From the NCBI RefSeq assembly GCF_963921235.1, contig NC_086097.1:109680001-109744000 (forward strand): a stretch of DNA of 64,000 nt. Direction: 5' to 3'. Shown here one piece after another: positions 1 through 64,000 of the stretch. Position 1 is the stretch's first letter, and every line of letters starts with the position of its first letter. Source of the stretch: Mobula hypostoma (Eukaryota). The notes beneath the pieces are model-generated. The model was given only the letters and a program-made list of their open reading frames with translations. It did not search any database and was not told the origin of the DNA. The position numbers and the translations under genes are program-made.

Positions 1-439
1 TACACTACCATTGAACATGTTTTTTTTATGCCAGTTATAAAAGACAGTGCCTCGCAGCTTATACCTCAAAACTATTACTTGCCGCTTATCAGCTAGAGCT
101 GGAACTTTGTTTAGGATTTGCTGTATGCAATTACTGACTGCTTTAATTCCAGCGGCAGAATAATTCCATTCAGCGTTCTTATCACTCAATCCTGCCGACT
201 TGTCCCCGAACACCTGTCAGAAGAAAATACCCTGTGTTCCCTTCATCCTTACTTCATTCTCCTTACTCTTTAACTGTTACAGTTTCCTCTTCCTCATCTA
301 CTTACTCTTTTTTAAAAATCTTTTATAGTGTCCCCAAGTAACCACGTTTTACCTTACTCAGTACCGTCCTTTATCTATCGTTATCTCTTGTCCTTACAGA
401 CAAGCTGAGCTGAAGGCATACTGCCCCTTTCAGTTCCAA

Positions 440-700
440 GATTCAGATACAGATTCAAATCCATTTATATTCCCAGACTGCTTCAATAACTTTGTGGTTT
501 GATGTTTTATATTCTGCGTTTTTCACTCGTTTTTTGCCGTTTGCATGATTTCTTCTTCTTTTTGCATGTTAGATGTTTGATGTTTTTCTTTGAATGGGTT
601 TCATGGTGTTTCTTTGTTTCGTGGCTGAGTCTGGGAAGAAGAATCTCAGGGTTGTATACTGAATATATACTTCAATGATATTTGTACTTTGAACTTTGAA
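440..700 (+). mobile_element. 3' part of a non-autonomous retroposon (LINE-tail family)
   Basis: Ends AAGAATCTCAGGGTTGTATAC...TGAACTTTGAA; related tails at ~2060-2112, ~6827-6892 and ~35365-35430. Confidence 0.5.
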
Positions 701-2405
701 ACATACGGTGAAATGCATTATTTGTGTTAACATCCCACACAGCCTAAGGATGTGCTGGAGGCAGCCTGAAAGTGTCACCACACATTCCACCGCCATCATG
801 GCATGCCCATTACATTTGCAGAACAGGCAAGTGGTAACACAATAACAAAAGAACAGCAGTATCGAAACCACAGCAAAACAAGCGCTTGACCTACCTAAAA
901 CCCACTCGTCCACGTTTACACACAGACAGTTATCTAACATAGGACAGGCCATTTCTAGGCCTCCAGCACCAGTGGACTTATAGTCTCGCAGACACAGGGA
1001 ATTCCCCAAGGGACTCACAGACTTCAACCATGAGGCCTCAACTTCGGGACTTCTAATCAACCCTGAAGCTTCAGTCAGTCTTTGGCATCGACCCCAGGAA
1101 TTGCCAACGCATGAGGACTCCGAATGAGGATCCTGATCTTCAGGCCTCAAAGTCTGGACTTGCTGATGATGGGACCCCAAACACTAGGCCTCGAACTCTG
1201 GTCTTGCTGACTGGAGTACCTAGGGGTTCAGCATCCCTCATGCCTCCTGCATGATCCCAGTACCTGCTGACAACTCACTGGTACAAAGGCTCTAGAGAGC
1301 AGCTTCTTCAAGCTGATCTGCAGAAACAGTTTAATGCCCACCTTTAATTTCTCTTCTTTTTCATTTTCAAGGTGGATGGGTTCTGTCAGTAACTTTGACC
1401 TGCAGATGCATTCAGACAGCAATGATTCCCACTCCAGGGGCTCACTGGCTGGCCATTTTTCAATATTCCAAGGGCACAGCCTAGAAGACAAGCACGCCTT
1501 TGGGGTTCTAAGGCTTTGCAGCCCTGTGGATGAGCTGATTCTTTGTGGTGCTGCCAACTGAAGTGTTGCAGGAGTAAACGGAATATCGGGAACACCAGAT
1601 CTGCTTTCAGAGGTCTCTGTGGTTGGCGAACCGTTCTCTCTCTTTCTCTCGTTAGTGGGGGAGAGTTTCCTACCGATTCTTGAGTTGGAGAACTCAAAAA
1701 AGCGATCAGCAGACTTTAACACTGTAAATCAGTGAGTTGTTTTTGTTGGTCTCCCCTCTCACTGTATGACACCTCCCTGCCTCTTTATTAGGGGGAGAGA
1801 GAGAGCATGTGGTATGTTGAATTGTTGGGTGAACGATTGGATTTTCTGTACTGCAGATCATGGTCTTTCTTGGGGGCTTTGCTTTTGCTTGCTTGGTGGG
1901 TGGAGGGTGCAGATGCTTTTTTGCTTACATAAGTGGTGGAGGAGGAGGGTCGATGCTTTGCTGCTGTGTGTGCAAGAGAGGCAGGGAAGGAGGCTTTGGG
2001 GTACTAATGTTTTCACTGACATTCTTGCTCTTCTGTTTTTGTGGATGTCTGTGAAGAGCAAGAACTACAGGTTGTATATTGTGTACATTCTCTGATATTA
2101 TATTGAACTATTGTACCTGTGGAGGCCACCAGCCCTCATTGCCACTGATCTGCTGGCCTGACATCAGACCATGGATGTCCTTCACCACACATCCACATTG
2201 CTGGCCTTCAAACACAGAGCAGGGAGTGGAGGACAAGAATCCAGCCATGACCTCTAATTTCCACATATTCCTGTCGCTAAACTCCAACCTGACCCCTGAC
2301 TTCCCTCTCTCCCCAAAACCATCCCTACAAACCTAAAAAAAAAACAATTACAGTACTTCTGAGCCACAGTCTCACTGGAGACTGCAGCTAGGCACCATTT
2401 TGACA
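700..2405 (-). mobile_element. Non-autonomous retroposon, interrupted by a plus-strand element at ~1330-2112
   Basis: Segment GTGAAATGCAT..GGATGTGCTGG..GCAGCC is shared with 11712-11800 and 14985-15110; the GAGACTGCAGCT head is shared with ~15500; 5' end reads CAAAATGGTGC on the minus strand. Confidence 0.45.
1330..2112 (+). mobile_element. Non-autonomous retroposon, same family as 5675-6892
   Basis: Shares GGTCTCCCC.., ATCATGGTCTTT..GGGGGCTTTGCT and the CAGGTTGTATAT..CTCTGATATTA tail with 5675-6892. Confidence 0.5.
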
Positions 2406-2559
2406 TCTTGGGATTCTTGAGTGGAGCCCGCAGTGTCAGGTGCATGCAGCCAACACTTCCTGCTGTCAATGCCTGCTATCCTAAAAAAAATCCCCTTACT
2501 CATTCTGCTGGCTGGCTCCTACCCATGGGGAATAAATAAGATGGAATCAACTTGCTCTT

Positions 2560-2712
2560 CACTAGCTCTTCTTTCAGTTAGTCCTGACGAAGGGCCTCGG
2601 CCCGAAACGTCGACTGTACCTCTTCCTAGAGATGCTGCCTGGCCTGCTGCGTCCACCAGCAACTTTGATGTGTGTTGCTTGAATTTCCAGCATCTGCAGA
2701 ATTCCTTGTGTT
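2560..2712 (+). mobile_element. Penelope-like element 3' terminal fragment
   Basis: Near-identical to the reverse complement of 53407-53555. Confidence 0.85.
2580..2615 (+). ncRNA. Minimal type I hammerhead ribozyme motif
   Basis: AGTC-CTGACGA-A-GGGCC-TC-GGCCC-GAAA-CGTC-GACT: stem I AGTC/GACT, intact core, perfect stem II, GUC cleavage triplet. Confidence 0.8.
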
Positions 2713-2769
2713 CAATGGAAATAAACTGGCTTTCCCAGAACAATAAACAAGTCCAGGTGTGACCAACAG

Positions 2770-4341
2770 AAGGTTATTTTAATTGCAAAGAAACAATCCC
2801 AGTTGAGGTCAGAGACAGAATATGATGCACATCAGCTCCAACAAGTTTTGCAGGCCATCACCTCTACAATGCAAAACCTAACATCATGAATGGCTGTGAC
2901 GCTTCACTCCCAAATGAGCTCAACATCTTTTATACATGCTTTGAAAGGGAGAATAAAATGACACCCGTGTGAATCCTTGAAGCATCGGGTGACCCTGTGA
3001 TCTCTGTCGCAGAGGCCGACATCAGAACATCTATCAAGAGCGTGAACCCTCACATTCCTGATGGTGTTCCTGGGAGGACTCTGAAAATCTGTGCCAACCA
3101 AATTTTGGGAGCATTCAAGGACATCTTCAATCTCTCACTGCTGCAGTCGGAGTTTCCCACCAGCTTCAAAAGGGCGACAATCATACCAGTGCACAAGAAG
3201 GGCAGGGCGAGCTGCTTCAACAATCATCACCCAGCGGCACTCACGTCTACTATCGTGAAGTGCTTTCAGAGGTTAGTCTTGGCCAGGATCAACTCCTGCC
3301 TAAGCAAGGACTTGGACCTGCTGCAATTTGCCAATTGCCACAATAGGTCTATGGTGGATGCAGTCTCACTGGCTCTGAGTTCAGCTTTGGATCTCTTGGG
3401 CAATAGTAATACCTACATACTTCAAAGATGCATGCTTAGTCACTACTCTACTCTCACTACACCCATGACTGTGTGTCTAGGCACAGCTCGAATGCCATCT
3501 ATACATTTGCTGATGATAACTATTGTTGGTAGAATTTCAGATAGTGAGGAGGAAGTGTACAAGAGTGAGATAGGTCAGCTGGTTGAGTGGTGTCACAGCA
3601 ACAAACTTTGCACTAAATGTCAGTAAGACTAAGGAATTGATTGTGAACTTCAGGAAGGGTAAGTCAAGGGAACACACACCAGTTTTCATCGAGGGATCAG
3701 AAGTGAAAAGGGTGAGCAGTTTCAAGTTCCTGGGTGTCAGCATTTCTGAAGATCTACCCTGGGTCCAACATGTTGATGTAATCACAAAGAAGGCACGACA
3801 GCAGCTATATTTCATGAGGAGTTTGAGGAGAATCGGGTATGTTACCAAAGACTGTCACAATTTTTCACAGATGTACTGTGGAGAGCATTCTCACTGGTTG
3901 CATGTCTGTCTGATACGGAGGGCCTCTAGCCAGGGTTGGAAAATGCTGCAGAAAGTTGTAAACTCAGCCAGCTCCATCAAGGCATTGGCCTCCCCAATAT
4001 CCAGGACAGCTTCAAAAGGCGATTCTTTAAAAAGATTCTCCCCCATCACCCCCTTCTCAATGCTAACCTCGAGGAGGAGGTACAGGAGCCTGAAGACACA
4101 CTCCCAACATTTTAGTAGCAGCTTCTTCCACTCTGCCATGAAATTTCTGAATGGACAATGAACTCATGAACACTAACTCAATTTTTTGCATTATTTTTGT
4201 TTCTTTTTCGCATTATTTATTTAATTATTTTTTGACATATATTTCTAATTGTAATTTATAGTTTTTATTGTTATGTATTGAAATGTATTGCTGCCACAAG
4301 GCAACAAATTTCATGGCATATTAAACATGTTTCTGATTCTG
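2770..4341 (+). mobile_element. Rex1/Babar-like LINE, decayed RT region and 3' end
   Basis: ORFs 2997-3626 and 3583-4161 contain PDGVPGRTLK, DIFNLSLLQS, LNVSKTKELIVNFRK and FKFLGVSIS; GATTCT-type tail. Confidence 0.8.
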
Positions 4342-4689
4342 AAGTCTTAATTCTGGTACATTGGCATAAATGGAAATTAGAAACCTACTTACATAAGATT
4401 GTTTATATTCCTTTCCCAGTTTAGTTTTAAAGTTACTTTAAGTGAAACTGCATGTTATGAAGGCCAATAATAAATATACAACAGTTAAAATCTCTTATTA
4501 CACTTCCGAACTGGGTTCCCTTACTGAATTTACCAGCAGATGTCAGTATGTTACAAGATAAAGCTCCAATTTGCATGAATCGAATTTCTTACTGATTGAA
4601 GTACTTCCAGTTTGCTGCTTTTAAACACGGTAACGTCCATTATAATAATGAGCCTGTTTGCCTTATTATTTCTAAAATAGATCACTTTC

Positions 4690-5480
4690 TGTAAAGGAGG
4701 AGCTGACAAGCAATATTGAGGCTCTGGTTAAGAAAAATAGGGACCTAGTTCACCGTGCATAAGGAATTTGGACCTAGTGAATTTGTTGATGACCACAAGA
4801 AGTGTACAAGTGCACTTAAGAGGGCAAAGAGGCTATTGGAAGGATATGGCAGGCAAAGTGAAAAAAAATCCTAAGAGATTGAATAGATACCTTTAGAATA
4901 AAGGGTTGCTATGGAGAGACTAGGTCATTCTAAAGATTAGCATGACTGCCTGTGTGTAGAACCAAAGGAAATGGGTGAGATTTTTAAAGAATATTTTCCT
5001 TCAGTTTTTACAGTGGAGTGAACAATGGAAGCGACAGGAATCACTGGCAATATCTTGGGTCACATATACAAATTAGCAGGGAGTCGGTATTGGAGGCTAT
5101 ATAGTGCATTGAGAGGAAGAAGTCCCCAGCATTTGAGCTTTATAGGAAGCTAGAGAAGAATTGATGGAAGCTCTAGCAGAGAGCTGGGGGGGATTGTGAG
5201 GAACTGGATCAACAAACACTTGTAGAGTCTGATTCAGGACACTCAGCATGGCTATAAGCATGTTTAGTTACGTGTGACAATCCTATTGGAGTTCTTTTAA
5301 GGATGTAGCCAAGAGGGTAGATGAGGATAGGGCAGTGAATGTTGTCTACAGAAAATCCTTTGACAAGTCGCTCATGTCAGGCAGGTCTGGAAGGTTAGAC
5401 TGCATGGGATCCTGAAGGATTCAAACTACATTTATTATCAAAGAGATAATAGATTGGAATCCTAATTGGCTCAGAGGCAG
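4690..5480 (+). mobile_element. Old CR1 LINE, segment 1 (continues at 7201-7983 and 11295-11425)
   Basis: Degenerate RT-region motifs (CAGCATGG, TTTGACAAG, GGTAGATGAGGATAGGGCAGTG). Confidence 0.65.
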
Positions 5481-5674
5481 GTTGCACTAAAGTGGCCACT
5501 GAGTGTATATTTGTGATGGTCTGCTGCTGTTGCCCATCCATTTCAAGGTTTGACATGTCGTGCTCTTCTGCACTCCACCGTTGTAAGGTGTGGTTATCTG
5601 AGTTATTGTCACCTTCCTGTCAGCTTGAACCAGTCTAGCTATTCTCCTGTCATTGACAAAGCATTCTTCTCTTT

Positions 5675-5948
5675 ACTGTCTCTTCTTTCCTTTTCACAGT
5701 GTCTGGGGTCCTGTCGGAGTCTGTGATCTACAGCTGCACACAAACTGTGGTTCTTCAGGATGGTGGGTTCCCACTCCGAGAGCTCGTTGAGCGGCGTTTT
5801 TGATATCCCCAGGAGCAGCCTGGAAGATGTGCATCTTTGGGGTGTGGCCCTGTGGACAATCTGAATCATCGCTGGTATCACTGACCAGTGCATTGCGGGA
5901 GATTGGAACATTGAGACAGTGTGTGCAGCTGTCAAAGACCTCTGCACT

Positions 5949-5987
<39 letters not shown>

Positions 5988-6892
5988 CACCCCTCTCTCC
6001 CCTCTCTCCCCTCAAGAGTGAGTTTATGCCAATTCTTGAGTCAGAGAAACACAGAATAAAGCGAGTCTGCAGACTGTAATATCAACAGTGAGCTGTTGGT
6101 CTCCCCCCTTGCTGTGGCAGGGGTGCTACCTCTCTCTCCTAGAGAGAAAGCCTGTGGGATGAGGAACTGCTGGTTTTTGATGGACTCTGGATCATGGTCT
6201 TTTTGGGGGCTTTGCTATTGCTTGCATGGTGGGTGGTGGGGCTGATGCTTTTGCTGAGGTGGGTGGGGGAGGGTTGATGCTTCACTGCTGCTTGTGTGTG
6301 GGAGGGGGAGGGGGCTTTTGGGTTTTAACATTTCTCTGTCATTCATTCTTGGGGGCTTTTCTTCTGTTTCATAGATCCTGTGGAGAGTCGTCTTGTCGCC
6401 GTGGCTATCCCTCGAGGTCGAGGATGATGGTCTTCGTTCTGAAGAAGTGACCCACAGAGTGAAGACGCCTGTGCATGTATTTGTTTAATGTGTACTTGAT
6501 GTTGCACTCCAAGAAGCACACGATACTTCACAAATCAACCAACTGATTCCAATGGCATGGAAACCATGGCGATTGGAGCTGATGGATTTGTTGCAGCCTT
6601 CATCTGCCTTCACAGCCATTGAGTTCGAAATAACTTCGTCCGCCTGTTCCACGGTTGAGGTCTTGGTTGGATTGTTCTTTGTCAGGGATCTCACCCTCGA
6701 CCTTACTGCCATGGGTGACCCTACCAGGAGCATAGCTCCAGACGGCATTGCTCTCGGGATCACAGGACCACACAAGCCTCTCCACCGCAACAAGGTGACA
6801 ATCCACAGAGAAGACCTGTGGAGAGTAAGAATTTCAGGTTGTATATATATACTGTTTCTGCTCTGATATTAAATGGAGCCATTGAACCATTG
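5675..6892 (+). mobile_element. Non-autonomous retroposon inserted in the Tc1 relic
   Basis: Homologous to 1330-2112; contains a (TC)n tract at ~5952-5982; tail CCATTGAACCATTGA. Confidence 0.55.
6389..6814 (-). mobile_element. Bipartite non-autonomous RTE (Expander/Rex3-like 5' UTR joined to an RTE 3' end)
   Basis: 12-bp TSD CCTGTGGAGAGT (6377-6388 / 6815-6826); 5' GTCACCTTG..GGTGGAGAGGCTTG..GGAGCTATGCTCCTGGTAGGGTCACCCATGGC; 3' CATCCTCGACCTCGAGGGATAGCC. Confidence 0.75.
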
Positions 6893-7200
6893 ACCTGTTG
6901 CTCACTGGATTTTTTTTTTGTTTTTTGCTCCATTTTCTAAAACCTCTGGAGATTGACACGTGTGAAAATCACAGGAGGTCAGCAGTTTCTCGAAAAACCC
7001 CTTCTGGTACCAACAAACATTCCATGGTCAAAGTCACTTAGGTCTTATTTCTTCTCCATTCTGATGTTTAGTGTGAACAACCACTAAATCTCTTAAACAT
7101 ATCTGGATACTTTTATGCAATGAGTTTCTGCCACATGATTAGATATTTGCATTAAAAAACAGGTGTATAGGTGTACTGAACAAAGTGTCCACTGAATGTA

Positions 7201-7983
7201 CAAATGATTTAGACGTGAATGTGCAACCCATGTTTGTAAGTCTGTGGATTATATTTAAATAGGTGGTTTGTAGAAGGTTATGAAAAATTGTAGGAGGACC
7301 TTAATCAGCTGGATGTGTGGGCTGAGGGTTGGCAAATGACTTGCAACCCAAGTAAATTGCTATCATATTTTGGGAGATCAAACCAGGGTATGACTTGTAC
7401 TTGTAGGACCCTGAAGAGTGATATGGAATAGAAGGACCTAGATGGGCAAAACCATAGTTTCCTGAAAGCAGTATCATAGGTAGATGGGGTGATGAAGAAG
7501 GCATTTGGCATGGAGACTTCCATCAGTAAAGACGCTGAATATATGTCACTGTTGGGAATTTCTGTTACCATTGTACCGTATCTGACATTGGTGCAGCCTC
7601 ACTTGTGGTATTGTGTACATTTAAGACGCCCTATTACATGTTCTTAATCTAGAAAGGGTGCAGAAAAGGTTCACCAAAATGTCTGGACATGGAGGCAGAG
7701 TTACAAGATGAGGTTGTGTAGACCAAGACTTTACTCTCTGGAACATAGGAAATTGAGGGATTATCTGATAGAGGGCTATGGACAAGGTGAAAGCACATAA
7801 TCTTATTTCCCAGGAAAGAGGGTGCTAAGAACTAGGGGCAAAAGTTTAAGATCAGAGGTGACAGATTTATAAAGGACATCAAGGACCACTTCTTTACACA
7901 AAGGGTTGTGCGATTTTGGAATGAACTGCCAGAAATAGTGGTTGAGGAAGGCACATTGGCAGCATTTAAAATGTACCTAGATT
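7201..7983 (+). mobile_element. Old CR1 LINE, segment 2
   Basis: Decayed RT C-terminal motifs (TTCTTTACACAAAGGGTTGTG..TGGAATGAACTGCCAG). Confidence 0.7.
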
Positions 7984-10900
7984 AAGGTTAACCTCCAGGC
8001 TGAGTCGGTAGTGAAGAAAGCGAATGCAATGTTGGCATTCATTTCTAGAGGAATAGAGTATAGGAGCAGGGATGTGACGTTGAGGCTCTATAATGGTTGC
8101 ATAACACTAAGGGGCAGAAAATGCTGGTGGCAGTTGTGTACAGGCCACCTAACAGTAGTAGTGAGGTTGGGGATGGTATTAAACAGGAAATTAGAAATGT
8201 GTGCAATAAAGGAACAGCAGTTATAATGGGTGACTTCAATCTACATGTAGATTGGGTGAACCAAATTGGTAAAGGTGCTGAAGAAGAGGATTTCTTGGAA
8301 TGTATGCGGGATAGTTTTTTGAACCAACATGTCGAGGAACCAACTAGAGGGCAGGCTATTCTAGACTGGGTATTGAGCAATGAGGAAGGATTAATTAGCA
8401 ATCTTGTCGTGAGAGGCCCCTTGGGTAAGAGTGACCATAATATGGTGGAATTCTTCATTAAGATGGAGAGTGACATAGTTAATTCGGAAACAAAGGTTCT
8501 GAACTTAAAGAAGGGTAACTTTAAAGGTATGAGACGTGAATTAGCTAAGATAGACTGGCAAATGACACTTAAAGGGTTGACGGTGGATATGCAATGGGAA
8601 GCATTTAAAGATCGCATGGATGATCTACAACAATTGTTCATCCCAGTTTGGCAAAAGAATAAATCAAGGAAGGTAGTGCACCCGTGGCTGACAAGGGAAA
8701 TTAGGGATAGTATCAATTCCAAAGAAGAAGCATACAAATTAGCCAGAAAAAGTGGCTCACCTGAGGACTGGGAGAAATTCAGAGTTCAGCAGAGGAGGAC
8801 AAAGGGCTTAATTAGGAAGGGGAAAAAAGGTTATGAGAGAAAACTGGCAGGGAACATAAAAACTGACTGTAAAAGCTTTTATAGATATGTGAAAAGAAAA
8901 AGATTGGTTAAGACAAATGTAGGTCCCCTACAGACAGAAACAGGTGAATTGATTATGGGGAGCAAGGACATGGCAGACCAATTGAATAATTACTTTAGTT
9001 CTGTCTTCACTAAGGAGGACATAAATAATCTTCCGGAAATAGTAGGGGACAGAGGGTTCAGTGAGATGGAGAAACTGAGGGAAATACATGTTAGTAGGGA
9101 AGTGATGTTAGGTAAATTGAAGGGATTAAAGGCAGATAAATTCCTAGGGCCAGATGGTCTGCAACCCAGAGTGCTTAAGGAAGTAGCCCAAGAAATAGTG
9201 GATGCATTAGTGATAATTTTTCAAAACTCTTTAGATTCTGGACTAGTTCCTGAGGATTGGAGGGTGGCTAATGTAACTCCACTTTTTGAAAAAGGAGGGA
9301 GAGAGAAACCAGGAAATTATAGACCGGTTAGCCTAACATCGGTGGTGGGGAAACTGCTAAAATCAGTTATCAAAGATGTGATAACAGCACATATGGAAAG
9401 CGGTGAAATCATCGGACAAAGTCACCCCATGGATTTGTGAAAGGAAAATCATGTCTGATGAATCTCATAGAATTTTTTGAGGATGTAACTAGTAGTGTGG
9501 ATAGGGGAGAACCGGTGGATGTGGTATATTTGGATTTTCAAAAGGCTTTTGACAAGGTCCCACACAGGAGATTAGTGTGCAAACTTAAAGCACATGGTAT
9601 TGGGGATAAGGTATTGATGTGGATAGAGAATTGGTTGGCAGACAGGAAGCAAAGAGTGGGAATAAACGGGACCTTTTCAGAATGGCAGGCAGTGACTAGT
9701 GGGGTACCGCAAGGCTCAGTGCTGGGACCCCAGTTGTTTACAATATATAATAATGACTTGGATGAGGGAATTAAATGCTGCATCTCCAAGTTTGCGGATG
9801 ACACGAAGCTGGGCGGCAGTGTTAGCTGTGAGGAGGATGCTAAGAGGATGCAGGGTGACTTGGATAGGTTAGGTGAGTGGGCAAATTCATGGCAGATGCA
9901 ATTTAATGTGGATAAGTGTGAAGTTATTCACTTTGGTGGCAAAAACAGGAAAACATTATTATTTGAATGGTGGCCGATTAGGAAAAGGGGAGGTGCAATG
10001 AGACCTGGGTGTCATTATACACCAGTCATTGAAAGTGGGCATGCAGGTACAGCAGGCAGTGAAAAAGGCAAATGGTATGCTGGCATTTATAGCAAGAGGA
10101 TTGAGTACAGGAGTAGGGAGGTACTACTGCAGTTGTACAAGGCCTTGGTGAGACCACACCTGGGGTATTGAGTGCAGTTTTGGTCCCCTAATCTGAGGAA
10201 AGACATCCTTGCCATAGAGGGAGTACAAAGAAGGTTCACTAGATTGATTCCTGGGATGGCAGGACTTTCATATGATGAAAGACTGGATGAACTAGGCTTA
10301 TACTCGTTTCAATTCAGAAGATTGAGGGGGGATCTGATTGAAACGTACAAAATCCTAAAGGGATTGGACAGGCTAGATGCAGGAAGATTGTTCCCGATGT
10401 TGGGGAAGTCTAGAACGAGGGGTCACAGTTTGAGGATAAAGGGGAAGCCTTTTAGGACCGAGATTAGGAAAAACTTCTTCACACAGAGAGTGGTGAATCT
10501 GTGGAATTCTCTGCCACAGGAAACAGTTGAGGCCAGTTCATTGGCTATATTTAAGAGAGAGTTAGATATGGCCCTTGTGGCTAAAGGGATCAGCGGGTAT
10601 GGAGGGAAGGCTGGTACAGGGTTCTGAGTTGGATGATCAGCCATGATCATACTGAATGGTGGTGCAGGCTCGAAGGGCCGAATGGCCTACTCCTGCACCT
10701 ATTTTCTATGTATAAAGCACTGGTGAGATCTCACTTGGAGTACTGTGGGCAGTTTTGGTCTCCTTATTTAAGAAAGGATGTGCTGACGTTGGAGAGGGTA
10801 CAGAGAAGATTCACTAAATGATTCCAGGAATGAGAGGGTTAACATATGAGGAACATTTGTCCGCTCTTGGACTGTATTCCTTGGAGTTTAGAAGAATAAG

Positions 10901-11294
10901 TGGGGACCTCATAGAAACATTTTGAATGTTGAAAGGCATGGACAGAGTGGATGTGGTAAAGTTGTTTCCCATGATGGAGGAGTCTAGTATGAGAGGGCAT
11001 GACTTAAGGATTGAAGGGTGCCCATTCAGAACAGAAATGCGAAGAAATTTTTTTAGCCAGAGGGTGGTGAATCTATGGATTTTGTCGCCACAGGCGGTAG
11101 TGGAGGCCAAGTCAGTATTTAAGGCAGAGATTGATAGGTATCTGAGTAGCCAGGACATCAAAGGTTATGGTGAGAAGGCGGAGGAGTGGGACTAAATGGG
11201 AGAATGGATCGGCTCATGATAAAATGGCAGAGCAGACTCGATGGGCCAAATGACTGACTTCTGCTCCTTTGTCTTATGGTCTTATGGTCTTATG
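7984..11294 (+). mobile_element. 5'-truncated CR1 (7984-8093 and 10711-11294), split by a younger CR1
   Basis: Reading ...[16 protein letters not shown] is continuous across the insertion; (CTTATGGT)n tail at ~11272-11294. Confidence 0.8.
8094..10710 (+). mobile_element. Young 5'-truncated CR1 LINE (part of the endonuclease plus RT; frameshifted ORF2)
   Basis: ORFs 8097-9440, 9437-10171 and 10172-10627 contain GDFN, SDHN, YLDFQKAFD, GVPQGSVLGP and FADD; TSD TATAA (8089-8093 / 10711-10715). Confidence 0.95.
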
Positions 11295-11425
11295 AGTACA
11301 TGGATAGGAGAGGTTATGAGGGCTATTGTCCAAATGCAGGCAGATGTGACTACCTCACCTGGCAACACAGTCAGCATGGACTTGTCGGGCCGAAGGGCCT
11401 GTTTCCATGCCTTATGGCTCTATGA
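11295..11425 (+). mobile_element. Old CR1 LINE 3' end, segment 3
   Basis: TACATGGATAGG...GGGCCGAAGGGCCTGTTTCC CR1 3' UTR motif. Confidence 0.7.
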
Positions 11426-11543
11426 TATACTATCATTATTCAGATCTATTCCAGCACAATCCAATTGCCAGAGATAACCTAGATCAGCTTGCTGTATACT
11501 TTCTTTCTAATTATTTGTCCAATAGACCTTCTCCTGTCTCTTA

Positions 11544-11575
<32 letters not shown>

Positions 11576-11699
11576 CTCCTTTATTATCCTTGATATTGTG
11601 TCTCATGGGCTTTACCAAACAAATGGATACTCTCTTCTTGATAAGTTTTGAGTCAAGTTTATAAGCTTTTTGCAATATTTTTATATAAGCGAGAATAAA

Positions 11700-11954
11700 T
11701 TAGCTTTAATAATCACATATACACAGAAACATCAAAACACTCACAGTGAAATGCATTGTTTGCATCAATGACCAACAAGCTCCGAGGATGTGCTGGGGCC
11801 ATGCATGGGAATGCGGGAGCAAACTGGAGCAGCCGGAGGAAACCTACAGTCACAGGGAGAACGTACAAACTCCTTACAGACACAGGCAGGAATCGAACCC
11901 CAGTCGCTGGCACTATAAAGTGTCATGCTAACCATTATGCTACAGTGCCACCCT
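11700..11954 (-). mobile_element. tRNA-derived V-domain SINE
   Basis: A-box-like TAGCATAATGG, B box GGTTCGATTCC, V-domain-like GGAGTTTGTACGTTCTCCC..GGTTTCCTCCGG. Confidence 0.7.
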
Positions 11955-12914
11955 TGGTGAGTGAGTTCAGTAATGGTATATCCTTGGGAATTCACCTTTT
12001 CTGGAATGTGTTCAGCTATTTTGTTTGGCTTTTGATTGAATTTGGACAAACACGAGGTGTTGCACTCTGAGGTTAAACCAAGGCAAGATTTGCTGAGTAA
12101 ATAGTGAAGACTTAAAAGAGTGTTGTAGAACAGAGTCTTAGGGTTACAAGCACATATTTATCAGAAAGTGCAAACACAAGTAGGAGGGGACCTTAACCAT
12201 TTCCTCTAGCAGCGTGTCCATACACTACCCTCTGTATAAAAAAAAATTGCCCTATTAAATCTTTCCCCTTTCATTTCAGACATATGTCCTCTAACTTTTG
12301 ATCCTCAACTCGGGAAAAAGACTCTGGTTAGAAGTAGAATTCCTTATCTTTTTGAAAAAAACATCCAGGAATCACGACCTCTAGCTCTGCCAATCTGGTA
12401 CTGCAAAGCTGGGTACTTCTTTCTTTGACCAGGACAGAGAGAATGAGCCAAGTGGCTTCCCCACATTTTCTATGGTGCCACATATGCTGCGCAGGAGGAG
12501 CCATAGGAATTCAGCTAGGGTTGCAGCAGGAAGTTGTTTGGAAGCTCTCTGTGAGGTGATGAGTTCAGACTTAGAATATTTGCTCATTGGAGAAGACCAG
12601 TCCATGTGCTCTTCCAGGCCGAAAGACGAGTTGATAACCTTCTTCCTTAAGAATAGATTTGAGTGATCTCCTTTAAGAGGCAGCGAACAAGATCATGAGA
12701 TGTGATTGAAATCGTTAGCAGCATCTTGCAAAAATACTGGTGCTAACAACTTTGGTGCAGCTGTGACTCAACCTCCACTACGAAAGCAGCAAATACCAGA
12801 CGGGTAATTTTGCTAGGCGTTATAAAGAGTTCAGAGATTTTAGTGAGGACAAAGTTTGAGTGATGTTTCTTTTAGTCGCATGTTTTCATAGGAAACAGAG
12901 CTAGTAAAAACTGA

Positions 12915-13091
12915 AACAACAGGAATTCTGCAGATGCTGGAAATTCAAGCAACACACTTCAAAGTTGCTGGTGAACGCAGCAGGCCAGGCAGCATCTCTA
13001 GGAAGAGGTACAGGCCTGAAACGTCGACTGTACCTTTTCCTAGAGATGCTGCCTGGCCTGCTGCGTTCACCAGCAACTTTGATGTGTGTTG
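12915..13091. mobile_element. Fold-back PLE-derived mini-element
   Basis: 13-bp TSD TAGTAAAAACTGA (12902-12914 / 13092-13104); 64-bp inverted arms 12950-13013 and 13028-13091. Confidence 0.9.
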
Positions 13092-13920
13092 TAGTAAAAA
13101 CTGATCTGAGGATAAATAGGAAATTCTGCCCGGTAAGGTTGAAGATTTCACCAGAGATGATTTTCTTTTTTACTGCAGTACTGTTAAATACCATTAGAGG
13201 TGATATAGTACTACAGAAAGGGGCTTAGAAGAACTGATGGAAAATGGAGATAAATTTCTCTGTTGTCCAAAAATGTGCAAAAACTCACTTCCAAACAGAC
13301 CACCGAATTACACGATAAAGGAAATTACATTAATAGAACTAGAAAATGAAGCCCCGGCACTGAATATTTAAGAGAAGGTATTCAAAAAAATTAAGTGTCA
13401 TAAGTTGATGGTCAAAGAAATGACACTCAAACACATGGCATCACAGCACATGGTACTCAAGCACATAATTTTTTGTAATGAGAAAGAAATTAGGTATGTC
13501 TGGAAAGACATGCTAGAGATATGACATACCATTAACCTCTACCTCTTTGAGTCAATGCAGTTGGAATTTGAGCTCCTCCACTATTATAATAATGACAGAG
13601 TCCAGCTGGTACTAACTATGTTTCTTGGTGCATCAGGACAGTCCCACCTGGTGCAATTTCATGACTGTCTCGTGCCAGCTGAAGCTGGCTGAAGCATGCC
13701 TACACTTCTTAAGTGGAGGTTTCCATTGTCTCTTATCTTAGGACCTCAGTGGAAGCAAGATTGAAAAGCAGCAGAGTGAGACCTTGCACTCTTCCAATGC
13801 CTTACATCTCCACATCTCATTAAATACCACTCTGAAATCCCAACAAATACTAATAGTAGCCATCACACTATCACACATTTACCTCCACTCTAAACCTCAA
13901 CGTGCAAATCTCACAAGTAG

Positions 13921-14134
13921 CACACATAAGATGCTGAAGGAACTCAGCAGCTCAGGCAGGACCTATGTAGAGGAATAAAGTGTCCGCATTTCAGGCCAAA
14001 AACTTCATCAGGACTTTCGGAACTAAACATCAACATTTCAATCCTCACCATAGACGCTGCCTGACCTGCTGAGATCCTCCAGCACGATGTGTGTGTGTGT
14101 TACTCTGGATTTCCAGCATCTGTAGAATCTCTTG
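13921..14134. mobile_element. Older fold-back PLE-derived element (second subfamily)
   Basis: GGAACTCAGCAG..GGCAG arm and its reverse complement CTGCCTGACCTGCTGAG; decayed hammerhead core on the minus strand at ~13985-14015. Confidence 0.7.
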
Positions 14135-14267
14135 GGCAAATCTCATAGTCTGCACACTACTCCAGTTATTCAACAATGAGAGACATACTGTATCACCTGG
14201 ACACCTTAAAGATGTGTTTAATGCACTTCCCTCTGTCACACAGAGTAAGACACAGAACTGGTACAAT

Positions 14268-14500
14268 GGTGACACAGTGGTTAAGTTACCAATCTAGTAA
14301 CTCAGTTAACAGTCTAGAGACCAGGGTTCAATCCGACTCTGGAGACAGTTGAATTTAAATTTCCATTATTAATCCCAAATCTGCAAAACAACACAGAGTT
14401 TTATTAATGACGATTACAAAATCTACCAAGTTATTGTCAGTGCCCATCTGGTTCACTAACCTCATCTGTGGATGGATCTGCCATCTTTGCATGGCAGCTC
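14268..14500 (+). mobile_element. Old tRNA-derived SINE
   Basis: GTGGTTAAG...GGGTTCAATCC head and CCCATCTGGTTCACTAA body; family recalled from memory. Confidence 0.45.
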
Positions 14501-14830
14501 TAACCTCTGAATGAGAATTTAGTTTGCTGAAATCAAACAGTTGCACTGCATATTAGTGTTCAAGCAGTCCTTTGGGTGTCACCATACTTCAGCAACTTTT
14601 TCCCCAAAGGAAATTATAAGTATTACTATGGTCCAGAGAGAACGTGCTACAGTTGGACCAAGGAGGACAAACTAGTCTTCCTCCCTCAGAATTAAAGTCA
14701 ACATTAATGACTCGTACCGATGTCCTTGACATTGTCAGTTTGCCAGATAATGCAGAATACTGCTGCTCATAGTGAGACGATTCCATCTAAAGTCAATCTA
14801 TCTCAGGCTAGATAAGGTCTGGCTCGTCCA

Positions 14831-14884
14831 TCAGATCAATTTGCAGCCTCCTTTGCTGCAGTGGTTGTAGATGCTGGAGGAGGC
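14831..14884 (-). CDS. Candidate terminal coding exon (phase 0: ASSSIYNHCSKGGCKLI*)
   Basis: Strong acceptor CTGCTCTCTCTGTCCTACACAG in non-repeat sequence; ends in a CaaX-like CKLI. Another phase reads LLQHLQPLQQRRLQIDLMDEPDLI*. No homology established. Confidence 0.25.
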   Translation of the reverse strand, partial: ASSSIYNHCSKGGCKLI

Positions 14885-14984
14885 CTGTGTAGGACAGAGA
14901 GAGCAGGTAACTGCTAGACAGTGCATCAGAATGACTGGTCACTAATTGTTTTTTATCATTAGATATATAAATATTGCTTCAGAT

Positions 14985-15525
14985 TTATTTATCAAATATA
15001 CATCAAAACATACAGTGAAATGCGTCATTTGTGTTAACAATCAACACAGCCAAGGATGTGCTGGGGGCAGCCCACAAGTGTCACCACATATCCTGGCACC
15101 AAAATAGCAGAGACACAGTGCTTTGCAGAAGAACAAAGAGCTCTTCAAGACAAAACACAACAAGCAGCAAAACAAAAGCAAAAACATCAAAACAAGCCCC
15201 TTTCCTCCCTCCCACCCACCCAATGCATGAACAGTCCTCCAACTCCATGACTTCAACTTCTGGACGACTGATTGATCTTTGGGATTCACTCTTCCATATC
15301 ATCCCTGACCCGGAACTCCAGGTTTGAACTCCAGGCACACCAACCAACCAGCCCTTGTGCTTCCTGGTGGCTGGCCTTTGAGTGCAGAGCAGAGTCTTGA
15401 ACTGCAATGTCCTTCGTCACCCGCCCACCTCATTGGACTTCGAAAACTGAACCTAGAGCAGACTTAAAAAACAAGTTTAGTCTGAGCCATGATCTTGACA
15501 GAGACTGCAGCTCGAAACCGTCATG
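14985..15525 (-). mobile_element. Non-autonomous retroposon, family of 700-2405
   Basis: Shared tail (CAGTGAAATGCGTCATTTGTGTTAAC..GGATGTGCTGGGGGCAGCCC) and head (GAGACTGCAGCT). Confidence 0.55.
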
Positions 15526-15838
15526 AAAATCAATATATTTTTTGATTGATGATTTACTTGAATCCTGAATTATATACTAGAACTTTGAGATGATGCAGTA
15601 GATGGGCCACACCACTGAAGTCCAATAGGCTCCATCGATCGAGCTCTGCCGAATTACTCACTTACATTCTTTCCTTTCCTGCGACATATTAGCTATTCTG
15701 AAGGGGACAGTTCTCTTGCTTCTTATTTTCCCCTGCAACATTTACTAATTAAAATTGTAATTCATGACATTTTGGCCAATGGCAGGGTCCCAGAAAAAGT
15801 GAGCAGGTTTTAAGTGAAAACTTATAGTCTCACATGAC

Positions 15839-15968
15839 CAGCAACACACATAAAAATTGCTGGTCAACGCAGCAAGCCAGGCAGCATCTGTAGGAAGAGG
15901 TACAGTCAATGTTCGGGCCGAGACCCTTTGTCAGGACTCCAGCATCTGTAGATTTCCTCGTCTTTGCA
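15839..15968. mobile_element. PLE mini-element with internal inversion
   Basis: 11-bp TSD TCTCACATGAC (15828-15838 / 15969-15979); inverted hammerhead-bearing segment followed by a sense 3' terminus. Confidence 0.8.
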
Positions 15969-17034
15969 TCTCACATGACTAATTCACACCCCCTTAAGCC
16001 TCCCTCCCTGGTCTCAGCTGAGGATGGAAAAGGAACTCAGGACACTCATGGTGCGGTACCACCTCTCCATCCCATTTGCCACATCCACTGCAACATCTAC
16101 AACCTCTATCACAGGTACTGAGCCAGGTGTCAACCTCACCCCTTCCCATGAATCAAAATGCTCACAACATCATTCCTGTGGATTTTGGAGCCCACTCCGA
16201 AGATGTCATTTCAGAGCCATGGTTCCCCTGCCTGCTCCCAGGCACAGATCACGTCTGGAGTGTTCCATGCTTGACACGAAGCTAAAAACTGTCTACCAAA
16301 TCATTTTCTTCTGGACTGAAAAGTGGATTGGAAAGAGTATATATATTCTTGGAGTTGAACATGAATTCCACAGAATCAGAGAGTTGCTGAGGAGCAGAAG
16401 GACCCATTCAACCCATGCAAGTCTCTGCCAGCTCCTAAAACAGCAAACTTGACAGTCCTGTTCCCTCAACTTGTAGACTCCGAACCACGACGTAAAACTT
16501 TACAAATAAATTGCAACTTGAAACACTTATTCCAGGGAAAATCAAGGGCACTATTTCAATGTAAGGAAGCTGCTGATGCAGCCCTCCTTTCATGCTTCTA
16601 GAGGGTTCTATTGTGAACACAGTCCTCAGTATGGTTAGTTGACTGGCTTTAGTGAATCCGTTGTCATTCTCACATGAGTGTTAGCAACTCCTGTTAGCTG
16701 AAGGGCAATTCATGTTTGGAGGTTGCAAGGCAAGTGAATTATTTCTAGATGAAAGAGTTTTCAATTTGTATTCTTGTAGGTTAAATTTCATTAGGTAATT
16801 TAACATCACCAGATGTACATCACCAAATGATAAAGGGCAAATGATATTTTAATGATTATAAGTAACGAAAAGCAACAACCATATAGTTGCCATGAAAATA
16901 GCTTTCATGTTAATGGGCATATGAAATCTGAGCTACTGTTACAGGGTAATTAAGATACTGACCTTCAGCTACGGTACAACAGACTAATGTTTGTGAAACA
17001 TTAAACACTTCATATTCCCTAAATATAAACTTAC

Positions 17035-17064
17035 CTGAGAACAGTCAACTAATAATGAGGATGG
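17035..17064 (-). CDS. Candidate 30-nt micro-exon (PSSLLVDCSQ)
   Basis: Consensus donor CAG|GTAAGT; weak acceptor TTTGCAG; phase compatible with 14831-14884. Confidence 0.15.
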
Positions 17065-17924
17065 CTGCAAATTTTAACCCAGATTATGTACAGTACTGTA
17101 AAAGAACACTGTGCAGTGGAGGGCGCTCTCAGCTTTTCAATGAGATTTGCAAAGCAGCCATAATCCAGAGAAATTGGAGGTGCTAAAATTGAGTTGTAAC
17201 ACATGAGTTGGCTGGAGCTGTTTGGTCCTGTAGCTGTTGCACAAGAAACTTCCCTGCACGTATGAAAATGGAAAATAAACTATTCAGGTCAGAGGACTCT
17301 GAGGCTCATCGTGGAAGGGGAATGTCAAGCAGAGCAAAATGATAGGAGGTGTAATAGAGGGACAGGATGCCAGGACTGTGTGGTGCCATCTGGGTGCCAG
17401 GGTTGATGATGTCTCAGAGCAGCTGCAGAATGTTCTCAAGAGGGCAGATGTGCAGACAGGGGTCATGGTGCACATTGGTACTATAACATAGATGGAAAGG
17501 GGCAAGAAGTACTAAAGTTTGGGAGTTAGGGAAGAGGCAGAAAAGCAGGATGTCGATTATTCCTGGTGCCATGTGTTAATCAGGGCAGGAATATAGAGAT
17601 AGAACGGATGAACATGTAGCGAAGAAATTGGTGCAGGGGCCATGGTTTCAGGTCCTTGGACCATTGCACCACTTTTTTGGGGGGCAGAGATGACAATAGA
17701 GGGATAGGCTGTGCATGAACTGGAGGGAAACCAATATCCTGGTCAGGACATTTGATAGTTCTATTGGGAAGGTTTAAGTTAGTTTGGCAGGGGGTTGGGA
17801 AACAAAGTACCAGGTTAGAAGTGGAGGGCTTGAGAGGAAGGTAGATGTCAGGGCCAGTAAGAAGAGGGAGGAGTGAGATAATAGTCATAATGGGTCAAAG
17901 TGTGTGTATTTTAATACTAAGAGT

Positions 17925-19405
17925 CCTCATTGTCCACGGGAATGGTACTGGAGGATTGGAGGGAGGCGAATGTTGTCCACTTGTTCAAAAAGGGTAGTAG
18001 GGGTAATTATAGATTATTATAATTATAATTATAGCCTGGGTAATTATAGACCAGTAAGCCTTACGTCTGTGGTGGGAAAGCTGTTGGAAAAGATTCTTAG
18101 AGATAGGATCTATGGGCATTTAGAGAATCATGGTCTGATCAGGGACAGTCAGCATGGCTTTGTGAAGGGAAGATCGTGACTAATAAGTCTGATAGAGTTC
18201 TTTGAGGAGGTGACCAGGCATATAGATGAGGGTAGTGCAGTGGATGTGATCTATATGGATTTTAGTAAGGCATTTGACAAGGTTCCACATGATAGTCTTA
18301 TTCAGAAAGTCAGAAGGAATGGGATCCAGGGAAGTTTGGCCAGGTGGATTCAGAATTGGCTTGCCTGCAGAAGGCAGAGGGTCGTGGTGGAGGGAATATA
18401 TTCAGATTGGAGGATTGTGGCTAGTGGAGTCCCACAAGGATCTATTCTGGGACCTCTACTTTTTGTGATTTTTATTAACGACCTGGATGTGGGGGTAGAA
18501 GGGTGGGTTGGCAAGTTTGCAGACGACACAAAGGTTGGTGGTGTTGTAGATAGTGTAGAGGATTGTTGAAGATTGCAGAGAGACATTGATAGGATGCAGA
18601 AGTGGCCTGAGAAGTGGCAGGTGGAGTTCAACCCAGAGAAGTGTGAGGTGGTACACTTTGAAAGGACAAACTCCAAGGCAGAGTACAAAGTAAATGGCAG
18701 GATACTTGGTAGTGTGGAGGAGCAGAGGGATCTGTGGGTACATGTCCACAGATACCTGAAAGTTGCCTCACAGGTAGATAGAGTAGTTAAGAAAGCTTAT
18801 GGTGTGTTAGCTTTCATAAGTCGAGGGATAGAGTTTAAGAGTCGCAAGGTAATGATGCAGCTCTATAAAACTCTGGTTAGGCCACACTTGGAGTACTGTG
18901 TCCATTTCTGGTCACCTCACTATAGAAAGGATGTGGGAGCATTGGAAAGGGTACAGGGTAGATTTACCAGGATGCTGCCTGGTTTAGAGAGTATGCATTA
19001 TGATCAGAGATTAAGGGAGCTAGGGCTTTACTCTTTGGAGAGAAGGAGGATGAGAGGAGACATGATAGAGGTGTACAAGAGAATAAGAGGAATAGATAGA
19101 GTGGATAGCCAGCGCCTCTTCCCCAGGGCAGCACTGCTCAATAGAAGAGGACATGGCTTTAAGGTAAGGGGTGGAAAGTTCAAGGGGGATATTAGAGGAA
19201 GGTTTTTTACTCAGAGAGTGGTTGGTGTGTGGAATGCACTGCCTGAGTCAGTGGTGGAGGCAGATACACTAGTGAAGTTTAAGAGACTACTAGACAGGTA
19301 TATGGAGGCATTTAAGGTAGGGGCTTATATAGGAGGCAGGGTTTGAGGGTCAGCACAACATTGTGGGCCGAAGGGCCTGTAATGTGCTGTACCATTCTAT
19401 GTTCT
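17925..19405 (+). mobile_element. 5'-truncated CR1 LINE (RT and 3' end)
   Basis: ORFs 17904-18179, 18210-18569 and 18573-19346 contain [15 protein letters not shown] and FADD; TTCTATG tail. Confidence 0.92.
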
Positions 19406-20858
19406 AGTATTAACATAAGAATAATGAACTCTGAACTGTGACATTGTGATCTGTATAGATGTTTTGTTGAAAGTGGGACAGGAATGATATTTAATACCCC
19501 AGGGTTTTGATGGCTTAGAAAGCACAGAGAAGGGGGTAAAAGAGGAGGGTGGAGCTGTATGATTAATCATGGACAAAATCATAGTTGCATAATAAAGGGC
19601 TCATCCACTAAGTGCATTCGGGTAGAACTCAAACATAAGAAAGGTACCATCACTCTGATTGGATAATAGTGCAGACGTTCCCCCTGCCCCCAAAACCACT
19701 CTGACATTGAGGAACAGATATGCAAGCAGATTGGGGAAAGATGTAAAAACAAAAAGGTTGTTGTCATAGGTGACATAAACTTGCCCAATGTAGACTGGGA
19801 CTGGGACCTTGTTAGTGCAAGAGGTTTAGATGAGACAGAATTTGTTAGGTGATTCAGCAGGGTGGGGGGGGTGTGGTTCTTAAATCAATCTGTAAACAGT
19901 TCATCAAGAAGAGAGGTCTTACTGGATCCAGTGTTGGCAGAGGAGCCTGGCCAGGTGACCAACATTTTCGTCGGAGAACATTTTGAGAGCAGTGACCACA
20001 ACTCCTTAAATTTTAAGACTGCTATTTATATATAAGGATAAAAATGGACCTTGCAGGGGAGTATTAAGCTGGAACAGGTCAAATTACAAGAGAATTATGC
20101 AGGAACTAGGGAAAGTTAATTAGGAACAGCTGTTTCTGGGCAAGTCCACATCTGACATATGGAGGGCGTTTAAAATCCAACTGTACAGAGGACAGAGCAG
20201 GTATGTTCCAGTAGGAAGGACAAGGATAGCAATGTAAGGGAACCTTGGATATTGAGAGAGGTGGTGAATTTAGTCAAGAAGAAAAAGAAACCATACGTAA
20301 GGTTTATGAAGCTAAAATCAAATGGAGCCCTAGAGGATTATAAAGAAGTTAGAAATTAACTCAAGAAATGAATTGGGAGAATCAGGAGAAGCCATGAAAA
20401 GTCCTTAGCAAGTTTGATCAAAGAGAATCCCGAAACATTCTATACATACATCAACGACAAGAGGATAACTAGGGAGTGGGTAGGATCACTCAAGGAAAAA
20501 GGAGAAAACCCATGCCTGGAGGCAGAGGATGCAGGGGAGGTCCTAAATAAATATTTTTGTGTTGGGATTTAGCAAGGAGGAGAACGTGGAGGACAGTGAG
20601 ATCAGTATAGAGTGTATTAATATGCTTGGACATTTTGAGATAAAGAAGAAAGTAGTTTTGCGTCTCTTGATAAACATTAAGGTGAATAGGTTCCCTGTGC
20701 CTGATGGGATATACTCCAGGTCATTGAGAGAGGCAAGAGATGAAACTGCTAATATCTTCATATGTCCTCTCTAGGCACAAGCGAGATCCAAGAGGACTGG
20801 TGAGTAGTTAATATTGTTCTATTTTTCAAGAAAGGAAATAATCTTGGAAACTACAGAC

Positions 20859-20938
20859 CAGCAATTTCCAGCCTTTTTTAAGCCATGGAGCATTACCATT
20901 AACCAAGGGGACTGTGGAACCTAAGTTGGAAACCTCTG
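20859..20938. mobile_element. Decayed hAT-type MITE
   Basis: Imperfect ends CAGCAATTTCCAGCC / AGTTGGAAACCTCTG; no clear TSD. Confidence 0.4.
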
Positions 20939-21187
20939 CATTAATGAGTCTCAGGTATGGGGAAAGTTAGTTATTGGATTCTTAGGAATAGGATTTATAA
21001 ACATTGTAAAACCATGGCTTAGTTTACTTAGAGACAGTCAACGTGGCTTTGTGTGAAGCATCTCACATTTTACTAACCTGATTGAGTTTTCAACAGGTGA
21101 CAAAGATGCTTGATAAAGTAAGAGCTGTAGATGTAATCTTCGTGAATTTTAGCAATGTCTTTATGGTAGGCTCATCCAGAAGACTAC

Positions 21188-21662
21188 AATCATAAAATCA
21201 TAAGACAGAGGAACAGAAATAGGCTATTCGGTCCATCAAGCTTATTCCATCATTTCATTATGACTGATGCATTTCCATGCCTTCTCCCCATAACCTTTCA
21301 CACACTGACTAATCAAAAACCCATCAGCCTCCACTTTAACTACACCCAATCCCCTGACCTCCACAGCTGCCTGTGACAATATCTTCCCAACTCCTGAAGA
21401 AAGGCTAACTGGCCTATAATCTCTTTTCTTCTGCTCTCTTTCTTCTTGAAGAGTGGAGTGACATTTGCAATATTCCAGTCCTCCGGAACTATGCCAGAAT
21501 CCATTGATTCTTGAAAGAATACTAACACCTCTACAATCTCTTCAGCTACCTCTTTCAGAGCCCTGGGGTGTAGTCCATCTGGTTCAGGTGAGTTATCTAC
21601 CTTCAGACCTTTCATTTTCCCAAGGACCTTCTCACTAGTAATAGCAACTGCACTCACTCCTG
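21188..21662 (-). mobile_element. CR1 fragment with internal deletion
   Basis: SPEPDGLHPRALKEVAEEIV..PEDWNIANVTPLFKK fused to a 3' UTR. Confidence 0.8.
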
Positions 21663-21664
21663 CG

Positions 21665-22022
21665 GGTCCAATCTGGGCCCAACATATTGATGCAGCTATA
21701 AAGAAGGCAAGATAGTGACTATATTTCATTAGGAGTTTGAAAGGATTTGGGTTGTCACTTAAATCACACAAAAACTTCTATAGGTATACCATGGAGAGCA
21801 TTCTGACATGCTGCATCTCTGCCTGGTGGGGTGGTGGGGGTAAAATTAGTCAGCTCCATCTTGGGTACTAGCCTCCATAGTATCCGAGTACACTCCATAG
21901 TATACTGTAATTTTATTTACTTTTTTTCTTTCTATATTATCATATATTGCATTGAACTGCCGCTGCTAAATTAACAAATTTCACAACACGTGCCAGTGAT
22001 AATAAACCTGATTCTGAATCTG
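21665..22022 (+). mobile_element. Rex1/Babar-like 3' fragment
   Basis: CTGGGCCCAACATATTGATGC..; tail GTGATAATAAACCTGATTCTGAATCTGA. Confidence 0.7.
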
Positions 22023-22029
22023 AGCATTG

Positions 22030-22531
22030 CATTCAAAATTTTGGTTGCCCTGTTACAGGATTGATGTGGAGGCTTTGGGGAGTTGCAGAAGATGTTTACC
22101 AGGAATTGCCTGGATTGGAGAGTATGTGTTATGAGGAGAGATTTGACAAACTAGGTTAGTCTTCTCTAGAGTGGTGGAGGCTAAGCGGAGACCTGATGGA
22201 AGTTTACAAGGTTATGAAAGCCACAGATACAGTAGCCAGTTGGTATCTTTCTCCCAGGGTCATAAGGTCTAATACCAGAGGGCATGCATTTAAGGTGAGA
22301 ACAGATAAGCTCAAAGAAGATGTGCAGGGCAAGATTTTTACACAGAGAGTGGTAGGTCCCTTGAATGAACTTGGAGGCAAATATAAAAGGCTTTTAGAAA
22401 GGCACATGAATGTACAGAGATAGGGATGCTTTGAACATTTTACAGCCAGAACTGATTAGGCATTTAATTACTAGTTTAGTTAGCTCAACACAATATGCTG
22501 GGCCAAAGGATCTGTTCCTGAACTGTGCTAT
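22030..22531 (+). mobile_element. CR1 3' fragment
   Basis: NTRGHAFKV..FTQRVV motif. Confidence 0.75.
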
Positions 22532-23122
22532 TGTAATGGGCTGGGCTGATTAGACTGAAAAATCCAAACCAATTCACATGACCAGGGCATGTGGTAATAA
22601 GCATACAAGCACAACAAAGTAACTTAAGCCTCATTTATTATCATAAAACAGAAAGCACAAATAAACCACACTAAATACTACATAGTCTGTTACAAAGATT
22701 TCTATAGAGATTCTAGGGCTCACAATTCGTAGTCTGCATTTAATTGTTGCTGTTGTCAGGGGAACTTCAAATTCCAACACTTGCAATCATCCTGCGTCTG
22801 TCTTAGGTATCAAACCATCACAATTCCTCAGTCCAGGTAAAGTCCCGAGAACCGAGTGAAAGGTGTCTCAATAAATAGAGGTTCTATCCACAAGCAAAGT
22901 GAGACTCACAGAAACAGACAAGCTACTTAAACTTTTGTTCTCATGTCTCTGTGCCAGAGACCAGAAAGAATCCAGCCACTATTAGCAAACATTTAACAAA
23001 CCTTCAGTGTTTAACTTGTACAGACACCTTAAATGTTGTAGGCTCACAAAGAGTTAAAGTGTCACTTAGAATTGTTCAGACTTACATCTAATATTTTCAC
23101 AAAAATTCAATATACCACAACA
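22532..23122 (-). mobile_element. Possible solo LTR
   Basis: TGT...ACA ends interrupting a CR1 tail; minus-strand AATAAA at ~22634; TSD not clear. Confidence 0.35.
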
Positions 23123-23399
23123 CAGTTGTTCTATGATCTGGTGCAACAAGGCCCGATGCAAGCACAAGGAAAACACGGCATAATTACATCAGGCACATTG
23201 CAGCCTGCAAGACGTAATATCAAATTCTCCAACTTTAGATAGTACTTTCTTTCTTTGTGTATCAGGACTAGCCATTTTTGTCTGCCATTCACCATGTTGT
23301 CTGATATCAATATAGGAGCAAGTGTTATGATCCATAATTATATCTCACAACATTTGGAATTCAGTAAGCAACTCAGTCAGAATCAGCAACAATGTATTA

Positions 23400-24025
23400 A
23401 AAGTAAACATAGTTTGAGGGTGTAACTAGTTGAGAGGATGTGGAGAAATTAATAAATGTAGTGTCCTTGGACATTCACAAGGATTTTGATAAGGAGTCCA
23501 CAGCTCCTAGAAAATGACCACCCAAGGAAAAACAGTGTATAAAGTATATGGTATTCTTGTCTTCATCAGTTATGGCACTGAGTAATGTGATATTTCATCT
23601 ATATAAAACTTTGCTTGGGCCCCATTTGGAGTGCTGTGTACAATTCTGGTTGCCCATTACGAGAAGAATCTAGAGGCTTTCGAAAGGGTGTAGAAGAGGT
23701 TTACCAGGATGCTGGTTAGAGGGTATGAGCTACAAGGAGAGGCTAAACAATCTTGTGTTTTCACTGGAGCAATGGAAGCTGAGGGGAGATATGATAGAAT
23801 TTTGATTTTAATTATGAAAGGAATAGATAGAATTTGGTTTTTAATTATGAAAGGAATAGATTAGGAGCTTCTTTCCCAGGATAGAAATTTCAAATACTTG
23901 AGGATATACAATGAAGATGAGAGGGCGAAAGTTCAAAGGGACGTGCAGGGCAAGTTATGTAGGGTGCAGATATTCTGGACTGAAAGGCCTGTTCCTGCAT
24001 CTTACTCTTCCATACTCTATGTCCT
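23400..24025 (+). mobile_element. Old CR1 fragments
   Basis: CATTTGGAGTGCTGTGTACAATTCTGG and GAGGTTTACCAGGATGCTG motifs; ~35-bp tandem duplication at ~23792-23861. Confidence 0.65.
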
Positions 24026-24255
24026 ACCTGAGAGGCTGGAGCTCACACCTATCCAGATCAGATCATTCATCCACTTGAAATACAACCAACTAGCTTCTCT
24101 ACTGTTAATTTTTCAGCGTATTCTGAATCTCAAATGGTAGATCCTTTGTTATGATCCCAGAGAATGTTGTTCCTTGATAAATACTGATGCAAACTACTAA
24201 TTTAGTGCCCCAGCTACTTTCTCTACCTTCTCTGTCTGAGGGACAGGGTTTATTT

Positions 24256-24699
24256 CACGGCCTCCTCCTGTGCCAAGATGAAGCCATCCTCAGGGCAGGG
24301 CAGCTAATATTCTCTCTGGATAGTCTCCAACCTGATGGTATGAATATTGATTTCTCCTTCCAGCAATTTTTTCCCTCCTCCTCCCCTCTTCTTCTATTCC
24401 CCACTTACCTCTTCTCAGCTGCCTATCACTTCCCTTCCTCCTTCCCATTCTCCTATGGTCCACTCTCCTCCCTTTTCAGATTCCTTCCTCTCCAGCCCTT
24501 TATCTTTCCCACCCACTTGGATTCACCTATCACCTTCTAGCTGGCTTCCTTCCCTCCCCCACCACATTTTTATTCTGTCATCTTCCCCTTCCTTTCCAGT
24601 GCTGATGAAAGGTTTCGGCCCAAAACAGTGACCGGTTATTTATTACCATAGATACTGCCTGACCTGCTGAGTTCCTCCAGCATTTTGTGTGTGATGCTT
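24256..24699 (+). mobile_element. PLE 3' fragment (end of GIY-YIG, pyrimidine-rich 3' UTR, decayed hammerhead)
   Basis: HGLLLCQDEA..SLQPDGMNIDFS; TSD AGGGTTT(A/G)TTT (24245-24255 / 24700-24710). Confidence 0.8.
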
Positions 24700-25029
24700 A
24701 GGGTTTGTTTTCATTTGGAAAGGTAAGGAATGCTGAGGGATAGTTATTGTATCTTTGTGCATAGAAAGTCATGCTTCAAAAATTTGAGGATTTTCGAGGG
24801 AATTTAGAAAGGAGCTTAGGTCATAAGGGATCCAGGATGAGCTAGCCAAATGGATTCAAAACTGGCCTGATGGTAGGAAACAGAGGATGGGTAATAGATG
24901 ACTGTTTATCAGGTTAGAGATTGTACCAATGGATTGCCATAGGGATTGGTGCTGCATCCTCTGTTTTTATTATATATAGTCATTGATTTGGATGAGAATG
25001 TAGGTGGCCTAATTAAAAAATTTACAGAA

Positions 25030-25735
25030 GTAGCCCCTGGTAAGCCTCAGGCTCGCTCAGCTCACTTTCGTCTAGGGGGAACAGCCTTCGGCCCTGCCAA
25101 ACTGGGTAATCAAGTTTGTGTGGATGTTGTGTGATGTACCCCACCCACAATACACCATATGTGATTAAATGATTACACTTTATAGATCTTACTGGAACTA
25201 TGTAATTAATACAGATAAAATATAAAAGGAAAAGTAAAAGGTGCCAAGTTTATCAAAGTTCAACCGCTTCGTGCACAACCGTTGGAGCTCAATTAACGGA
25301 GTCTTCTTTCCACCATTCAATCCCCTCCGACCTCCTCGACCCGCCGCCTGGGACCAACCATGGTGGTCGACCAGGCGCTCCACATGAGTCTGTCTTCGTT
25401 TCCTCTCCTTGCCGAAGGCCCTGGGCCTTGGACTCCTGCTCGGGGTCTGTTCCGTCAGCCAGTTTACAGCATCGCGTCTCTTCTCTTTGTCCCCATCGCG
25501 CCTCCTGCCTCAAAGCCCGCAAAAACAATAGCTTTCAAACACAAAGGAAAGAGTAACATCTATCCCTATTGGTTAGCAATTGAATACAATTCCCTTATCA
25601 GTAATTATAACCCAAACAAACTGCGAGAGAGAAGCACTTTCTCAGCAGTTAACATAACAAAGAAGCCATTTTTATTTTTAACATCTCAAAGAAGCCATTT
25701 TATTAGCAGTAACATAAAAGAAGAAATCCCTTACA
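25030..25735 (-). mobile_element. Probable solo LTR
   Basis: Minus-strand start TGTAAGGG; non-coding sequence lying between CR1 fragments; TSD not confirmed. Confidence 0.4.
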
Positions 25736-25739
25736 CAGT

Positions 25740-27460
25740 TAACCTTTGACAGAGTCTGGCATGAGAGGTTGGTCAAGAAGGTTAAATCGCTTGGTTTAAA
25801 CTTGGATGATGTATTAAACTGGATTAGAATTGGGCTTCAGGAGAAGTCAGAGAGTGGTAGTAGGTGGTTGCCTCTCTGACTGGAGGCCTGTGACTAGTGG
25901 TGTGCCACAGTGATTGGTGCTGGATCCATTGCTCTATGTTAATAATCTGGATGATAATGTAGTGAACTGGATCAGCAATTTTGTGGATGAAACAAAGATT
26001 GGGGGTGTAGTGGACAGTGAGAAAGGCTATCAAACCTTGCAGCAGGATCTGGACCTTCTGGGAAAATGAGCAGAAAAATAGCAGATGGAATTTAATGCAA
26101 ACTAGTGTGAGGTGTTGCACTTTCGGAGCACAAACCAGGGAAAGACTTACGTGGTAAATGGTAGAGCACTGTGGAGTGTGGTAGAACAGAGAGATCTGGA
26201 AATACAGGTCCATAATTCCTTGGAAGTGGTGTCACATGATAAAGAAAACTTTTGGCACATTGGCCTTTGTAAATCAACATACTGATTGCAGGACTTGGTA
26301 TGTTATGTTGAACTTGTATAAGACGTTAGTGAGGCCTATTCTGGGGTATTGTGTGCAGTTTTGGTCACCTACCTACAGAAAAGATGTAAATAAGATTGAA
26401 AGAGTGCAGAGAAAACTTACAAGAATGTTGCCAGGAGTTGAGCACCTGAGATATAGGGAAAGACTGAATAGGTTAGGACTTTATTCTCTGGAGGAGAGGT
26501 GGCCAGCCTTTTACATTCCATGCATCACTTTTCTCACGCATGAGTTCAGATGTGATTTTTTTCCACACATGAGTTCTATATTAACGTATTTTTACAAGAA
26601 TTGAATGGGGTACAAGAGTTGTATGGCGCATCTGAACTTGTGTGTGAAAAAATTGAGGCAGGGAATATAAAAGGTTGTCCATCTCTGCTCTAGAGTGTAA
26701 GAGAATGAGAGATTTGATAGAGATACACAAAATTATGAAGGGGATAGATGCGGTAAATGCAAGCAGATTTTTTACACTAAAGTTGGATGAGACTAGAACT
26801 AGAGGGTCATGGTTTAAGAGTGAAAGATGAAATAGTTAAGGGCAACATGAGGAGGAACATCATTCAGAGGGTGTTGAGAGTATGGAACAAGCTGCCAGTG
26901 AACGTGGCAGATGAAGCTCCTATTGAATTAGAATTTGAATTTATTTGAATTTGTATTTGAATTTATTTAAATCTTACATCCATCCCACAATGTGAGAGAG
27001 TAAAAATCTTCGTGTTATGACTCTGTCACAATGTACAGACACGTGAATTTATAAGTGTAATGTCTTGTAGAAAGAAGCTGTCCTGTAGCCTGTTTGTCCT
27101 GGTTTTAATGCTGCGGTACCATTTTCCAGGCAGAAGCAGCTGAAACAGTTTATGGTTGGGGTGACTGGTGTCCCTGATGATCTTCCAGGCCTTCTTTATG
27201 CACCTGCTGCTGTAAATGTCCTCAATGGAGGGAGGTTCATATCTACAGATGCACTGGGCTGTCCGTACCACTCTCTGCAGTGCCCAGCGATCATGTGTTC
27301 TATTTCAACATTTAAGAGTACTTGAATAGACACATTGATGGGAGGGGTATGGGGGGGTGCTATGATCCAGGTGCAGTCTGATGGGACTAGGCAGATTAAT
27401 AGTTTGGCACTAACTAGATGAGGCAAAGGTCTTGTTTCTGTGCTGTGCTGTTCCATGACT
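25740..27460 (+). mobile_element. CR1 RT and 3' end, interrupted by a hAT MITE and a Rex-like fragment (26930-27300, minus strand)
   Basis: LYKTLVRPILGYCVQFWSP in ORF 26236-26604; minus-strand HPNHKLFQLL..YRSIKTRTNRLQDSF. Confidence 0.8.
26494..26687. mobile_element. hAT (Charlie-like) MITE
   Basis: TIRs GAGAGGTGGCCAGCCTTTTA / TAAAAGGTTGTCCATCTCTG; 8-bp TSD CTCT(G/A)GAG (26486-26493 / 26688-26695). Confidence 0.85.
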
Positions 27461-27479
27461 CATTGATTCTACAACGGTA

Positions 27480-28300
27480 AAAGAGATGGTGTGGTGGGTA
27501 GTGAACAAACTTGTCCAAGGCTTCGCCAGTATCTAGATCAACAGTGGGCAAATGAAAGTCACATAGAGCTTAACTTGGAAATGGTGTGCTTACCTTCATC
27601 AGCTAAGTTATTGAGTATGACAGTTGGGATGTCATGTTGCAATTGTACAAATCATTGGTTAGGCCACACTCCGGGTACTGTGTGCAGTTCTGCTCGTCAT
27701 ACTTTTAAAAGGACATGATTAAAGTGGAGAGGGTGCAGATAAGATTCACAAGGATGAGGCTGGTATTGGAATGTTTGAGTTATAAGACCATAAAACCTTG
27801 GGCATAGGAGCAGAATTAGGCCATTCAGCCCATTAATTCTGCTTCATTGTTCCATCATGTTTGATTTATTATCTCTCTTGTCCTCATTCTCCTGCCTTCT
27901 CCCCTTAACCATTAACACCCTGACTAATCAAGAACCTATTGACCTCCACTTTAAATATCACCTGATGACTCAGCCTCCGCAGCTGTCTGTGGCAATGACT
28001 TCCATAGATTCACCACCCTCTGGCTAAAAAAAATTCCTCCTTATCTCTGTTCCAAATGGATTTCCATGTATTTTAAGAATGTGTCCTCTGGTCCTAGACT
28101 CTCCCACTACAGGAAGCATCCTCTCTACATCCACTCTATCTAGGCTTGTCGATATTCAATAGGCTTCAAAGACATCCTCCATCATTCTTCTGAACTCCAA
28201 TGATTACCTGCCCAGAACCACCAAATGCCCCTCATACATTACCCCTTTCATTCCCAGGATGATTCTTGTAAACCACCTCTGGACCCTCTCCAATGCCAAG
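27480..28300. mobile_element. Two CR1 fragments (plus 27480-27785, minus 27786-28300)
   Basis: RT C-terminal and 3' UTR motifs in opposite orientations. Confidence 0.7.
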
Positions 28301-28844
28301 GCAAGATGTGAAGGAATATGAGGCAAAAAGAACGAGATAAGGAAGGCATCTTGGATCACAAGGATCACCAGGCTGTACATCTGCATCAGCCTTGTTATCA
28401 AAACATCCCAATCATGGTACTCATCCAAGCCAACCAACACACAACATGGATGCACAGAGCAAGCCTTGATCATTACTTCCTATTCTTTAAGACAAGTTTT
28501 GCAGCATTTGAAGTTGGAGCTTCCTGTGACACAAAGCATAATAATAAAGTTTACTTTTGATAATAAAATTTCCTCCTCCTCGTCCCCTCCCTCAAATGAC
28601 ACCGCTTGGTTCACTTGTTATATATTCCTGCATTCTGTGGAGATGGAAACGGAGTAACTTATTCTAATTCCCTGAAAAGACACAGCAAAAGGTACTTGTA
28701 AGCTGCTGCAAAAATACTTTAATAGTGATACTAAATCATAAACAATGCTCAGATCAAAGGAGAGGTCGCAATGACACCAAATGTCAGTGAACTTACCGGA
28801 ATGTGAAAATCACAGCAACTCTTTAAGTGGCTTTGGGTTCATCG

Positions 28845-29690
28845 CAGATGCAAGAGATTCTTTTAGTGCTCGAAATCTTAAGCAGCACACACAAATGTTG
28901 CAGGAACTTAGCAAGTCAGGCAGCACTGATGGAGTGAAAGAAACAGTCAAAGTTTCAAGCCAAGATCATTAGAACTGGGAAGGAAGAGGGCAGAAGGCAG
29001 GATAAAAAGACTGTGGGAGAAGGAGTATAATTTGGTAGGAAACAGGTGAGTTCAGGTGAGAGGGGGAAGGTAGGTGGGGGATGTGAGATGAAAGGGAGAA
29101 GCTAGAAGATGATAGATGGAAGAGGCAAAGGGCTGAAGAAGAAAGAATCTGATAAGAAAGCACAATGGACCATGGAATAAAAGGGAGGAGGTAGGGAATT
29201 AGAAGAGGGTGACAGGCAGATTTTGAGGATGGGAGAATAACATTGACTACATCTAGTGCTCCAGTGTTGCTTCCTCTGCTTCAGTGAGAGCCCACGCAGA
29301 CTGGGGGATCATTTCACTGAGCACCTTTGCTCCATCCACTGCAAAGTCAGCATCTCCCAGTGGCTATGCATTTCCATTCCCACATTGACATGGCTATCCA
29401 CGGCTTCCCCTGCTGCCACAATGAGGCCACAAGCAGAGTGGAGGAGCAACAACTCATATTCCATCTGGGTAGTCTCCAACCTGAGGGCATTAATATTGCC
29501 TCCTCTAGCTTCTAGTGACCACTCCACTCTGTTTTCATATTCACCCCCACCACCTTGGTTTTCCCTCATTCTGGTGACCCTCTCACCCCTTCTCTTTTTT
29601 CACACTTTGCCCTTACAACCTGCTCATCACCTCCCTTTGGTTCCCACCTCCTTCCCTTTGTTCCCTGGTCTAGTTTCCAAGAGGTTTCAC
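28845..29690. mobile_element. Inverted pair of old PLE 3' fragments
   Basis: Minus-strand 3' UTR at 28845-29215; plus-strand GIY-YIG remnant (RLGDHFTEHL, EEQQLIFHLGSLQP) at 29250-29520. Confidence 0.7.
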
Positions 29691-29804
29691 CTCCCTTGTG
29701 GACTCTCTTCTGTTCTTACTTATATTGTAATCATTTCATTTGCATCTTTTTGGAAATTTGACCTTTGAAGGCAGTAGAATGTGAGGTGAGGGTGCAGGGT
29801 GGTG

Positions 29805-30690
29805 TTGGAATCAGAATCAGAATCAGATGTAATATCACTGGCAAATGTTGCAATACAATGCAATACATAATAAATAAACGATAAATTACAATAAATAAAA
29901 ATAAAAATAAATTGAATAAGTAATGCAAAAATAGAGGGGGAAAATACCAAGGTAGCGTTCTTGAGTTCATTGTCCATTCAGTAATCTGATGGCAGAGGGG
30001 TAAAAGCTGTGCCTGAAACATTGAGTGTGCACCTTCAGACTCCTGCACCTCTTCCTTGATGGTAGAAATGAGAAGAGGGCTTGCCTTGGGTGATTGTGAT
30101 CCCTAATGATGGATGCCAAATTTTTGAGGCATTGCCTTTTGAAGATGCCCTCAATGCTGGAGATACTGGTGCCCATGTCAGAGCTGGTTGAGTTCATAAT
30201 TTTCTGCAGCATTTTCTGATCCCTTGCAGTGGTCCCTCCATACCAGACAGTAATGCTACCAGTTAGAATGCCTCCACAGTACACCTGTGGAAATTTGCGA
30301 GAGTCTTTGGTGATGTTCTAAGTATCCTCAAGCTCCGAATGCAATTTCGCCTTTGTCAAGCCCTTTTTTTGTAATTTCATCAATATGTTGAGCCCAGGAT
30401 AGATCTGCAGAGATTTTATCACCCAGGAACTTGAAGCTGCTGATCCCCTCAAAAAGGACTGGTGTGTGTTCCCTCAACTTGCCCTTGCTGAAATCCACAA
30501 TCAATTTCTTGGTGATACTGACGTTGAATACAAGGTTGTTTTTGCAACAGGGCTCAACCAGCTGATCTATCTTGCTCCTGTATGCCTCCTTGCCACCATC
30601 TGTAATTCTGCCAGTGATAGTTGTGTTATCGGCAAATCTAAGGATGCAGTTTGAGCTGTGCCTAGCTGCACGGTCAGGGGAAGAGTGTGC
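29805..30690 (-). mobile_element. Rex1/Babar-like LINE 3' part
   Basis: RFADNTTI, HPRQALFSFLPS..FRHSFYPSAIRLLN; (GATTCT)n tail. Confidence 0.8.
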
Positions 30691-30700
30691 TTGTACTGGA

Positions 30701-31472
30701 AACAACAGGAATTCTGCAGATGCTGGAAATTCAAGCGACACATAAAAATTGCTGGTGAACGCAGCAGGCCAGGCAGCATCTCTAGGAAGAGGTACAGTTG
30801 ACGTTTCAGGCCGAGACCCTTCATCAGGACTAACTGAAGGAAGAGTGAGTAAGGGATTTGAAAGTTGGAGGGGGAGGGGGAGATCCAAAATGATAGGAGA
30901 AGACAGGAGGGGGAGGGATGGAGCCAAGAGCTGGACAGGTGATAGGCAAAAGGGATACGAGAGGATCATGGGACAGGAGGTCCGGGAAGAAAGACAAGGG
31001 GGGGGGTGACCCAGAGGATGGGCAACAGGTGTATTCAGAGGGACAGAGGGAGAAAAAGGAGAGTGAGAGAAAGAATGTGTGTATAAAAATATGTAACAGA
31101 TGGGGTACGAGAGGGAGGTGGGGCAGGTGTTGTTCCTCCAACCTGAGTGTGGCTTCATCTTTACAGTAGAGGAGACGGTGGATAGACATGTCAGAATGGG
31201 AATGGGATGTGGAATTAAAATGCGTGGCCACTGGGAGATCCTGCTTTCTCTGGCGGACAGAGCGTAGATGTTCAGCAAAGCGGTCTCCCAGTCTGCGTCA
31301 GGTCTCGCCAATATATAAAAGGCCACATCGGGAGCACTGGACGCAGTATATCACCCCAGTCGACTCACAGGTGAAGTGTTGCCTCACCTGGAAGGACTGT
31401 TTGGGGCCCTGAATAGTGGTAAGGGAGGAAGTGTAAGGGCATGTGTCGCACTTGTTCCGCTTACACGGATAA
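30701..31472 (-). mobile_element. Young 5'-truncated Penelope-like element
   Basis: 13-bp TSD TGCTTGTACTGGA (30688-30700 / 31473-31485); near-identical to 53407-54245 apart from a ~60-bp deletion at the ORF end. Confidence 0.92.
30796..30831 (-). ncRNA. Minimal hammerhead ribozyme motif
   Basis: AGTC-CTGATGA-A-GGGTC-TC-GGCCT-GAAA-CGTC-AACT; one stem I mismatch. Confidence 0.65.
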
Positions 31473-32831
31473 TGCTTGTACTGGAGTTGTGTGTGCTGTA
31501 AGTGTGCATGTTTGTGTGTGCTAGTGTGAAAAAGGAGAATTCTGTTGTTCTGGAGCTCAGCTCGATATATCTATTGAAATCATAGAATTTCTTGCACCAC
31601 TGTGCTCTGCTATTTTACAGGTGTGCCAAATGGACATTAGCACTGAACGCAATGATAGTTTAGCATACCAAAACAAGGGTGAAATCTAATTTTGAGGGCA
31701 AGATGCCTAGAGCATGCTGTCTAGCATTAAATCATTTCAGTATTGAGATATTTATTAAACAAAGGATCATCTGGAGACTTGTAACAAAGGAAAATGAAAT
31801 TATCAGGAGTCATGAAGACTGCATACTTACTGAAAGCTTTCCTTCTTTTTAATCCCATCGGTTCATTGAGCATCATTATGATTAGTAGCGTACATTAGCC
31901 TATTGTGGAGAATCAGTGTTTTTATGCTTCTTTTTATTTAAAATATCTGTACAGGCATCAGTAACACAGGTGGCACATTTTGCTGAGTGCCTCCTGTGAA
32001 ACTCCCTTATCAATAAATTTGCCCAAAAAAATCACATTGACAGCTGTTTTCATTAAGCAATTTATTAGTGACATATAAAATTGCTGCTATTAGTATTCGT
32101 TTCAGCAACCAAGTGCTCAGAGCACTTAGGAATTCTTTCAGGATTTGGTCAATATATCATCTCTAAATCAATCATAGTTTTGTGTACCAGACAGTATTGT
32201 TCCTCTTGCTCATTTTGTACTGGAATTTCTTTCCGCTAATGGAGTGCTTTTGAAAATACTCAGCAAAGGCAAAATGCATAATCCTGCAAGCTGATTATTG
32301 CTGTTTTTAGACAATTGCAGAATATCGTCATCACTGACAATACTCGCATTTATTGTCTGTCCCTCATGGCTAATAAATTGAGCAGGCAGTTAAGAGTCAA
32401 CTACATTGGTGGATTCAGTGAGGTCAGACATGGTTCAGATAGAAAATTCTCTTCCTTTAAGTATACTGGTAAACCAAGTGAGATTTTATAACAATCCAGT
32501 GATTTGTTGGTCACTATTCCTGCTAGTTGATTTTAGATCTAGATTAATGAGATATATTTAAATATCCATTGATGTGAGAGGATATAGCTCTGTGTTCACT
32601 CCTTGTGCTACATTCAGAGCACTGACTGGTGCCACCTGTCCATACTTACTTAGTCACCTGCTAATCGCATGTACCACCTGGACCCTACAGCCAGATGGTG
32701 AAGTTTCAGCAGCGACTTGCCCTGATGCAAGGTGGTGTCGAGGGCATATCATTGGAATGCCCTGACAGTATTTCACTGAAGGCAAAGCCATGGTGGAGCT
32801 CACTTCATTAAAAACAATTATAACATTTTGA

Positions 32832-33048
32832 ACACTAGAAATTCTGCAGATGCTGGAAATCTAAAGCACACAAAATGCTGGAGGAACTCAGCAGGTTAGG
32901 CAGCGTCTATGGAATTGAGTAAACATTGACAATTTGGGCTGAGCGCTTCCTCGGGACTGGAGAAGGGTCTCGGCCCAAAACGTTGACTGTTTCTTCAATT
33001 CCATAGATGCTGCCTAACCAGCTGAGTTCCTCCAGTATTTTGTGTGTT
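32832..33048. mobile_element. Fold-back PLE-derived element
   Basis: Arm CACACAAAATGCTGGAGGAACTCAGC..TATGGAATTG and its reverse complement; partial hammerhead AAGGGTCTCGGCCCAAAACGTTGAC. Confidence 0.8.
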
Positions 33049-33339
33049 TTACGATAAGATTTTGAAAAGGATTTATAACATCCAAAAATAATTTTTAAAT
33101 TAATCCAGCGTGATTTTCAATGTTAACCTGAAAAAGTAACAGCTTCTCTGTCCATGGACACTGGATGCTCACAACATTTTCTGCTTTCACCTCTGTTACT
33201 ATTCTTCACTAAACAAACAAAGGCAGCATAATAAGGTTTATGGAGCCAACTAAAACATAAACAGTACTGCCTGGGACACATCTGACATATTGTCGCTCAG
33301 GATGCATTTGGTTGTGTCACCTCACATGTTGTTTCATGG

Positions 33340-35430
33340 ACCACTTTAAGGTTTGGACAACTACAATTGTTGAGGCAGGGTGAATAACCCCAATGACTCT
33401 GACCTGGTAGCACTTGCACCTTCAAGGCGAAGTGCTTTGAGAGGGTGGTCATGGCTAGAATTAATCCTGCCTGAGCAAGGACCTGGATCCATGCCAATTT
33501 GCTTACTGCCACAACAGGTCTACAATGCTTTTGCACGATTTTTAATCTATTCAATATATGTACACTGCAATTGATTTACTTATTTATTTATTATTATTTT
33601 GTTTTATTTTCTTCTTCTATATTACTGTATGTATTGCATTGAACTGCTGCTGCTAAGTTAACAAATTTCACGACACACGCCAGTGATTATAAACCTGATT
33701 CTGATTCTGAGTGCAGTCTCACTGGCCCTCTGCTTGAACTTGATCCCCCTGACAGGAGCAATACCTATGTAGGGATGCTGCACATTGATTGCACCTCAGC
33801 ATTCAACATTATCACCACTCAGTACTAATCAACAAGCTTCAAAACCGGATCTTCTGTACCTCCCTCCGCAACTTGATCCTTGACTTCCTCAGCGGGAGAC
33901 CACAGTCTGTATGGATCAGTAATAACATCTCCTCCTTGCTGACAATCAACACCAACACACCTCAAGGACGTGTGAGTCCACTGATCTACTTTCTACACTC
34001 ATGACTTTGTGATTAGGTACAGGTCAAATCCCATCTATAAATTCCCTGATGTCACCACTGTTGTCTTTGTATTTTAAGGTGTTGGTGATGGAACATTTCA
34101 ACTCCTGCCTGAGAAGTGACTTGGATCCACTCTGATTTGCCCACAGCACAGCAGATGCCATTTCATTGGCTCTTCACTCAACCCTGGAACATCTGGATAG
34201 CAGAGGTGCAAACATCAGGATGCTCTTCATAGACTACAGCTTGGTATTCAATGCTATCATCCCCTCAAAACTAATCAATAAGCTTCAAAACCTTGGCCTC
34301 AATACACCTTTGCATAATTGGGTCCTTGATTTCCTCATTTGTAGACTTCAGTCAGTTCAAATTGGCGACAACAACTCCTTCACGATCACCATCAGCACAG
34401 GTGCACCACAAGGCTGTGTGCTTAGCCCCTGCTCTACTCGCTTTAAACATATGACTATGTGGCTAAGCATGACTCCAATGTCTGACCACTGTCATAGACC
34501 AAATCAAAGGTGATGATGAATCAGCACATAGGAGGGAGATTGAGAATCTGTCTGAGTGGTGCCACAACAACAGCCTCTTACTCACTGTCAGCAAGACTAG
34601 GGAGCTGATTGTTGACCTCATGAAGAGGAGACCATAGGTACATGAGCCAGTTCTAATCGGACGATCAGAGGTGGAGAGGGTCAGCAGCTTTAAATTCCCT
34701 GGTGTTATCATTTCAGAGGACCTGGCCTGAGGCCAGCATGTACGTGCAATTTTGAAGAAAGCATGGCAGTGCCTCTACTTTCTTATGAGTTTCCAAACAT
34801 TCGGCATGACATTTAAAACTTCGACAAACTTCTATAGATATGTGGTGGAGAGTATATTGATTGGCTGCATCACAGCCAAGTATGGAAACACCAATACTCT
34901 TAAATGGAAAATCCTACAAAAAGAAGTGGATATGGCCCAGTCCATCATGGATAAAGCCCTCCCTGCTATTGAGCTCATCTATACAGAGCAGGAAATCAGC
35001 ATCCATCATCAGGGACGCCCACCACCTAGGACATGCTCTCTTCTCACTGTTGCCGTCAGGAAGAAGGTACAAGTGCCTGAGGACTCACACCACCAAATAC
35101 AGGAACAATTATTACCCCTGAACCATCAGGATCTTGAACCAAAGGGGATAGTCTCATTCAATCTCATTGTCCTATCACTGAAAAGTTCCCACAATCTAAG
35201 GACTCACTTTCAAGGACAATTCATCTCGTATTCTTGATACTTATTGCTTGTATTTATTATTATTACTTATTTTATTTGTATTTGCACATTCAGTGTTCTC
35301 AATGTTGGTGCAGCCTTTCATTGATTCTATAATGGTTATTGGACTTATTGAGTATGCTCACGAGAAAATGAACCTCAGAATTTTACATGCTGCTGTATAT
35401 GTGCTTTGATAATGAATACACTTTGAACTT
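33340..35430 (+). mobile_element. Cluster of Rex1/Babar-like LINE fragments
   Basis: [52 protein letters not shown]. Confidence 0.8.
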
Positions 35431-35499
35431 CTGGACTTTGTTGTCAGATTTTTAGATGGCGACGAGAGGCATATGGGAGTATGCTAGTGTTTGGATCCT

Positions 35500-36930
35500 C
35501 AATCCACTCTTTAAGAAGGGAGGAAGGAAAAAGAAAGGAAATTATAGGCCAGTTAGCCTAACCTCAGTGGTTGGGAAAGTGTTGGAGTCTATTATTAAGG
35601 ATGAGGCTTTGAGGTACTTGGAGACTAATGATAAAATAAATCAAAGTCAGCATGGTTTCTGTAAAGCGAAATCTTGTCTGACAAACCTGTTAGAGTTCTT
35701 CAAGGAAGTAACAAACAGAGTGGACAAAGGAGAGGCAGTGGATGTCATTTACTTGGGTTTTCAGAAGGCATTTGATAAGGTGCCACACTTGAAGCTGCTT
35801 AACAAGATCAAATTCTGTGACGTTACAGGAAAGCTACTGGCATGGATGGTGGAATGGCTGACAGGCAGGAGGCAGCAAGTGGAAATAAATGGGGCTTTTT
35901 CTGGTTGGCTGCCAGTGTCTAGTAGTGCTCCTCAGGGGTCAGTATTGGGATCTCTGCTTTTCGCATTGTTTGTTGATGATTTAGATCATGGAATTGTTGG
36001 CTTTGATGCAAAGCTTATGGATGATATGAAGATAGGTGGTGGGGTTGGTAGTGCTGAGGAAGCAATGCGACTGCAGCAGGACTTAGATAAATTGGAAGAA
36101 TGGGCAAAAAAGTGGCAGATGGAATACAGTGTTTCAAAATGTACAATAATGCATTTTGGTTAAAGGATCACCAATGCGGATGATTATCTAAATGGGAGAA
36201 CGTTTAAACAACAGAGGTGCAGAGGGACTTACAGAGTCCTTGTGCAAGACTCCCAGAAGATTAATTTACAGATTGAGTCCATCTTAAAGAAAACAAATGC
36301 AATATTGGCATTTATTTCAAGGAGAATAGAATATCAAGTCAAGGAGTTAATGCTGAGCCTTAATAAGACAGTAGTCAGGCCGCACTTGGAGCATTGTCAA
36401 CAGTTTTGGGCCTCATATCTCAGAAAGGATGTATTGTCATTGGAGTGAGTCCAGAGGAGGTTTACAAGGATGATTCTGGGAATGAAGAGGTTAACATATG
36501 AGGTGCGTTTGGCAGCTTTGGGCCTGTGCTCACTGGAATTTAGAAGAATGCGTGGGGATCTCATTGAAATCTACCAAATTTTGAAAGGTCTAGATAGGGT
36601 GGATGTGGAGAGGATATTTCCTCTGGTGGGGGTATCAAGAACTAAAGGACACAGCCTCAAAATTAAGTGGCAACCTTTTAGAACAGAGGTAAGGAGGAAT
36701 TTTTTTAGCCAGAGAATAGTGAACCTGTGGAATGCTTTGTCACAGACTGCAGTGGGGGCTAAATCCATGCGTATATTTAAGGTGGAAGTTGATAGTTTCC
36801 TGATTGGTCAGGGCATCAAGGATAAGGTGAGAAGGCAGGTGTCTGGGGCTGAGTGGGATCCGGGATCAGCCATGATGGAATGGCAGATCAGACATGATGG
36901 GCTGAATGGCCTAATTCTGTGCTTATGTAT
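35500..36930 (+). mobile_element. CR1 LINE RT and 3' end (decayed)
   Basis: ORF 35456-36163 contains [19 protein letters not shown] and PQGSVLG. Confidence 0.9.
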
Positions 36931-36934
36931 TATG

Positions 36935-38150
36935 AGTTGTGTTGCAACAGCAACTTTACACTCAAGGTCAGCAAGACCAGGGAATTGATTATGGACTTGA
37001 GGAAGGAGAAGTTGGGAGAACACACATCTTTCCTCATCGAAGGGTCAGCAGAGGAAAGGGTGAGCAACTATAAGCTCCTGAGATCAACATCTGAATGCAT
37101 CTATCCTGGACCCAACATATTGATGCAATCACAGAGAAGGCGTGGCAGCAACTATATTTCATTAGGAGTTTGGAGATACTTGGTATGTCACCAAGGACTC
37201 TGGCAAATTTCCACAGATATACCATGGAGAGCATTCTGATTAGATGCACTCCGACTGGTTGCATCCATTGGTAGGAGCCTCTAAATTCAGGATCAAAAGA
37301 GGCTGCAGAGGGTTATATCCAGCTCCAGCAGGGGCAGAAGCCTCCCCACCTCAAGGACATTTCAAAAGGTGGCTCCTCAAGAAGGCAGCATCCATCATTA
37401 AGGAGCCTCACTGTGACAGAGAGTGCTCAGTAAATGCACTCCATACACACACACACACACACACACACACATACCCAACCATTACCATTGCCTTGTCTTT
37501 CTGCTGTTGTTATACTGGGAGTATGCCCTTCATTGTCTTCCCCTGGTTCATTGTAATAATGGATCCTAAAGGGTTGGTTGGTTTTACGGTGCTTTTCCCA
37601 CCATACATGGTGAAATATTCATTTCTCTAGTAATGGGGATGTGTAAATGTGTATATATTGTTTGAGTACTGTACTTAAGATAGATACTTCTGTTTATTTT
37701 GTTATATGATTGTAACTACATTATGAGGTGCATCATATGTGTATCCATATGTAGTCTTAAGTTATCTTTGTGGGTAGTTAAAGATGGTCTGTCCTGTTGC
37801 CTAATAAACTGGGCAATTGCTCTTGGTAGCAGGGAGAGAGAACCACCCTGGATATGGTATGGAGCTACTTATTGTGTTTTCTGGCAGATATCGTGACACT
37901 CACCACCCAGGGCATGCCCACTTCTGATTATTACCATCAGTGAGGAGGGACAGGAGCCTGAAGATGCACATTCAATCTTTTAGAACAGCTTCTTCTCCAC
38001 TATCAGATTTCTGCACAGTCCACTATCTCGCTAGTTTGCTCTCTTTATTTATGCTATTTCTTATTGTATCTCAGTTGGAATTTTTATGTCATGCACTGTA
38101 CTGCTGCCACAAAACATCATAAGTCAGTGATAATAAACCTAATTCTGATA
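36935..38150 (+). mobile_element. Rex1/Babar-like 3' fragment split by a solo LTR
   Basis: KVSKTRELIMDLRK; ASIIKEPH|HPGHA is continuous across the LTR. Confidence 0.75.
37412..37898 (+). mobile_element. Solo LTR (487 bp)
   Basis: TG...CA ends; 5-bp TSD CTCAC (37407-37411 / 37899-37903); AATAAA at 37803; internal (CA)n. Confidence 0.85.
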
Positions 38151-38982
38151 CAATTTACAGGAAACTCTCACTTCTTGTTGAAATTCTCTTAAGCAATGGG
38201 CAAGGTTCCTATTTATATGCCTGAATCATCGAAAGTTTGTCCAAGCTATCCTGCCAATTCATTGGCAGGCAGACATTGTGGGGAGCCATGATGCTGGCAG
38301 TTCAAGGATTCCCTTTTGGGTCTGTGGAAAGCTACCAAAACCCCCACCAAGCTCCAATATCTTGTCACCAAGCTTTCTCATCCAATTAAGGTTGCAGTAT
38401 GTTTAAGAAATCACAAGGAACATAGGAATACTAAGACAAAAAAATGTTGGAGTAGGTCATACTTCTGAGCCAGACTGTCCCATCAGTCAATATGATCACT
38501 GCCACCTACTTTTCAGTGCCCAAAAGGCTACAGTGTCAGCCATGAATTCAACACTCATGACTGGGGAAGTCCAGAGATTAGCACCCTCTATATGAAGAAA
38601 TTTCTTCTGTTCAGCAACTTAACCTGTGATTTTGTGCTCACGGTGGAGAGAGAAAACAACATTTTGATATTAACTTTATGGAGTTCCTCAGAACATCTTA
38701 TGTCCAATTGTCATTTCTCTAAACTCCAGTGAGTATAATTCAATTTTACTCACCATCTCTTCATTTCTCTAAATCACCTATATTTTTCATTATGTGGTTG
38801 GTTGTTCATCATATCTGATGATGACAGTTAGATTTTTTGCAGTTCTACTTTTCGAACTACACAAAGGAAACTTTACAGAAGTGTTTTTAAAGTAGAAAAG
38901 CCATTGCACAGGGCAGTTCCATCTCTTGACAGACTTCAGAAGTCAGGGATCGTGGTATGAGTAATTGTTACCACTGGAGTCA

Positions 38983-41240
38983 CAAGACAAGACAAAGGAG
39001 CAGAAGTAGGCCATTCGGCCCATCGAGTCTGCTCTGCAGCTCCGCCATGAGCTGAACTATTCACCCATATAGTTCTAATTTCTGGCTTTTTCCCCATATC
39101 CCTTGATACCCTGACTAATTAGATACCTGTCAATCTCCTCCTTAAACACCCTTAATGATCGGGCCTCCACAGGTGTATGTGGCAACGAATTCCACAAATC
39201 CACGACCCTCTGGCTAAAAAAAATTTCTCCTCATCTCTGTTTTAATTGGGTACCCTCTAACTCTAAGACTATGGCCTCTTGTCCTGGACTCACCCACCAA
39301 GGGAAGCAACCTTTCCACATCTACTCTGTCCAACCCTTTCAACATTCAAAATGTTTCTATGAGATCCCCCCTCATTCTTCTGTACTCTAATGAATACAAT
39401 CCAAGAGCCGACAAACACCCCTCATATGTTAGCCCCTGCATTCCAGGAATCATCCTCGTAAATCTTCTCTGAACTCTCTCCAACATCAGTACATCCTTTC
39501 GAAGATAGGGGGCCCAAAACTGCACACAGTATTCCAAATGAGGTCTCACTAATGCCCCATAGAACCTCATCAACACCTCCTTACTCTTATACACTATTCC
39601 TCTTGAAATGAATGCCAACGTAGCATTCGCTTTCCTTACCGCTGATCCAACTTGGTGGTTAACCTTTAGGGTATCCTGCACGAGGACCCCCAAGTCCCTT
39701 CGCACTTCCGATTTTTGAATTTTCTCCCCATCTAAATAATAAACTGCCCGATTATTTCTTCTTCCGAAATGTACAACCGTACATTTGTCAACGTTGTATC
39801 TCATCTGCCATTTCTTTGCCCTCTCTCCTAAACTGACTAAGTCTCTCTGCAACCTTTCCGTTTCTTCAACATTTCCTGCTCCTCCACCTATCTTGGTGTC
39901 ATCCGCAAACTTAGCCACAAAACCATTTAATCCATAATCCAAATCATCGATATACTTCATAAAAAGAAGCGGCCCCAACATCGACCCCTGCGGAACACCA
40001 CTAGTAACTGGCAACCAATCAGAATAGGATCCCTTTACTCCCACCCTTTGCTTTCTGCCTATCAGCCAATGCTCCACCCATTTCAATATCTTTCCTATAA
40101 TTCCATGGGCTCTCATCTTATTAAGCAGCCTTATATGCAGCACCTTATCGTAGGCCTTTTGAAAATCCAAATACACAACATCCACAGCCTCTCCCTTGTC
40201 AATCTTATTCGAGATTACCTCAAAAAATTCCAATAGGTTGGTGAGACAGGATCTTCCCTTCATGAAACCATGCTGGCTTCGGCCTATCTTGACATGCGCC
40301 TCGAGGTATTTCATAACCTCATCCTTGAGGATTGACTCCAATATCTTTCCAACTACTGATGTCAGACTAATAGGTCTGTAATTTTCTTTTTGCTGCCTCC
40401 TTCCTTTCTTAAATAACGGAACTACATTTACGACCTTCCAGTCCTCCAGAACCATGCCAGAGTCTATTGATTCCTGGAAGATCATTTCCAATGCTTCCAC
40501 AATCTCCAAAGCCACCTCCTTCAGAACCCTTGGGTGCACCTCATCTGGACCGGAAGACTTATCTATTCTTAGTCCACTTAGCTTCCCAAGCACTTTCTCT
40601 CTAGTAACCTTGACTGTACCTAATTCTATTCCCTGATACCTCTGGCTATCAGGTATATTGCTCATGTCTTCCACTGTGAAGACTGATGCAAAATACTCAT
40701 TCAGTTCCTCTGCCATCTCCTTGTTATCCATTATAATTTCTCCAGCATCGTTTTCAATTGGTTCCATATCTACTCTTGTCACTCTTTTACTCTTCATATA
40801 TTTAAAAAAACTCTTAGTATCCTTTTTTATGTTAATCGCCAACTTCCTTTCATAATTCATCTTTTCTTTCCTAATGACTTTCTTAGTTTCCTTCTTTTTA
40901 GAAGTCTTCCAGTCCTCATTTTTCCCACTAATTTTTGCTTCCTTGTACGCCGTTTCTTTTGCTTCTCTTTTTGCCTTAACCTCTCTTGTTAGCCACATTT
41001 GTGCCATTTTTCCATTCATGATTTTCTTTTTTCTTGGAATATATTTTTCCTGCATTTTCCTTATTTCTTGTAGGAATTTCATCCAATTCTGCTCTGCCAT
41101 CCCTCCATTTAACTTACTTTTCCAATCGACTTGGGCCAGTTCCTCTCTCATACCACTGTAATTTCCCCTGTTCCACTGAAATATCGATACACCTGATACT
41201 AGCTTCTCCTTTACAAATTTGAAACTGAACTCAATCATAC
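38983..41240 (-). mobile_element. Young 5'-truncated CR1 LINE with a long intact RT ORF
   Basis: ORF 39346-41289 contains NYRPISLTS, YLDFQKAYD, GVPQGSMLGP and FADD; frameshift near 39345; (TCTTG)n tail. Confidence 0.95.
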
Positions 41241-42494
41241 CGAACTCAAACTGAGTCCTCCTTGGTTGCACTGAATGACTATGATGCATACATCATCTGT
41301 GCCCTGTTCATGCCCTTCACTCTCCACAAAACATTTCAGACCTGCCTTCCTGGCCATTTGAGCACAATGCTGACCTCGTCCACCCAGTCCGCTGGAGCTG
41401 ACTTTGCCTGCTAGTACAGGCATGTCCCCATCTCACCTGGTTTAGCCCACCTGATGAAATGATGTGCTGGGGCGTGCCTGCTGTCACATGCAAACAGCTA
41501 CTTGGAGTCACAGGTAGAAGCTGAGTACCTGCTGTCATTACGTACTAAGAACAGAACAGTGTGCAACACTCCAAATGGAATGAGTAAATGCAGGTACAAT
41601 CTTTGCTTATTTTTGTACTCTAAACCTCCTGTAATCACGATCAAGTAATGTGAAGTGCAAAAGCTCCTGAAGACAATAGAGTAAGATGGTTGCAGCCTTT
41701 TGATTCAGCTTTATTCACCTTTCCCTTGCTTCTCACCCTCCACCACATACACTTCATCACTTCCCATTCCCCTGCACTCTCTCCCCTCACCAGAAACATG
41801 AGCAGCTTTGTTCCTATACCTGGTTCCCATGCCATCACCCCCTTTGTCACACTCACTTTCACACACACTCCAATATTTTTCCTTACCCAGAGTCAGCTGT
41901 GCACCCAATAGCTCAGCATATCCTTCATCCCTTTGCTTGCTTTGCAATGAAACTCACCCAAAGGTCATTCTCAAGGCACGTGAAGTCTCGATGTGCGTTC
42001 AGAGAGCCATGGGACCTCAGCTAATTTCTGGACATATATGTCTTCAGATTATTCCCAGTGACTCAAGTATTAGTCTTTAAAGATCTTTTCATCTTTAAAG
42101 TATTATGGTTCTTTTGTGTGTTGCAGGGCAAATTAGCAAATCCTTAGCAACAAGGAACCAATTTCCCTGATGTCCATTCCCCTCACTTAGTCATAATATT
42201 CATCCTCTCAGAATTAAATTTCATGTACAAGCCATTGGTCGGGAGAGGTTGGGAGGTGGGAGGCCTTACAGTAAATGCTGTAAATGTTAACATGTGTGGG
42301 CAGTGGTGGCCATAATCTGAAATCCACTCTAAGGCTTCCCCATGAATGCCCAGGACATAATTGTAAGCATCATACAATCCTGTGACACTAGAGTTAACAG
42401 CTTCAGAGAGAATAGGCCTTTGGTTGTTCACTATGCAGAATGGATCACTGTAGCTCTTTATCTAGAGTCAGAGCCATGGACTCATACAGCACAA

Positions 42495-42798
42495 CGATGT
42501 TCCCTCTAAGCCTCCCGGTATGCACCTGCGCACATAGCATTTGTTGCCGCACTGCTGGAATTGGGCGCAGCTAGAAGACGTTTACAAAACAAGGAAGATG
42601 TTCTTTTTTGTACCGCAATTCATTATATTCTTTGATTAATAACTAATATCAAAAGTATGTGATTTTCTATTTTCATTCTAAATATGCATATTACAAAAAA
42701 ACATTTAAAGTGCTGCACAATTTTCAGGTCATGTAAAATTTCCTGCTCAGAGAAATGGTTTACCTGTGCAGCTGTAAAAAATATTAGAGGGAACATTC
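42495..42798. mobile_element. hAT-type MITE
   Basis: TIRs CGATGTTCCCTCTAA / TTAGAGGGAACATTC; degenerate 8-bp TSD CAGCACAA / CAACACAG. Confidence 0.8.
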
Positions 42799-43323
42799 CA
42801 ACACAGAAACAAACCCTCTGCCCACTGTGTCCATGTCGGCCATCAAAAACTTATCTACACCAACTCCATTCCTCAGTATTGGTGCATAACCTCCTATGCC
42901 AAGATGCCCCAGATGCCCCTCCAAACCCAGCTGAACTCCAATATGGAACACCCCACCAGGGGTGGCGGTAGAGGCAGATAGATTAGGGACATTTAAGAAA
43001 CTCTTAAATAGGCACATAGATGATCGAAAAATTTAGGGCTATGTAGGAGGCAAAGGTTAAGTTGATACTGGAATAGTTAAAAGGTGTGCACAACATTGTG
43101 GGCTGAAAGGCCTGTACTGTTGTAATGTTCTATGTTCCATCTAATCTACTATCAAGCAATTTAAATTTCTGATAGTTTGGCAACTGGCTCACACGTGATA
43201 AGTCCATGCTCCCCAAAGCTCACCATGGCCCTGATTCTTACACTCTCCTGAAACTCTCAGGTGTCAGTGGAAAATGTAATACCTTGTAACATCTGAAGAC
43301 ATTTTATTCAAAATGCGTCTTGG

Positions 43324-43638
43324 TATTATAAGGCATCCGTTAGTCTTGCGAGACTATGGATCTGCGCCTGGAAAGCCATCACTCTCCAGGGCGCAGGCCT
43401 GGGCAAGGTTGTATGGAAGACCAGCAGTTGCCCATGCTGCAAGTCTCCCCTCTCCACGACACCAATGTTGTCCAGGGGAAGGGCACTAGGACCCATACAG
43501 CTTGGCACCAGTGTCGTCGCAGAGCAATAGTGATTTAGTGCCTTGCTCAAGGACACAAAACATTCCCTCGGCTGGGGCTCGAACTCACGACCTTCAGGTA
43601 GCTAGTCCAATGCCTTAACCACTTGGCCACGTGCTCAC
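43324..43638 (-). mobile_element. tRNA-derived SINE with an RTE-derived 3' half
   Basis: A box TGGCCAAGTGG, B box GTTCGAGCC, central GTGTCCTTGAGCAAGGCACT, tail homologous to 45030-45160. Confidence 0.85.
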
Positions 43639-43784
43639 GTGTATTGTTATTAATAGTCTAATTAATGTCTAATAACCTGGAAGATCTGTCAGACCTGCAG
43701 CACCAAAGTCCTGAGCCTGCTAAACAATTAGATTTCTGTTGTACTTGCTAAAGTTGTGGAAGTATTTGCCTCCATCACCCCTCA

Positions 43785-44130
43785 AGTTCCAGTTTAATTG
43801 TCATTCAACTATACATGAATATCCATAAATACAGCCAAACGAAACTGCGTTACTCTGAGGCCAAGATGCAAAACACAGTAACAGCAGTCACACACAGCAT
43901 AAGGCACATGTAGCACAGATAAGACAGGAAGCACATACAAGATTATCAGTAAAATACAGTCAAGAAAAAAGTACAGTCCAAGCCCCTGAGTCCATGAATG
44001 TTGAGGCAGTCTGTAGAGGAACACAATATGGCGTGTCTTCTACCAAGCCAACACTGGAGAGCAGCACAGACCCCAAGCTTGGACGCCACACCGCACCCTC
44101 TCCCCCTCCCCGCGACAAAGAGTGTTTCAG
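43785..44130 (-). mobile_element. Non-autonomous retroposon fragment (second copy at ~46003-46290)
   Basis: Both copies share CATGAATATCCAT..ATACAGCCAAA..GAGGCCAAG..CCAAGCCAACACTGGAGAGCAGC. Confidence 0.6.
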
Positions 44131-45018
44131 ATTTTACAACTGTCTGCATGTAAAACCTTCTCCCTGAAACCCATTCTGAAGTTTCTCCCTACCTGTCCTT
44201 TCTGTGGCTCTCATACACCTTGTTCAGTCTTCACACAGGAGCTGACCCAAACAGATTGGCTTTCAAGTGGAACCAGGCCACAAGGCAAACAGTTACTCAT
44301 ATCTGGAGTCCAAATGAAAAAGCGTGAGATAAATGGTATCTTTACACCAACATCAAGCTTTGCTACAAATTACTGAGAATCTGGATAAAGTTGCTGATTG
44401 TAAGTGACTTTTCATGCCATGAGTAAGCATAGATACACAGAAGAAATTAAGTGGATGCTAAGAGTGTAGGTCACTCTAGGTCCACTGTCCCAATTCTTCA
44501 CAGCAGAGTGTCAACAATTTCCATCACATCCAACAAGTCAGTGCACTCGTCAGATCCACACCTCAGTGCTTGGCATCCCAACACCAGCCCTCACGGGCAC
44601 CTCTTCACGAGAGCTGTGGCACCCTAATTCCTAAATCACCAGCAGCAGAGGAGGTAGATTTATTCCAGGTTCCCAGCACCACAATGGGCAGCACCAGCAC
44701 AGGACTGGTGTTCATGCTAATGTTCCAGCATTGCAACATGTAGTCATGGGAAAGGTAGGGATTTGTGCTGGGCTTCAGTCATAGCGACATGCAGCCCAAG
44801 GAGATATCATTTTTAAAGCACAAAATTATGTAACTGTGAGTGTACAGACCTCAGGTTATCAGTGCTCGACAGGATAGATCATTGAGGTTTCAGTTTATGC
44901 TAGACAGGACACTTTGGCCTCTGTCTCTCACAGTCAAAGAGGCTAAAGCAATGATGACCATGCAGAGAGGTAAGAAGTGAGTGTTGCAAGAGTAATCGTA
45001 AGTTTGAATGTGGCATAT

Positions 45019-45626
45019 GTGTGTGGCCTTCGTCGGCCGTGGTCAGCAATGGGTACTGCACCTCTAGTAGTCACTGGGAGTGCCTCTCCCGGGCGCAAGC
45101 CAGGGCAAAGTAGATATGGAGATCCGTCTGTTGCCCATGCAGTGGAACCCCCCTCTCCATGCTGATGACAGGTCCAAAGGAACGATGAAAGTCAATATAG
45201 TTTGGTGCCAGCAGCATCACAGGAGTTGTCGTGCCGGTGCTGGGTACAGCAGTCAGCTGCCTTTTGGACTCCAACTTTGGATTTTTCCTCGGGGTTTACT
45301 CCCAAAGCCTTTCCCATGAGCAGGTATAACTGCAATGCAGTGGAGGTTTGAAATCAGTTTTCCCTCTCCTAGATGACCTACCATCCATGGTTAATGAGCC
45401 CCATCTGCCTGGAGCAACTGGTTTTGAGGCGCCAGTGGCCCGCCTTTGCCCCTTCACCTATCAGTGAGAACAGCTCTGCCGGGCATAAGAACTATACCAT
45501 ACGGGAATGCCAGGAGTTGGACTTGGTTGTCAGAGGCTGTTTGAGATGCACGCCATGAAGAGCATTTGTTTAGCAGTGGGAGCTCGTCCCCACTACCACC
45601 CTTCAGCTATGACTACCCTTGGAGCC
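45019..45626 (-). mobile_element. Non-autonomous RTE-derived element, apparently full length
   Basis: 11-bp TSD ATGTGGCATAT (45008-45018 / 45627-45637); RTE-like CATCTAGGAGAGGGAAAACTG and GCATGGGCAAC motifs. Confidence 0.75.
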
Positions 45627-46749
45627 ATGTGGCATATAATTCAGGCATAATCTATGCCATGGTATACATTCTGCAGTTCAGGACAGTTCTTTTCCAACTC
45701 TGATGAAGAGCCACCAGCCTGAAAAAGCACAGCGGAACGCAGCTCTGAACTCTGACACCTTGAGCTGTAATAGCATCGCACTAGCCATGACATTACCATA
45801 GCGCCCCTGTATCACACGCGTACAGACTTTATGCTATACCTCCTTGATCTTTAATCTTTCTCCTCAACTCAGAACCAGAACTACCCCATCTTTAACAACT
45901 TGTGAAGAAGGTTCAATATAATGGCCAAATCTAGTAACGATAGTCAGTCTGAAGTCCATATAAACAACTTATGACTGTCTAAGATGCAGATTTGTTTTAT
46001 GGTTCAAGTTCAAGTTTGATTGCCATTCAACCTTACATGAATATCCATGAATACAGCCAAATGAAACAGTGCTAGTCTGAGGCCAAGGAACAAACCACAG
46101 AATCCACATTCATACACAGCACAAGGTACATATCGTATATTTAAGATAGCAAGTGCATATACGGTATCAGTAAAATACAGTCACATAAGATAGTCCAAGA
46201 CACTGAGTTCATGAACATTGCAGAAATCTGCAGTCCACCTGACCACAATACAGCTTGTCTTCTGCCAAGCCAACACTGGAGAGCAGCAGGGTCTTATGAT
46301 CATAAGAAATACATTTAAAAAGGACAATAGCACCTTTCGTTGACCCAGTAGAAGCTGCTGCAATCGAACACACTGCCATCTTACCAGAAGATGTGGATTT
46401 ACAATGAAAGCAGAAAATGTTGTCAATATTCTGCAGGTTGGAAGTATCTGTGGAGATATAAATAGGGTTAACATTTTCAGGTCAATATCATCTGATCCTG
46501 TAAGGTATTTCTAGCAATTTCTGGTTTTCTTCCATATTTCCATTATAATTTTGAACAGGTCTGGTAACTTTCTGAGAACCTTCTCCAGAAGGTTCAAGTG
46601 TTGCGGTTGAGTATCTGTGGAAATAAAGGTGTCACCTTTGTTACACAAACTTCTTGGGATGCACTGCATCATTTGGTCAATGAAGATATTTGTAGGTGAA
46701 TTAAACCTATGTACACCTTGAAGTGAATACGCAGCTCCTAATTCTCATT

Positions 46750-47602
46750 TGTCATACGGGGTCGATGGAAGCAGACTCAAACACAAGACACAGACACTGA
46801 AGTACTAGGAACTGGAATATGTTTATTAAGAATGCTAGGGAAGCCAAGGAGCGAGGACAAAATGATAACATGAAGGTAGACATAGAGTGACAAACCGAAA
46901 AACCTGGACTTGGACTTGGGACTTGAACTTGACAGGGAACTCAGATCATGACTTGGAACTTGGGTCTTGGCAGGGACTCGGCACCTGGGTCAAGACTTGG
47001 CTCTTGGCTAGAACTAGGACTTGGCTTGGACTGGACTTGGACTTGGCTTGGATTTAACCCTCGATTTGGACTTGGAACTTGACTCTCAACTTGGACTAAG
47101 CTCAGACTTGACTTAGACACAGGACACAGAACACTGAGCCAGGGCTCCTCCTTGGACACAGGACATAGAGCTGGGACTCTTCTTAGACACAGGGCACAAA
47201 ACACTGAGACCATTCCCCCTCAGGGTAGTGGCAAATGGCTGGACCTACCCAGCGGAGGAGAGAACATGGAGAGACAAAACCACACAATGATAGACTGTTC
47301 TTTATCTTGACACAAAAAGGTTCCAAGTAGGCAAGTCCCAGACACAGCCCAAGACAGGACAATGGCTCTAGTCGCACTCCGGCGGGTTAACTTGAGGGGG
47401 ATTCTGACAAGGTTACTGACGAAGACAGTCCAGCAAGGAATCACTGGACCCCAGAGCTATTTATGTTGCCAGCCCGAAACCAGAATCAGGTGTCTCAATT
47501 AAGGCGCCCAACAGAACAGGGGAAAAAAGAAATAGCAGGAATACGGAATCCACGGTCCGGACCATGAACCGGAATGTGGACTTCACGGACCAGACCATGA
47601 CA
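46750..47602 (-). mobile_element. Solo LTR (853 bp) with an internal (ACTTGG)n minisatellite
   Basis: TGTCAT...ATGACA inverted ends; 5-bp TSD TCATT (46745-46749 / 47603-47607); minus-strand ATAAATA at ~47458 and AATAAA at ~46822. Confidence 0.88.
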
Positions 47603-48309
47603 TCATTGTTCTGACAGCAGCTGTACAGGGACATGAAACAGGTCCAGCTTACTCTATGAATAAATCTTGTAAAATGGGCAAAAGGTATTGCTCATTATCA
47701 GTGGCTCAGCGATTTTGTCATCCCCAACATCATATCAGAGTATCTACTTTCATAACCTATAGTAATAAGGTTGCACATTCACAATGTTGTACTTCAACCA
47801 CACCTCTTTCGTTTTTAGTTTGCATATATTTTTCTTCCACTTGTTACTCAAAGGCAAAGGAAGCTTTTATGGCCTGATCGTAAGTGGTCTTGTCCTGCAG
47901 ACACACTCAAAGTTAGGCTTCATTGAATTCATGAAAAGATACTTGCACTCTGCTGAAAGCACCTGCAGAAACAGTACAATCATATAAATACAATAGATCA
48001 CAGAATATATGTTAAAAATCACACTATTCAGTCATTAATAAGGAAGGAAATGTTGGAGTACATGATAAGACAGGCAGAAACAAAAAAAAAGAGCAGGCAT
48101 TTCCATCGAAATCAAACATGAAAAGTGAGCGTTGGTCAGACAGAAAATTGATCTGGGAAATTCAAGCAATAAGGTAAAAGGATGGTAAATGAGTTAACCA
48201 TCATTCTTCACTGTGGATGGTACCGATAACATCTGAGAATAACTGGGAAATGGGAAACAGAAAAGAATGGGAGTGCTGCTGAGAAAACTGTTGGAGCTCT
48301 GATTTATAA

Positions 48310-48820
48310 GTAGCGGGCTCCTGAAGGACAGGTGGACAGGTATCATGAACAAAGTCACCAGAGAGACACTGAAGCTAAGTGGATACAGAAATGTTTATTT
48401 GGCAAAAACACAAGACACACTTGGAGGAAGAGGCCTGCCTAACCCAATATCGCATGACATTTTTGTATGCTAAAGGTGAAAGGTAAAAACAGGACAATTC
48501 TATAGTTACAATGTATCTACAATACTTCCTTTGATTTACATATAGTTTTTAAACATTTCCCTCTTCACATCCACATTCCAGACACCTGAAATGAATGTTA
48601 ATTCCCACTGACTCTAGGCCACATTCAAGTATATGCAGGCATCTGTGGTTTAAGTGCAGCGTTTCTTTGCTTGCAATTGAACCCAACCTGCGGCTCCAGG
48701 AATCCCATTGTTCAGAGCTGTGTTTCAAACTCCATCTGCTATCCACATTCAAATCTGAAGAATGGCTGCTATTGAAATTGATAGCTGCTATCTACACTAA
48801 CTCCAGGATACATCCTAACA
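48310..48820 (-). mobile_element. Possible solo LTR
   Basis: Minus-strand start TGTTAGG and AATAAA at ~48394; no TSD confirmed. Confidence 0.3.
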
Positions 48821-49821
48821 GATCTATGATGACAAGATGCCAATCCAAGCTCAAAGCTTGTCCAAGTTGCCCACATTTGATCCATATTCATGCACCTGTC
48901 AAAGATCAAGGTAAATTTATTATCAAAGTATGTACATGTCATCATATATAATCTTGAAATTCATTTTCTTGCGGACATATTCCCTATTCTTTTAACCACC
49001 TTTTAAAAGCTGTCAGTGTACCTGATCCTAGGATATGAAAAGAAGTGGTTACTAAGCTAACTGATGTGTTGGTTTTAACTGAGAAAGGTTCCATTAGAAT
49101 GTAAAATAGCTAAACCTAGCTTCTCTATTCAACAAGGTGTGGGCTCAGAACTATAGGCCAACTCACTCAATACCTCTCATTTAAAAATATTAGATATCAT
49201 TAATGATTACATGTAACAGGCTTATTCATTATAAACAGACCTTTGTCTGAATGCTGTTACATAAGCTCCGCTATTGTCACGTAAATACTGTATTATTGAG
49301 ACAGGTACCTTGAATTACACAGCTTTCAAAATACATGTGACAGGGGATTATTCAGCAAGAGGCCTTTATTTTAGAGGCACTGAACTTTCACAACTGAGCC
49401 ACATTCAGGAGCTGTTACCGAGGAAAAGTGGGTAGAATAGAGAATATTCAAGGGAAGAGGAAAGACCAAGCAAGGCACCTTTTCCTCAGATTGCAGTGTT
49501 CTTCTCACACAATGGCCACGGGAGTCCTCCTTACTTGGGAGAATGAAGAAACCACAACCCCAGCCCCATACTCAGCATAAACATGCTTGTTGCTTTATCC
49601 CAAAGTCAACCCTTGCACTTTATCAACTCATGCCTGGAGCTGCAGCTGGTGGAATCACTGAACATTCAGCACCTTGTTACACGATACTACAAAGTCTACA
49701 CAAACTACAGTGGGCAACAATTTTTTTCAAAGTATTGCTTCCTCAGGAATATTTTTTGTATATGGTAATTTGTAATAGTACAACTAAGCTAAAAATATTT
49801 TGCTGATGATTTTCATTTGTA

Positions 49822-50384
49822 CACAGTATCTGAGATTTCTCACTTAAGTGTCCAACAATAATCAGCCAGCACTGATGGATTCCAGTTGACCTGATACTGT
49901 TTCGCCACGACCGCAACGTCCTGGTGAAACCTTTCACCATACTCATCACTGATTTGCAGGGAAGAAGTCTAAATGGGACTGCAGAAAATGAATCTTTAAT
50001 GACATGTTGCTCTTCATGGGTTTGTATGCTTAAAGCATGGTGTCAACCAGCTGCATATAGTTTGGTGCTCTGTAGTTGCCAAGAAAATTTTCAAAAACAT
50101 CCTGAATGCCTTCCATGAAATTTTCTCTGGTCCTACTAGAAGTTCTTCGAATTGCCTGTCATTGGTGATCTGTTTTGATTTGTGGACCAACAAAAACGCC
50201 TTCCTTAATCTTTGCATCAGTTATTCTGACTTGAATTATGAATTGAAATAACAAGTATCGACAATTTTTAAAAAAAAAATGGTGCATGACAGGGAAATTA
50301 CTTGGTGATCTTCATCAGCAGCAGCCCAAAATCAATAAGATACACCCAAAAGTATTTAGGAAGCAACACCTTTGTTATCCAGTG
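49822..50384 (-). mobile_element. Internally deleted DNA transposon, Chapaev3-like transposase C-terminal relic
   Basis: Minus strand reads DAKIKEGVFVGPQI, MSLKIHFLQSHLDFFPA and SDEYGERFHQDV across frameshifts; terminus CACTGGATAAC. Superfamily assigned from recalled motifs. Confidence 0.65.
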
Positions 50385-50739
50385 TTTTCAGTTTTCTCTG
50401 CTGACTTCAAAGAGATCATGGAAAATTGTTGCTCCCAAAACATCCTGAAATAAGTTAAATTCTCTGATTTTGGGACAATATCAATTTACCAGGATGTTTG
50501 GACATCCTAGATGTTTCCTGCATCTGGGGTGAGTCAGACTTTTTGTAAGATTTTATACATAGGTTACAAAACCAAGTGGATTACACAGAATCTCTGAAAC
50601 ACTGAATCAACTGCAACCAGAGTATTGTAGTCACTTCTGGATTCGAAGCTGGGAAAAGGATGGGCAGGTTTTAGATTTGGTTCCAAAAAGAACTACTATA
50701 ACGTGAACAATAATGAGAAAGTTCAAAGGGAGCCTTTTC

Positions 50740-51760
50740 TGGCTCCAAAGAGGTGACTAGTGGTGTTCCACAGAGGTCTGTGTTGGGACTGTTTCTTTTT
50801 ACGTTGTATGTCAATGATTTGGATGATGGAATTAATGGCTTTGTTGAAAAGTGTGCAGATGATATGAAGATAAGTGGAGAGGTAGGTAGTGCTGTAGAAG
50901 CAGAGAGGCTAAAGAAGGACTTTGATAAGGAGAATGGGTGAAGAAGTGGCAGATGGAATACAGTGTTGGAAAATGTCTAATCATGGACTTTGGTAGAAGA
51001 AATAAAAACTTAGACTATTTTCTCAATGGAGAGAAAATTTAAAAATCTGAGGTGTAAAGGGAGCCCTTGTGCAGCATTCCCTAAAGGTTAACTTACAGGT
51101 TGAGTCAGTGGTGAGGAAGGCAAATGGAATATTAGCATTCATTTTGAGAAGAACTAGAATATAAAAGCAAGGATTTATTGTTGAGGCTTTATAAAGCACT
51201 GGTGAAGCCTCATTTAGAATATTGTGAGCAGTTTTGGCCTCTAAGGACGGATGTGCAGACTTAGGAGAGGGTTTGAAGGAGGTTCACGAAAATGATTCTG
51301 AGATTGAAAGGCTTCTCATATGAGGAGTGTTTGATGGCTCTGGGCCTGTACTCACTAAAATTCAGAAGAAACAGAGTGTAATCTCACTGAATAATATCGG
51401 ATGTTGAAAAGCTTGGATAGAGTGGATTTGGAAAGGATGTTTCCTATTGTGGGGGAGTCTAAGATGAAAGGACACATGTTCAAAATAAAGGGATGTCGAT
51501 TTAGCATGGAGGTGAGGAGGAACTTTTTGAGCCAGAGAGTGGTGAATCTGCGGAATTTGTTGCCACAGGCGGCTGTGGAGGTTAAGTCATTGCGTATATT
51601 AAAGGCAGAAGTTGATAGATTCTTGATTTGTCAGGGCACGAAGGGTTACAGAGAGAAAGCAAGAGATTGGGGCTGAGAGGGAAAATAGATCAGCCATGAT
51701 AAAGTGGTGGAGCAGTTGTGATGGGCCAAATGGCCTAATTTTGCTCCTATATCTTATGAA
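50740..51760 (+). mobile_element. CR1 RT and 3' end (decayed)
   Basis: TSGVPQRSVLG, ADD and RRNFLSQRVVNL. Confidence 0.85.
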
Positions 51761-52094
51761 CAGAGAGAAAATTGAGGGAGCAGGCCAATGCACAGTAATA
51801 CAACCATGAAGGGCCCTATGCTATACTGTTTATGTTCACCCTTTCATGCAATGAATTTCATACCCTAATTGCTTCTTCATGCCACACCTATATTGAAGGC
51901 TAATCATTTTGCATTGATGTTCATTGGTTCTCAACATCACAACCAAAAGAAACAGTTTATTTAAAATCCAGCTTGTCTGCATCCTTCATGATTTTAAATA
52001 GTTACAGAATCATATGATCAATCAAATCACAACTCGGCCTTCTTTGTTCTAAGTAGAAGAACCCAAGATGTTCAGCTTTTCCATGTAATTTGAC

Positions 52095-52690
52095 CATAAG
52101 GTCATAAGATCATAAGATTAAGGAGCAGAGTTAGGCCATTTGGCCTATAGAGTCTGCTCCACTGTTTCATCATGGCTGACGCATTGCCTTCTCAGACCTA
52201 ATCTTCCTCCTTCTCCCTGTATCCCTTTATGCCCTGACTAATCAAGAATGTATCAACCTCTGCCTTAAATATACCAATGACTTGTCCACTACAGCTGCCT
52301 GTGGCAAAAAATTCCGCACACTCATCACTGTCTGGCTAATGAAATTCTTCCTCCTCTCTGTTCTAAAGGGATGTACCTCTATTCTGACGCTGTGTTCTCT
52401 GGTCTTAGACTCCCCTACCATTGGAAATATCTCTCCACATCCAATTCATCAAGGTCTTTCAACATTTGATGTTTCAATGAGGTCATCTCGAATTCTTCTG
52501 AATTTCAGTGACTAGAGACCCAGAGCCATCAAATGCTCCTCAAATGACAAGACTTTCAATCCCAGAATCATTTTGTGAACCTTATCTCAACCCTCTCCAA
52601 TGTCACCACATCCTTATTAGATTAAGAGCCAAAAAATTGCTCAGAGTATTCCAATGAGGGCTCACCGGTGCTTTAGAAAGCCTCTCTCCA
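52095..52690 (-). mobile_element. CR1 3' fragment
   Basis: CATAAG-type tail repeats and RT C-terminal motifs on the minus strand. Confidence 0.8.
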
Positions 52691-53249
52691 ACATGAGTCT
52701 CTCTACAAGCCTCATAAGCATTGTTGTTATTATCTGCTTTGACCACTTGCAAGGTGATAAAGACAGATTCCATTATTCAGAAGGGATCTCATTAAGTATT
52801 TGAATGCTGCTCCCAAAAAGCCAGCATTTCTCAATGGACCGAAAGGCCTCCATCTGTGTTGTACCGATTCTCTGGAAAGATGAGTCAAAATTGTATCAAA
52901 TTTATAGAATCATCAAAGCAACAGAAGAATGTTGTAGTTAGGTTTTTGAGGACATTTTATCTCAAATGCCAGCCGGATAATATGCCAGGAAGTATTTGAA
53001 GTATGTTAGCACATTGGATTTTTTTCTTCTCCCTCTGTGAATTGCCTTCCATGTTAAAGCTGTTAAATAAGTTAGGGTGTTGTTTACTAATGTTATGCGA
53101 GTCACCGCTGCATTTCCAAATAGCCACAAGCTATAAATCTGCTCGATACATTTTTAAATTAGTGGTGGTAATTTTTAACTTTGCCTCAAAATAGAGCACA
53201 GATTTAGTAGTGCAGCCAGGACACCCAAAGCCATTTTCAGAGACACAGG

Positions 53250-53395
53250 CACCTCGTGCTGCTGCACAGCTCCAGCAGCCCCAAATCAATCTGACCTTGG
53301 GCACTGTCTGTGTGGAGTTTGCATGTTCTCTCCATGGCTACAGGATTTATGGACTCCTCCTGCATCCCAAAGACCTGGGAGGTTAAATGGATACT
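53250..53395 (+). mobile_element. V-domain SINE remnant
   Basis: GTCTGTGTGGAGTTTGCATGTTCTC..CATCCCAAAGAC. Confidence 0.6.
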
Positions 53396-53503
53396 ATAGG
53401 ACAGTAAACAACAGGAATTCTGCAGATGCTGGAAATTCAAGCAACACACATGAAAGTTGCTGGTGAACGCAGCAGGCCAGGCAGCATCTGTAGGAAGAGG
53501 CGC

Positions 53504-53539
53504 AGTCGACGTTTCAGGCCGAGACCCTTCGTCAGGACT
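53504..53539 (-). ncRNA. Minimal type I hammerhead ribozyme motif
   Basis: AGTC-CTGACGA-A-GGGTC-TC-GGCCT-GAAA-CGTC-GACT; core intact, stem II with G-U pairs. Confidence 0.8.
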
Positions 53540-53833
53540 AACTGAAGGAAGAGTGAGTAAGGGATTTGAAAGCTGGAGGGGGAGGGGGAGATGCAAAATG
53601 ATAGGAGAAGACAGGAGGGGGAGGGATGGAGCCGAGAGCTGGACAGGTGATAGGCAAAAGGGGATACGAGAGGATCATGGGACAGGAGGTCCGGGAAGAA
53701 AGACGGGGGGGGGGTGACCCAGAGGATGGGCAAGAGGTATATTCAGAGGGACAGAGGGAGAAAAAGGAGAGTGAGAGAAAGAATGTGTGCATAAAAAAAG
53801 AGTAACAGATGGGGTACGAGGGGGAGGTGGGGC

Positions 53834-55585
53834 CTAGCGGAAGTTAGAGAAGTCAATGTTCATGCCATCAGGTTGGAGGCTACCCATACGGAATATAAGG
53901 TGTTGTTCCTCCAACCTGAGTGTGGCTTCATCTTTACAGTAGAGGAGGCCGTGGATAGACATGTCAGAATGGGAATGGGATGTGGAATTAAAATGTGTGG
54001 CCACTGGGAGATCCTGCTTTCTCTGGCGGACAGAGCGTAGATGTTCAGCAAAGCGGTCTCCCAGTCTGCGTCGGGTCTCACCAATATATAAAAGGCCACA
54101 TCGGGAGAACCGGACGCAGTATATCACCCCAGTCGACTCACAGATGAAGTGATGCCTCACCTGGAAGGACTGTTTGGGGCCCTGAATGGTGGTAAGGGAG
54201 GAAGTGTAAGGGCATGTGTAGCACTTGTTCCGCTTACACGGGTAAGTGCCAGGAGGGAGATCAGTGGGGAGGGTTGGGGGGGACGAATGGACAAGGGAGT
54301 TGTGTAGGGAGCGATCCCTGCGGAATGCAGAGAGAGGGGGGGAGGGAAAGATATGCTTAGTGGTGGGATCCCGTTGGAGGTGGCGGAAGTTACGGAGAAT
54401 AATATGTTGGACCCGGAGGCTGGTGGGGTGGTAGGTGAGGACCAGGGGAACCCTATTCCTAGTGGGGTGGTGGGAGGATGGAGTGAGAGCAGATGTACGT
54501 GAAATGGGGGAGATGCGTTTAAGAGCAGAGTTGATAGTGGAGGAAGGGAAGCCCCTTTCTTTAAAAAATGAAGACATCTCCCTCGTCCTAGAATGAAAAG
54601 CCTCATCCTGAGAGCAGATGCGGTGGAGACGGAGGAATTGCGAGAAGGGGATGGCGTTTTTGCAAGAGACAGGGTGAGAAGAGGAATAGTCCAGATAGCT
54701 GTGAGAGTCAGTAGGCTTATAGTAGACATCAGTGGATAAGCTGTCTCCAGAGACAGAGACAGAAAGATCTAGAAAGGGGAGGGAGGTGTCGGAAATGGAC
54801 CAGGTAAACTTGAGGGCAGGGTGAAAGTTGGAGGCAAAGTTAATAAAGTCAACGAGTTCTGCATGCGTGCAGGAAGCAGCGCCAATGCAGTCGTCGATGT
54901 AGCGAAGGAAAAGTGGGGGACAGATACCAGAATAGGCACGGAACATAGATTGTTCCACAAACCCAACAAAAAGGCAGGCATAGCTAGGACCCATACGGGT
55001 GCCCATAGCTACACCTTTAGTTTGGAGGAAATGGGAGGAGCAAAAGGAGAAATTATTAAGAGTAAGGACTAATTCTGCTAGACGGAGCAGAGTGGTGGTA
55101 GAGGGGAACTGATTAGGTCTGGAATCCAAAAAGAAGCGTAGAGCTTTGAGACCTTCCTGATGGGGGATGGAAGTATATAGGAACTGGACATCCATGGTGA
55201 AAATAAAGCGGTGGGGGCCAGGGAACTTAAAATCATCGAAAAGTTTAAGAGCGTGAGAAGTGTCACGAACATAGGTCGGAAGGGATTGAACAAGGGGTGA
55301 TAAAACAGTGTCGAGGTATGCAGAAACGAGTTCGGTGGGGCAGGAGCAAGCTGAGACAATAGGTCAGCCAGGACAGGCAGGTTTGTGGATCTTGCGTAGG
55401 AGGTAGAAACGGGAAGTGCGGGGTGTGGGAACTATAAGGTTGGTAGCAGTGGATGGGAGATCCCCTGAGCGGATAAAGTCGTTGATAGTGTGGGAGACAA
55501 TGGCCTGGTGCTCCTTAGTGGGGTCACGATCGAGCGGTAAATAAGAGGAGGTATCCGCGAGTTGTCGCTGTGCCTCGGCAAGGTA
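53834..55585 (-). pseudogene. PLE reverse transcriptase / GIY-YIG endonuclease ORF with one in-frame stop at 55364-55366
   Basis: MDVQFLYTSIP, GVAMGTRMGPSYA, FLRYIDD, CKRNKCYTC, VIY..YIGETRRRLGDRFAEH; G*PIVS where GRPIVS is expected. Confidence 0.92.
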
Positions 55586-55592
55586 AGTAGGA

Positions 55593-58444
55593 CAGTAGAC
55601 TTGAGGACAGTTGGTGAATATGTGAGAGTAACTCTGAAACAATATTACAGGGAAGTAAGTGGAGGAATAAAGTAAGAGTGGCAGGCCGACAAATCCAGGG
55701 CAAGCATTAAAAAGGGCCACTTTTCAGCATAATTGTATAAGGGCTAAGAGAGTTGTAAAAGAGCGCCTGAAGGCTTTGTGTGTCAATGCAAGGAGCATTC
55801 GTAATAAGGTGGATGAATTGAAAGTGCAGATTGTTATTAATGATTATGATATAGTTGGGATCACAGAGACATGGCTCCAGGGTGACCAGGGATGGGAGCT
55901 CAACGTTCAGGGATATTCAATATTCAGGAGGGATAGACATGAAGGAAGGGGAGGTGGGGTGGCGTTGCTGGTTAAAAGAGAGATTAACGCAATAGGAAGG
56001 AAGGACATAAACCAGGAAGATGTGGAATCGATATGGGTAGAGCTGCGTAACACTAAGGGGCAGAAGACGCTGGTGGGAGTTGTGTACAGGCCACCTAACA
56101 GTAGTAGTGAGGTCGGAGATGGTATTAAACAGGAAATTAGAAATGTGTGCAATAAAGGAACAGCAGTTATAATGGGTGACTTCAATCTACATGTAGATTG
56201 GGTGAACCAAATTGGTAAAGGTGCTGAGGAAGAGGATTTCTTGGAATGTATGCGGGATGGTTTTTTGAACCAACATGTCGAGAAACCAACTAGAGAGCAG
56301 GCTATTCTGGACTGGGTTTTGAGCAATGAGGAAGGGTTAATTAGCAATCTTGTCGTGAGAGGCCCCTTGGGTAAGAGTGACCATAATATGGTGGAATTCT
56401 TCATTAAGATGGAGAGTGACATAGATAGTATCAATTCCAAAGAAGAAGCATACAAATTAGCCAGAGAAAGTGGCTCACCTGAGGACTGGGAGAAATTCAG
56501 AGTTCAGCAGAGGAGGACAAACGGTTTAATTAGGAAGGGAAAAAAAGATTATGAGAGAAAACTGGCAGGGAACATAAAAACGGACTGTAAAAGCTTTTAT
56601 AGATATGTAAAAAGCAAAAGACTGGTAAAGACAAATGGAGGTCCCCTACAGACAGAAACAGGTGAATTGATTATGGGGAGCAAGGACATGGCAGACCAAT
56701 TGAATAATTACTTTGGTTCTGTCTTCACTAAGGAGGACATAAATAATCTTCCAGAAATAGTAGGGGACAGAGGGTCCAGTGGGATGGAGGAACTGAGCGA
56801 AATACATGTTAGTAGGGAAGTGGTATTAGGTAAATTGAAGGGATTGAAGGCAGATAAATCCCCAGGGCCAGATGGTCTGCATCCCAGAGTGCTTAAGGAA
56901 GTAGCCCAAGAAATAGTGGATGCAATAGAGATAATTTTTCAAAACTCGTTAGATTCTGGACTAGTTCCTGAGGATTGGAGAGTGGCTAATGTAACTCCAC
57001 TTTTTAAAAAAGGAGGGAGAGAGAAACCGGGGAATTATAGACTGGTTAGCCTAACGTCGGTGGTGGGGAAACTGCTGGAGTCAGTTATCAAGGATGTGAT
57101 AACAGCACATTTGGAAAGCGGTGAAATCATCGGACAAAGTCAGCATGGATTTGTGAAAGGAAAATCATGTCTGACGAATCTCATAGAATTTTTTGAGGAT
57201 GTAACTAGTAGAGTGGATAGGGGAGAACCATTGGATGTGGTATATTTGGATTTTCAAAAGGCTTTTGACAAGGTCCCACACAGGAGATTAGTGTGCAAAC
57301 TTAAAGCACACGGTATTGGGGGTAAGGTATTGATGTGGATGGAGAATTGGTTAGCAGACAGGAAGCAAAGAGTTGTAATAAACGGGACCTTTTCAGAATG
57401 GCAGGCGGTGACTAGTGGGGTACTGCAAGATTCAGTGCTGGGACCCCAGTTGTTTACAATATATATTAATGACTTGGATGAGGGAATTAAATGCAACATC
57501 TCCAAGTTTGCGGATGATACGAAGCTGGGTGGCAGTGTTAGCTGTGAGGAGGATGCTAAGAGGATGCAGAGTGACTTGGATAGGTTGGGTGAGTGGGCAA
57601 ATTCATGGCAGATGCAATTTAATGTGGATAAATGTGAAGTTATCCACTTTGGTGGCAAAAATAGGAGAACAGATTATTATCTGAATGGTGGCCGATTAGG
57701 AAAAGGGGAGGTGCAACGAGACCTGGGTGTCATTATACACAGTCATTGAAAGTGGGCATGCAGGTACAGCAGGCGGTGAAAAAGGCGAATGGTATGCTGG
57801 CATTTATAGCGAGAGGATTCGAGTACAGGAGCAGGGAGGTACTACTGCAGTTGTACAAGGCCTTGGTGAGACCACACCTGGAGTATTGTGTGCAGTTTTG
57901 GTCCCCTAATCTGAGGAAAGACATCCTTGCCATAGAGGGAGTACAAAGAAGGTTCACCAGATTGATTCCTGGGATGGCAGGACTTTCATATGAAGAAAGA
58001 CTGGATGAACTGGGCTTGTACTTGTTGGAATTTAGAAGATTGAGGGGGGATCTGATTGAAACGTATAAGATCCTAAAGGGATTGGACAGACTAGGTGCAG
58101 GAAGATTGTTCCCGATGTTGGGGAAGTCCAGAACGAGGGGCCACAGTTTGAGGATAGAGGGGAAGCCTTTTAGGACCGAGATTAGGAAAAACTTCTTCAC
58201 ACAGAGAGTGGTGAATCTGTGGAATTCTCTGCCACAGGAAACAGTTGAGGCCAGTTCATTGGCTATATTTAAGAGGGAGTTAGATATGGCCCTTGTGGCT
58301 ACGGGGATCAGCGGGTATGGAGGGAAGGCTGGGGCGGGGTTCTGAGTTGGAGGATCAGCCATGATCATAATAAATGGCAGTGCAGGCTCGAAGGGCTGAA
58401 TGGCCTACTCCTGCACCTATTTTCTATGTTTCTATGTTTCTATG
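55593..58444 (+). mobile_element. Young CR1 LINE with near-complete ORF2 (APE endonuclease plus RT)
   Basis: ORFs 55776-57749 and 57746-58345 (1-bp frameshift) contain NARS, GITETWL, GDFN, SDHN and FADD; (TTTCTATG)3 tail; same subfamily as 8094-10710. Confidence 0.95.
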
Positions 58445-58479
58445 AATAGGAGTGGGGGGAATACTTTCAGCACGTACAT

Positions 58480-59520
58480 AGATTAGGACATAGAACATTA
58501 CTGTACCATACAGGTCCTTCGGTCCACGATGTTGTGTCAACATTTTGACCTACTCCAAGATCAACCAAACCCGACCCTCTTACATAACCGTCCATTTTTC
58601 TGCCTCTATGGCCAAGCCGATTTTGTATCCACACAGCCAACTTTCCATTGGTCCATGCCTCCTGACTTTTTGAATGAGGAACCTTAACAAATGCGCATAC
58701 TAGAATCCATATACACCACATCCACTGCTCTACCTTCATCAATCTGCTTTGTCACATTGTCAAATAATTTAATCAAGTTCATGAAGCATGACCTGCCCCT
58801 CACAAAACCATGCTGAGAATCCCTAATCAGACGATACTTCTCCAAATACTTGTAAATCCTGTCTCTAAGAATCCTCTCCAATCATCCCACCACTGAAGTA
58901 AGGCTCATTGGTCTAATTCCCAGGCTTATTCCAACTCCCTTTCTTGAACAAAGGAATAATGTTTGCTAACATCCAATCATTTGGTACTGCTCCTGTGGCA
59001 AATAGGGCACAAAAGTCTTTGCTAAAGGTGCAGCAATCTCTTCCCTTATGTTCCTTAGAAACCTGAGGTGTATCCCATAATCCCTGGACTGATCTATCCT
59101 ATTGATTTTCAAAAGTTCTAGAAATCCTCTTCCTTTATGTTCCAGCATATCAGTCTGCTTTACACTGTCCTCACGAACATCAAGGTCCCTCTCGCTAGTT
59201 TGCTAGTAATGCTAGCAAAGCATTCATTAAGGTCCTCCCCTACCTCCTACTACTCCATACTTATGTTTCCAATCCTATCCCAAATTGGTCTTACCCTCAC
59301 TGTGGTCATCCTCCTGTTCTTCACATACATGTAGAATGCCTTGGGGTTTTCTTTAATCCTACTTACCAAAGCCTTCTCATGTCTTCTCCTAGGTCTCCTG
59401 TCCATTCTTCAGCTCCGCCTTGGCTACCTTGTAACTCTCTAGAGTCCTGTCTGATTCTTTCTTCCTAAACCATAAGTAAGCCTCTTTCTTTCTCTAGACT
59501 CATCTCTGGTCAATCATTGA
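58480..59520 (-). mobile_element. Old CR1 fragment
   Basis: ERILRDRIY..RDSQHGFVRGRSC. Confidence 0.8.
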
Positions 59521-60657
59521 GGGAATGCATGACCTTCCTCTCTCATGTAAGGAAATAAGTGTGAAAAACTCTGTTCAGGCAAGTGTCTGTACAGATGTGA
59601 CAAGGTGATTTGGCCTTTTGTGATGGACCTGGTGAAATAGAAGGAACAAAATTAGTTGTACTTTTGAGACTTCAGGAAGCCGAAAGCCCATAGCTTGTAC
59701 AACCAATGGCTGCTCCACATAGGGATATATATAAACTGCTCATTTGTACATTGTGATCTAGGTACAATTTTCTTAGGTTTGTCCCCATCCATATATTGTA
59801 CCTGTCAGAGTGTCTTTAAAATATGTATATTGTTATTGTCAGATCTCAAATAACTATGAGATCCGATAATAACAATTTTGTTTTGTTTTGTTTTGTTTCT
59901 TTTTTTTGTATAATGTAGTGGTTTTTTTTTCTTTATTTAAAATTCAAAGTTTTTTCTTTCCTCTTTATGAACTGATAAGAGGAGAATTGCTGTTTTCTTT
60001 TTTATTATATATTATATACTAGCTTAACACTACATATGATTTTGATCATCTCTATCTTAATCTCGATTTGTATTGTTATTGATACATATATTTGAGATAA
60101 TTTTCCTCTTGTTTGTATCTATGTTCCTTGAGAAAGGAGATAGAGAGCCTAATGGCTTGGTGTCCAAACAACAACCTAACCTTCAATGTCATCAAAATGG
60201 CTGGTCATTGATCTCACAAAATGGGATGGAGCTCATGCCCCTGTATGGTGCTGCGATGGAGACGGTGACGGCAGAGAGTTTCACGTTCTAAGGAATAAAC
60301 ATCACAGATAGCTTGTCCTGCCTTGCCAGCCTTATCAGCCTTGCCTTTCACCCAAAAGTAATGTGATGTCCTTGAACACTTTTAGAAACTTCTTTATTTC
60401 TTGCAAATAGTCTCATCCAATCGACCTCTATAAATTCCACCCTAATATCTCCAGAAGTGGCCTTGCCCAAATTAAGACTTTAACCTGTTAAACAGCACTA
60501 ACTTTAAAACTAGCTGAATGATGGTCACTGGTCCGAAAGTGACCCCACTGACACTTCCGTCACTTAACCTACCTTGCTCTCTACGAGGAAGTATTCTGTT
60601 ACACCCTCTTTAGTGCAGCCCTCTCTGTGTTGATGAAGGGAGCTTTTTCATATCTTT

Positions 60658-60905
60658 ACGTAGAGATACAGCATGGCAGCAGGCTCTTCTGGCCCACTGA
60701 GCCCACCCCACTGATTACTACTATGTGGCTAACTAACCTAATGACCTGCACGACTTTGGAATGTGGGAGCAAACTGGAGTTCCCCACGAAAACCCATGCA
60801 GTTGTGGGGAGAATGTGCAAATTCCTTACAGACAGCAGCAGGATTTGAACTTGCACCGCTGCACTGTAATAGAATTACACTAACTGCTACACTACCACAC
60901 CGCTC
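60658..60905 (-). mobile_element. V-domain SINE with a CR1-like tail (HE1-like)
   Basis: tRNA-like head (GTTCAAATCC), V-like core, tail GGGCCAGAAGAGCCTG..GCTGTATCTCTA. Confidence 0.7.
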
Positions 60906-61334
60906 TTTCTTAGAGACATTTAACAAATTCCATCCTGTAGCCCTTTGCACTATCGGTGACCCTGTCAGTATTAGGAAAGGTAAAATCTCCCTCTAACACT
61001 GTCCTACTATTCTGCTGTTCGGAGAAATCTCAACAAATTTGGACGAAAAGGTATATTAAGTGGTATCTCATAGTATGAAAGGGGAATTTTATCGAGGGAA
61101 TTCCACAGTTTAGGGCCTTGGTAAATGAAGCTACAGCTGCTAATGCTGAAGTATTTAAATTTAACAATGACCAGGCAGTTAGTGAAGATAATTCTTCAGG
61201 TCTGGTGATGGAAGTGTCAACGGGATGGAAGTGTCAACGGGATGGAAGGGAAAACTCATGGAGACATTTGAAAGCAAGGAACAGAATTTTAAAATCGAGC
61301 AGTGCTTTCTCAGGATCCAGTGTTTGTAGAAGGG

Positions 61335-61985
61335 TAATAAGACCACAAGGTGTAGGAGCAGAGTTGGGCCACTTGGCTCATCAAATGCTCCGCTGTTCCA
61401 TCATGGCTGATCTATTATCCCTCTCAACCCCATTCCCTACCTTCTCCACGTAACCATTGCCCTGACTAATTAAAAAACAATCAAACTCCGCTTTAAATAT
61501 ACCCAATGACTTGTCCTCCACAGTGGTCTGTGGCAATGAATTCCAAAGCTTCATCACCCTCTGGCTAAAGAAATTCCTCCTCATCTCTGTTCTAAGGGGA
61601 CGTCCTTGTATTTTGAGGCTGTGCCCTACGGATCTAGACTCCCCCACCACTGGACACATCCTCTCAAATTCCACTCCATCTCGGCCTTTCAGTTGATTTC
61701 AATGAGTTTCCCCTCATTCTTCTAAACTCCAGTGAGTATAGCCTCTGAGCCATCAAACACTCCTCATATGTTAACCTTTTCATTCTCATGATCACTTTTG
61801 TGAATTTCCTCTGTACTCACTCCAATGCCAGCACATCCTTTCTTAGAAAAGAACCCCAAAACTGCTCAAATACTCCGAGAGTGGTCTGACCAATGCCTTA
61901 TAATGCATCAGCATTACATTTTGCTTTTATATTCTAGTCCTCTCGAAATGAATGCTAATATTATATTTGCCTTATTTACCACAGA
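61335..61985 (-). mobile_element. CR1 3' fragment
   Basis: GHSLKIQGRPLRTEMRRNFFSQRV. Confidence 0.85.
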
Positions 61986-62409
61986 ATATAATGGGCAAAC
62001 AGGACTGGTAAGAACTCAAGCTTGAGTACAAAGCTCTGCATCACCTCAAGTTTACAGGTATTGGAGCAAATGTGACCAGCCAAGCAAGCAGTGGGGCAGC
62101 CATCCATAACTTCAGTGCATGCACAGAGCACACACTATAGATGATCATTCAATCTCATGCGCGTTACCACACATAGTCCGTACACATATACAAAGTTATA
62201 GCTGGGATTGCAACGCATCTGTTCCGCAGTGCCACTGTCTGACAAAATTACAAAAAATAACTATCAAATTAAAATCAAATTACTCTTAAACCACTGACAC
62301 GTGTAAAACAATATTGCAGAGCAGCCTTCATAACCCTTGCTGAAGTGTAATGATTCACTGACACAGAAATTTCACCCCAATTCTGACTGTACTAGAGCAG
62401 TTAAGGAAT

Positions 62410-62563
62410 ACCTCCTTCCCCTCCCCCCACCTTTTTATTCTGGCATCTTCTCCCTTCCTTCTCAGTCCTGATGAAGGGCCTCAGCCCGAAACATCGACTG
62501 TTTATTCATTTCCATAGATGTTGCCTGACCTGCTGAGTTCCTCCAGCATTTTGTGTGTGTTGC
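62410..62563 (+). mobile_element. PLE 3' terminal fragment with a hammerhead (62463-62500)
   Basis: 8-bp TSD TAAGGAAT (62402-62409 / 62564-62571); CAGTC-CTGATGA-A-GGGC-CTCA-GCCC-GAAA-CATC-GACTG. Confidence 0.8.
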
Positions 62564-64000
62564 TAAGGAATTCAATTGTTCAATTTCAAATGAATAGATA
62601 GGTGCCAGGCCTTAAAAGAGTTTCACTGTTGCTAACATAATAGAATGCTATAAAACCCAAAGAGCATTCAGAGAGTGTTTTACCTTTAATCTCAGCAGGG
62701 AAATAGAATGTGTAAGCCAAGCTGGAAAGTAGGGATAAAAATGTATAACAGAGAAGCAACCTGGAATCGGGTCTGAGTAAGTGTAACATTAACACTCGGT
62801 GTGTTGCTATAACAACATTGAATGATCACATGCATATTTGAGTCCACGTGGTGAAGTTCTAAAGTCAGGCTGTTAGCAAGGGGTCTAGAGCACAAACACT
62901 ATTTCTCAACAGGAGAGGAAGGCGGATAGGTCAACATCCACTCTACTTCTCCTAGCAAATGGTCACAGTACAGTATTGGCACAGACCAAGAAATAGGTCA
63001 CCTGGCTGCGTTTCTTTTGGGGAACGGTGCAGAACATTAAGGGGAAGGAAAGCAGCAGAACATAGCAGGCTTAGTGCAACACACTGAAAGCTGCAGAGGA
63101 AATCTGAACTCGGGCTGGGGGAGGGGGTGATATGCAGAGAGTCTCTCTATGACACACATGGTGTCTGCAGAAGCTGTGCCAGGCAGTTTACAACTTCAAG
63201 CTTGTCATTGCACAGCTCTGGCCTCAAACGGTGCAATTTAGATGCTATTCCCTTCCACGATTAAAACCTGCTTCATTTTCATATGGGTCATTAGTACTTG
63301 CTATTAGAACACACTGCTTCTATTAACAGACTGGTTTTAATTTATAAATTTATTTAAGCAATGCAGATGCCACTAGCATTAGATTGCCAGACAGGGGAGA
63401 AGAAAAAAAACAATGGTTTTCCAAAGTGATTCCATTATTTTACTGCTCTGCAAATTCAGGGCCTTTTAATCTAGTTATAAACATTAAGGGCTTTTAATGC
63501 AATTTCACTTTGCTGCAGCACTAGACTATTGGGTGCAATTTAATTCCAATAACACCAGATGAAGTTCTTCACTAAATTTTGGAGCAGAGTTCAATGATCA
63601 TTTCATTAACAGAAAATAAAACAAATTTTAAAGGATATCGGGAAAGCTATTACACAGCACGCTCCTCTCCGTTTCACTGTGAAGTCTGAGATTCAAACCC
63701 GTCCAAAGAGCATTACACCACTCCAACCATGATTTCTTTCATTCTTTCAATTGTTGGCCTTTGTTCCTTTTAGTTCATTATGTCTTTGCCCAGAACATAA
63801 TCAGTTTCAGAAACAGCAGAATTAACTGTTATATTTTCAGCAAATATGTTAAACTGTAACTATAACTATGGGATTAATGCATCCAGATATGCATATGCAA
63901 TAAGTTATTGATAGCCAAGGCATTATAGAACCAAGGAAAATTCATGAGGTTAGCCAATGATTGTAAGCACAGTCATGCTGCCAAAAGGGGACCCTCTAGG

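Follow-up and report, generated by a model that had tools for sequence, protein, structure and literature searches.

Penelope-element insertions in the window

The window (the whole 64-kb stretch of Mobula hypostoma DNA that was analysed) holds 10 separate 5'-truncated insertions of a Penelope element (PLE), with target-site duplications, inverted pairs and a tail of ~35 nt. The insertions, and the tail as it appears in the longest of them, are the following:

2547..2713, plus strand: solo PLE 3' end of the young subfamily, tailed; no convincing target-site duplication
12914..13091, both strands: inverted pair; perfect 13-bp duplication at 12902/13092
13917..14134, both strands: inverted pair of the older subfamily; dead hammerhead at ~13980-14015 (minus); the junction is the first base of stem I
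15840..15965, both strands: inverted pair; dead hammerhead at 15904-15938 (minus) and a tail-only plus segment, joined at the first base of stem I
24256..24699, plus strand: old 5'-truncated PLE, tail-less; ORF end, UTR and dead hammerhead at 24598-24635
28851..29700, both strands: old PLE remains; minus pLTR segment at 28851-29025 and plus ORF-end fragment at 29284-29512
30700..31472, minus strand: 5'-truncated PLE insertion; perfect 13-bp duplication at 30688/31473
32831..33050, both strands: inverted pair of the older subfamily; dead hammerheads on both strands
53406..55587, minus strand: longest PLE insertion, 5'-truncated within the ORF, without an upstream pLTR; duplication at 53397/55588
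53406..53441, minus strand: PLE tail of ~35 nt, defined by the 3' end difference; loose ends at 53405/53406 in public contigs
62415..62564, plus strand: solo tail-less PLE 3' end of the older subfamily; short duplication at 62402/62564

Perfect 13-bp target-site duplications were found at 2 of the 10 insertions and one-mismatch duplications of 10-13 bp at 6, and 2 had no convincing one; the search was run without a null control, and duplications of 10-11 bp are weak. Pairwise identity is 89-93% within the young group and 68-85% among the older copies. Truncation at the 5' end, inverted copies and a 30-40-nt tail at one end make up a described PLE pattern (PMC8557442; this and the other papers cited below are used from partial texts). 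Each of the four complete inverted pairs combines one tailed and one tail-less end. The insertions end 3' either about 65-69 or about 99-102 nt past the cleavage site of the hammerhead, and the tail is the gap between these two positions; we attribute the tailed and tail-less ends to two RT start sites, as in the Anolis element (PMC11167929).

The longest insertion reads, on its minus strand, as ORF, ~295-nt pyrimidine-rich UTR, hammerhead, ~65 nt and tail, and the one at 30700..31472 contains the GIY-YIG end with an internal deletion, the UTR, the hammerhead and the tail. Several copies are just 130-220 nt long, and animal retrozymes are reported to be pLTR derivatives that occur also in one chondrichthyan (bioRxiv 10.64898/2026.07.22.740005), which would suit a non-autonomous SINE or retrozyme family of its own, distinct from truncated PLE ends. 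We find this origin scarcely credible: it is largely refuted by the ragged 5' ends, which range from inside the ORF to inside the tail, and it is further opposed by the three insertions that run unbroken from ORF sequence through to the motif and by the lack of any tandem array of it. Among the 10 insertions there is no same-strand tandem and no two direct same-strand pLTRs, and no head-to-tail run of at least two hammerhead units was found in the window.

As truncated PLE ends, the copies comprise 14 pLTR segments. The cleavage site is spanned by 12 of the 14, and therefore their templates were uncut or re-ligated there. Cleavage-defined 5' ends were considered and rejected, with none of the 14 segments starting exactly at the site; one, the tailed minus segment of 12914..13091, begins 2 nt past it, and the tail-less plus segment of that pair carries the 3' half of the hammerhead.

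Public contigs depart from the element at 53405/53406 in 134 records of X1, 63 of X5 and 3 of X9, and alignment on a 531-bp element end gave 12,977 and 7,034 contigs in two runs and 36 and 26 in two others. A very high genome-wide load had been proposed from the sequence of the window; a large family is plausible on these records, although the contig totals give no copy number. Repeats internal to the window make up about 38% of it, mostly LINE-type RT fragments with an APE endonuclease, which we take to be CR1-like; these self-repeats include 8094-10711, 35456-36988, 38989-41292 and 55671-58429, and 8098-10711 is ~95% identical to 56044-58429.

The ORF and clade of the element

The protein-coding part of the element is preserved best in the longest insertion:

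53834..55587, minus strand: broken PLE ORF with RT, linker and GIY-YIG; in-frame stop at 55363-55365

The hammerhead at 53504 sits ~300 nt 3' of this RT/GIY-YIG ORF, whose 5' end is cut off near 55587. Pfam gave weak RVT_1 and GIY-YIG matches under the curated cut-offs. We obtained 1036 homologues, of which the closest are proteins of rays and sharks (M. hypostoma, the best, with 94% identity, Hypanus with 77-88% and Rhincodon with 70%), ahead of many at ~50%; the viral contig collection yielded no relative of the element. In the 509-aa piece, residues 376-384 form a CX4CxxC linker ahead of the endonuclease, and a CX2-5CxxC linker marks Neptune and Nematis as against Penelope/Poseidon (PMC8557442). 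This linker motif, which is common to Nematis, and the match to a coral hammerhead described below suggest that the element is Neptune-like.

An ORF start within the pLTR was also considered and discarded, as five element-end translations compared with 120 homologues gave one read-through match, to one gene model. Two NCBI gene models match the PLE ORF: P0002 (Hypanus), named 'divergent protein kinase domain 1C isoform X2', matches it at 77%, and P0004 (Mobula), named 'chitinase domain-containing protein 1 isoform X1', at 87%. These models would be annotation artefacts or exonised copies.

Hammerhead copies in the window

The 36-base repeat in these insertions is a minimal type I hammerhead with a loop-less ACGU helix III and one extra base after the core. 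The copies that keep the whole core, and one further string, are as follows:

2580..2615, plus strand: intact minimal type I hammerhead; predicted cleavage after C17 at 2611
30796..30831, minus strand: full-core hammerhead; the stem I pair beside the cleavage site is a C.A mismatch
45700..45724, plus strand: core-like string, a candidate copy that the earlier note lists as decayed
53504..53539, minus strand: intact minimal type I hammerhead; predicted cleavage between 53508 and 53507
62464..62499, plus strand: full-core hammerhead of the older subfamily; helix III palindrome broken (ACAU)

The copies at 2580-2615 and 53504-53539 have stem I AGUC/GACU, CUGACGA, the extra A and a stem II whose 4 bp are capped by a CUCG loop, continue with GAA, the palindrome ACGU and C17, and are the only fully intact ones in the window. 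A strict descriptor, in which stems I and II have at least 4 bp each and helix III is palindromic, matched these two and gave no match in any of 200 dinucleotide shuffles. Without the palindrome requirement the matches rose to 3 (shuffle mean 0.015), and with one stem I mismatch tolerated to 4 (shuffle mean 0.095). The bare core CUGANGA-N8-30-GAAA occurs 14 times in the window against 6.5 +/- 2.5 by chance, which is weak evidence. In the window, the Rfam covariance models matched no hammerhead at E<=5, as would be expected because helix III is absent.

Twelve segments overlap the motif. The U-H triplet and the type I order with CUGANGA and GAAA were found in four of them (2580, 30796, 53504 and 62464), the same four that keep the whole core, and the palindromic ACGU without a helix III loop in all but the last. 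The extra A, which had already been noticed, lies between A9 and 10.1 in all 12 aligned rows (4 window copies and 8 relatives), and the pair 10.1-11.1 is G-C in 10 rows and G-U in 2 (53504 and 30796).

The earlier note had described three intact cores and about nine copies on both strands. Its count of intact ones is too high, as the stem I 3' strand at 30796-30831 is AACU instead of GACU. What it called an AUC variant at 62463-62500 is a full-core copy, in which a G-to-A change at a CpG has turned ACGU into the non-palindromic ACAU. Stem II had been given 4-5 bp with variants that keep pairing; it has 4 bp, since a fifth pair would leave a 2-nt loop, and the variants come from C-to-U changes facing a G, in one case at a CpG, with no two-sided change among window copies.

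The copies named as decayed at 13985, 15904, 24597 (here 24598) and 32963 do belong to the family, with core lesions or half of the motif missing; at 15904-15938 (minus) the lesions are a change of G8 to A and the deletion of one core A. The string at 45700-45724, named along with them, has no stem I and no U-H triplet, and gave no plus-strand nhmmer match at E<=10 and no covariance-model match at E<=5. In local comparison the string is borderline: of 2054 background segments, 1 attains its best score (33), and 11-54 attain the scores that it has against three other copies. A faint minus-strand pLTR-like match at 45641-45724 (E 0.52) adjoins this string, which may reflect a very old inverted pair or coincidence. 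Five segments had been overlooked: 12914-13013 (minus), 13013-13091 (plus), 14016-14134 (plus), 32831-32962 (minus) and 28851-29025 (minus), the last with a deletion in the hammerhead core.

The start of stem I

In two inversions of the window the joint is exactly the first base of stem I (14015 and 15938), and in a third it lies 4 nt upstream. Strand-switch joints at the corresponding position of the longest insertion, 53538/53539, recur among the public-contig joints listed (53441/53538, 53496/53538 and 53539/53900); this is also the position where the subfamilies stop matching. In the young and old subfamilies alike, a polypyrimidine tract ends in YAG at the 5' strand of stem I and forms a candidate 3' splice site:

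53538-53560, minus strand: polypyrimidine-YAG tract
62445-62465, plus strand: polypyrimidine-YAG tract
24575-24599, plus strand: polypyrimidine-YAG tract
28975-29010, minus strand: polypyrimidine-YAG tract

In D. virilis, an intron of the PLE is described as running up to the 5' end of helix I. In the ray family, the AG in the 5' strand of stem I might be the 3' splice site of an element intron whose splicing would re-make stem I and gate the ribozyme, at a position that would also be an inversion hot spot, a proposal that we consider improbable. If it were true, host pre-mRNAs could be affected by intact dispersed copies that serve as splice acceptors, and a germ-line PLE protein could turn these copies into protein-switched cutters of such transcripts.

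Relatives, covariation and decay

We used 80 metagenome loci that encode relatives of the ORF and scanned downstream of the 52 whose match neared the ORF end. The same extra-A minimal motif was present in 8 of the 18 loci with at least 40% protein identity, 2 of which have less than 50 nt of downstream sequence. These eight motifs lie 105-139 nt past the ORF match and have ACGU in seven cases and AUGU in one (L005). In three of the eight loci the motif closely resembles the hammerhead that the PMC4209133 supplement gives for an A. digitifera Neptune element.

Across PLE families, two-sided changes occur at 4 of 4 pairs of stem I and 1 of 4 of stem II, whereas none was found within the window. 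The covariation score was 0.642 versus 0.286 +/- 0.043, with none of 500 shuffles as high and slid controls at or below 0.127; the alignment counts 19 cells over both stems, and the core is nearly invariant. The set consists of 12 hand-picked, related sequences from about six families, chosen for carrying the motif, and the score is to be read as support and not as a probability.

These results bear on whether the motif might be kept mainly for a non-catalytic role, as a hairpin or protein landmark near the RT starts or as a 3' splice site and translation start, with cleavage vestigial. The AG in the 5' strand of stem I after the polypyrimidine tract, present in both subfamilies and comparable to the D. 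virilis intron end, fits such a role, as do the uncut or re-ligated templates. So do published observations that Anolis hammerhead mutants have no effect on in vitro insertion (PMC11167929) and that Naiad PLEs thrive without canonical hammerheads (PMC8557442). Against it, families that differ by ~50% in protein have almost the same core but freely exchanged stem I sequences, a pattern in keeping with selection on catalysis; moreover, none of the 8 aligned relatives has the AG, and the public-contig joints listed include no GT-AG joint. We judge this role unlikely, and it overlaps in part with the explanation that we favour, that of a conditional ribozyme in the source element.

The window copies are decaying, with changes enriched at CpG sites. 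Measured against 2580 as the reference, 11 copies (45700 left out) show 30 CpG transitions in 105 CpG-site observations versus 29 changes in 248 other sites, a tally in which subfamily differences are counted repeatedly. The motif has 5 CpGs in its 36 nt, and CpG hits fall at G8, G12, 16.2 and 1.1.

Among the relatives, one locus (L001:1005-1133 and 3536-3663) is a near full-length element with an inverted upstream pLTR and a minimal hammerhead in both repeats. In 25 of the 34 scanned loci below 40% identity, CUGANGA, a stem II and GAAA lie 237-698 nt past the ORF match, usually without the extra base (e.g., L022:2960, L050:3261, L038:4529 and L074:1945). CC follows GAAA in 23 of these 25 motifs, at least three of four stem I pairs lie directly beyond CC in 18 of 25, and the mean is 3.04 of 4 stem I pairs right after CC versus 0.56-2.12 at other offsets. 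On sequence grounds this distant motif would be hammerhead-like without U16.1 and smaller than the published min-HHR consensus; L048 instead fits the usual ACCGGU form. A literature search for a Penelope hammerhead without U16.1, with Lunse et al. outside its scope, found nothing.

Folding and effects on the host

The lowest-energy fold of the 2580 monomer is -15.7 kcal/mol, versus -11.7 kcal/mol for the open core, and is a rod that pairs core bases G5-G8 with C15.2-C17 around the cleavage site. When 30-100 nt of native flank are included, the probability of stem I is at most 0.05 in the three young copies and at least 0.9 at 62464. Strand-swapped double hammerheads came out 9-15 kcal/mol above two folded monomers in all 10 pairings of the four copies, by nearest-neighbour energies that take no account of Mg2+ or of tertiary contacts in the core. 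All 8 relatives are predicted to form a rod of this kind, without covariation of its own (161 of 500 shuffles as high), and therefore it follows from the core sequence; as a selected, core-blocking switch it was rejected.

No host gene was identified among 300 of the 383 unique-region frames of at least 45 aa that were compared with Pfam, a search that also took in some of the other frames, but not the shortest, and in which short exons could be missed. The only matches in these frames were sub-threshold ones to TSP1, dynein AAA_6 (16962-17183), Tc3 transposase, MbtH and APE endonuclease; the dynein match was dropped as a host gene for want of a PDB match. A weak Tc1/Tc3 transposase match, under the cut-off, lies at 5490-5672 on the minus strand (E 0.0012).

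It had been suggested that the copies could act on any host transcript crossing the region. In its fullest form, intact dispersed copies would cut host pre-mRNAs through trans or long-range ACGU dimers or with the PLE protein, and would amount to a genome-wide load or regulator. The two intact copies in 64 kb have mutually compatible stems, the family is plausibly very large, and the Anolis PLE hammerhead cleaves in vitro when given the element's protein, and only then (PMC11167929). In the window, though, only 2 of 12 copies are intact, each strand has two full-core copies whose nearest same-strand partners are 22.7 kb and 59.9 kb apart, same-strand tandems are absent, and the frames scanned revealed no host gene to act on. 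The ACGU duplex alone has -1.7 kcal/mol, an active dimer is disfavoured, and the copies decay through core positions. In published work, a single S. mansoni min-hammerhead was not cleaved and dimers were cleaved weakly, and no RNA-seq ends were reported at the Anolis site (PMC11167929). We therefore did not retain the suggestion, and regard such cutting of host transcripts as very improbable; the dispersed window copies are probably inert leftovers.

Proposed mechanism

We consider it very likely that the motif is the minimal hammerhead of a Neptune-like PLE pLTR, conditional in its source element, and that the solo copies are inert, decaying by-products. The anatomy of the motif, its association with the ORF, the covariation across families and the pattern of decay are shown by the analysis; cleavage, activation by a dimer or a protein, and the inertness of solo copies are proposed.

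A Neptune-like Penelope element would have spread in the ray genome in at least two waves. Its source, a tandem or partial tandem of a kind absent from the window, would retain the hammerhead by selection as a normally-off ribozyme and a conditional cutter of tandem transcripts. A lone motif, unable to close helix III, would fall into the rod that pairs G5-G8 with C15.2-C17, and cleavage after GUC would occur only via a strand-swapped double hammerhead formed through ACGU or with the element's protein, as published relatives suggest. RT would start ~65 or ~100 nt downstream of the cleavage site, on RNA uncut there, and would often stop or invert near the hammerhead, leaving short solo or inverted pLTR pieces with target-site duplications. 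Inserted copies without a partner would then decay, with changes enriched at CpG sites.

To the question of what PLE hammerheads do in vivo (PMC11167929, PMC8557442) the window adds one small point, namely that copies were made from RNA uncut, or re-ligated, at the cleavage site. Their role would be accessible to statistics in a vertebrate genome where a young family is very large.

Comparison with known systems

Our literature search found no paper on this ray family; it left most subscription papers and bioRxiv supplements outside, and these may list shark or ray examples. Minimal hammerheads (min-HHR) of metazoan PLEs were described by Cervera and De la Pena (2014; PMC4209133), and the earlier note's reading of the motif, a minimal type I hammerhead of PLE ends whose helix III is palindromic, has no loop and is proposed to act in dimers, agrees with that consensus. 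The window motif and the published one have in common the type I order, a short stem I, CUGANGA plus an extra base, G10.1-C11.1, GAAA, the loop-less palindromic 15.2/16.2, a U-rich 5' flank, the location in the pLTR, and mostly single copies from truncated elements together with opposite-strand pairs. The ACGU layout and a stem II of 4 bp recur in its A. digitifera Neptune entry. The ray family differs in its own stem I, AGUC/GACU, and its CpG-rich motif, and the species in Fig. S3 and Table S1 of that paper include no shark or ray. Small PLE hammerhead variants with a very short helix III and dimer cleavage were reported by Lunse et al. (RNA Biol 14:1499, cited in PMC6765202), and the window motif resembles them in its very short helix III as far as the description in PMC6765202 goes.

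The Anolis carolinensis Poseidon element (PAc; Frangieh et al. 2024, PMC11167929) likewise carries a pLTR hammerhead upstream of two RT starts that define a 30-40-nt tail, and its template is uncut RNA, as in the window; PAc belongs to the Poseidon clade, which lacks the Cys linker (PMC8557442) that the window ORF has. Neptune PLEs (Craig et al. 2021, PMC8557442) share the RT, the CX2-5CxxC linker and GIY-YIG, as well as truncation, inversion and the tail at one end; compared with them, the window has no full-length or tandem copy, and the linker is shared by Nematis. Animal non-LTR retrozymes (bioRxiv 10.64898/2026.07.22.740005) also derive a type I hammerhead from PLE pLTRs, but consist of head-to-tail tandem units, whereas the window copies are solo or inverted. 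Set beside these systems, the window motif is an ordinary one that extends the published class of PLE hammerheads to a ray genome.
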